From: Balanoglossus misakiensis
Taxonomy: Eukaryota > Animalia > Hemichordata
NCBI GenBank assembly: GCA_040954595.2
Contig: CM082582.2
Span: 9,415,483-9,479,482, forward strand
Direction of reading: 5' to 3'
DNA length: 64,000 nt
Within the stretch, counting starts at the first letter, position 1. The number at the start of each line of letters is the position of its first letter. The notes under the pieces were generated by a model, which made no database searches, was not told the DNA's origin, and saw only the letters and a program-made list of their open reading frames with translations. A program made the translations under genes and the position numbers. Below are positions 1 through 64,000 of this stretch, one piece after another.

Positions 1-3000
1 CAATAAAATGAAAGGGAAACTGTCACCATTCCCTGGCACTTCATTTTCCATTCACAAACTTCTCAAGTTTAAATGAATCTCCAGGTAGCAATAACCGATC
101 ACAGGCGATTTCCCGAGAGGCCCGACAGAATGCCCATTTTCCACTCCAACGTGGCGGGGATCAAACCTTTTTACCCAAAGCAGCGGTGACCGAGAAAAAA
201 CAGATAGGCCAGAAACTGTAAATTGAAACATTTAACACTATTTGGTTTTTTAATACAGCGGCCGGGAACAGAGTCACGGGCATGCTGTTGATCACTTCTT
301 TTTTTTTTTGGCGAAGAGTGAGCAGCTGAGATTGAAAGGATAACACGAGGCAAGGACAGATATGCTCTAATGAAAGGTCATATTCATAAATGACTCAACA
401 TGACTGAAATACATGAAAGTTGATGGAGGAAGGCGAGCAGACTTGACAGTAAATTGAACTAAAGTACCACTGTGGTGTACAGCATATCTTAATGTCTGGC
501 GCAACTCTTCAATTATTTATCATATGGAAGACACTACCCATATCCCTTTCCCCCGCACAACGGAGAAAATTAACACTTTTCAGACCGCAATTGACGTATA
601 AATTTAAACAAAATGGGACAGCCATCAGCTATTTTTTTTTATCTCAGTGTAGACCCTGCACTTGCTCATGGATTAATGCAGTGGTGTATTTTTAACACCT
701 GTGCAGACTTCGACACACAATGAACGTGAACATGTGTGGGGCAATATATCTTCTCGGACGTGGAGAGGGAAAAAATGATTTTTTTTTTTGACCACCCACA
801 TTCACTTTGACACACACCAGTCTGGAGTGGCGGCGTACTGGCAGGTCAGCCTGTGTAATTGCACAATGGAAATGACTGTAATACACCACCGACCAGCGAT
901 CCACGCACACAATGTCTGCTCTGGGTTGAATTTCAGAAGTCCTATTTAGCGGAGCAAAGCCAGAATAATGCCAGAATACATTTATTGGTAAAGTGATCAC
1001 ACGGGCCTCCGAGTTGGCCTTTTAACAAGAAGCCCAAAGTTTTCTGTCTCCGCTTGATTGCAACTGCACAATCCAGACAGTTATTTTTGAGATCTCATAG
1101 TGACCGCCTTTGATGAAGGGGGGGATTTTTCTTTTGGCTAATGAATGATAAGCATTATTACCAAATCATTACAATGCTGAAAATTTCTATCACAGTTGTT
1201 GTGTCAATGTGGGTCTGCATTTTCTCTGGTGGTCTACAGGCCCAGAAACAATGGAACCGGAGAGCCTGCAAAAATTAACATCTGAAATAAACCTAAGCTG
1301 CTCTCAAAAAGGAACAAAAAGTTCTTCTGTCCGGCTAAAATTAACAATCAGTTTGTCTGTGCAGTCTGCCTAATTTACAGTGTTAATAGTCTGAAATTCA
1401 ATCCTAATGCAAAAACCCTGTGTAACAGGGGACGGCGATATTACCAATCATTAGGAGAAATTTCCTCCTGACCTTTTCCATCAGAACCGGGTGTCATACT
1501 GCACTAAATATTTGCCATAAAAAAAAATCTGGCAGCTTCCTGCGCTGAATAGAAAAGGGGACTCAGAAAACCCGGATAGCCCGCAGCACTTCAGTGGTGG
1601 CAGACTCAAAAAAGTTGACTTCTGTACACAGTGAAAGGACGTGAATGATCAGACGGGCGAGGGGGAGATCGGCTAATTTGCGAGTCGGGCAAAACACAGT
1701 GTAACTTAATTCTCATAGTAAAGTTAGGGGGCAAAGCGAGTGGCAATCGCCCAGGTTGGGTGCAACGGCTGAAGGACTAACTTTAGCACACAAAGTATGT
1801 CTTGCGCTACGCACTCAATTAACATAGCCAACCATACCGCTGACCCAATGCATGTCTGATATGTAAAGAAACTCGCCGAGGTCAAAGGTTCCCCGCACGA
1901 CACCCGGTTTGAAACAGAAGATTTCCTGATGAACCAGCATGCAACAATGGTTGTCTCCTTTAGAGTTTTTTTTTTTTTACACTGATGATGATCGTCATCA
2001 TCTCTCTGACTTCCAGTCAAAAGACATCAGATCATTTCTGGCTATTGCCTCATAACACATAGTTCCAGAGAACAGACAGACATCCAGAACTTCCAGTCCT
2101 GGTTATCGTCAGTAATCACTGCATGGGCACAGGGGAAGCCAAGCAACTGGATGATAACAACCGAGTCTTGATGATATTCATAACGATTTTTTTCCCACCG
2201 AGCTGGTTTCACCAGCCTTGGAGCTCCATCAACTGTTAGCTTCCCCGGTTGGCTTCCCCCCTCCCTCCTGGACTTTTTAAGTTCAGTGAACCAACCAACC
2301 ACACTTGATTGTTCCACTCCCATCATACATCTGAACTGCCAACCATCTTGTTTGTCAACACAGCCAATACAGGTGCACACAGGTAACCATTATCATTATT
2401 GACAGATGAATTCAAGTCCGTACTTGCATTCAGTATTAAACAATGCTGAGTGTGCACATATGGGGACTGTGTTGAAAAGCTTCATGCTGGACATTTCATC
2501 ATGCTTCAGGGATTCAGACAAAAAATAAACTACACATGGTAAACCTAACAAAAATACTGTACAACAGCCTAAAGTATATACAACCAATGGGCATGTGGGC
2601 TTGACAAGAAAACTGATTATGTCCATGTTCCCCCTCCCCCCTTCCCCCAAGTAATATCAAAATTCTGAAAACACCAGCATACCACCGCAAGAGCCACAGC
2701 CAGACATCTGCTAGCCACTAAAAGCAACCAGACCCCACTAAATGGCCTTCGGTTACACCTACCACTGACTTCCAAGGCACCTATCACTTTCTCAAATATT
2801 TCTAAGCACCGACGGTGCATAATTTAGAATTATAAAAGTTAAACTTTGGGCATGCCAGGCATAGCTTCCCGCTAGATTTATGAAATTCTTCACGGGAGAT
2901 GGTCATTTCTGGTTCAAGAAGCTTATTTCCTCTCCAGTAAACAAATACTTTCTTCATCTCCATAATCTCGGCTGCCTTCAGCAATTTTGGAAATTTAAGA

Positions 3001-3664
3001 AGTAACGTCATTTCCAATTAAGGAGGGCTTCCTCCCCCTGTATTAAAATACTTGTCCTCAACACACAAAGATTCTAATTTCATTCCACAGAGCATGCTTA
3101 GTAGATAAAATGGCTCACTAGCAAGTCTTTCGGATATTTTTGCATGAACCAGCATTTTGATTTTGAATATTGTATTCCCATTCTATTTAGTGCACTGAAG
3201 ATACCCTTTTTTTAAACAATGACTTTCACAATTGCTTTGTGTTAACAACAATGGGTTTTAGACAACAGTTGGTCCCTGGACATGTTGCCACTTTAATTAG
3301 TGTTTTAGGGATGTGGATTTGTATGAAAGTTCGGGATTAGCACCTCCTTGCCAGCAACACTGACTTCACACATTCATGATCCATTTTACATGAGCTGCAG
3401 AAAGAGAAGTCTATTCTCTTCCAGGGCAGTGGCCATCAAGTACTCAGCTAAGGAGGGAGGGGGCCCTCTGTATATTTCTGTTGACTCTAAACAGTCCTGT
3501 GTTTGGTTGTCATGTGAACTAGTGGGTAAGTTTAGTTTGTATGTGGTGTTACTTTGAGTGAAAGTTAAAGGAAAGAAAATAAGTATTTCTCCTCATAGAG
3601 ACATTTACAAAGTGGAGTTGCAGAAAAGCACGCCAAGGAAAGAAAAGTAAGAGAGACATCTTAC

Positions 3665-3697
3665 CATCTCCATCTCCTGTTGTTTCCATGGTAACAT
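3665..3697 (-). CDS. Sall: 33-nt symmetric phase-1 small exon of Sall (DVTMETTGDGD)
   Basis: Minus strand: long (CT)n tract, then cttcgtcctcttgctgtcccatgcag|ATGTTACCATGGAAACAACAGGAGATGGAGATG|gtaagat. In frame, purine-rich exon body. Confidence 0.72.
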
Positions 3698-4789
3698 CTG
3701 CATGGGACAGCAAGAGGACGAAGGGAGAGAGAGAGAGAGAGCAAAGAGAGACGTGAGAATTCAGTGGAGGTGTTAAAAGTGGAAACAGTAACAGCTGTTG
3801 AGAAAAGAATTTATGAAAGTCCTGGGAAAATATTTTATGAATATGATTAGAGCATATACGGCAGCCATAAAACTAACAATAAAAGTTTGCCAAACATAGC
3901 TACCCTTTTATATAGATCTCATAAAGATATTGAAAACTTGTGACAGGGGGTCACAGATCAGAAGTTATGAGAAACACAGTGCCATAATTAAGGAAAGTAT
4001 ACATGTCAGAGAGAGAGAAAAAGTAGCCATAATTTACTTCCACCTGTGTTAACTGTTCAAAGTACGTTCCATAAAACCGGGCGAAAATTTGACTTGTCAC
4101 ATCGCTCAACTGCTGACTTTTGCTAAAGATGTAGTCACCTGTCAACAGTCATGTCGACTTTTTCATGGTGTCATAATCTGACACATATTTGACTGGTTGA
4201 AATTTTTGCGGCGAATTTTTTTTCAGTTTCATACAAAGATGGCGACACCTGTCCACGAACATTTCCCATATTTGATATCTGTACACAAACAAACTACCAC
4301 ATCAAACGACAAAAGTTCGAGACACTTATCAAGTCGAAGCCAGGCTTGCTCTAACTTAAAGGGAAGATTTCCTTCCCCCGTACGACAGAAGCTTCACTAC
4401 CACCCTGAAATATGACATGCTCCGCCAGATCAATTTTCAAAGTTTACTGACTTCTGGCTGGGGTCCCAAAGCAGAGGCCCTTGATCTGCTTTTTGCTTCT
4501 TTTTTTGTTACATAATGCCGCACTAAGATGATGTTCATTCTTTGCAAAATACCTGCTCAACACAAAGGAATTTACAGCCTTTCTCAATAATCATAAAATT
4601 TTCAAGTACTAAATCTCTATTTTTATGACAAGTAATGCACAGCTCTTTAATTTTATTTTCTATATCCTTTGAGCACCAGCAACTTGCCGCTTACAGGCCC
4701 TTAAGCCTGTCTTATCAGACTTCCTTTCCCATTGTTTCAGTCTCTCCCAATTCCAGGTGAAATCAAGACAAGAAAGACGGATGACATAC

Positions 4790-4810
4790 CTTCCATATTT
4801 GAGGTCTCAG
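4790..4810 (-). CDS. Sall: 21-nt symmetric phase-1 microexon of Sall (AETSNME)
   Basis: Minus strand: ctttcttttctttttctcag|CTGAGACCTCAAATATGGAAG|gtatgt. Near-consensus acceptor and donor, in frame, no stop. Confidence 0.72.
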
Positions 4811-5000
4811 CTGAGAAAAAGAAAAGAAAGTAATCTGATCGTGAGATTTACGCTCAGAAAAGATTTTGCGCAGAGTAAACACCACAACAGTAGTTACAAA
4901 CACCAAAAGAAATATGTCCCCTATAATAAACAGCAACAAGCCATATTTTTGATGGTTACTTTATTGCAAAGTATAACAAGTAGTCGGCTGCTGTCGTCAC

Positions 5001-5026
5001 GTCGCCATGGCAATCGCCATGGCAAC
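5001..5026. promoter_or_regulatory. Tandem overlapping RFX X-box-like motifs
   Basis: GTCGCCATGGCAATCGCCATGGCAAC: 12-bp direct repeat TCGCCATGGCAA x2, located between two microexons. Confidence 0.4.
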
Positions 5027-5210
5027 CATGAATTTATGAAAGTGAATGGATCTTGACAAGTGGCGTGTTTTGTCACGGCTTTGGGTCACTGTGTTGAGGA
5101 ATTTAGTTTTGTTGACATTTATTGCGGAGAGAAATAAATCTTTCGCAGAGGTCATAAGAAATTAAAGTGGGATAGAAAGAGAGAAAAGAATTTCAAGTTA
5201 TGACACATAC

Positions 5211-5231
5211 CTTCTTTAGGAGTCTCTACTT
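5211..5231 (-). CDS. Sall: 21-nt symmetric phase-1 microexon of Sall (EVETPKE) with tandem CAG/AAG/TAG acceptors
   Basis: Minus strand: ctttcttttctgtctgcttctttccctctcttttg-(A)n-cacag|AAGTAGAGACTCCTAAAGAAG|gtatgt. Strong donor, in frame. The pyrimidine tract is separated from the AG by an A-run, so the acceptor is atypical. Confidence 0.62.
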
Positions 5232-6475
5232 CTGTGTTTTTTTTTCAAAAGAGAGGGAAAGAAGCAGACAGAAAAGAAAGTGGTTTTAGTGTTTTGTTCA
5301 ATAAATACATAATGTCAGTTGCTAAGATGACATGTTTGCTTGTCACGAGAGAACTTTCCCTTGAGGGCCAAAGTTTGCCCTGGGACCATGGGAGGTCTAC
5401 TGAACAGTTTCAAACCAAACTGGTTCTGAAACTGGGCTGGCCGCAACAATTAAGACGTTCCATCGGAATTTCGGATAACTGCCAGTTTTACCACGTCAGA
5501 ACAATAGCTTGAGTATAGCTTTGAAACAAAAAGCAATAATTAAAAGCAAACTGTTGTATTTATTAAAGTCAGCCGGCCACCATATTGCAGCTATAAAATT
5601 CTGACACTCAAGTCGGTTTGCAAACAAAAACACTGGCAAAGTGTTTATAGCAACAGTTTCTTTTGACAAAACCTCGGCACGGTCATATTTTGATGATTCA
5701 TGTCAGGCCCTCCCTGAATTGATATACATCATTATTTATAATATAAATTACTTTTATGCCATTAAAAAGTCTTGGGAGCATTTTAACAACATCGGCACAC
5801 CACCCTTGCCTCTGACATAGTTTATTTAAAGACCTCTTTCTGTCACGCTTTTCCCATATGAAACTTTTAATAGCATTCTCGTGCGGGATAAGTTTGTGGG
5901 TTTTAAAATTTTAACACGAGTATTTTACATGCCATGAACATGAATTTGAAATGAGAGGACCGACGCCAAGACAACACCATAAGATTCACCGCAAATATTT
6001 GCCCCGAGAAGAAATTTTGGATTTGACGCTTTCTGTAGTCTAAACTTGTGGCGATTTATGGCCCGCCTGAAATAGATGACCAGCTTTTACCCATATGTTA
6101 GAAAATCTGGAGCAGAAAGTCACTAGTTCAAGAGGTGGTGCTTACTAATAAACATCATTGCTGGCAGAAAATTGTGAGCAAAAGGACGGTAGATACACCC
6201 CTACCACCCAATGAAGCCAGTTTCAACTCGGGTTTCCGATGGCGAAATTGGACCCACGTGAAGGAAATTAAGAGGAAAGTTTTAAAACTCTGATGTTCAT
6301 TTTAATTGCGATGGTTGTGTATGATTATCATGACTTGAAAACATTAATATTTTATTTTAATGAAATACTTGAGGTAGGATGTCTTTTTATAATATGGACA
6401 TCAACATCCTTGTCATCTATCTATATATGTATATCCATGATGTAGGCAAGACTATCACCTGTTAGAACATCTCAC

Positions 6476-6555
6476 CATGCATGCATTCTTTTGTGAATCA
6501 CACTCATATCATGCAAGATTTATGAGTAATGACAGGATGGCATGAGATATGATGA
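6476..6555 (-). promoter_or_regulatory. Candidate intronic splicing enhancer: 3x UGCAUG (RBFOX) and 6x YCAY (NOVA) downstream of the 18-nt microexon
   Basis: Plus-strand catgca at 6476, 6480 and 6510 (TGCATG on the sense strand). Sense sequence tcatcatatctcatgccatcctgtcattactcat at 6555-6522. Confidence 0.5.
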
Positions 6556-6576
6556 CCAACAGAGAAACTATCTTAC

Positions 6577-6594
6577 CTCCAGAATGGTCAACTC
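6577..6594 (-). CDS. Sall: 18-nt symmetric phase-1 microexon of Sall (GVDHSG)
   Basis: Minus strand: ctaat branch-like site, ~35-nt CT tract, then cttgcctgttgtaactacttgtag|GAGTTGACCATTCTGGAG|gtaagat. Length is divisible by 3 and the exon is open in the exon-1 frame. Confidence 0.72.
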
Positions 6595-6722
6595 CTACAA
6601 GTAGTTACAACAGGCAAGAGAGAAAGAGAGAGAAAGAGAAAGAGAGAGAAATATGGTTATTAGAATTATTTACTTTTCAAGGATAAAATCAACATTGTTA
6701 GTACATGTAATCAGATTCTTGC

Positions 6723-6934
6723 TTAACCCTTTTAACGCTGGTCAACTTGTCATCATCTTTCGAAAAATAAATCCTCACAACTTTTCCACACATTTTTTTC
6801 TCAAATTTTGATTAAGAACTGAAGATTCTGTCCACTTGGTCCAAAATAAAGTAAAAATTTAGAGAAAAATGGGTGAAAATGTGAAAATGTTGCACCACAT
6901 TTTGACAGAGAAAATGTAACGTTCAAAGGGTTAA
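6723..6934. mobile_element. ~204-bp non-autonomous DNA transposon (MITE, piggyBac-like TTAA/CCC termini)
   Basis: TTAA at 6723-6726 and 6931-6934 (target-site duplication). Imperfect terminal inverted repeats CCCTTTTAACGCT and CCCTTTGAACGTT (11/13 match). AT-rich non-coding interior. Confidence 0.7.
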
Positions 6935-7203
6935 GTAGGATTTTTGTGCGCTGGAAGCCACACCAAGATCTAAAGCCCCAGCATTTTTTTTACAGAACCC
7001 CTTCAAGAGATTTACAAAAAACAGAAGATTTTTACACAAAGAGAGAGCAGGGTGAATAGTATAAAAGATGTTAAAATTATAATTAGGTCTTTTGTTCGGG
7101 CAAGGTTCTACAAGTATTAGAAGGACCAAGCAATCAGAGGCTTTGATTAGTTTGAGGTTAATATGTTTCCAGTTCCACTGGAAGGTGTTTTTTCCCATCT
7201 TAC

Positions 7204-7284
7204 TTTTCATAAGCGTAAATTACAGATAGTGAAACAAATAAAAGGCAAAGCGCAGAGTGAAGAAGTCAGCCAGGCGCATCCCTA
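7204..7284 (-). other. Candidate 81-nt exon with stops in all frames, ending in ATG AAA A| (phase 1)
   Basis: Minus strand cactaac branch consensus, T/CT tract, ctccag|TAGGGATG...TTATGAAAA|gtaagat. Very strong acceptor and moderate donor. Confidence 0.35.
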
Positions 7285-7350
7285 CTGGAGAGAGAGAGAG
7301 AAAAAGCATTCGAGAAAAAAAAAGTGTCTGTTAGTGAGTTAGTTGCTTAC

Positions 7351-7372
7351 CAAAGGTTTGATTAGGCAGCCT
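7351..7372 (-). other. Candidate 22-nt frame-breaking exon, or 3' end of an alternative non-coding first exon
   Basis: Minus strand ctttttgttcttttcag|AGGCTGCCTAATCAAACCTTTG|gtaagc. Strong splice sites, but in phase 1 it reads GAG GCT GCC TAA (stop). Confidence 0.4.
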
Positions 7373-10300
7373 CTGAAAAGAACAAAAAGCCAATTTTTCA
7401 AACACACTGTGATTTGAACGCTAAAGACTTTCTTTTTAATCTGTGAATTAAAGAGTGCGGCGATCTCAGCACACGTGGCTGCTTGCATGTGTAGTAGTAA
7501 GTACTAGTAGCAGTAGTAGTTGTTGTGAGAGGGAGCCACGGAAGGAAGGAAGCCAGCGGTTCATCATGACCACAGGGCTTGTGAGTGATCACCGCCAGTG
7601 ATGGAGGGTGAAGCCAAGAGTCTTGTTTATTAATCACACAAAGAAATGGAGCCGTTGGATAAACTATAACTACCTCGTAAAGTTTTCAGCTCCGCTAATG
7701 ACCAGCCCCTCAGGCCAGGCTGTACATTTTCCTAATTATAAGTCAAAAATGTATGCTCCCCTTTCCCTTCATCTTTTTAATATCGACAGATAGGCGTCGT
7801 TAGAATCACGACCTTCCCCCGGACCAGGATTTCTCCGCGTCTCAGCTCAATCGCCCGGGTTTAATTTATATACGTAAAGCCCTGAAGACCCCCCCCCCCC
7901 CAATACACAAATGAAAACATGTTATTACCGATATGGAGATATGCACGTCCTGTAAACTGCCGAGGCAATTTAGAATCTGCAGTCGAGTTTAAACCCATCA
8001 GCTAAAAGATGGCATGAAAATGTTACTAGAGGGGATTTGCCTGCTAACTTGCATCACGGGCAATAGACGGACGCTGAGAAAGATCCATCAAATAGTTTGT
8101 CTTTTCTCTCTCTCCCCTATCTAAATTGGCCCCAGGCATCAACTTGGAAATTAAAATCTTAAAAAGCTTGACATTTTTGTCAATTGATGGGCTTATCCGT
8201 CATCAGCGTTGGCTCGCACAATCACGAGAAGAAAAGATATGTCCCGACTGAATTGATTTCTCAGACACGCATTTTTGCATATCCAATATGGAATTCCACG
8301 GCAGGCCAGTTCTGTCTCTAAACCCATTTTTTTTCATCCTATTTACTCGCAGTTTTGATTGACATTTCACACAAAAATCATGCACTTTCACATCCTGTTT
8401 TTCAACCAAGAACCTCTTGATCTTTTCTTTTTTAAACTGACCTTCCTTTACAAGTTATACAACCATTACATTCTGTGAAGCTCTGAAAATGAAAGCTAAA
8501 TTCATAACCCTTCTTTCTACTATTTATCATTTTTCTATAAAAAGCCAACCATTATCAGAAATTTTTCTCTTGAAAGTGCAACTCCCATTTTGCTTTCTTT
8601 CTTTCTTTTTGAAACATAGTCCCCTTTCAGTAAGTTTCTTCCCTGGTGTAGAAGGAACTTAATATTCTGAGATAATATTTGAACCCTTACATGACTATCG
8701 TGTTCTTTTTTTTTTCTTTTTTCCAAAGACTTGAAACGGCAGATATCAGCTCCCCAGACCAACAAGAGGATATGTTTCCAGTGCCCCTATAGGCCTGTAA
8801 AAACATCCATCTAGCATACTGAGGGGACAGTCGATGCCTGTTCCTGCTTGCAATACACTCCCACTCTCTCTCAAAAGAGAGATTACTAATGAATCATTTA
8901 TACACACTGCATTACTATGGAATCAATTTTCATATTTCTGCCGGTGTGTGCCGCGTACGACTTGGCGCTTTCTGCCTCTTAAGTGCTCTCTATCCATGAA
9001 TTACCCCTGAAACATCAGTCATCCAACAAATGCCTGTTCGCTCACTCTCCTGTCTCTCTGCCCCCCCCCCCCCCCCTCCAAAATAATGCAAGCTTGCTAG
9101 GAGGCGCAGACAGAACAAGCAACGGGCCATCAGAAGCACAAACGTCCGGAAGATGCAGATGATTGCGGAGACGCACAAAAAACCTACTGTTTTAAATCAC
9201 TGGTAGTTGACTCGAAACCACACCGCAATTACACAATCTTTTGGAAAGGCAACTCGGGGAGCTAAACAGCCCGACAGCCACTCCAGCCCAGCTGTAATTA
9301 CACCCGTCACAGACCAGACAGATTTATTTGTTTTGCGAATTCAAAATTACACTTATTAATAGCAATCACGGCTTATTGGGATAAAAAAACAGCTTTTTAA
9401 AAGCACGGCCGCAATCAGAGATAGTGCTCTTATTTATGGCGAGATCAGTAATTCGGGCCTGCCAACTTTCCCAGGATGTGCAATTTTATAGCTATTACAC
9501 ATGATGATAACACTGACCCATTTTATACATCTTTTATCCATCACTGTGAAAAATGGGTGGTGATGCTTGCCGCTCCGGCATTACGAGGGCTGTCTGGGAC
9601 GTGCCCACAGTCCCTGTCGTACATCAAAGTCCTGGGAATTGGCAGCCATTATTAAATTCGTACCAGAGGAAAAAAATTCCCATCTAACAGCCAGCATTGT
9701 GATAATCCCCCCTTCAACACAACAACTGATATGATATGACAACGTTACCGATATCCCACTACTAGCACATGAGACACTTCTGATCTTTGACCCCTGACCC
9801 CGGAGTACAGCTGATACCAGTCACAATAGATACCAACTTGTCAAATGATAAGGAATCATTGATAAATATATTTAGTGTAAACAAACGCTGACCATCTCTC
9901 AAAATTTTTTGGATGCTGATGGGTATTATATTTCAGCGCTAGCAAAGGTTATTCTTTACAAAGGTTCTGCCGACCTGAAATTTCCCCAGCCTCCTCATCA
10001 TCATATCCTCTCATATCTCTCTGTGTGCAATTGGATGGCTACCCTCAATAGTCACAACTTTTCTTTGCAGTCTATTTGTCCTCATACAAAAGTTTTGCAC
10101 GAAAACAAGGAGAACTAAAATTTCATGACTTTATGATTTGACAAACAAAACTTTTCCGGAACCGAGTTTTGGAAACCTAGCAAAAACAAATTTTGAGCCA
10201 TACCTTGTGCAGGATTCACATACGCCACAATCACTCCTGTGTATTTCACTCTCTACCGGACAGCACGTATGTCATGAGACAGACGAGAGCACCCCAAAAA

Positions 10301-13300
10301 AAAACATTCACGGGCTGGGAACCGTGCCAAGATTCCGACTTTTTTTATTTGCAGAATCGCACGGCATTAATTTCACTTTGTATTGACGACTGTAATTATT
10401 ACCTGCACACACTACCTTGTTGACATTCCAACGAGAGTGTGCAACCCAAGCCCCTGTCTCCCATGAATATTCATGTCGCCAACAAAACACAACATCGACA
10501 AGACGGGGGTGGGTGTGTATCGACAAGTGAGTCAGGTGGCTAAGCAGAGAGACTGAGCCAAAAGCAAGGAGAGAGACGCGAGTCACCAGAGGTGATGTAC
10601 ACCTCCAGGTCAAGTGTATACTCCCAGGACCCTACTCGACAAAACGGGAAAACCACCTCCACATTACAGGTGTCCGCAGCTTTTTTTCCCCCAGATGTTT
10701 AGAGCACAGTGTTTAATTTGATGCTGTTACACACCATTAAACAGCTTCCTTTGTGCGCGCCACAATAGCCCGCATGAAATGCCTTCAAAAGTCACAAAAT
10801 TGGGCCTAAATTAAGTTATAAAATTATGCTTGGCTCTCAGGAGGATAGTCTGGAGACCACACAACCACCTTTCCCAAGTGAAGCTGGCCTGCCTGGGTGG
10901 TTGCATGACTTTCATAAAAGTACTATGAAGAAAATTGCTGTCATGTGACCGGGCGAGTGCAACGGATCAACAGAGATGTGTTATGACACCCCCCTTGTTG
11001 AGCAGCTCAGACAGGGAGAAAAATGGCCCCACTATCAATCTTGAAAGTTGTACAACAATTCTGCGCTAGATGCTGTCACAGGCAACATAATATGAACCAT
11101 TGTGGGAAAGTAGCTGAGCAAACAAGATGGAGTTCCCCCTGACACGATAGCTTCTCAAGCACTACCTGTAGCCTGTCTGCTACACATGAATGTGGTTTTG
11201 ATGGACTCGACTCGCACCTTGTTTCAAACTTGTCCACACCCAAAACAACAGCCAATTTGGTATAACCTCACAGTGATTGGATTAAACCATACCTACAGCA
11301 GGGGTGGGCAATTTGAAGAGGGGAATGTGCAGCTTATCAGTTGGACAACATGTACATGTACTTCATATTAGTAACATTTCAAATATTGGGCCAACGCCAA
11401 CATCTCCTACCCGTCACATTTTCAATTACATTACTGACAGAATGCCAAGTTAAGGAGTCTAACTTTTAAAAAGAAATAATTTTTCATCGATTAGAAATGA
11501 TTAGATGTTCTTAATGCACAAAAATAATGTTTGTATAGCTTTAAATGGTGATATTTTTATTAATTCTTTATGTCAAGCATAATTTGCGGATTCAGGAGTG
11601 TGCTAAGAACGACAGCAGACAACTGGGGACAGCAACTAAAAGCTGTGATATCCTCATACAGTTTCACTACAACACTTGAAAGTTTCTCACAGAAATTTAA
11701 CACATTAATCGTCAGCATTTCCATATGCACGACACAGAACCCTACCATCTGTCAAAATAAAAACACATTGGCAAATCACAAGAGAACGTGGAATTATTAT
11801 AATTAAAAAGACACGTACGTCTCTCAGAAGTTTATATAAACAATGGCCTCATGAAATTCGTGTTTTGGAATGTTAACATGTGCAACATGCGATCAGGCTT
11901 TGGGTATTATACTGATACCCTTGTGACTTGAAAGATGCAGAACTGCCATTTAGCACCGCCCCGAGATTATTTTTCCCCGACGTCTTTTGTTTCCATCAGC
12001 TTTTTAAAAAAAAATTCACAACTGTGAATAGGATTAGGTAACAAGCGGTTGAATAGTGAAGGTGTGATAGCCTACACAGCTATGTTCAATAATTCCAACA
12101 AAATCAATTACAGCCCGAAAATCTGATGCTGAACTTCATTTTTTCCAAACCAATTTCAGAGAAATGTACCTTCATTAGTTGTTATTTGCATATGTAAAGT
12201 TGAATTCACGGGAAAAAAGAAGAAAACACAGAAAATACTGAAACTCGCACCAAATAAAATATATATGGCTGGAAAACCTTTGCTCATTCATTAAGATGAA
12301 GGTTTTCACACCATGCAAAACCGAAGCAATCAATTTCAATCATAGGCTTGAATTCTAAATAGAAGCAGATGGATGGTGTAGACATACTTGGAAGCAAGAA
12401 TCGGCTTGCCGAGCCCAGAGGTTAAGTCATCATTTTGTCAGTTAAGGCTCCTTTGATCTCCGAGGATTGGCTGGGGTACAATAACACCTGAACTTACCCT
12501 ACCTCTCTATAAATAACAACACATTTTTTTTTTCTGTTTCCTTCTTTCTTTTCCTGTTTCTGCGAACCACAAGACAACGAGGTCTCCCCCACCTTGATGC
12601 TACAGTAACACCCTATAAACTACACAGACAGCCAAATCAGTAGAGTTCAAAGATTACCATCACAAGACTGTTGCTGCATATTCTTAGAGGCTGTTACGCA
12701 GACTTCATGAAAGTAAAAGTGAAGTGTGATGTTTGAATAGGTATTCTTAAAATGCAATTGTTTTCTTCAGGAAAATAATTTCAAATTTTCTGGCTTGCCT
12801 AACATAAAAGAAACATTAGACACTACCTGGCTGTTAGACAGCCACATTTTTTGACTATCTTGAATAATTGTGCATTTACAGCGTTCCAAAATTCCAATAT
12901 ACACAGTTGATAAAAAGTGATCTACTCAGCACAGTGGTTGATTTCTATCCAATAAATGCCACTGCGCCCAGTTGAGAAAAGTGATCCGCTATGGCCTGTA
13001 TTTGATTTGACTCGCCTTCCACTGAAAGGTGTTTTATATATTAGGACCCGAGTACTGTTTCGGTATTGCCTTGAAACAATGAAATCTGTGATGTCAATTT
13101 CTGTCAGCGACGCTATTTGGAAGGACGTCGCGATGAAATTATATCCCATCTCGACTAATTGGGAGAAAATAATAATGCTGAGAGAGTCCGCTCTAAAGTG
13201 AACAGTGTGTGTTCACTTGATAGGTAAAGATGAAATTTGTGTCTTCTCCTGGCTTGATTTGTTTCTGCTTCATCGAACTCTGTTGGTCGCCGTTTGACAG

Positions 13301-16300
13301 AATTATACAGTAACTATACCTTTGATTGGCAGGTGAATGGTTTGTGAAGGATAGAGATTGCCTTCGCCTAAACACAGCTCTGCTTTTTATCGCGCTGAAA
13401 TCCTTCAATGGTAAGCTCTCCTCGTGATTGGTCGACTGTAATACCACCGTGATCTAATTGTGGCCAATCAAAAACGTTTCCTGCTTCTAGAGCCAGGTGG
13501 CGGTGTGTGCTGGTGGTTTGACAAGCCCTTTTTTTTTCTTCTCAAATGTGACACAGGGGTCAATGCACCACCCTATAAAGGGGAGCCCTCCATTCCCCAC
13601 TGTGTACTCTGCATCTCAAATTCCAAAACAAGGCATGAACTGTACATCAACTATGCATCCCAACGTCCCCCTGTTTGCAGTAAGAATTCCAAACTCCGGG
13701 ACCTTAAAAAACGTAAAATAGTGCGGGATTCCGACCCGCAATCGTTTAAATTCTGCCGTGCATTACAAGCTACAAGCCCAACATCTGCTGAAAAATTCTA
13801 GGCATTCCAACACTGACCACTTTTTGTCGTACACAAAACCTGTCTTTATAATAATGCTAGCTTCCCATTTCCCTCCGTCATTCTTGTTCACTCAGCCAGC
13901 AACAATTTTACCAGTCATCTATCCATCACAAACATTTCAAAAGCCAAAATTTGTTTTGTTGAACCGGGGAGGTGGTCGTGGTTATTTTGTTTCATTTTTC
14001 CTCCAGGGTGTGGCCTGCAGCCTATTATGAGTGTGCTGGTTTTTTTCTCCCCCTCAAAGGTGTGGTGACGGTAGCCAAAGACGCAAGATTAAAATTCCCT
14101 CTTTTCAAATTTATGTGCTTTATTCATGTGTCAATGAATACTGCATGTACGGCAGAGACAAAAGACTGCTACTTTGGGCCAAGTATGCAATCTTTCACTC
14201 AGCCATGAAAAGAAAATGTTTTTTAACCGCTTTCAAGAAAACGAACTCTGAATGCAGCGGGGGTCTCTCTCCTTTCACATTACAAAGTATTGCATATCTG
14301 TTCATCATTTTCAATATAATAAACACGGGTACTGATTTAACTAATAAAGTCAATTACTCGCATCGATCGCATACATACGAAAAGAGTTGAGTGGGGATAA
14401 GACAACACTTGGCAGTCTCTTGGCTTGGGAAATTGATACCTTCTTCGGTGCCAATGTAGTAAAACGTCATTAGCGACGGCAGCACACCTTTGCTAATGAC
14501 AGGTGTCTGCATGATGACATTGCATTTGCCCTCATCATTCTTGGGAGATATTGGCCGGCGCAAAAAAAAAAAAAAAGAAGAAAAGAAGCGCTTGACGAAT
14601 TGGATGGCGAAAGATACAGATCAACAGACGGGCCAGCTAGTGGCACTAATGCACTGCCACGATTTCAGCACTTCGATACAGGGATCTAACATTACAAGTC
14701 TGGGAGATCACCGCCAGTTGGAGAGAGAGAGAGAGACGGGGGGAGGGTTGGAAGGGGATGATCGGTGATTTATGAGCCGAGATGAACTCGGACGACATCT
14801 TACATATTCACTTAAACCTCCCCACTGCAGAAATGAAAATGGTAAAATCCACTAAAATAGATGTCAGATCGACTGCTTTGCTTCAGTACTGGCGATAGCG
14901 ATCTCGGTCGTCCACCCAACCATTACCCAAATGACTGTTAATTACACCATTTTATCCAGCTTTCTCCATCTTTCCTGTATGATTTGCCTTGTTTGTCGAG
15001 GAGTTGTGGGAGGGGGGGGGGGTTCTAAGATCAATACTGGACAATTTCTTTTGAGTGAATTGGTCACACACTCATTTTAAAATACCATCCTCCCCAGTTT
15101 GACATTTGTCAACTTGGGATAAGAAGTCAAGACTTCAAATTAAGGGATTAAGCATGCGTGAACGTTTGTGACGGGTTGCTTCCGCTTGCAGACAGCGCGT
15201 TAACAAGTCCCGGTGATGCAACAGTTGGATAAATATGTGCGTATGTGAGAGCACCCAGCCACAAAAAGTATGTAATTATTATCCAAGGAAGGTTTTTTTT
15301 GTCCGCTCCGCTTTTGTGCGCGCCCACCCCGTGGGTCGTCAGCATCCAAACCCTTTTTTCCTTGACTGGAGGCCTTATAAACTGCTCAAACTTGTTTACC
15401 GAACTTGTAACAATTAACTTTCAAGCCTGCACGCATCTACATATGACTGTGAAATTCACTTTCAATAGAAGGGATTACACAATCATCCCCACGTCTGCCC
15501 TTCAAACAGCAGAAGCAAAACCTGGGGTCCTGGTTTCTCTTTTTTTATGGCCCAGACTCTGCCGTGAAAAGCAGCCAGATAAATCACCCCATCCATCTGT
15601 TTACTCGCAGTGTTATTTTATGCAGACAATCCTTCAAACGGAGGGACAAAGGGTGCCACGGAAGGAAAAAGTCCTTTCAGTAATTTTCTGGTGCCAAAGT
15701 ACACTTTAAGTTTATCTACATATTTTTATTGCATACGCGCTGGTAAATGCACGGTCTTTTCAGCTGTACCGGAAGAGCGCATAATGCTAAATAATGGGCA
15801 CAAAGCAACATATTGTTATCCCCCAATACCTGCATAAGTCTCTTTTGCTGATTTCCTTTTAGTCAAGTTTTAATAAAGCCACTCGGGCTCCAAAGAAAAG
15901 AATTTCAACTACAGAGATGGCAGTGTGTAAGAGAGTGGCGAGCTGTAGGGTATTAAGATTTCTCATCTGTTCGGGGGTACGACCCCTGGGGTCGGTGGAA
16001 AAACACACGCGGTTCACACCAAAAAAACACTTTCCCTGGTTCATCTTTTGTCTTGTCATCAAAGACCGACCTGTATCAGCTTTCACGGCCAAAGCTGTTG
16101 ATGAAAAATTATATAATCTAACCCAGGAGACGTCGGCGGCGGCAACAACGCGTGGTGAGCCCTGAACAGGAAGCGCGAGAAAAGAGACAGGCATGTCTAT
16201 GTCTGAGAGAAGTGACGCAATCCGAGACAAGTTTTATCATTGTGATTTTCCGTCTCTATATAAACTGCAGCTCCCCACAAAATTTCACACTGCATACTGT

Positions 16301-16907
16301 TTCATTTAGTGATTGTGCCGTAAATTCCACAGATTACTCTGCTTAATTACCCTGAAATCTAGCTTCTCCACTGAATATTTCATGGCCACGCTGCACATAC
16401 TTATGCTAATTTCCGAATCGTCAAGTACTTTCCATCCTACCATTTCAAAAAAATAAAATTAATACTCTCCCGCTGAAACAAACTGACAAACTACACCATG
16501 TGAAGAAAGACTGATGACATTTGGCAATTTTCAGGTTGTTAGACGGGCAGAATTTGGATTTGTAGCTAAGATCACACACATCAGTCAAATTGACAATCTG
16601 CTTCTCGGCACCAACTTGTTTAATGTGATTGTCCTTTTTGGCTGATCTGCCATGAATTGAAAACCATATATTTTTGTCAATCTAAACGCTGGGTTCATCT
16701 CATCAAATAAGTCCGCTTGATGGCTTGTGCCATCTTTCATATTCAGTACTGTGACAATCAAATATTACAATTTTTTAAACAATCTCTGAAATGCATATTA
16801 AGTTATGTATAGTCTTTGTCCGTTTGATTTTCAGCTCAACTCAAATTTATGTTCTGCAGACAAAAATCACGGTTTCCAGACTACAATGTACCTACACTGG
16901 TGACTGG

Positions 16908-16968
16908 GTGTGTGTGTGTGTGCACGTGTGTTTGAACATGCATGCATGCGTGTGTCTATGTGTGTGTT
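16908..16968. repeat. Degenerate (TG)n/RY microsatellite
   Basis: gtgtgtgtgtgtgtgcacgtgtg...gcatgcatgcgtgtgtctatgtgtgtg. Confidence 0.8.
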
Positions 16969-19900
16969 GCAACCCAGCCGTGGTTCTCACAAGTCAGACA
17001 GATTATCATCATTACTACCAACACGTGTCTCACCATACCAAACGTAATCTCCCCCTTGTGTGAAACCACTGCACAGGGTGCACAGGCCACTTGCAAAGGC
17101 AACAATACCACAGCCAGCCTACATGAACCAGAAATTGAACGGCCTGACCTTACACTGTGACGTGCACATCCCAACCGTGTGCCACTGATTCCATTTTTTT
17201 TTTCCTTCTCTAGCTCTCTCTAGATCTCTCTTCTACCCATGAAAAACAATCAACCTGCCGCATGACATTGTTTAGGTTTTGGATCACACTCAGCACCGAC
17301 CGGAATAAGATTACACTGTTCTCCTGTCTGTACAAACTGTCAATCAAATTGTAACCAGCTCCCAACAGACTTGTCGCAAAACATTCCTTCATGCTAGAAT
17401 CAAATGAAAATTGAAAGCCACACGCATCTGACGGGGAAAAAAAAGAAATACAACAACCCAGCGCAGTGAACATAATTTCCATCATCATAACTTCCCATCC
17501 AATTGACTCAATCATTTCCTAACATCCATTTACTTCTAATTACAATTCCATTATTAATCCGTAGACTTCCCGGAGCAATAATTGACCCCATGTGCAAACT
17601 AATCCCGCAAAAATGTTACATGTGTGTTATCAGTGTCAAAGGTTATAAATCAGGGGCCAAACCAATCATATGAGGGAATTGAATACATCTGCCTCCAGTC
17701 GTTCCCTCATTGAGCAAATCTCCTGGTGATGATGCCCCTCCCCTTTGCACTATAACACAAGTGCAGGAGACAATTCTCTCAGCCAACAACTCACCTTGTG
17801 CGCATGAAATCAGTGCTCACACTGCCACTGTCAATGTGTGGGCCAACCAGTGTCTAGAGTTTCATCACTAATATCAGATTTTCATTTTCTATTTACAGTT
17901 CACACCCACTTTGGATAAATAAATAAAGACATATTTCTTTCTCTTTATGAACTTCTGAGTCAGAGTTCTCTTTCACATCATGATAACGGTGCACTGCTTC
18001 TACTCACTGGTTTAATCCATCTTAAATAACGGCACTTTCACACATTTTTTCCCCCTTTTCAACTTTGAGTGACAAGAAAGTGGTTTTGACAAAAATTACT
18101 CCAACAAATTAACTGCCATTTTGCTTTCTTGTGAGCCAACATTATTTTTAGTTTCCCAATAAATCAGAGTGTGTGACTGACTGAAAGTGCCATCATGGAC
18201 GATGTAACATAATGGCGGTATTTGTATTCACTTAAGTCAAGAAATACGGGCAATGTAAGGCAACTCCGATGTTGTGATCCCCTGAGCTCCAAACACTGTA
18301 TGTTGATCTAGACATCCATCTTGGAAATTTACAGGATTCCGACAAGACACCAGCCTGCCCTCTGCCTTGACTCTCCCTCCCACATCTTTCAGCCGTGACA
18401 ACTTGACCAAAATAAAGCGCGGCCGTAAACCAGGCTCGACCGGGTGAGGGGAGAACAGAAGTTTTAAAGCAAATTCCACCGTAGCACCGCGGGCCCCGGC
18501 GAAATGAATCAAATCAACAGCTGAGGACAATCAACAAATCATCACACAAGTACTCTTCCCAGGTAGCATCAGGAACCTTAACAAAGTTTCCCGGGAGAGG
18601 TCGCGACCCCTGATCAGCCCACAGCAGGGGGGAGATAACACAGCGGAATGGATGGGGATGGCAGAGCGGAGAGATTTATCCTCCTCATCATCATCAGTGA
18701 TAGTGAAAGATGAAAAGCAAGTAACAGCCCGCAGCAGGAAACTGAAATTATCAACTTCCTATTTATATTATCCATAATGGCCTATGCTATCACAATAGAC
18801 GGACAGGAAATCACGGCAAAAATGAGAGAAAATCTTTATGCGTCTGGTTAATTATGTCAGACATGTACAGGCTGAGTCATGTGTCAAGTGTTCGTATATC
18901 AAAACTTGACAGCACATTAAATATCATTACAAAGTACATGTGTGCCAGCATTATCTCGCTCACATGAACGACTGGCTGGGGCTGTAATCTTTGATGGTTT
19001 CAATATGAAACAACTCAAAATTCTCACACTTCTCGGCTCCCAGATAACCAATCCCCCCCCCCCCTTCCAAAAAAAAAAAAATTCCCATGTATATGACTTG
19101 GCTCGTCCACACACTGAAACCACTGATGTGTGGCCATTAGGAAACTATACACTCGCATGAATCATTCCAAGATGATGAAAGTCCTTGTCAGATTTTTTGA
19201 TACAATGGGTTCTTTCTGTTTTTCTTTGGGGGGTCCCAAATGACACCATGATTTGTGACATGCTGAATTATATGAAGCAGAGAAAGACGTCTAACCAAGT
19301 CCCTTTCTCTTCCCAGATTTGTCTCGGACCATATTTCATCGAGAAGGGCAGATCAAAAAACCCCTTTTGTTTATATACCCCCGTCCTGCACAATCTGTGA
19401 CAGCCACGGCAGATTTAATGAGCTCATGAAAAATAGAGCAGCTTGACCATCTTACACGGTCTGCCGAGCAAATTAATGCAATTTTGCGTTTATTATCTAT
19501 GTATGATATCTTAGCCGGGATAATCTAGCCCAGTGACCAGGTCTATCGGCTGGGGCTTATCTGTGATATATAAAACGTCATCAACTGCCTTTCCTCCCAT
19601 GGTCAGCCAACTGCCCCTGCTCTTGGTGCTTAGTCACATGTGAAATGTTAGGTCGTCATGGCTCCTGTAGGATGCTGCCCTGGCCTCCCTAAGGCAGGCG
19701 ATGTTCACCCAGGCCTTAAGAGCCATGCCGATAGACTACAAATTCGACAACAGGAGGATATCCTATGTAAACCTCTCATTTAAATTTTCCCGACGCTGAT
19801 TGCGTCTGATGCGATTGGCTCTCACCCGTCGATGGGGTGGTGTTTTTTTTATCTAGACGTCGGATAAAAAAGCTGGCACATACATGCAGTGACAGCATGC

Positions 19901-22900
19901 AAAACATGGCCCTCCACCATGGACATATGCCAGCCCAAACGAAAAAATATAATCTTTTGTGCATAAACTGGTGCCTTCAACGAACTCAGCAACCCGCACT
20001 TTATCATCGCAGCACACAAAAACAAATTAAGGAATACACGAGATGAATAAATTCCAGGACATAATCTAACTGCAGCTCTATCAACTCACAACTGAAATAT
20101 GAACACATCACATGAATCTTTTTGATCTAGCGCGGGGCTGTTGAGTGATGCCCGAGTTTCCTTTTAACATGTAGACACAGAGAATATTAACTATATGATA
20201 TGGAAGCTATTTGTTATCATAGACAATGGGGAGATGCGCATTTTTTACCTGAGATGGTTATCAGCCGACGACGAATGACCATGACCAACAACGGCCAAAT
20301 GGGCTCCCCTACTTCACAAGGCGCTGTCCTCAAACACGTCCCAGCACATCATAACTGTGCAATCATATACACATAGATGTATTTATGCGGAGATGTATCA
20401 GCTGTCGCATACCCGTCATACGTTGCAACTGGTCACTTTAAACGCAAAAAGTCAGGGAGGCAGCCCCATAACGACTGAGATTTATTGGCCAAACAGATGT
20501 GGGACTTCTATTTTTCTCTCTCTCCCACCCAGATGAATTTTTTTTTTTAAAACAGTGGAAGCCGTAACTACACTCCGCTCTTTTTTCAGACATGACATGC
20601 AGATGACGTTAGCCATGCAAATAATGGAAGGGGGGATCGTTTATCATTTATGGATATCTCACTCTTGTTGTGATTAGCGGACAAGATGCCGCCCTGAATA
20701 ATTAATCGCAGTAACCTCATCTCTTTCCACTAATGATAATTCAGCTTTGTCCACAAATCTCGGTTCTTTGTCGCTGACAGTTCAGCTCCTTGATGCTGTA
20801 TCGGACGAGTTTATCTCCAGACACACAACCATATATGGTCATCCGTGGATGAAACTGGACACTGTTGGCTGCCTGGCAACCCATCATCCTCGCGCCTGCT
20901 TCATCCCTCTCATACCAATGCATCCTCAAGTTTTTTTCTTCCTAATCACCCAAATGCCCACCCCGTTTCTTCCCATTGTTAAAAGGACTCCCCCCACTCC
21001 AGACTTATTTATTATGGGACCGAGAAACAAACTATCAAATAACATTGTGTAACAGAGGACCCACTGATAATGTCTGCCATTGCCACACATTTCTCTCTCA
21101 TATGGAATGCAATGTCTGTTTTCCCGCCCACGTACATTACTATGACAGTCAATAAAGAATGCACTGGCCATCATATTTTTAACGTGGACTCCTGACTCGG
21201 CCGGTAGCCCTCATTTCAAACCCAAGTCCATCCACACACGCTGTGTCCTTCACGATTAAAAAGCCCTGTTTCATTTCGTCCTCATCTCTGGTCCCCTTTA
21301 CCCTTTTCCATTCAGCGTGATTTACTGCAGCGGGTCCCGCGCTCCTGAATATTTGGGATAAAAATACTGAGCCTGTTTACATTTTGTTGGCCTGACTGAA
21401 GTCCAGTAAATTTCCTGAGTTTTCGTCCTAAATTTTATTTTATTCTTTTCGGGTTTTCCCCAGCTTGACGGAAACCAACACATTTGCAGAAAAGAAAGAT
21501 TTTCAAAACAGTTCCAAATAATCTTTATTTTCAGATGGGAGCAAAATATTCTTTTGTCACAAAAACAGCCCAACATAACCAGATTTATCCTCCATCAACA
21601 TTCGCAGATTTTTATCGCACAAATCATGGATTTTTCCCCTTCTTAGCAACATATCCCACAAAATTAACATTTATAAAACTTTAAGATGCCTGACCTAGTT
21701 GAGACTGAACAGCCAACCAAAATCAGGACCTTGTTGATCTGTCCAAAGTATTTCCGTCTGATTTTAATCATCGCCCTAAATCATTTATTATCATATATGA
21801 CAGTCGGTTATCAGTTTGGACTATAATGATGATAGTGTTATTATATTAATGATGGTCACTCCTGGTACGGAGCTGGCCGTCCATATTTATAAGTCAACCA
21901 TCAGAGCGTGGGGAAAACAATCAGCATTTTTTTCCCTCACAAGTTCAGATGAAATGATAAAAACAACCGGATTTGACCCGCTGCATCCCGTCAAAATGTG
22001 TCCAACGCCAGAAATTAATTCCATTTTTTCAGCCACATTCCACATGTGGCCGTGACTTCTTCATGTCGTCATTCGGCTCAGCCAGCACCTTCCGACTCAA
22101 AGTTGGCGATAAATTACAAGTAATTGCCTATAGATCTGGCTCAGCCCTGGCTGGAATTCGGTTTATCTTTATCGAACCAGTATTTCAGGGCACAGTTTTG
22201 ATAATAAATTTACGTCTACCCGGCGAAATATTGAGGTCACTCGACTCAAAATGGCTGCCTCATACTTGTCTTTCCCTGACAGTAAAAGCCAACATGAGAT
22301 GGAACATCTTGCCTATTTTTTCATCACGAAATTCTAAATGAACTTCATAAACCCTTAAAAATTCAACCACAGACTAAAATTCTTTCTTTCTGACGATGTA
22401 TGAAATGTCTCAAACTTCTTTTCTCTCTCCACAACTGGCTGTCTGGCTTCAAGCAACAATCAAAAGTTGTCATGATTTGTGGTCAACTAAAATACATCCA
22501 CAACACAATAGTACTTTAGCCCACTTCAGTCTGACATCGCTACGGTCAAATCTTTGATAAGATCCTGCATGGAACAGTGAAATTCCAGGCCACAAACAAC
22601 TCTGAACCTTGGCTAAGTGACTCCAGAATCTGAAACATAGTCTCTTGGTTGCACTCAAGTTTTAAGGGTTTCACAGAAGAAAACTGCAATTTCACAAAGC
22701 GGAATCAAACTATATCAGATTTCACCATTTCCATAAATTGTCAAAATGAAGTTAGACAGACTGAAGCTATCAACTTATTTTTTTGTCGTTTCTGGTCCAT
22801 ACTCTCCTACTATCACCACCATCATCTTCAGCAACAATGTTTGCTCCGCTCTCATCATTTTAAACCCGAGATACATCTGATTTATGACGACAATTATTTG

Positions 22901-25900
22901 TAAAAACATCATTTCTAAAAGGCATCCCATCCCATAAATACAGACCTATCTCGTCCAACTGAAGTTACTGCCAGATAAAAACATGACGAACAGGCAAGTT
23001 GATAAGTCATATTTTCGGTGAAATTATTACGCATAATGCTTTGCCTTCTTGATAGCAATGCAGCTTATCACTAAGAGTGCTGTCAAAGTACTTGAATCAA
23101 GACACGTCTTTTAACATTAATGCATTTCCTATACTACTTATATCGGTCTCCCCTTTTTGTTATTTTCCACTAATATGTCAGGTGCCTCTTTTCGAATAGT
23201 CTTAAATATGTCATTTTTGATTGAAGCAACTCTCAATGCCTATTGCTTTATTGTATGGATTTCCATTTCTATAGTGCCTCGCCATTCAATCCGTACTTAA
23301 GGCCACACACAGACATTGCAGCCACATCAACCCTGTCGCTTTCATGCAGAAATTTCATTTCATTTGCTATTCTTGTGAATATTTCACTTCCTAAAGGACC
23401 AATACAAGTCCTGAAAGGGGATTTTTGTGGTCATTATTTCCCCGTCCAGACCTGAGCACAACAGAAGAAACAGTGCCAGGATCTGCATACGGATCCACTC
23501 TTTGATATGGTGGCATTTTTTTTTATTAAATTGAATTACGCGGTCATACTCACTTGGTCTGAAAGAGCTTCTTAACGAAGTAAAGAAGTTGGCGGAATGA
23601 TTAGTGGGGGAGAACTGCTAGAATATTTCATCTTAAGTTTAACAGCCATCGTCAAGTCAAGCGAGAGACAAGACACGTAAACTCAGGTTTATAGATATCA
23701 CGTGACGTTAAGAATTCATAGTCCTGACGTTCTTTCCTCTTTCTCTCTCATGTCTTAGACTTTTAATCCAATCATAGTTTTTTTTCTTCTTCAGGTACTA
23801 GGTTTGCGTGTTTATTTCTGAGCTCAAGAGGTCATATTAATCTATCCATCAGAGTGATCTGATTGGTAAACTTGTAATTCGAAAGAAATTCACAAGAAAC
23901 GGACAAATCACATGTGAAACGCGTTTGTCCTTCCCCCGGACAAAAGTCTGCTTCCTTTGGACATCAAATTTCTGCCAGTCAGTCTCAACACACAAAATGG
24001 GAAAAACAAATCCCACAGTAATGCTGATGACGATTATCTCTGAAAGTGTCAAATTAAGACAAACTTGATTCCATTTTTTTCTTTTAAAATAAATTCCTGT
24101 CTTTTTTTTCCTTTAAGTTTTCTAATCCTAAGAGGAAGAGGCATTTTATTTACTGCGGTTTTGGACATGCTGACAAGAGCCGAGATGACAGATAATGGAT
24201 TGGGGGGGGGGGGGTGTCTTCGCTCCCCGTCACAATGACATGTGTCAAGTGTATTTGAAGCCAACAGCACAGAGATAATGAAACAGCGGAGAGAACCCGA
24301 AGAATAGAAAATCCCATTTCTGTCGATTGCGGACAATCTCTGACATCTTGAGTGTATATTAGATAATAATGACAAGGCAGGAAAATTCTTGCCCTTAACG
24401 AGGAATTCTCCCCGTAAGCTGTGATCCCTGCGTCTGATTGGCAATATTGAAATGTCAAAAACTCGCCAAGCGCCCCTGAAAACTGCCGTGCATTAACCGA
24501 CTCGTCAACTCGTCTGATATGACAGTCGAGTTGACATTGCTGTCAAGCAGCCAGTCTCACTGACAACCAAATAGCAAAGAGTCAATTGCGCCCTTTTTAT
24601 TTGCAATTGGACTGTTCCTGCTTTCCGTAAAGAGATTGTCAAGCCTCTTTTTTTTCCTCTATTCCGCGAGAAATACAAATAATCGTGATTTTTTTCCACT
24701 CCGAATTAAATGCACTTCAGTGGCATCACACCTCGAGTTCAGAACATCCTATTCACCTTATTTGCCCAATTGAGCAGTTTGAAACAAGATCAAATATATT
24801 TCATTAATATCATTTCGATCAGCAGCAACTTTAGAAACACCACCTACAGAATATTTCATTTTCTCCTAAAACTTCTTTTCCAATCTCAGTACGTTCAATT
24901 TCAATCTGGCATAAAACTTTCACTCTGTTCACTTTTCTTGTGTCAACACCAAACACTTGTCTAACCTGAACGAGTCATTGTCAATGACACAGTCCCTACT
25001 GGATCAATAGCATTTTCAGAAACCACTGGCAGAAATCATGGAGGAATAAAATCAGTCAAGGCACAATTAATGTGATGTACACATTCGTAAGTACGATGTG
25101 TTTCTCATTTTAATGATATAATATGTTCACATATGTCTGAGCAATGGCTCCAGATCCACAGATGGAGCCGAATCCCGAAGTCCCCAAGGACTTGGTCTGC
25201 TGGGACCACAAAAATTAATTAAAATGGACTCTTTAACGTAAAATGCCAAACAGGTGGTTCAATGCAGAAGAGAGTTTTCTTGGCACGGGCAGGCAAAGGA
25301 TTCACGTTCAAAGAACCAAAAAAAGAAATCCTACAAATTTAGATATGATCTGTGAAAACACTATTGAGAAGAACTATTAATAGATCCAGAACGTTGCAGG
25401 AGGGAAACACAAGTGTTACCTGAGCATTTATCCATCGAGGAAAGAATTTATTTTAAGCCACGCAAAAGCAGACCTCCATTTTCCATTCTAAACATGACCC
25501 TTGGGAGAGACCTCCCCCATCCATGGGTCATGTTATGGGAACAATCAGTGGGTCAGTGCTTCCGAGAAAAGACGCAATTAGCTTCTGAAACGGGATCGAA
25601 TTAACGGCTGCCTTTCATGGACACTTCCCGGTGAGGAGAGATTGGCTATGATCTCGCGTTGAAAGTCGGCCATCGTCCTCCTCGACAGGGCAGTGGCTCT
25701 TGGAGTTGTGCACACGTGTGTGTGAGAGCAGTAATACGTATAGTCGCTACCAGTCCGAGTAGACACAACTCATTTGACTGACGTGCAATGCAACTGTGAA
25801 ACATTCCAGAGCCAACACATGCACCAGTCACATCTGATTGACTGGTTAAACTGTGGGAAGTCTCCTTGGAGGAATAACAATACTTAAACTTTTAGAGTTC

Positions 25901-28900
25901 ACTACTGATTATCATTAAACAGCCCCTCTTTCAACCCCATCTGGTCTCCACGACCAATTCAAAGAAAACGAAAAATCAATTTCACGTAACAATAGCATTG
26001 ACTTGTAGCCAACACAATGGGGGTGCAAAAAAATGCATGGGAAAAACGATTCTTTGAAATGCAAATGGTTTCACAGTCAAGTTTAATTGTCTATGACTTT
26101 TTTTAAAAAGCCGGAAACTGAGTCACCAGCAAAAGTTCCTTAGCATCGAGTGTCATCACCAACATGAGAAACCCCCAAAATCACTGTGTTCGTACCCATC
26201 ATGCTCTACTGACTGCAGACAAACGTTTTCTTTTCGAAGTAGAAAAGGATGGATTTCAAGACATAACAACTTCAAGGTCCTTTTTTTCACTGGAGGCTAT
26301 TGAGTAAACTTGGCAAGCTTTCACATTCCTACCAATCAAAACTGAAATGAAACACTTTCTCTTGATAATTTATGTTCTTTGCGGTTGCTAAGATTCACAA
26401 AAAGTTTACCAAAGTATGATGAGCACAGTAACTTTTTTGTCATCTTCTCCAGACTACATGTGGTTGCTTCAAGCGGACTTCAGAATAACATATTTTCATG
26501 TATGAGTATTTAGAAGTTACTTTGCGTCAGCCCTACACTTTACATGAATATGGAAAATTTTCTTGCATCACCAATGACTTAATTGAGTCACTGGCATGTC
26601 ATATCGGCTTAGTGGCCACAATAGTTACTTGAGAATTGCATCACAAAAGCAGTCGAAAACATGACCAGTTCATTTCTCATTCAATTCTTTTTCACATTCA
26701 GGTGCAATTCCATTCAGTCGGATTTTTATTGCTCTTCTCTAAGCCACTATCAATTTTTACCCTTCATTACCATCTTGGATTATTATCTTGCCTTTCAAAA
26801 GACCACCGTGGGAAAGACTGAAGACAGACAAAAAACAATAGCCGACTTTTTTTCTCTCCCCCCAATCTTAAAAAGAACATAGATTATTGCATTGTGCAAG
26901 AATTGCTCTTGATGTTAATTAGTATGTGCGGTCTTATCTCTTGTATTATTTAAGCTGAATATTCATTCTTTAAAAGAAAAACGATCGCACAATGGACATT
27001 CCTATGGATTAAACCATTGCCAGGCAGGTAGAACAAAACACTGGTTCACCACTTTCGTGTTCGACAATTCAACACTTATGCTGTGCTCATGAATTGCACG
27101 CATCATCAAAACAGGTGTTCACCGGGAGAGGTTATTCCAGGTTTTTGTGCCACTGGTGCTACGGGGTCGGCCTTCCCGAGCTGCTGTTTGTCTAAGCACA
27201 AAACACAGCATTTCAGTTATTTTCTTTATCAAATTTTGATGGGGATTTACATTAATAAATGACAAGGAGGGTCTCAAAGTCTACAGTCACCAATATGATA
27301 TCGCAAAATGGGACACGCGAGGGGAGTACCAGCTGGTACCATCCTAAAACGTTTTTTTTTTTTTTTTTGGTTGGCTATACACATCTATTTTTCGGTATGT
27401 GTCCACTGCCACTCTAGGGGAACATCAATGATTTATTGTGTATTATCTAATGCTTAGCAGCCAGTAAGGAGATCTGTTCAAAATTCAAGGGCCTCTGTAC
27501 ATGACAACAGCATCTATTACCTGACCCCTGTGTGTGCTTTATCTCGAATACAGGCAAACACAACACGTGTAATATGTGCAATATCTGCAGTGGCAAAGTT
27601 TTTTATAGTCCGCAGTGTATCGGGACGACTTTTTTAAAACAAATTGGCAAACAAGAATGAAGCAGTATATTTTTTGAGCGGTTACTCCCCAACAATGAGG
27701 AGCTGTCAGTGAAGCGCCAAGACTTGAACCGCGATTGCTCAGATGTGAAGTGGTGTCGTACAGACAGTAACAAGTGACACACACACACAGAGTCCAGTAG
27801 CTGTAACACAGTAACCTAATATTCAGAGAGAAGAGAATCAGAAACCAAACCACCCCTGCCCGCGCCTGCGTCAAGTGGGCAAACTTTCCCCATTGGTAAA
27901 CACAGAGGTCATACCACTCTTCACCGGAAGATAGGGGGGGGGATGCAACACACGGAATACAAATGACATATTGTGCTTTTATCCGACACCTGATAGGGTC
28001 CTGAACCGTTAATTGACGTTCATTTTTTGCTATCACCACCGATTTGGTCGCCCAGATAACACGGGGGCATAAATATGTGAAATTACTACCAACCTTGAAG
28101 AAAAAAACTGTTGGAGAAAGTCCCCGTGTAATCTGACAAGCGGGCATGTCTACCCACAAAGGAGTTTTTATGATATGTTTTATGAACACTCCACAGGAAG
28201 TGAATAGAGCCAGAACTATGGCAACTGTCGCCACTTATTGAAATAAACAAAATCAGTCCCTGCTTAACACATTAAGTTACATTTTTTCCCTCCAAAGACC
28301 ACGTAAACCAAAGCAAAGCGAGGAATGTTTTGATGTTAATTGCAAACTATCAAAGTTGAAGACATTTTTTTTGCTGTCGCACTCAAATCTGTCCATTTCT
28401 GCAGACCAGAAATCCGACACCGCAAAACGTACAGATTTTGTTTATTCACGTGAAAGAAATTAGCAACTTGTGCGATAAACGCCACATTCTGGGTTTTGAA
28501 TTATCAGTACAGGGGACCATAAAGTACCCCACAGTCAAATCTTAAGTCTCCTTCACACTTTCATCCAGTCCATGGGCAATTAAGTTCAACGAAAAAAAAA
28601 CTTTTTAAAAAAGCCATTTCCTGCTGTTATCGTTATTTCAACAAACGTCTTAGACCAACATTCCCTCACTTCAAGACATTTTTTCCCCTGAAACGATTAC
28701 ACAACTTTGATAAAACCTTCCTCAGTCATTCATACACTACGCCAGCCATTACACACAAAGCCATCTATTTTCCTCAGATTTTCAAAACTTCAGTCACCCC
28801 ACCCAAGTTGTCAAACGGAAGTGTAATTGTTCCACCTTGAGCTTTTCAAACTAAGTATTAAATTATGCCTTCTTATTAAGAAGTGACCTTGCTTATGTCA

Positions 28901-31900
28901 ATTTACTTTATGTTTTTTTCTCCTGCTGTTGGACGTTCTCTCTCACACCCTTCAAGGACTAATCTTGAGTGATCATTTTCCTGTTTTTGCGCGTGTTTTT
29001 GTTCTTACTCTGTCGGCAATTTCTTGAAGGCACGTGATAGTGAATGGGACAGCCACTAAATTTCCATTTCACCCACAACCGCGTGGGCGAACACCAATTT
29101 TTCATCTTGCCCCCTGATTCACCGGTAAGGCACCCAAGAATGACAAATACTCATTTCTTTGAACTCTTTTTTTCAAAGAAAAAAACTATTATTTCAAAAA
29201 CTTTAAATATATTTACTATTATTGCCAGACTTTCACTTTTAGATTAACTTATAAATAAATCAGTGACGTCCTTCCAAACCTCAAGACACTGGAACTGGTA
29301 TTTTTAAGAACAAAACTTTTCGCATTTTACTACATCTTCCCATCTCTCATAAAAATCAGAATCTGCTCGACCAGAATGAATCACTCGCTTTTTAAGTGCA
29401 TGATATTCATACTTGGGGAAGAAAACTGCCTTTTAAAATGTTCAGTCAAAGAAAATGACGCTGGATTAAGTCATTACTTGAAGCCATAAAATCTCAATAC
29501 ATACACTTCCTTTCTTGTTGTTTATGTTTACGTGCCCCTAAACAGTTTCCCCTGTTTCCGTCCTGGCCGCCAATTTAACGCAAAGAGTGGATGTTATATG
29601 GCATTGTATGAAACATGATTTCAGGACAAACATCCAGATTATACACCCCCACATCATCGCAGCTACTGAAAATTCTTGACCAGTAGCCTATACCAATAAA
29701 AATTTTCGGGCCCAATCTTTGTTTTATGAGCACTTTTTTTTTGACAGGACAGCTGCAGCTAGCTCCCTGGGCATTAAAAATGTCACCCCAAATTCAGTCT
29801 ACTACCATTCCTGGTATATATGGGGAATTTGCAACAAACTACTGACTTTCGCAAGGCATAACTGTCCTTTATCAATTATGGCTGCATGGCTATCCTAAGG
29901 AAAAGCGTGGCACCGTTGTAGGGACGTGTTGTCAATTACGACATACTGAGGGGAATGGCACCGGCGAAAATGCAACATGTCCACCCCAAAAGGTCAGCCG
30001 GCTAAATATTCCCCAACATGAAAAAATAATAACAGCAGCATTCCAGCGGCCTGGTCCTTGTCTGATTCCAGCCTTTGATTATTTTTCATAACCTGTCATC
30101 TTTTGCCAGCACTAAGCAAACCACGAGTTCCACAGCCATCTCTGATTCCTATCTAAATCTTCAGATGACTTCGCGAGATGACGATAATTTTTTTGTCTGT
30201 CGGCTCTCTCTCTCCACTCGCGCACACGGGGCCTTATTGTAAAAACAGCTTTTCATATTTATAGCCACATGGCCAAGGCGTATTGAGTTACAGCCAGAAA
30301 GCAGGGCTCAGCGCAGGCAGCCGGGGACCACACACGTCAGTTGTCAAATGATTTTCATGTTGCCAAACGCGGACTGCCCGAGCTGAAGTCTTCAGGGGTA
30401 AAGGATCAGGCAAACAGTCAATATACTTTCATAACCAAATGGAGAGATACCACCCAAAATATCTCGTTTGTCATCATTTTTTTTTAACAAACGATTGTCG
30501 TCCCTCCTTGGCCGTTGTTAATGATCACGTACTACTGCTTCTATGGGAACTAATAAGGGGTGAAGTAAAAAAAATCGGCCAGTGATATTAAGGACCTTCT
30601 CGCATACTGTATTAAATCTGCAGTCAAAATGTCATATCTGTGTATAACCCCCTTTTAAACTGACTGGCGATATTTCCGAGCAGGTTTAAGGCCAGGGCGG
30701 TTTAGAAGCAAGGAGGCAAAAAAGATAGCCCACTTCTTAAAGACACCCGATAGTTGCCAGAAGTTATTCATAGTGTTATGTAACAGCTTGTATTGTGATG
30801 GCTACACCAACTGAACAACAAGTTGATTATTAGCAGCTCCCCTCAACCATGTGATTTGAGAGCCCCGAGAGTTGAAAGGGGGCAGCCAGGATGACACTCC
30901 CGCCTGCCCCTCCCATCTCTCAGCCCGGCTATTTGAAAACAAATGACAGCTCCGAGAAACAGTGATGGAATGTACGCCTATAAACTACAGTGTCAAACAA
31001 ATGCATTAATTAGGCCCCGATGACAACCATCATGCCCACACCGAAAATTTTAAGTATATAAACAAATTTCTGACCCCCAGAAAGCGGCAGCTACGAAACA
31101 CAGCAGCTTTTTCATTTGGTGTAACTCGTACATTGATTCAAACAGCTCGGATTACCAAACATACAGGAAATGATAGACGGGATAGATTAGTTCAAGCAAC
31201 GCAAATACATTTTTGTCCCCGACACACACACAACGGCAGGCCCGGGGCCTTCAAACCAGCCACCTTAATAAAAATTCCCCTCCTCACCTGTCCCCCACAC
31301 TGCATATCAGTATGTAGTTAGCGTTAATTTCCACCGTGATTCAGACACACTACTCCTTTCCCCACTGATTGTTTGCCTCCAATTTACAGACATTGATTTG
31401 TCAGGGGACAGATATGAAATATGTAAAAGCAAATTTAATAAGATTACGGTAGAGAATGCTACGATTCCTGCACACGGAAAAATTATGGCCATCAAATCTC
31501 GGCGGAACCGTCGTATGTTTACAAATTTGCCATTAAAATACTCGGGCAAGTCTCCAGGCAAATGTAACCAGTCTTTTTTTTTGTCCTGCTCTCTGCTTCA
31601 GAAGGAAACTCTCCGGAGCACACAACTCCATCAACGACAACGTCAGAGTCAATTTAGCCGCCGTTCAAACAGACCTCGAATTAGTGGGCCAGCGCTAATC
31701 TGTGATGATTTTCATTTAGCCCGTCTCAAAGCGCAGAAATCGCATATTAAATTGCCGTCCACATTAACAGCATGAGCACTCGGATCAAACACTGGGGGCA
31801 CGATGAAAATGTCAAAAATTCCGCGCCCTCTGACCCAAATTTGATATTATAACAGTAATCTCCTTTGAACGATTAATCAAGGTATTCTATACATGTTCGG

Positions 31901-34900
31901 AGCACAGCTGCAGAAAATGCTATGAATGAATTCTATTCTGTGTTGCTCTTTACACTTGTCACATAGGCCCCCCTATTCTCACTCTTTACTTTTCATACAC
32001 ACATGCACACACACATTCACAGAGTGATGGAATGTATGTAGAAACACATTTTACATAAATCCACTCTCCCTATTGTCCCAAAGACTTCATATTGACACTT
32101 TTTGTTTGTTCACCCGAATCCACTTTCTCCTCTGTACTTTCTCCTCAAGATTTTCTATAGCAGTGCCATGCCCCGATTGAAAATTCCACGCATACAAAAA
32201 AAATGGCATTCTTTCATGAAAATGAAAACTGCTTCAACACCCCGACTGACAAACAATACCCACTTGAAGTGGTGGGACACATATCAATTTTTTATCTTGC
32301 CTAATCTGGGCCCTATTCACAAAACAGCAACCGACCGTGTTTACCTTCTTTTGGCATCTTTCAAAGGGGGTTTTATTAACTCTTATTAATGCCCCCCTGT
32401 TGACAAATGAGCCGCCATATTTTGCATATTCCTTTTATGCCCATTTTCTTTGGACGCTTCTGCATACGCATCAAATGAGTAACGACTTGGCGGCAACAAA
32501 AGAAATTTCCTTCTTATTGCCCTTGGAAGGAAGAAAATCTCTGGGCGTGTCATTATGTGTTCTTTTATATTCATGTCCATTCATTAAAAATGCCATCCAT
32601 CCACAAACGCATGTGACAAATGGTGAAAGTGCATTAATTATGTTTTTGAAAAGAGGGGGCCGACAAAAGCAAAGGCTACTTGCTGGTCAGACAAGCGTGA
32701 TTATGCAGAACCACACTCAGCCTTCAGATCAGTGGGCCTATTTATATGCTTTTATTTTTCAAACTTATGCAACAAGCTCAAGATGTTTGACGCAACAACG
32801 GGCGAGAGGTGACAAAACAAAACTTGGCTCAGGCGAGGAGAGGGAGGGGGAAAAGACTCGAGACAACAAGAGACAAGCAGAAGAATTTGAGTCAACAAAC
32901 CTGAACTTTGGCATGGATGAAGATTAACTGTCAACAAAACATAACTAAACTCAACCGAGAACCAGTGGAGTAAAATCACAACAAAACCACATGGTTCCAT
33001 CGCTTTTTTTTTTCAAATTCAAACATGCTACCTGTTTCCAACAAAAGACGGGAAAAAAAGAACAAACTCCCAAAAAGGCTGATTAAAAACGACCTTGTCA
33101 ACACAATAACAGCAATGACAGATGAGCATTCACTTTTTTTTCTGAAGTCCCCCCCACACACAAGAGTGACTGTCCACCAACTGGATGACTAGAAATTAGA
33201 TGCAGTCCGTCCATAATGAAAACTGCGTCTGATATCCCCATGCTTGGTTGGACAGGGAGCTCCAATGACCTTTACTCCCACGTGTAAGACTGGAAGCAAG
33301 CTGTGGCCGACACCTTATTAGCATAGCCCTAGAACCACAACCTGGCCTACCTGTAAAGGGGGAGGGGGTACGTAAAACACAGCCATACTACCAAGTTTTT
33401 AAAAAGTACTACAAAACAAACAAAGAATTTTCCATCAGAATGAGACATCATCATCAACATAGAAATATGACAGTTTACACGTGCACTAAGCTAGCTCCCA
33501 CCAGAGACGAGCTCCGGTATCTATTTACCCAACCCCTTGTAACTATTGGGTAAATTATTGTTTATGATAAATATTAAACTATGTATGTCCATAAAGCGGG
33601 TTCGAGATAACTGATTAAAACGCTGGCTACAATCACTGCACATATTTATCATTGACAAGCCAGGTGATAATGCGTATGTCTTAATCATTGAGTTAATTTG
33701 GTGATGCGAAAATGCGATCACGGTGGTGCTACCCGGGGCAGTGTCTTTGGTCAAATATTCATATCATACACAACTGTGCAATCTTTCTCGATTGGGGTTG
33801 TTGTCAGTGACGGGCCTGCGAGTCTTTTCCTCACGTTCTTTTTTTATATTCCCTTTTGAAGAAATATGTCATTCTTTGAACAGCTGACAGTAGTTTATCA
33901 CGGGGGTCTTATGAGAAAACTTGCCCCTGTGACGTGCTGGGAGCAGTTTTATTGCCGCGAAGATTATGAACAAAATATGAAAAATGTCCCCGGCAGATTT
34001 TTATTCCTTGAGTGGCCGGAAATAATACAGCGGGCATGTCATTTATGGCGCATACTAATGCACTAGGAGAAAGATTTATAGGCAAGTGAAATGCTTTCAC
34101 ATACAAGAATTTTCCTCGTTTCCCCCATAAACCAAGGTCCCCTTTTCACAACAGATAAATATGCCAACATGAAAAAAAAAACTTTCCTTGAAAACTAGCC
34201 ACAGACCGCATCAGAGAGCAGCTGTCATACACATAAAGAAGAGTTCTGATTTTTTTTCTGGCGACAGTCAAGACGCGACCTCTTTTTGCTTTGATACGCT
34301 ACTGTCGTCATGAAAGGCGGTATGGGTCACTGTTACTTCTGAAAAACGGGCTACTGTGACTCAAAGATAGTTTCCAATTTCAACCGTTCACTTTTTGAAG
34401 ATGTTTTCCTTTCACCTAAGTAAAATCAACCTGACAGAAAAGTATGGGCATAAACTTAAGCTCGAATTAATGCTGTTGCCAACGCGAAGAATTGTTACCG
34501 AATAATTAGACTGTAATTATTTGTAACTTTGAAAAGCGTTATCTCCATATGAAAAGCGAGCTTCATTAAGAGTAATCTACATACGAATTCGTCTCTAAAA
34601 ATGAATATGAATACGCTGTGAATAATTAAATATCGCACTAATTAACGCATACATGTCAAAACATGGTGGAATTTTTGTTGCCCGTAATCGGCTAAGTTGA
34701 AGGAATGGTACCGTTTCAGGCCAAGCGGAACGGGATCGAATGGCCCCCGAGTGCAAACATTTCGCCTTTCAACTACAAAGACCGTCTGAGTAAAATGTAA
34801 AATATGAAATTCAATACGCCCCGAAAGTGAGAGCCTGTATTCATATTTCGCCTTGCTGGTAAAGCACGACTTCAACAGCTGAAATCGACAAGATGGCCGC

Positions 34901-35096
34901 TTTGCTACTCTGTCTCTAATCACCCCGACAACGTGCTGTACACAGTTTCACAGGGGGAAACTAGTGGAAAAGTTTTGAAAGTGAAATCTGGCCACTTTCT
35001 GAAAGAGTTATTGAGGCAGTTATGGTCTTTCACAAAAGACGCTACTGTTAAGAGTCACCCGCACTACGCACGCAACGCGTCACACGCACACACGGG

Positions 35097-35119
35097 CGCG
35101 TTCGCGTTCGCGTTCGCGT
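35097..35119. repeat. (CGCGTT)n short tandem repeat in the CpG-rich start of intron 1
   Basis: cgcgttcgcgttcgcgttcgcgt, about 4 units. Confidence 0.8.
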
Positions 35120-35645
35120 CAACACTCTGAAACTTCCCACACCGCTCTCCGTCCGCATTCCGTAACACTAGTCCAAGTTCTCGGGCGTCATAAAGTTGCG
35201 AAGACGCCGGCAATAAGTCGTGGTTTACGGAATCCGGGAGTTGGGGACGTGGAAATCGACAAACGGCCCCGTTAGAAAGTAGAAACTCGAGACGTAACAA
35301 CATAAACAATTGTTGCAAAGTGGAGCGCGCGCGCCGACTGAAATTGACATGAGCCACATCCAAGGAATTTCACAACTTCCAACAGTTGTCATTAGAGAAA
35401 GTGTCACGGTGGCAAACGTCGCTTCCTGCCGTCTCATCAATACTGGCTGTCAATCCGGGTCCCCACTGCCCACCACGTCTCGGCGAATCCCAGTCAGAAA
35501 ATAAAGCTCGCAGCCGAATTTGTATAAACATTTTATCAGATGTCAAAATACCGATAGGTAGAACTACAGAAGCCCCGGCGTAAGAAAGGCCACCGGTTAC
35601 GAAGTCTCAACGCCAAGAAAACGTGCCCCTGCGCTTAGTACTCAC

Positions 35646-35718
35646 CATTTTCCAGCAATGTGGATGTGTCTTGGTCGCTCCCTAGGTGCTGCGGTTTGGC
35701 CTGCTTTCGGCGCGACAT
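35646..35718 (-). CDS. Sall: First coding exon of a spalt-like (Sal/SALL) zinc-finger transcription factor; NuRD-binding N-terminal motif
   Basis: Minus strand ccagccATG (good Kozak context) encodes MSRRKQAKPQHLGSDQDTSTLLEN, matching SALL N-termini (SALL3 MSRRKQAKPQHLKSD, SALL1 MSRRKQAKPQHFQSD). It fits less well to BCL11 (MSRRKQGKP/GNP), FOG (MSRRKQSNP) or ZNF423/521 (MSRRKQAKPRS). 73 coding nt are followed by a consensus donor AATG|GTGAGT in phase 1, as in vertebrate SALL exon 1. Confidence 0.93.
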
Positions 35719-35751
35719 GGCTGGAAACAACAGCAGCGGGGAAATGATTAG
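35719..35751 (-). other. 3' splice-acceptor-like sequence ending 2 nt before the Sall ATG
   Basis: Minus strand ttCTAATcatttccccgctgctgttgtttcCAG|ccATG: branch-like CTAAT about 27 nt upstream, pyrimidine tract, CAG. Confidence 0.5.
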
Positions 35752-35974
35752 AAATTCGTCGAGTTTGGCAAAATTACGGAAATTAACAAGCGTGGCCCCC
35801 AGTGCGCATGACACACATTTATGATTTATCAATAATGCATTGCGTTATGTTTCCAGTGGGCTGCCGTGATTGGCCACACAGCTCATTACTAACACAACTT
35901 TCATAATAAAATTTAGACGCGAAACAGAAAAGCATCGCGGCCCTCGGTCCATTATGAAATTCGCGAAGAAGCCT

Positions 35975-36010
35975 GACAGTGGGCCTAATTTAATTTGGCG
36001 TATTTTTATA
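35975..36010 (-). promoter_or_regulatory. Candidate proximal core promoter of Sall (TATA plus Inr-like site)
   Basis: Minus-strand TATAAAAA at 36010-36003 with an imperfect initiator ccA(35980)ctgt 30 nt downstream, about 260 nt upstream of the ATG. Motif-only evidence. Confidence 0.3.
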
Positions 36011-39000
36011 ACTACTGACAACTTTGGTGACCTGTATTTCTGAATGGCGCGAGTGTCACACACGACGGGATAAGCGTTTCGCTGCACTTTGACGTTTATA
36101 CGTTTGCATAGCGGTACCCAGTGATTTCATTTAGCTTTGGAGTTTACCATTAACTGGCCAAACTTTAATCATAAAGCGAGATATGTTTCTTTGCCTTAGA
36201 TCAACACAGACTGATTAAAAAGCACACTCCGTCTATTCCAAAGCGGCCCGGCGCCCGCGTGAGTGCGCGATGTTCAAAAAATCCTGCACAGTTGAAAACG
36301 CAATAAAGTGAAAGGTAAACACTAGAAGCATGGTCTGCTTGCACTGTTTTGCGTCTCTCGCAGTTTACTGGGAGGGATTTCCCTCCCAAACCCGATAGAA
36401 ATCTCGGCAGACGTCTGTTATCCGTCTCCCTCTATTTCTAAAGTCGGAAACCGGCAACAATTGATCACAAAACGCTCGAGAAGGTCAGAGCCCCCGTTTC
36501 CTTTTGAAGCATTCGTAAAGTAATACATATTCATTCGGGGGAGACCGTATTTACGGAGGAGATCGACCGTCCATGAAACGCCAACAGTGAAGTCACCATC
36601 TTCGCATATTATTTAGTTTTTTTTTAAACACTCGAAAATAATGATCATCCGCGAAACTCGACGCGCGCGTTCAGAAACAATTTCGGGATGGAAAGACAAA
36701 AAAAAGTGGAAAACGTACCTCCCTTCGAATCGATGACGGGCACTAAAGTCATCAGACTACGAGAACGCGATTTCTTGTTGGTTATATGTACGTTTGGTTG
36801 TAAACCAGCAGCTGCCGTGGTTCCCAAAACATCAGCTGATCGTCAACACGAACAATTGTGCGTGCCAGCGTTTCATATAATATGAGCAATTGCTGGTTTG
36901 CAACCGTTCCTTGATTATGTCTACGCCGGCGTTATCCCCTCCCACCCGACTCGTGATCGACGTCCCCCACGATGTGCCGATTGGGAATTAACACTCGTTA
37001 GCTGTTATTATGGAAAATTAATAAGTCGGCCGGAGTGGTTATGCCTCCGATAAATGCGAGTGGTGGACGCGAAATGACTTTCATTATAACAAAGGAAAAC
37101 AAAGGGAGTCCTCTCTCTGCTCCCCAGTCACCTGTATCCGATTATTCGCATCGTTTATAGCACATGACACTGTGAACGGCGCTAAGACACTGGGCGTGAA
37201 TATGCACGCGGCTCAGATAAAAATAGAGAAAGCGTGGTGAATGCGATGGAGGAATTCACCTGATGATGTAGACCCGAGCGATGCCATGATAAGCTGTCGT
37301 GGAGGATGGTAGCAGATACGCCTCCCTGGTTACCCCCCTTCCGACAAAAATGCTCACAACTTTAACATTTATCTATCAATGTTCAATTGGCGAAGAAGAG
37401 AGGGAGAGAGAAAACACGGCGTGGTATGCGTGCATACCTGTTTGTCATGGAGCTGTCACTACGTTACATTACATTACATGAAAGACGTCATCCCGACTCA
37501 TCGAAATGTGGGAATCTTAACTTTCCCTTTAATAAGCCAATCGACACCCGAAAAGAAATGCGATTTTAAAATGTAAGAATCAACGAAAATTGTTAGTTTC
37601 CAATATATTTTTATATATAAGCTTTTCTTTAAAAATTAGGTAAATTTATTTTCACACTCAATCGACGATATCGTTAAGTGTGAAGTGTCATTGCTGGGTG
37701 TCAACAGCCAATCTGCATCAGATGTCGAAAGTCGGTGGTCCTCTATTTTTTGGCGGGAAAAACGAACCCTCAGACGTGTAGACATGAATGAAGGGGAGTG
37801 ATTGTGTAGCTTCCCGCCAAGAAGCCGAAGCAGTGTTCGCAAACAATGCGAAAATCCCCCTTTTCATTCGTCTTTTTTGATCGCCGCGAAAGAGAGCTGC
37901 TACGCACCGCCGTGTACGTTTCCGATACCATGTGTAAATTTCGCGCCATTCAAAGACGCAGAAAGAGGGTAAAATGTAGCGAACGGCGAGGAATATGTCA
38001 GCAGCGCGCGCGCGACACGCGCCATCCAATACGGCGCAGTTAGTTTAATACCTCCCACGGTGTTGCCGTTCGACGCATCAATCAAGTTAGACGGACACGT
38101 TTCGGTTTCAGAATGGTTAAAAACGTTTTGATTTCCTTTTCCACATTTCTTCCTGTTCTTTGATATGATACGTCAAGGTGGAGAAAAGTGAGAAAACAAC
38201 CCATTTGTCAAGACACAACCTTGCCATCAATAAAAATTTTCCTGTCATTTTCAGAGCGCTCGTCTCCCTTCTTTTCTTTTCTCTTAGACCAGTACTAGTA
38301 TGCCGAGGCAGGTGCCCAGACGCACGGTCATTGAATCAGCACGCTATTTCATCCAGTTTTTCATTCGGTAAAATAAAAGAGAAAAAGAACTCGCGAAATG
38401 TCACTCTTGCGGAAAGATAATGCGAAATCTCACAAGCTAGCAGGTGGATTTTTTTTCATTCAAATAAAATAAGTATAAAGATGAAACGGTGAGACGAAAA
38501 GAGCCCGAGGATGAGAGAGCATCGCGTCTCATCCCAGCGTTATTTCATCCACTGGCTGACCCGAGTGCCCCCGCGTTTTGTTCACAATTATAATCATCCA
38601 CATTTCTATTGTCTGATCAATGTAAAATTACTTTTAATCTCGTTATAATCCGACGGAGATATACTTCTAGCTCTGAGCCAGAAATAGAAGAAGGGACGGG
38701 AAAATGGAATCGAGACAGGGCGCTTTCAGAAACGGGAGAGGCATATTCATTTGAAAATAGATCCAATTTCAGTTGAATATCGACCTCGCCATGCCGTGTC
38801 GCATGTCCTGAATCGCCTTATTGCGATGAATTTCAAATTCGACCTTATTATCATCTAGCCTGCGCGAACGTTTCCTCTAGTCAACTCAAGACAAAAAACC
38901 GACCAAATTAACCAATTTTTCTTCCATTCAGCAATCCGCTCATGGATTTTTTTGTGTGTTCGGTCAAAATCTTTTTTATTTCTTCCGTGATGACGTAGAT

Positions 39001-40684
39001 TGACGATAGTGCGTTCAAATGCGGGGTGAATAAGATTATGACATGGCTTTTCTGTGACAGCCTTGACCCGTAATATTACCCACAGGTTAAAACACGAAAG
39101 AATACAAAATGAAGTGTTGATCAGTGCATCGCAAGGTGAGAGTCCACGATTCATCTCACTTCACATTCCTCCACAAATTTCCATCTTTTTTCAATACCGC
39201 TTGTCAAATTTGTTTCAGCAATTAAAACAATCGATAGTTTTCCCGTGTCATCTTTTTTGACAGGGAATTTTTTTGTGAAAAAGCGTCCCCCAAGGGGAAA
39301 ACGTTCCCGACGTCTCAGCGATCACGTCTTTCCTTTCATCTCCACGCTGAAAATGACGGAATTTATGAACTCCTAAACAGGAGCGATTCCCATATTTATT
39401 TTTTCCATTTATTCGTCAATTTTCTAACCTGTCTCTCTCCCTCTCTTTCTCTCTTCCAACCCGCAGGTAAAATAAGGAAGCCTCAAGGCTTGCCATCACG
39501 GATTGCTTCAATTTAGTCAATCAAGTTATTAAAGAATTATCGATATTTAAAAGTGTTCTGATTCAATGTGTCTGTGTGATCTCTATGGTTTCTTGTCTAG
39601 TTTTCTGTTCAGATACCCATATGCGCGTTAAACGTGATGTCCTGTATGGAAAACATCTTTCCTTAGATGTCCTTGCCAAATCGCCCGATGACGCAAAATT
39701 GCGGAAAATATTACGACAGAGATGTACACTATTAACATAAATTCATCTGTTTACTCGAGTGACTACTTCTAATTGAATACAAGGAAATCTCTCTCTCCAT
39801 CCCTCCCTCTCTCTTTCTTTCTCTCGCTCTAAAACAAAAGGACGCGCTGCATCGCATTACCTCGATTCGAGACGCGGTGTTTTAATCTACAGCATATAAT
39901 TATGCACGTGGAACCGCGAAATTCGTGCTTTTTTCTCTGCGTTTTTTTTCATACCAAAAACGTTAAGCCGTGCGCAATATTTTTCCGACAAACGACAAAT
40001 AATTATTCCATTTTTATCGTCTGCTTGATCTTTCACACCGACGTCCATTCCTTTCTCATTAAGTCGCTAATATATTTGCTCATCATGCCATTTACGATTT
40101 TTATTATTTTTTCGCCAACTAATCAGGCTAACCTTATTATGGGAATTATGTTATTACAAGGCATTTGTCAATAGGCATGGAAGTGTTCATTTTTTATTGT
40201 TTTGTGACGGTTCTTGACTTGGACTAATATCCGGGGCAGGTATAGCTGCCCAAGCGGACAATACCAAGCATCTGTAATTGTCACTTTTCTCAACGGTCAA
40301 TGTCATTATTCTGCAAACAAAAGAATATTTCAAATGGCTTCTCTTTTGCGTCTATTTTTTTGCTTCTCTTCTCTAACTGCTGTTCACTTACTGATTTTTA
40401 AAACTTGTTGCTTGAGAGTTTTGCATAATTATTTTTTTAATAATCACTGCAACTTCCATTTTTAGACTCTGATCATTTCATTATTTACTTATTTCCCTAA
40501 ACATCTTAAGATACCTTTACATATTATAATTTGTATATGAAATCACTTATACTCTTTGGGATTATCTCTTGAATCACTTTAAATTTATATATATGACAAC
40601 TCTGTCTGTCTATTCCTTCCCCCTCCCTCCCTCTCCCCCCCAATTCTCACTGTCTTCCCCTTCTATCCCTGGCTCCAACCCTTT

Positions 40685-40720
40685 ATCCATCCATCCATCC
40701 ATCCATCCATCCATCCATCC
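40685..40720. repeat. (ATCC)9 microsatellite within a C/T-rich low-complexity tract (~40600-40820)
   Basis: Direct reading. Confidence 0.95.
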
Positions 40721-43700
40721 ATCTATATCTCTGTCTGTCTGTTCCTCCCCCCTCCCCCCAATTCTCAAAGCCCCCCCCCCCCTCCTCTCTCTCTCTGGCT
40801 CTACCCCTCACCGCCCGCACTCAAATATTACAGATGTCAGCCTTTTGATTTTATTTGATTGGTACGAGTATCAGCCATTGAGCAAAGACACTGTTTGATA
40901 GCATCAAGGTCCAGTGACTGACAAAGGAAAAACCTTTCCCAGTCAATTATTGGAAAGTGAAATGAGTACAAATCTTGTTTGCCTTCTCTTCAGATTGAAA
41001 CAGATGATATAAATGGATGTACTCGCACAAAAAGACCGAGGGGGAGAAAAAAAATCAGGCAAGTTATGAAATGCTAGACTGTTGAAACCCCTGCCAAGCC
41101 CCTGATTGCAGTAAATGCAACATTCTCCAACCACCTCACGTTTGTAGTATTACTCAAAACGCTTCCCCATATTTTCTTTAATATTTCTTTCCTGCGATTC
41201 TTTGTTTGGCGCTGTCACTCCTCATCACCGTCTGCCTTTTAGTCTTTCTCTCCACCCAGATAAGATCAAGTCTGCTGTACGGGAGCAAATACATCAAAAC
41301 AGGAAAGGGGGAAAATTCCTTAAAAGCAGCGTCCATGTGACAGGCTTACTGCGGCCATGTGACAGGCATATCAGACTAGATAATCACCGGCATCTATCAT
41401 AGCATAATTTTATAAAGTGGATATGGACAACGCCGATCGATAAAGGCTTAATGCTAATAATTCATAAGTTGCTGTTCTCAGTCCCCCTCCTCTATTTTTA
41501 GCCAAGTTCTCTCCCACTGTGTACTCCTGGGTGAAGTGCCAATCCCCCCCCCCCCCCCCCCCTTCATCGATCAAAAACAAAAATAAATTCTGGGGGAAAA
41601 TGAACGGTTGAGGGGGTTAATAAAAACCACACAGAAGCAAGGAACAGCTTCCGGGGGTTTCACAGATGTCCATAATGCAGGATTATGCATGATGAGCAGA
41701 TTGACTCAGGGGAGGGGGAAGGGGGGTACTCCTTCCATGATGTGCTCAGACTTGTTTATTTTTCCCCATCCATTCCCAAGGACATTGATCATTTTTCCAT
41801 AAATATACGACCATCACCGGCTCATTAGGCCCAGTGTATTACCACGGCAGCGCCGGCACAGAAAACAATTGCCCCTCTGCAGAGAGTTATTAATATTTAT
41901 AAAATGCACAGCCGAGGGGGGTATCAAGATTGTATTTATATGCAAATCCGCAATAAACGCAACACTGGAATTTAATAATTTCCAAGACAAGTGGCGTCTG
42001 TGATTCAGAACTGCTACTTGAAGATCGAAACGCTGCTTATTTTATTTTCTTCGCTTTTCTTGTCATGTATTTTTTCTCCTCCCTCGCTTTCCTTCATCGA
42101 CAAAGCACACACACTGGGATATTTGGAAATCTGCATATTACAATCGCGAGTGCTTCGGATCACCTGAGCAGGAAAATTTGCCCAGTCAGATGAAAATGCT
42201 AACTACAAACAATCATCAAATTCTGATTTGGCGCGGTAATTATATCATATGGCGAAAGATTGCTACAATTGTGACTCAGAATAATACTCTTTAACAAGGC
42301 TGGCCACTGAGAATTTGATTGATGCCACCGTAATGCTCTCACAATCCAAATTTATCAATTTTCCACCGGGGGCAGGGCCCAGTCTGAGAGATATCCCCGA
42401 GAATTTAAGACAAAAATGACAGCTCTTCACGATAAAAAGAATTAAGCTGTCACGGCCATGGTTTCGTTTGTTTTGTTTCTGAAGGATTATACACTGAGCT
42501 GGGAAGAGTGAGAGAGAGCTGAAGAATTCAGCGAGAGAGATAAAACGAATACAGACAGACAAAATATGATTTTCCTGACCACCTACTTGCCGGGTGAATC
42601 TAGACAGTGATCATGTTTAAATAAAACTCAAATTGTATTACGGGGTCAATGGGTATACAGCAAGCCAGCCAAACTCAGTTACAGGTAACAGTAGCTATCA
42701 CAGCCACAGAGAGATGGCTTCAGTGAACCTCAACAAGATTGAGCCTTGTTCCCTATAAGTATGTATTTAATATTTAAAAAAAAAACTACGATTGGTCTGT
42801 CAACTTGCATACACGTCATGCGTGCAGGAAAGCCAACGGTTCTCATCGTCAAATCAAACAACCTGATGTGGAAGAGAAAAAAGATGCAGCGATGCCTTGC
42901 CCCGAAGCGCACCCTTGTCAAGTGGAGAGTTTTTTATCTGTTCTTTGCCTGTATGATGCTATTTGACAAGAGGGCTTCTTCGCGACACATAAGGCTACTT
43001 AACATCTATGCTTTTAATACCGAAGATGAATAGAGAGGGGAAAAAATGGGAGCACAAAAGAGCCCGCTTCAAAAGGAAAAACCAATTTAATTACACAATA
43101 ACAGCCCTAACTGCAAGATGAATAAGTTTTCATACAAAAACGCCATTATGAGAGGCAGTTTCTTCATTGAAATATGAACAGAGAACTCGTCACTGTACAT
43201 TTAGGGCATATTCTCTGTGACAATCTTGGGTCAACAGCTTACTGATAATTTCACTCCGTCTGTCAGTGCCAGACAATGCGAGAAACCTCACCATGACCTT
43301 GTTATCATCACTTGATGTCGCAGACATCAAGACATCATCGGGGAGGGATTTTTTTTTGGTGAAAAAAAATGAAATCGGTGAGAAAAGAAATTTCTGCTGA
43401 GGACGTCGCGACGACGAGATGAAAAATGAGTGTGTGTATTGGTTGTATGTGAGGTCTGGTTAAAGGTTGGGCCCCGGCAATTCTATCCTTATCATCAGAT
43501 GGCTTTTGTTCATGCAGGCTACTCATTGATATGGAAATGAAATATGGCATTTGCCCAAGATGAAATTGACTAGCCATGCCATGTACACCTGAAAATCAAT
43601 GCAATGTTAATTAGAGCCCATCGCCTATCACGTCGGCTGTCCCAGAGCAGTTGATCAAATATGTGATAAAACATGACATGTCATTCCCTTTACAGCAATT

Positions 43701-45043
43701 ACTTTATTCATGTGAAATATGAATTATTGCCCTAATATTTCCCAGATTTATCTCAGCAGCCGGGCGCACTGATTGACTCTAACCTTTCCGCTATCAAAAC
43801 CACACATCTGCTCCTCTCCGACATCCGAACAGACAAATATCGCTACGGATATTCCCAGACAAAGAAGCCGGAATATTTCCTCCTCATTGATGACCAGTAT
43901 TCCTCACCCCCCCTCCCCTTCACCCCCCCCCCTGATCTCCACATTGGGGATTCTAGAGAATCATATGTACTACATATCGAGGTCCTGCCATTATTTCCTT
44001 TCGTAATTGACATGTCTGATTATGATATATTATTATCAAAATGATTTATGATACAGTCAGTTATTTTTACTCTAACTGTCTATGCTCTCTAAATCCGGCA
44101 AAGGGATTTCATCCCACACCATTTTTTGTTATATTTCATAATGTCAAGTTTATCACACCTTGTTATCAAAATAATATTTTATCCGCGCACTTTTTTATAA
44201 TACTCAATTTCTCTTACTTTAGATTCATAAATGTCTCATAATCGTCTGCACATGTGAGTGTGTCAACAAACATTAAGTCTATTTCCACTTTTGTATTCTA
44301 AAGTAGATACGATCAGAATTTGAATTCCTTTTATCACCACCTTTCACATCACAAATTTTCTAAATTTGGAATTATTAAAAAAAACAAGTGAATTAATAGG
44401 AAAGATTACAAAGTTGCCAGTTGCTAACCGAGACGAGGCACTATCTACTTAATTTTTAATGAGACCCCCCCCCTTTCACCCAAAATAAAATTTATTTCTA
44501 AACTCTAACATCACATTTATGTTTAACCCTGTAATACTATTTTTAACACAAACCTTGTGTGCTATTCTTAACCCTGTACGACAACCACACACGATGACCC
44601 CACCACTTTTGCATCAAATTATAATTTAACAGCTTTCTCCATATCTCAGTTGGAGATGTATTTTTGTTTTTATGCACATCACACGAATTCTGTAGGGCCC
44701 CCACATCACCCCCTCAGGCTAGCATGATACCTGTTATGCCAGTTTCTTTGTCACTCTGTTATTGATTTGTTTGGTTATTGATTGATTATCAAATTTGTCT
44801 CTTCAAAACTTGCTTTTGTGCCATTCAATGCAGCATTATCGCAGGGCACTCATATCTTGAATGCGTTACGTCTATCTCAATGTTAACGACCCCAAGAACT
44901 AACAAATTTATGATTATAATCTTAACAACATTTTTACATAAAGTTGTCATCAATGGCTAACCTCTCTCATATACCACACAAAAGGAACAAAAAATATCAC
45001 GTCTCTTTGATTGAATTGTCTGTCTCGGATATCTAGGGGCCTT

Positions 45044-45057
45044 GTTACCATGGAAAC
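45044..45057. promoter_or_regulatory. RFX X-box GTTACCATGGAAAC
   Basis: Matches the RFX palindrome GTTNCCATGGNAAC. The identical 14-mer occurs (reverse orientation) at 3682-3695 and 54506-54519. Confidence 0.45.
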
Positions 45058-48000
45058 AACAAAATGAGAGTCTAACTGCGGTGCAGCATCAGCCTTCGTG
45101 ATATGTCAATCTCATTGGTGTGAAACTTTGATAATAAATTTCCTGTCATTTCCTAATTATGAGATCATAATGGGGATTCAAGCACCGTTTCTGATTGACA
45201 TTCATCCATGTTTGAGACTCGGGGTTGAAGTGGCTCGATAGTTAATTACTCATCAACAGGGAAGGGAGTGAGACCGTTTGTGTGAAAGTTGAAATGAGCA
45301 AGTAGCCAGAAGTGTTCTTTCAATTGCAAATGTAACCCATTGAATGAATGTGTGTGTGCGTGTGTATATATACGCCTGCCTGTGTATGCATAAGGAGGTA
45401 TATATGCATATGCATATGCATTAAACATGTTAAACTAAGCAGTTCAGTTGACCAATTGGCAATCAGATAACAAAACCCTTTCATGAGAGCAGTCTTCTCA
45501 TTGGTTTCTGTCCATTTTCTTGTTCATGAATGAAATGCTTTAGTTGTTTCACACACACCCAAAGCTATAAAGTGTACAAAGCATCAAACTGCTTGATAAT
45601 AATTTATATTTCAAAACCACAGCTTGACTTTATCCAATAAAAACTTTTTTCAAGCAAAGTTGAATCTATGATTGGACATTAAATTTGAGACGCCAAAGCA
45701 TAATCTTTTTTTGAAAATACAATCAACATCTCAGTTTCAGTATGGTGTTAGCACTTATTGTATGCAGTGATTAGCACGAGTTTCATTCATTTGACAAGAG
45801 AAAAATGTGTTTTTTTTCTTTGCCCATTTTCATGGGAGGATTAGTTTATTCCTCCAGAGGTTTTCATGAAAGGATGGACGGTGAGAAAGAATGCAAAACA
45901 CAATAGCAGGGGACGAATTTATTTCGTCGCTGGCAGGAATTAATTTTACAGATTTGATTGAGAAATGTTGCTACCAGTCGCGGGTAATACGAGGTTAAAC
46001 ATATCGGCGATAAATTCCAGTTATGATGTTGACAGCGCGACATGAACTTTTATGAATTTTTCACAAAAATCATCAATCATGTTGCGATCCCCGGCGCTGG
46101 ACTGACTCATAGGATCACGGCGCTAAGATCCCCCCGTGATATGCCAAGCTCTGTTGACTCGCCGCGGTCTCTAAATGGCTTCCAGTTTATTTGCTAAAAT
46201 GTACATGACACCTGCCTACACACAAGGTGCACCGATATTAACGGGCCAATAATCTGTTATCCCGGGCAGTTTTGCTCTCTGCTAATCTCATATCCATGTC
46301 AAATATGTCGCAGTGTATGTCAAGCCACAGAGACATAAATAGCTATACAGCGCGGAAAGTTTATACATTTGCCATGCAAGTCTTATTAAAGCTCAGATTT
46401 TTCAAACTATGACATATGAACCACTTTCCTATTGCATACCGTACCAGAAGAAACTGTGTATAACTTGAATACTGAGTATATTCACATTCTCCAACAGATG
46501 GTAAGTGCAGATGTCTACCAGTTCAGTGACAATTATGCTCCTTCCCCAGGTCCACATAACCTCAGAAGCCCCGTGTCTGTCAAAATGTCATTTTCATGCA
46601 TGTTTTCCAACTTTGACATTTTCCACAGGATATTTGCCACACTTCTGTTTTGGTGGCGTACAACTTACATTTGACAAGTGCAATCGTACAGCTTCACGTC
46701 TGTTTTTTTGCTGTTGCTATGTCAACACCTTTCGCTTTTTGCGAAACATTTCTGTTTCGTCGCATTAACATCTCGGTCTATGCTGTCACCGGCTCCTGCA
46801 AGTTCTCACACTTGCAAATTTTTCGCTCCTTTCAGAAATTTGGAATTTTGCGACTTCGCTTCAGATCTACAGCTCAAATCAGTCAGAACACTGAATACGA
46901 AACAAGTTGCACGATTCATCTTCAAACAAACAAGGCACATATTGAAACATCTGATTATTGTCATAAAAAAGCAAACATTTATCCGAACTCCCTAGTTACA
47001 GCCCCTGCCGAAAAAAAGAACAAAACTAAACTGCACGAGTTGAAAAGCCACTCCAATTATGTCAAAACAGGTCTTTTTTATATCGTGCCGAATTCATTAA
47101 TTCCAATTATTTGAATAAATACAATTTGCGAGCATTGATTTGTTGATCAGTGATTCAGAGTAATCTAGATATTGCTCTCAATAATTGCGAGCACACAGGA
47201 GTGCAAATACTTGACAAAAACTACCCATTCATCGCCGATTTCCAATAATTTTGCATACAATAAAAGAGAAATAGGAAAACACGCCACTTGAAGTCAAAAC
47301 GCTGTAGGGTGTTCTCATCAGAGATATTAATCATCTCGGAATAAAATTGTTAGTCAAATGTCATTTGCGCAACCTTTGTGATATCAATTTTTTTTCCTTC
47401 CCAAGCGTTAGAAAAATTATAGGCATTTGCATACAAAGTCAGGTTTCTCAGTTATGGTTTATTCAGTGTAAATTTAATCTTTTACTAGTGAAATATTCCG
47501 CTAGATTAAAGTAAACATTAATTACTTCCTATCAGTGTGTTTGGGAGATGACACGACCATAGAGAATGATATTAAAAGTAAACTCTCTCTTCTCTATGAA
47601 AATAAGTGATAAATTCATAGCGTTTTTATTCCGTGAAGCACAAAGACGCGCATCCGATCATGCAGCAAGATTTACATATCCCGCCGATACACCTCAAAAA
47701 ATTAATGAAAAAAAAATCCTGCAGTGTTTGATTGCAAACAAAGAATTGAAAGTTCTACATACATGAGAAATTTTATTGGTGCTATATCTGTGCGCGCATG
47801 TATGTCTTTTTTGTGTTTGTGAGCGGGCGTGTGAAACTAGCAAGGCTCCTGTTTGTGTTTGACTGAGCAGGTTAGAGACACGCGAGGCGAGATACATTAA
47901 ACACTGCTGTACGCCCGGATTTGAAGGTTAAGAAACACACAATGGTCTCTAAGAAAAGTGACAGATTTGGAACACTCACCGCGTTATTAGCAAAGTTGAA

Positions 48001-50362
48001 ATTTAGCCGTAACTGTCTGAATCATCTTCAAATATATTGATTTCATCACTGAGATGGAAGTCTATTTTTCAATCTGTTTATTACACAAAGGGAATTAGCG
48101 TGGATTGCAGGGAAGTGTTCAATGGAAAAGTTCAGGAATTCCAAATGAGAGGAAATCTCCAATTTTAAGCTCAGACATCAACTTTTTCATCAACTGACTG
48201 ATGACAGCCAAGTGGCAAAAAAAAATCCCCCAAATCTCATCATCTTGCATTTACTCCATATATGGAAGTCATGAATATTCATCTTCAGGAATTAGTGAGG
48301 GTGGTTGGTATGTGCTATGGCAACCGAGTGTTGCCATAGAGAACAACTTATAGTTTATATATGGCTGTGCAGTGAGTTCCCTGGTTATATAGATGCACGT
48401 TCTGCCTTCAATAACTTTCTTGGATTTCTCAGTTTGTTTCTTATATCCTGTTTTGTAGGCCGAATTTAATATCACAGATGTTTTTATTGAGAATCTAAAA
48501 GAGGAAGAGCATAAAATGCTCTAGGATAAATAATTTTGACTGGACTCACTTTGCCAATATTAATGTTAGGGCCAGCTCACTCAAGTAGTGCATAAAACCC
48601 CTTTAACGACGTCTTTTGTTGAAAATATGAAATTCCTTTTGCGTTTCCGAGTGGAATAAATCATGGCGCACGCGGCCGTTGCAGCATTAGTGGGCATCGA
48701 AGTTATCGAGCAGAAAACCCAGTCACAGGTGAAAAATTAAGAAAGGGGACCGGAGTTGTGTCAATTGACCTGAATTTGCTTCAATTTTGCCATTTTTTTG
48801 CCTCCATCTCCATTCTGCTTCAGTTATTGTCTTCGAGGCGAGTAATGACTGGAGGTAAGAAAAAGAAATGTCAACGCAAATCACGGATATGAGGACGGCT
48901 GAAAATTTCCTGTTGGTGGCGAAAGTCACCGATCTCGTTGTGTCATATTTTACTCGGTCAATATGAAGATTTTCACACATACCAAATAAGCAATCAAGTG
49001 AATCTATACAAGAGGTGTGAGTGTAGCCTACACAGGCAGATAATACCCCAGCTCGCGAGGCGATGGCCAATCTCCCGCCACTTCTGGTGTATGTGGGGAA
49101 ATCTCAGCGGCCAATATTCAAAATTTCCTCGAGCGGAAAACTTTAAAATTCCATTCTGGTGGCTGTTAAGAGCTGAATTGCACGAGGTGAACTTTAAAAA
49201 TTTACATATATGTCAATCATTCCTTCTTTGCCTGCCAAGTCTATGACTTCCAACTGATATTCTTTAGACGTTGACGTGCGTATGACTAACAGACTTTCAG
49301 AAACACAAAAAAAAGGCCTGGTACATACATACAAGTCCCTGAGTCTACCCAGCATGCTTTAACACAGAGAATACAACAGTCTAGATTGGTGGACAGGTGT
49401 CATGTGACATCTCCATATTTGCATGTTAACATTCAGTACTAATATTCACCAAGCTGACCAATTATCAGTGACAAAATTACTTTTTAAAATGTTCCAATTC
49501 GCCAAACTTTCTCTGTGAGTGTCTATGTATGTATGTGTATGCATGTGTTTATGTAAGTACCAGTATGTCCATATGTAATGCCCTACAGAGAAACTAGCAC
49601 AAAAACACCAGCTTCTAATCTAAAGTGAGAGTATGGATCGAGACACAACCAGGACATAGTTCAAAGAATGAAAAGAGAGTAAAATTACAAACTGACTCAC
49701 AGTAGCTGAAACACTACACTGCTTACACTACACTCTCATAAATATTTACCTATATGGATTTTTTTACGATATGTTTTGATATTCCGCTAAAAGACACCGC
49801 AACAACATTGGCTGCTTAGCGTGTCTAAACAAATGATTTTTTATCTATTGTTTGTTTTGAGAAATATTTCACGCAGTACTTCTGTTTGGGCAAGATAACT
49901 TTCAACATTTTCAGAAAAGGTATATTTCACCAGTTCTGAATATGTCAAAGAGCTAGAGGTTGCTTTGTATAAATAAGGAACAGTTTAACTTTTGTTAGCC
50001 ATGAATAGGAACAAAAAGATGCATTGCGTATAAAAATATAGATAAAGTCTTATAGAAACAGAACATTAGCATTGACTGTAAAAACAGGACAAATAAAAGC
50101 TGAACTCATATTTTTGAGAATAAGTCAAATGGATGGACTGTATTAAACTTTAACTTCCATTGTACTCTGATAAAACATAACTTTGATGGTGCGCGACATG
50201 AGTGACACAGGTCGTAACTTTGAAAGCTTATGACACGGATAATATTTCCCGGATATGACAGTGTAAAACTTGAACGCCTTTGTTTCCCTGACAATTGTGA
50301 AGTCATCAAGATTGCAGGGCAAAGCCTAAAGCACAGTATTATTGAAACATATTGTTACATAT

Positions 50363-50379
50363 TGACCTTGCTGTGACCT
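50363..50379 (-). promoter_or_regulatory. Perfect DR5 nuclear-receptor element (RARE consensus)
   Basis: Plus strand TGACCT-TGCTG-TGACCT = AGGTCA-N5-AGGTCA on the minus strand. Confidence 0.5.
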
Positions 50380-53300
50380 GATCACTGCAGGGTTACCTCG
50401 TAACAAATTGTCGGGAGGGTGGGTGGGCGAGGGCACTTTGCGCAAGGGGGTGGTCAGGGTGATTTGCGGCGGGGGGAGTGTGTCACGCACGCTCTCTCGG
50501 CGGAAAAGTTTAATTTGCGCTGAAAAGAAGTACCAATCAGTCAGTCCATTGATGAATGAAGGAATATATCCTGCAAGGGTGAGTGACAGTCCCCGCACTT
50601 GTCGTGCCAAGTTGAAGAAAATTGCGAGTAACAAGCCAACGAGAGAAAACCTCAGCATGGGAAACATGGAGATGCAAAGATGAAGTGACTGGTGTGTGTA
50701 TTGCCCTGTCAATTTAAATACCTTGACAGTTTGAGTCGCACCGGTCAAGTGTAAAGTCATTATCGAAAACAAAACAAAAATTTACACTTGCCCCGACAGA
50801 TCAACTGCCTGTGAACATTACAGTCAGAATAACTAAGCATCAAAGTGGACATTCTTCTGCGAAAGAAGAAAAAACATATTTAGGCTGCTTTTTCAGTATT
50901 TGAAATAAATTAGCCCTTTTCTCTGCAGTGACAAGCTTATTTTTTTCACACTCACACTTTGATAACGAATAAAGCAGAATCATTTGAATGCAATTTACCA
51001 TTCATCTCCAAATAATTCATTAGATCATTCTCATTCAAATCAAACGACTGAAAATATATAAAGTGAAATTGAAGCAACACTTTGAGTTTTATTGAAGTCC
51101 TTTCTTGTCTGGGGAAACTTCATTGTGTCCAGTGGAGTGAGGCTAAATTGTGTTGCACCAATTGGCAATTATAGCAACATAGTTTATCTCTCAAGTTTCT
51201 GTATTCTCCAAGAAACAATATAGATTTACCAAAATAAAATGAAATCACAAAGAAATTAAGGAGAAAATTGTCTTCATTCAAAGCTTGCTGTATGTTACAT
51301 TCACATTTTTTAATATAAAATATTTTTCAAATATATGCAGGAAGAAAACAAGTTTAAATCACTTCAATTTTAAAAAGGACTTGAGAATTGACGTGAATAA
51401 TTACCAGCAGTCTCCCAATCAGAACACAAGCAGAGTTTTTTTTTTTTAGTAATCTTTTTTTTTTTACTGAGAGTGCAGAATCTGTGGCCGTAACGAGTTA
51501 AAAGCAGTGAAGGGCAGGGGGAATTATTCCAATCTCTGATTAACCATCCATGAGGAAAGAGAATATAAGAATTTCATGAGAATGAATTATAGTAATTTTC
51601 ACAAGGAATGAACAACTTGAAAGTAATGTACAGGACAGGACAAAATTAAGTCCTGATTGATGTGATCCGAATGTCAATTCTTCGAAGACCTTGTGCCCGG
51701 AATTTTTGATAAGTCACGAACGGCGCCAGGTGCAAGTCTTTCCTCCTGTTTGAGAAATCTCCTTCAAGGTGTGTGTTCTTCAGAGATTTTTTAGTTATTC
51801 TCAAAAAACAAATAAATGCATGCCTCATCAAGTGAAATTCCGAAACAGCACTTCTGTTATCATTCCATAATGTGCCATTAAGCCAAATTTAAAAAGCGAA
51901 ATTTGCATTGTAGACATTTTTTACACACAAAAAAAAATTTAAACACTTGTCACCATTCGTGTGAACACCCCCCAAAAATCAACAGGAAAAATAACAGGAC
52001 AATTGAAGTATTTCCGATGATTTCTCGTTTGTCCCTTTCTTTCCCCCTGGATGTTCGAGTGCAAAAACAAGGCAGGGCAATGGAAGGAAATGACCTGACG
52101 AGGTAATGAAATCAATCAGATCAACGGAGTGACCAACAACGGCAATTCCAGTTCACTGCGGAAAATTTATAACCTGTCAGCTGACGCAGTAATGTTACTT
52201 TGGAAAAAATCAATACTGTCCATCCACTCCACTTTAAATCACGCACTTTTATCTCTCAGAATTCACAATTTCTCCCCTGTTTTTTTTTTATCCCCCCACC
52301 TTGAGTTTTATTTTCTCCGCAGCATTTTTCTTTTAATTCACCGTTCTGACTATTAACTAATTACACTCAGGGTGAGGCTGTCGCCGTAGTCTTTCCCCGC
52401 ACTTTTCTCTCCCCGTGATTGATATTTTTCGGCCACTCTGTACAAGATGCCATTTCAACATCAATTCATTCCAACGATAGAATTAATAACGGCTCCAACA
52501 CACCAGTGCAGAATAAGACTCTTTGCTTCATGTGTCAAAATCTCACTATATCCGTCTGCTTTCTTCCCCTCTCCTGTACTTTTTCAGTCTCCAAAGGTTG
52601 ACAAATTTCATTGTAATTATCAGACCTATCACAAGATTGAATTCTTGGCTGTCCAGGTAAGGCCACACACATCCACTTTTTTGTATACTGTCTCCTATTT
52701 TTTTCTAATGATTTCTAAATTTCAATGAGTTATAAATTTAAAGACTTTTGTCAACTTGACTATCTAACTATTATTGAATTCTATTCTGATTTTTTTTTTA
52801 ATAATGAAAGACAAGATTTAGCAGTTGTATATATAATTGAAAAAAGAAGTACTTTTTAATGAATTAATGAGCGCAAATCAGGACAATTCTAATCCTATTG
52901 AAATACTCTATGAATTTTGATGCCGATCTTTTCTCTGAGTGATAATCGCATTCAAGTGATCACAGTGTTGTATAAATTTATCTTTAAGAAAACCTGCTTC
53001 CCATTTCGAATCAACAACATTTCTCATGGTAGACACTGGGAGAAACAGAAATAATTATCAGTATGGCCATGGAAGGAAACTTAAACCACAGCGACTGGTC
53101 TCTCGCAAAGAGTGCCTCCATTGTACTGCTCTTCACAGACTGAATATTTTCTGCCAAAAAATGTGTTGTTGGAAATGTACACAGTAATAAGTACACTTTA
53201 CCGGTATCACTTTTCACAGTTATCTTTATCCGACATTGTTGTCTTTTCTTCAAGTTTTCTTTGCTCTGCCTCTTAACACAAACGATGGCGGATCCATCAA

Positions 53301-54505
53301 ATATTTATTCAAGAGTCAGGAGGAAAATAGTTTTGATGACAGGGTCTATACAGAATTGTCCCTGCAACGGCATTTGTTTGCCGCTTCTTGGAATATTTAT
53401 CGAAAGACAATTGTATATTAAGCAAACAATGCACAACAACTGTGAGTGCCACGGTTTTGAAAACAGAATTGATAACACTGTATATAAGGTACTCCCTGAC
53501 AGGTAAAAATAATCTGCCATCTTAATAAATCTCACTCATCTTGTCTGTGTTTCACATTGTTGCTTTATGCCATTGATTTAAACAGCAATGTGTTTGCTTT
53601 TAAAAAATCATTTGTTGAAGAACACTGGGATTTGAAAAAAATACACGAAAAACTGAAAACACTTAAGGAATGGCTGTACCATCAATCTAAAACACACGGC
53701 TGTATTTTTAAAGCGTATTACCAAATATAGCAAACTTTCACCATACAGTCTGAAATATAAAACAATCTTTTCTCCATTTAGAAATTGACTCATTACCGAA
53801 TCGATGACAGCTTTCCGATCTTGCAGAAATTGATTGAAAACAAACGAGAAGGCTTCCTTATCGGAGCATCGACGCAGTAAAATAAAAAATGAAAAATAAA
53901 AAGTCTACAATGGAAGGAGAAGAGACAGAATAAAAGGGGTTTTGTACAATGATTGATTGCTTAATATATCTCACGAACGAACCAGTAAAAAAATGGGGAA
54001 AATGTCATTTTTTATCTGCCGGTAATTTAGATTTGATTCCTCAACTCACAGTAAAGATCAATTAATATAGCTGCAGTAATCATAATACACCATTAGTGTT
54101 TAATTAGCATATCATATTGGATGGAAAAATTAGTCAGGGATGACATTAATTAATTATTGTAACGTATTACATGAAATAAAATCATAATTAAACGTGTACT
54201 GACATTAATAAATACATGATTGTTTTTGACAAAGGTCATTGCTCCTGATCAGGGTTGTAACGAGGGTAGCGGCATTCTTGGAAAAGTTCGGTTTGGAAAA
54301 TTTGCGAGGGGCAATACCAGAATATTTGACATCTTCAGCTTGGAGGTTAAAAGTATGAGAGGATGATCAATCACAATCTTGTCTCTCGTTTATCAAAACT
54401 TAATGACATCAAGAAGTAGTACAAGAATTGCTCCACAACTTTTCTATTCTGTAATGCAAAGTTTCTCACAGTAGACTTGAACAACCAACAAGTTTGTGTG
54501 AAATA

Positions 54506-54519
54506 GTTTCCATGGTAAC
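54506..54519. promoter_or_regulatory. RFX X-box GTTTCCATGGTAAC
   Basis: Exact X-box palindrome, identical to 3682-3695. Confidence 0.45.
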
Positions 54520-57500
54520 AGAACGATGGTAAGAGATGCTGGTCTTTCACATGTATAAAAGCTGTCAAAAGTTGGATCAAAATAAAGCTAACACTGAACA
54601 CAAAGAAGAATTCTAAACTGTTGATTGCTGTACTCTGAAGTCTGAGTCGATACCTAACATATACAAATATATCAATCTATGATTTATTCCACTTTGTCTA
54701 GTTGCTGTATAGATTACATTCAATCCATGCGGTACACAGGTAACATTAAAATTGATTTTTTCCGCAGAAATTTTGATAGGGTTTACTCAGCCTAAACAGG
54801 GAATCGGTATATTTCTTTCTCCACCAGGAGGGAATGAACATTTTGGGGGGCTCCTGGGAGAATCTCCGTGCTGTTCCTGCACTTTTCCCCCTCCCCCTGG
54901 GAATAATTCATTCTGCCGGCACCTGAATGAAACGGGAATGAATTTATAAAATTCTACATTTTAAGTAGATGGTGGGGGAAATGCGCTCTCCCTCCAGCTA
55001 TCGATCATCTGCGAGCCGCGCAAGCAAGAAACTTTTTGTGCAAATTACCTCTGACATGTTGGACGGTCTCTGTAGGCACACAGCAACAAGCGCATTTCCT
55101 TTTCGGCATTTTTGTCTCAAACCATCATACAATTTATGCGTGTTTTACCTTGTATCCTGTATGCTCTAGCAGTTCAAAGATTTGCCTCAAGTTCAACTCT
55201 CCTTCGATGTCACGTTTCTTTTCACAAAATCTTTAATTTTTCTCGTCATTTCTTTTCATTATTTTTCTTACAATAACTTATAGAAAAAGAAATAGTGCAG
55301 TAACATATTTTTCATGAGGAGCATTGATATTGTGACAAAAATGTGCTAAACAGCTGGTCAGGCAGGTGAGCATTAATGCACAGATAGGAGAGGGAAAGTA
55401 CCTGGTTTTAAAGGTTTGGCTCTTTTGCGAGTGTGTTTTTCACCTGTGCAGTTTTCGCACTCAGACGTCACCGACAATAGTCACACCAAGACGGGAGGGA
55501 AGATGCCAGGTTTTGCCACTTGGCGGGATAATACAGATGTACTAGATATGTATTGGCCAGTCTCTATTGGTTATTCAAGATACGTCTCTTCCGACACTGG
55601 GCACCGGTATTACCACACAGGGCACGTAGGGCTGCTTAACGATATCTTTTCACAAAACATCATAAACAGACCCCGACGCAAATGAAAATTTCTATAGAAT
55701 CATTAGCCAGAACTTTCATATTTTGAAGTCTAAATGGACGCAATGTTTGGACAGATCACAAGCCCACTGATTTGCTTTATATTGTGAAGTATTAAAAGAG
55801 AAGTGTACATTTCCTGTTGGCATTGTATAATCTTTCTCCAAATTCACCTGGTCAATCCGCCAAATAAGCTTTCATATGCTTTTATGCCTGATGAAGAAAA
55901 GAAAATTTTGCTGATATGCTCGTATTAATTCGGTCGCTCTTTGTGATGTAGAAAAACTAATAACTTCTGAAGCCGGCTACAATTTAGAGCTAAATGGCTC
56001 ATCATGTGACTTATTGTCAGCCCCTTTTACCAACTGTCACAGATTTCGCGTGGCCTCTGTTATTTTTCTATATTTTGCTCCCCAGCTAAAATTGTTAGAA
56101 AATTAATTGGGAATAATCACCCTGGTATTGGCTGGACTGACTCAATAACATGGCGACTCAATTGAACGGAGTAAAGTGTTGCCAATTACTCTGACTCTAT
56201 TGTGTTGTTGAATGTGGCGGGTTAGTTAGGGTGAGCTCACCAAATCAATCCCCCTGAAAAATTTGTTACAATTTTTTTTTTTTTTGAAGCAGGGGAGTAT
56301 AATTTTGCCAATCCAACACTGAAGTTAAACACAAATCAGGTTATATACCTTCCACACTATTTGTGATCCGTGTATTGCCCCTGTCTACTCTCCTGAGCCA
56401 ATCAGAGGTATTGTCAATTTCTTCTAATTTTTTTTTCAATTTCACATTTTAATCAATCGCCACGCTCAGGTTGTATCCATGAAGGAGGAAGTACGTTAAA
56501 GTTTAAGCAAAAAAATGTCAAAATAAGTGTCAGTATACTTCAAGGAGCTCATTTTTTTTCTCACTCACAATGATCAGTCACTACACCAAAAACACGTCTA
56601 GTTTGGACACCTGTCATTTGTGTGTTTCTACGACAACGAGGCTTGAGAAAGTCATCACCTTCTGCGCTGAGCTGAGACAGGGCAAGGAAATTCACAAAAT
56701 ACAGACGTCATCGGCGTTTGCTGATGGCTGAGGCAAATGGATGGGCTTACACTCTCCCTGACAGGTACAGAGTGTTTTCACAGACAAAATCAGAGCCGTA
56801 TGGTACGACGAAGTAGACATCCAAAATGAATAAAAGGCCGCGATTAAGGACATAATTCGAGTGTACACAATCGCCCCTTCCCCCAAACGTCCCATCAAGC
56901 TTGCATGAAAAAGCCATCAGTGAAATTTCCAATATTTCTCTGCGTCCTCTGGCTATTTATGAAAATGATTTTGATGGGAGGCGATTGCCGTCCACTGCTG
57001 GGGAAAAAAGAGAGAGAAGGAGTCGGGTTTTTAATAGTGTGAAGCTGTGATAAATCTGCCAGGTGAGTGCTTTACACGTGACCTTCTTGCCCCGGTGATT
57101 AATTAACTGTATAAGATACTCATTGCTACTTGACCCCGCGCCCCATTTTCACTCCTTTTTGTAGCAATTTCTCACTCAATAGAGACTTTTTAACGATAAA
57201 GCTGCCGGCAACAAGCGCAAACCAAATGTTGTGTTTCACCCGCAGCCAGATTTCCTCCAAATGGGGGAAAATCTTTCACTGGAAACGTAATAGGAAAATT
57301 GGCTGACAAACGCTCAAAACACAAAAGGTAATTAATTTTCGGTTTAAAAGCTGCCAAGATTTCTGGCGGAGCATAAAACAAGAAGCAAAGGTGGAGGGAG
57401 CTGCCGTCGCGAAAAACTCCTAATATATATCACGGCTTAAAGTACGGGGCTTTGATGACTTGACCACAAAACAAAAGGAAAATATGTACGGTTGGGCCCG

Positions 57501-60500
57501 TTAATACCCAGCCTAGAATAATGAGTACGCTTTGCATTCTTTACTTACAGCTTAGTGAATAATTTTCTGCTCAGGGAGAATAAAACCATTATACAGATTT
57601 CTAAATCCACACAAATTGTGCCCTTAGTGGGGTTAAACTCTTTGCCAGAATTATAAAAGGGCTTTTCTTCTCGAATATTTCAATCATTTTTTCCCCCTAA
57701 TTTGTGGAAATTTTCTCTGAATCTCTGCATCTGCTCACACTCAGGTGAGCATGCGGCCAGCGTCTGATAAATCCTCATCAACAATTCAAAGTATCGAAAT
57801 TATACAAAACGTTTCTGTATTTGGGAGCGTGGTTCTGCTTCATGGAGAGTAGATCGTGCTCCCCAGGACAGATATTTCATAAATTTAGCCCTAAACACAT
57901 GAAATATTGCCTTGCATTTTCCCACTTATGGAAAATCACTCAACCTGAGAATCAGCAGATTAGTATAGGTTAAATTATGAAAAAGGACTACATTGATGTC
58001 ATCGGTTTTGATTTATTCTGCAAGCAATAAGCTGTTTAATGAGTTTTTTTTTTACTCGACAGAAATTTCAATCGTTTAGGTTTTGCTACATGGCAAACAA
58101 AATGAGAAATGAACATTAAAGTGTAAAATATGTATTTGTCGAGATAATTTTAGCACTTATTTTATGAGTGAGTGAGCGCAGACGACCACATTGGATTGGG
58201 GATGAAATATTCAAAAGCCTGAGGAGCTAAATCAGGCTGCTTTAATTGCTCTGCAGCTTAGCAAGTGTCACAAGAACAAAAGAGATGACGATCGCTGCGG
58301 CTTGCGCATAAACGCCATTTGCAACACTTTACGTTGCCTCACAAACAACTACAATTTGTTAAGTGCATTAAAAGAAAAACTGGATAAACTGTTGATTAAA
58401 TAATTATTGGTTTCCACATTGTGATAGTTCAAGCAATTTCTTGTTGTTGTTTTTTCATTTTCAACCAATTCTCGGCTAAACACAACACTCTGTGTCTCAA
58501 AACAACAGCAAAATAATTCTTATTTGTTTGTCCATAGAAAACATCTGATTGGTGCTTCAGGTGTTAGTATTTTCCCCACACGACTTTGTTTATTTTGAAA
58601 CATACCTGCAGAATCTGTTTTTGTTGTTGTCAAGTCTGATGCCACTATGAAAAATTGGCCATGCTGAGCAAAAAATCAAATTCCTAATGATGACATCAAT
58701 TGAGCCAGAACACTTAGAGAGAGAGAAAAAAAACTTAGGCTGTACTTTAAAAGCAGATACCCTATCGACAGTGATTGACACGGCAAACAGAACTGAATTC
58801 AGCCCCCACTGAAATATAAATACGCTTTTAAGTTTATACGGACAAACAGATATCAGAGCAAACAATATTCCCTTTTCCAGCCAGGGCATATACTTTTTTT
58901 TTTTTCAATTTCGCCTGTGGGTTTGTCAGCCTTTGCTAAATACTAATCAGTGAGTATCTCCTGCGCTTGTCCAAACACCCAACATTTCCACCGCTGACAT
59001 CTCTATTGGGAAATCATAACGCACATAGACAGCTACCGAGGTGTCAGCTCTGGTTAACATAAACTTCAGAGCTTGTAACAAAACGCACGGCTTCAATAGA
59101 GATACTAGTATATATACATAAGCACACGCACAAACCAATTGACAGACTTCTCTCTGTCTGTCAGTGATTTCACTTTTATGTTGTGTACGAGAAAAACAGC
59201 CTGCTGCAACATTAGACCAAGACATGCTGTAAATTTTTGTTTACAAAACTTTCACAGATTGTTTGCTTTCAATTTTAATTTCACATCTCATTAAAACTCA
59301 ATGGTTTAATTAAAGCGATGAGTGTCCCCAATCCCGATTGAAAACTTCTGAACACAAAGAGTGATAAATACTTCCTTTCTTTTCTTAAGAACTGACAGAG
59401 ATGAATTAGAATATTTTGATTTATTCCCTTAAGACTTCTGAACTTTGTATTAGAAACGGCTCCCTCTTGCTAAGAATACTATTTCAGAAGGGAAAAAAAA
59501 AGAAACCATATATCTTGTTTTATTTGTTTATAGTTTTGGTATTTGCTGAAGCAGCAGGGATCCAGTGAGGATGACGCCTAGCATTTTAAATTGCTTCACA
59601 TTTCAGCTTTACGATGCCTTGTCGATGAAGCAATGTTTTTTGTTGAGCGCTAATATCAGAGTGTGATAAATATTTTTACTTGCAGAGAACAATTAAGATT
59701 TCAGTAAGCACAGTATTAACATAAACTGAAACATTTTTTTTATAATAAATGAAATAAATGCTATTAAAAAATCATTTTAAAATTAGACACCACTGAAATA
59801 GTTTTATGTGAATTTCTGCAAATGAAGAAACATTTTACTCTTTTAGTATAATTTGCATTCTCTTTAAATTCAGAGATGGGAACGATTTGGGGGTGTGTGC
59901 AAAAGTTTTCCACCAATTTGTGGAGGCTATACATCTCAATTTGCAAATTCTTGTGGCTTTGCCACCAAAAGTTTAATGTAAATCACCCTTCTGGTGCTTT
60001 GAGTGGTGAAGGTAGAAAAAAGCTGACAAAAACCCTGTTTCTAACATGCGTAAACTCAACAAGAGTGATCATGCATTTATAGCTTACCCACCAAAAATGC
60101 GCGAAAACTCAAGCCTGTGCTGGGAATACACTTGCAATGGGGGCTAATCCCAAACTAAATTAATAATCGCATTTCGAGCAGCGAGAGTCTCCTGCAAGGA
60201 AAAAGACAATGCACGCAGGGCTGATTTAAGGTGATAAATCTGTCTGCACTGTTCAGACTTTTTTTCTTTTACCTGCCGTATTATTAGAACATTAGACCAC
60301 CCTAGCCACGGCTGGAGAATAATACCACCTATTGTATTTTACTCCCCGGCACGGGATTAATTGTACGAGCTGTCATACATTTTACATCTCTGTTGACTGG
60401 GTTTCATTTACAAGCAGTATAAATTTTACATTAGCTAAGATACAATTACAGTTGTGTTTTTTTTCTTTCTCTGTCTCCCTGATCTCACATTCCTGCAGAC

Positions 60501-62357
60501 GCCCGCGTTGAAGGGGCGATCTGTGATTTCTTGATGACCAGTGCTACGTTTTTATTTGACCCTTAGTCATTGAGCAGTAAACCAAATAAAAGAACTGTTC
60601 TTCTATTTCTATTTGCCATTGTCTGATAGCCAACTTTGAAGTGTGCAAACAGTAACGATGAAACTGTTGTAAAACATTAATATGTATAACTTAGACTTTT
60701 TAAGCAATTAAAAAAATTAACACAATTTAAAAACCTGAAGCTTATAATCAGAAAGATATCTCTCTTTGTATTGCAGCAGTCAGAAGATAATTTGGTTAGA
60801 AATGAATGAAAACACACAGGTTTGCAATGTCGTGCCCGTTCTCCCCTCATCAACTTGAACCCCTGTCATCACCATAATTTAGTACGACCCCATTGTCTTC
60901 AATGGTATGGTTGGAACAAAACACAGGCAAATGGGGTGAAGAGGTTAATTGGCACTTCACAATGTGCTAATCTTACGCCTCTGATAAACTGAAATCCGTG
61001 GGAACAAGAGATACCGAGCGTTTTTGTGGGGCATAAAAGTTAAGTTAAAATCTTCTCCCCGAGAAAGTACAGCTTTGATGGGTTAATGGTTTTTGCGCGG
61101 AATATTCCATCCCTCCTTGATTAAATCTCGCAGCGATATCGTCAAATGTTTGATGACATTCTTTAATGCCTGTCAATGCATCAATTCAAGTACTTGAACT
61201 TTTGGGTAAAAAAAACTTGGCGCAATAAATGCGACCGCGTCAAGGTGATCAGCTCTGACAGGGGGGGGGGGGGGGGGCAAAGTCGGCAGCAGCAATATTG
61301 CGTCGTCGCGGAGACAAACAGTTCGTTTTACCTGTAGCTGTTATATGATATCGGGAATATATTTACCGAGCTTGTTATGCAGCACTTAACATGTGACACG
61401 TATGACACCTCGGACGGCCTGCAAACTGTATCTTGTATCAAATTATTGCTAAACAAGTCAACCCAACTTAAAAGATTTAGAAGTCATTGGAGACTCCATC
61501 TATATCTGCTGTCTGTCTCTCTCTCGCGTGCGCGTATATAGACACACACTCAGCTCACTTTTAAACTCATTTGCGCAGAGACCTGCAGGGAAAGCACTTC
61601 CCTTGTAAAGACCCAAATATTCCACTTCACGTGTCAGTCCCGTTTTTTGTCACTTTTGTGCGATATTGTCGCCCGAGTTTGCTCTCGATTCCATGCTTTT
61701 CCGAGGCTGAAATTGTTCTGTTTCAAGACTCAATTTTAAGTTTCCCTTTGTTTTTCGACTAGGCAACAATCTCTGTCCAAAATTTTGAGCACTTTGTTCA
61801 AATTTAAACTTCCCTTGATGCATAGCAAACACTGCTTTGACTCAAATCAGAAATTATAAACGTCACTTAGCATCCGACACAAAGCTCTGCTGAGGATATT
61901 TGTAATCATAACAGCAAAGCCTCAATGCACAAAATGTTGATCAACCTTCCTAAAATAAAAATATTTCAAATCAGAATTCTACATTACATAATAAAGCTTT
62001 TTCAAATGTCATAAAATTAATATAAAATCCTATTTCTGAATATAGAAATCATTTGATCAACACTGCGATTAATTTGATATATGCTATTCAGATCAAAGCC
62101 GGTGCACACCATTATCATCTTAATTTCAACAAGACTGATACCTGACCCTCAAGGTCAATGTCGCTGAACAAATATTCCAACTCAGACATTTTTATTCATT
62201 GAATTCTAAATTTGATGATATCATACTATCATGTTTCCATTATCATTTTTCCTATTTCGTCGGGAAGAGAAATCACGCACAGATTTTTTTCTTACTCGAT
62301 CACAGTATTAAAACTACCATGTGTTCAATCTGCAGAAAGTTTCTGCTTGGTTTTGAA

Positions 62358-62363
62358 ATCATC

Positions 62364-62453
<90 letters not shown>
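62358..62453. repeat. (ATC)32 microsatellite with one ACC interruption
   Basis: Direct reading. It explains the poly-Ile and poly-Ser ORFs at 62199 and 62212. Confidence 0.97.
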
Positions 62454-64000
62454 TGACCGTTGCCATCATTACCACCATCACAGACCTCATCAGCTTCATC
62501 ACTCTCCTAATCAACACCATCAGCCTTTTCTCCCTCTCTCTCTCTCTCCATTATACACTCAATCCATGGAAAGGTTGCTCCGTCATCTTTCATTTAACTC
62601 ATCATTAATAATATATACATATTACTGATATGCCCCGGGAGCACATACATATACACACACGCACAAAACACAATCAGGCTGTTTTCATCTCTTTGTTCAC
62701 CGCTAAACTGAACTAGACCATGCATGTATCAACTCTGACACAGCTGCAAATCGAATTTGACGAACGGAACTTGGAAGTGCTCCAGTTTTTTGCGGAAAAA
62801 AAATGAAAACATGCTCTGATAAACGAATGAGATCTTGATCGAAAGCGAGGCCCCCCGAAAATGGACTTTTGAAGTTTGTGTTTTTTAACCTGTTGTGCTG
62901 TGATTGTCTGGTTGAGCATTCCCTTCATTAGACACAAGTTCAATTGCTTCATTACACAAATGATAGATTCATTGAGAGATTCGATCACAGGCCCAGATTG
63001 GTTCATTGATATTAATTGCCACCTGCCACTCATTATATGATTGATCAGCTGTGTTAAATGACAATGCTGCTATATTCATTAGCTGACTGACTCATTGATC
63101 GGCATTGATGGGGATTGTATCTCGACAGGCATTTGATTTCTTGAATTCTTTCGTCTTGTCATTCTTTTGAAACATACAGCAAAGTGTGTCACGGCCACCA
63201 CCAATCACAAGACAGATTTAACAAACAAATTCCCCTTCACTCCAAAACTGAATGCAAAGTGCAAATTTATCTGCACTTCCAGGCATCAGCGGTGACAATA
63301 ATAGGCAACATTTACCAAAAACCACATCCATTCTGGCTGTCTCCCCTTGTGAATAGCGCAAAAATTAGCCCCATAAATTTCCAATACCTGGTGCAAACTT
63401 CTCAGAAGAATTCCCGTTATCCCGTAAATTTGTGAAGAAGAAAGAAAAAAATTGATGGATTCTGGTATGACTGGGTTTTGTTGAATTGCCAAACAATTCA
63501 GTTGTATCAAGATTACTGACAGGAGTGAAACATTAAAACATAAAATGGAAAAATATAACATCCACCAGGCACTGTAAAATTGATTTTTATTCAAAATCTC
63601 CTGCCGTATAAATCAAACTCCTTCATTCGTCAAACAAAACTCATTTCTACTTCCCTTTTATTCCAAACTTAAAGTGAAGTGAGGACTGAAGGTTTCTGGT
63701 GTGTGTTTTTTGATCTCATCACGGTGTAATAGGGTATTCTGAGCACAACAACATGGTTGTTGTATATTCCCAAAAATGACACACTTAAACTGAATAGTGG
63801 GGATGTTTAGGAGCAGGGAAAATTAATGATTACAAGATTACTCGGATTTGAGATGACAATAGTGCTATAAATTCTGTGTAAACACAGTCAGATATACTTT
63901 TGTTATAGGCAAGAATGACTTAATCAATATTTTTAACTCGAGACTCACAATCATTTATTTAGAATGCAATGGGAGGAAAAAAAACCTATTCTTCTGTGAA

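Follow-up and report, generated by a model that had tools for sequence, protein, structure and literature searches.

The locus raises the question of whether a Sall gene of the hemichordate Balanoglossus misakiensis carries, in the long intron behind its NuRD-motif exon, a row of very short frame-preserving exons, and of what their inclusion would do to the protein. A sequence-only reading of the window (the whole stretch of 64,000 nucleotides that was analysed, contig CM082582.2 of assembly GCA_040954595.2, positions 9,415,483 to 9,479,482) had placed four such exons on the minus strand, all symmetric and free of stop codons, in a gene recognised as Sall. Both the exons, with their coordinates, and the identity of the gene are borne out here, while several of the properties attached to them have to be revised.

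The gene was identified through the RRKQxxP NuRD motif of Sall/Spalt, which is encoded from 35718 on and whose consensus was taken from the available parts of two papers (PMC3020727; PMC11602157). A query with the exon bearing this motif gave three matches among eight candidates, all of them acorn worm Sall proteins, from Ptychodera flava (100% identity across the aligned part), Saccoglossus kowalevskii and Glandiceps talaboti. BCL11 or another gene with RRKQxxP was considered as well and is ruled out by this match. The matching P. flava RefSeq protein has, in parts encoded outside the window, a C2HC finger at residues 95-115, a Q-rich region around residue 260 and four Sal-box-like motifs. 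Since a C2HC finger, a Q-rich region and paired C2H2 fingers with a Sal-box are given as Sall features in the accessible text of PMC8699250, the gene belongs to the Sall/Spalt family. A structure search with the first finger returned weak generic zinc-finger matches only, and Rfam had no match in the window. The features of the locus are the following.

35646..35720, minus strand: NuRD-motif exon of Sall, with RRKQxxP; ATG at 35718, acceptor at 35720, donor at 35646
6595..35645, minus strand: intron between the NuRD-motif exon and microexon A, 29,051 nt
6577..6594, minus strand: microexon A, 18 nt, 6 residues; donor GTAAGA; acceptor with an AG-free zone of 76 nt, a UC-rich pyrimidine run of 36 nt, UGC at -22 and CTAAC at -107
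5211..5231, minus strand: microexon B, 21 nt, 7 residues, with a single Thr-Pro site; donor GTATGT; acceptor with an AG-free zone of 88 nt, UGC at -35 and an A-run ahead of the AG
4790..4810, minus strand: microexon C, 21 nt, 7 residues; donor GTATGT; ordinary acceptor with an AG-free zone of 22 nt and no near UGC
3665..3697, minus strand: exon D, 33 nt, 11 residues, with a conserved METTGDG motif and an in-frame ATG at 3689 in the context ACCATGG; donor GTAAGA; acceptor with an AG-free zone of 95 nt, a long UC repeat and UGC at -15 and -5
1..3664, minus strand: intron 3' of exon D, at least 3,664 nt, running past the edge of the window

The NuRD-motif exon had been taken for exon 1, and this does not always hold, since in many transcript models it is internal. 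Its own acceptor lies at 35720, the Ptychodera (RefSeq X1) and Saccoglossus models splice an upstream coding exon onto it, and RefSeq isoform X18 skips it; with 75 nt and phase 1 at both ends it can itself be skipped as a cassette when transcription starts at upstream promoters. The upstream and alternative first exons of RefSeq (X1, X3 and X13 types) were found in the window neither by tblastn nor by peptide search, and probably lie outside it. At 1.5 kb upstream from the acceptor of the NuRD exon, on the minus strand, a short ATG-opened segment (37260-37287) ends in a phase-1 donor, CAG|GTGAAT; this possible proximal first exon is absent from the isoforms listed. Elsewhere, a trinucleotide repeat at about 62300-62460, whose translation in two frames gives long runs of Ile or Ser, is an ordinary microsatellite.

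Each of the four short exons is preceded by YAG and ends in G followed by GTAAGA or GTATGT, all four lengths are multiples of three, and none contains a stop in the phase-1 frame set by the donor at 35646. The introns between them measure 1,345 nt (A-B), 400 nt (B-C) and 1,092 nt (C-D), and the large zinc-finger exon, which had no match within the window, is placed beyond position 1. A pyrimidine tract running up to the YAG had been described for every exon; in B, a run of A separates the tract from the AG, which is why a position-weight scan missed this exon. Some authors set the limit for microexons at 51 nt, and exon D falls inside it. By the criterion of at most 30 nt found in the available text of PMC12992808, A, B and C are microexons (18, 21 and 21 nt) and D, with 33 nt, is not. 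An internal YAG in D, at 3676 on the minus strand, could give a 12-nt in-frame short form, absent from the RefSeq isoforms listed. A candidate unannotated exon pair was also observed 0.6 kb ahead of microexon A (7204-7372, minus strand): a 22-nt segment with the donor GTAAGC at 7350, an intron of 66 nt containing a UC tract and, twice, a CTAAC branch point, then acceptors at 7284 and 7281 and the donor GTAAGA at 7203. Used as cassettes these two segments would bring stops into the frame, so that they would act either as poison exons or as 5' exons for an internal promoter; they are absent from the 15 isoforms listed.

How readily such exons might appear by chance was assessed with a filter asking for a pyrimidine-rich YAG, an exon of 3-51 nt ending in G, and a strong donor. 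On the entire minus strand only the loci A-D passed it (five rows, one of them the internal AG within D), while the plus strand gave five scattered loci, one of which was in frame and stop-free. When the intron was block-shuffled 300 times, no replicate gave four loci (mean 0.16, maximum 2), a result that supports the exons and does not prove them, the thresholds having been fixed after the exons had been seen. No fifth in-frame microexon passed the filter, and the remaining long AG-free sites are without a suitable donor.

Independent support comes from the public gene models of P. flava. Joining the exons of the window rebuilds all nine of the listed isoforms that carry the NuRD motif, including the residues at the junctions, an agreement that by itself would place the window in P. 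flava or a very close relative. The sole mismatch to RefSeq is residue 29 of the NuRD isoform, in exon A (6581-6583, minus strand), where P. flava has Pro and the window Ser; the aligned residue of Saccoglossus is Ser too, and the window allele may be the older state. That the four exons are real is practically certain.

They are alternative frame-preserving cassettes, used in combinations in the gene models. The P. flava cluster comprises 18 RefSeq isoforms, and the counts given here cover 15 of them (X10, X15 and X17 left out). The earlier proposal of 16 on/off combinations adding 0-31 residues stands as regards combinatorial use and full skipping, both of which are seen, but only eight of the 16 combinations occur among these 15 isoforms, all of them XP models and thus predictions: ABCD and ABC three times each, BCD, AB and none twice each, and BC, D and A once each. 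A is included in 9 isoforms, B in 11, C in 9 and D in 6, and all nine isoforms with C also have B. The NuRD motif is missing from 6 of the 15, five of which include A and B. Automatic RefSeq models presumably rest on RNA-seq. Among 55 candidates, no shorter protein or transcript fragment bearing the insert was found.

Conservation in related Sall proteins, which had been put forward as a check, is found for part of the array: A and D are homologous in Saccoglossus, B and C not detectably so. Saccoglossus isoform X1 is set apart from X2 and a GenBank entry by an insert of 32 residues at the same junction, which aligns to the 31-residue insert of Ptychodera with a score of 58 (shuffle mean -3.9; reached by 0 of 10,000 shuffles). 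Saccoglossus shares eight of the 11 residues of D (a score attained by 0 of 10,000 shuffles) and, of the six residues of A, three with the RefSeq allele (122 of 10,000 shuffles) and four with that of the window; for B+C, 4,786 of 10,000 shuffles did as well, and no homology to the Saccoglossus insert was detectable. The identity is not exceptional for this protein pair. The whole insert has 14 of 31 residues identical, against a median of 16 in 31 for the other non-finger parts, and 25% of 267 non-finger windows equal the 8/11 of D. Length and acidity are similar in the two species (31 residues and a net charge of -9 in Ptychodera, 32 and -7 in Saccoglossus); kept while the sequence of B+C is not, they fit a spacer or charge element. 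Ptychodera and Saccoglossus represent two enteropneust families.

Beyond these genera, the single Glandiceps model has the skipped form only, and there is no such insert in three sea star, four sea urchin, two scallop and seven scorpion proteins or in the listed chiton, spider and snake Sall proteins, although absence from gene models is weak evidence because microexons are easily missed. By this comparison of proteins the array is apparently specific to enteropneusts. Three side observations were made on these models. The newt SALL1 isoform X4 model (P0024) carries at this exon junction about 32 extra residues unrelated to the acorn worm insert, which suggests that exons have been gained in this intron repeatedly. 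NuRD-less alternative N-termini joined at the same junction are widespread in bilaterian models (P0114-P0118, P0121, P0075 and P0080, from sea star, sea urchin, scorpion, chiton and spider), and some may be artefacts. The C-terminus of the Glandiceps model (P0004) is extended by a long series of different zinc fingers and by an acidic tail, possibly an annotation fusion of two genes.

As for what inclusion changes in the protein, the spliced exons had been described as an acidic, disordered-type linker, and the insert is indeed acidic, is devoid of aromatic residues and counts as disorder-like by the charge-hydropathy boundary; Pfam has no match in it. Counted between the Met of the NuRD motif and the first Cys in the C2HC finger, the spacing grows between the skipped form and full inclusion from 51 to 82 residues in Ptychodera and from 50 to 82 in Saccoglossus. 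The skipped-form spacing is 50-51 in five ambulacrarian proteins. In a redundant set, rich in rodent SALL3, of 73 non-hemichordate proteins with motif and finger, it is 38-52 in 67 and 69-76 in six, the newt SALL1 model among the latter, and none reaches 82. The net charge of the linker passes from -12 to -21 in Ptychodera and from -11 to -18 in Saccoglossus. The expected change in distance to the first zinc finger applies to the C2HC finger, which is the one next to the linker; the first C2H2 pair moves only from 454 to 485 residues from the motif, a change so small that an effect of the insert on the DNA-to-NuRD reach is unlikely.

The acceptors offer a hint as to the regulation of these exons. 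The code read by the eMIC consists of long AG-free zones, UGC, UCUC tracts and CUAAY, according to the available part of 10.1101/2021.02.24.432780. A and D match these features well, B partly and C in none of them, which fits the dependence of C on B. An AG-free zone of at least 76 nt occurs at 10 of 933 YAG sites of the intron, a background of random YAG sites and not of constitutive exons, and A, B and D are three of these ten; UCUC/CUCU words number 18 at A and 20 at D. The code is not specific, however, since the NuRD exon acceptor shares several of its features (an AG-free zone of 138 nt, UGC and CTAAT) and UGC lies near the AG at 365 of the 933 background sites. Judged from these signals, the exons are probably under neural eMIC control. 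The same source, in its available part, describes microexon targets as almost wholly rewired between phyla.

The reading that we prefer, although we give it only about an even chance, is that the cassettes are switched by the eMIC in neurons and tune NuRD recruitment through a longer and more acidic linker. The Srrm2/3/4 (eMIC) microexon programme would turn the exons on in neurons, as the code in the acceptors of A, B and D suggests, and C would be carried along when B is included. The included exons would make the disordered linker that follows directly on the basic NuRD motif longer and more acidic. This motif binds an acidic pocket of RBBP4 via Arg3, Arg4 and Lys5, as described in the accessible text of PMC3020727, and the acid added beside Arg-Arg-Lys may compete with that pocket or repel it, while the insert may also loosen the coupling to the C2HC finger. 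The outcome would be a graded, weaker repressor. Against tuning by charge counts the fact that the linker is acidic already without the insert (-12 in Ptychodera), and the six other Sall proteins with spacings of 69-76 residues indicate that long linkers are tolerated. The conservation of D also counts against tuning, in that it suits a peptide motif or a start codon as well as a spacer.

The first alternative, which we regard as possible though unlikely, is a peptide-specific role, mainly of the METTGDG of D together with exon A, as a binding, phosphorylation or condensate element, the spacing being incidental. It draws on the shuffle results for D and A and on an S/T-x-x-D/E site at the same place of D in both species (insert positions 26 and 27), a CK2-type consensus. 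Precedents exist in the acidic exon of MEF2D and the microexon of CPEB4 (PMC10006080; PMC11711090; both available in part). The identity reached by D is nevertheless attained by a quarter of the non-finger windows, B+C have no detectable homology, and the insert gave no Pfam match.

The array might also be largely neutral, that is, made up of in-frame exons recruited from a long intron and tolerated in a disordered linker at low inclusion, without function. The lack of conservation in the sequence of B+C would agree with this, as would the skipped form being the only one in the single Glandiceps model and in the echinoderm models, and so would the location in exon A of the amino-acid difference between the window and RefSeq. 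Yet two enteropneust families have A and D in common, as well as the frame and the total length (31 against 32 residues), and all four exons are stop-free multiples of three with strong splice signals. Near-neutral tolerance suits B and C, less so A and D, and as an account of the whole array it is improbable.

About equally improbable is the proposal that exon D mainly provides an alternative start, yielding a Sall protein without the NuRD motif and thereby a switch from repressor to non-repressor. Its ATG at 3689 lies in ACCATGG, while the ATG of the NuRD exon has T at +4; the Met is conserved, with full identity for seven residues from it on, and an older Saccoglossus model (P0006) begins at this Met. 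SALL isoforms without NuRD are known, as reported in the available part of PMC8699250. Against it, D opens with an out-of-frame ATG 8 nt ahead of this one, NuRD-less forms already arise by skipping and from other first exons (6 of 15 isoforms), and A-C are left unexplained. Finally, that splice-like sequence has arisen here by chance and that the RefSeq isoforms are annotation noise, as the automatic nature of XP models might suggest, is extremely improbable given homologous inserts at one junction in two independently annotated species, the failure of all 300 shuffles to give the pattern and the exact match of the junction residues.

The preferred reading of eMIC-switched tuning can be extended, tentatively and with a low probability of being correct as a whole, to an N-terminal rheostat of five cassettes, conserved across enteropneust families, in which the skippable NuRD exon and the four symmetric acidic exons would let neurons set Sall anywhere between a strong NuRD-dependent repressor and a form that is weak or free of NuRD, with D serving as a conserved alternative start as well. 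If true, splicing would act here as a dial for corepressor recruitment, something for which no counterpart has been described among vertebrate SALL genes. An array of four exons in a single-copy developmental repressor offers in any case a compact test of whether splicing grades NuRD recruitment, and its presence in two acorn worm genera, with none seen in echinoderm Sall models, offers a test of its time of origin in deuterostomes.

The earlier reading knew of no such array described for Sall. Among the matches listed, no paper on it was found in the microexon, Sall, spalt and hemichordate literature, nor any on hemichordate microexons, though subscription papers, the microexon papers of 2014 and 2019 and supplementary tables might list the exons. 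RefSeq, however, already holds the P. flava isoforms and the orthologous Saccoglossus insert, so that the exons are present, uncommented, in automatic annotation, and the class of system is already known. A fly microexon paper naming spalt was set aside, spalt being there a driver line, and Sall, Srrm and microexons are absent from the main text of a hemichordate single-cell paper (PMC13554239).

Among the closest known systems are the neural microexons of the eMIC (Srrm2/3/4), which in the available parts of their descriptions are likewise very short frame-preserving cassettes (10.1101/2021.02.24.432780; PMC12992808). The long AG-free zone, the UC-rich tract and the UGC recur before A, B and D. 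The Sall array differs in that four exons stand in a row in a developmental transcription factor, in that D exceeds the 30-nt limit of PMC12992808 and in that C lacks the code. The acidic beta-domain exon of MEF2D (PMC10006080, available in part) is similar as a short acidic alternative peptide that tunes the activity and assembly of a transcription factor; it is a single exon that boosts activation in muscle, whereas Sall has four cassettes beside a corepressor motif, and no sequence relation is claimed. Neuronal microexon 4 of CPEB4 (PMC11711090, available in part) is comparable as a microexon that regulates gene expression via contacts with another part of its protein, but there a single 24-nt exon of an RNA-binding protein affects the reversibility of condensates. 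A further close system is that of the vertebrate SALL1 and SALL2 isoforms with and without the NuRD exon, in which, as far as the available text of PMC8699250 goes, the choice of N-terminus alters NuRD recruitment; echinoderm, spider and snake Sall models also vary at the same junction. In the vertebrate genes this is an all-or-none change of the first exon, while hemichordate Sall adds graded in-frame cassettes and has the NuRD exon itself as a symmetric cassette.
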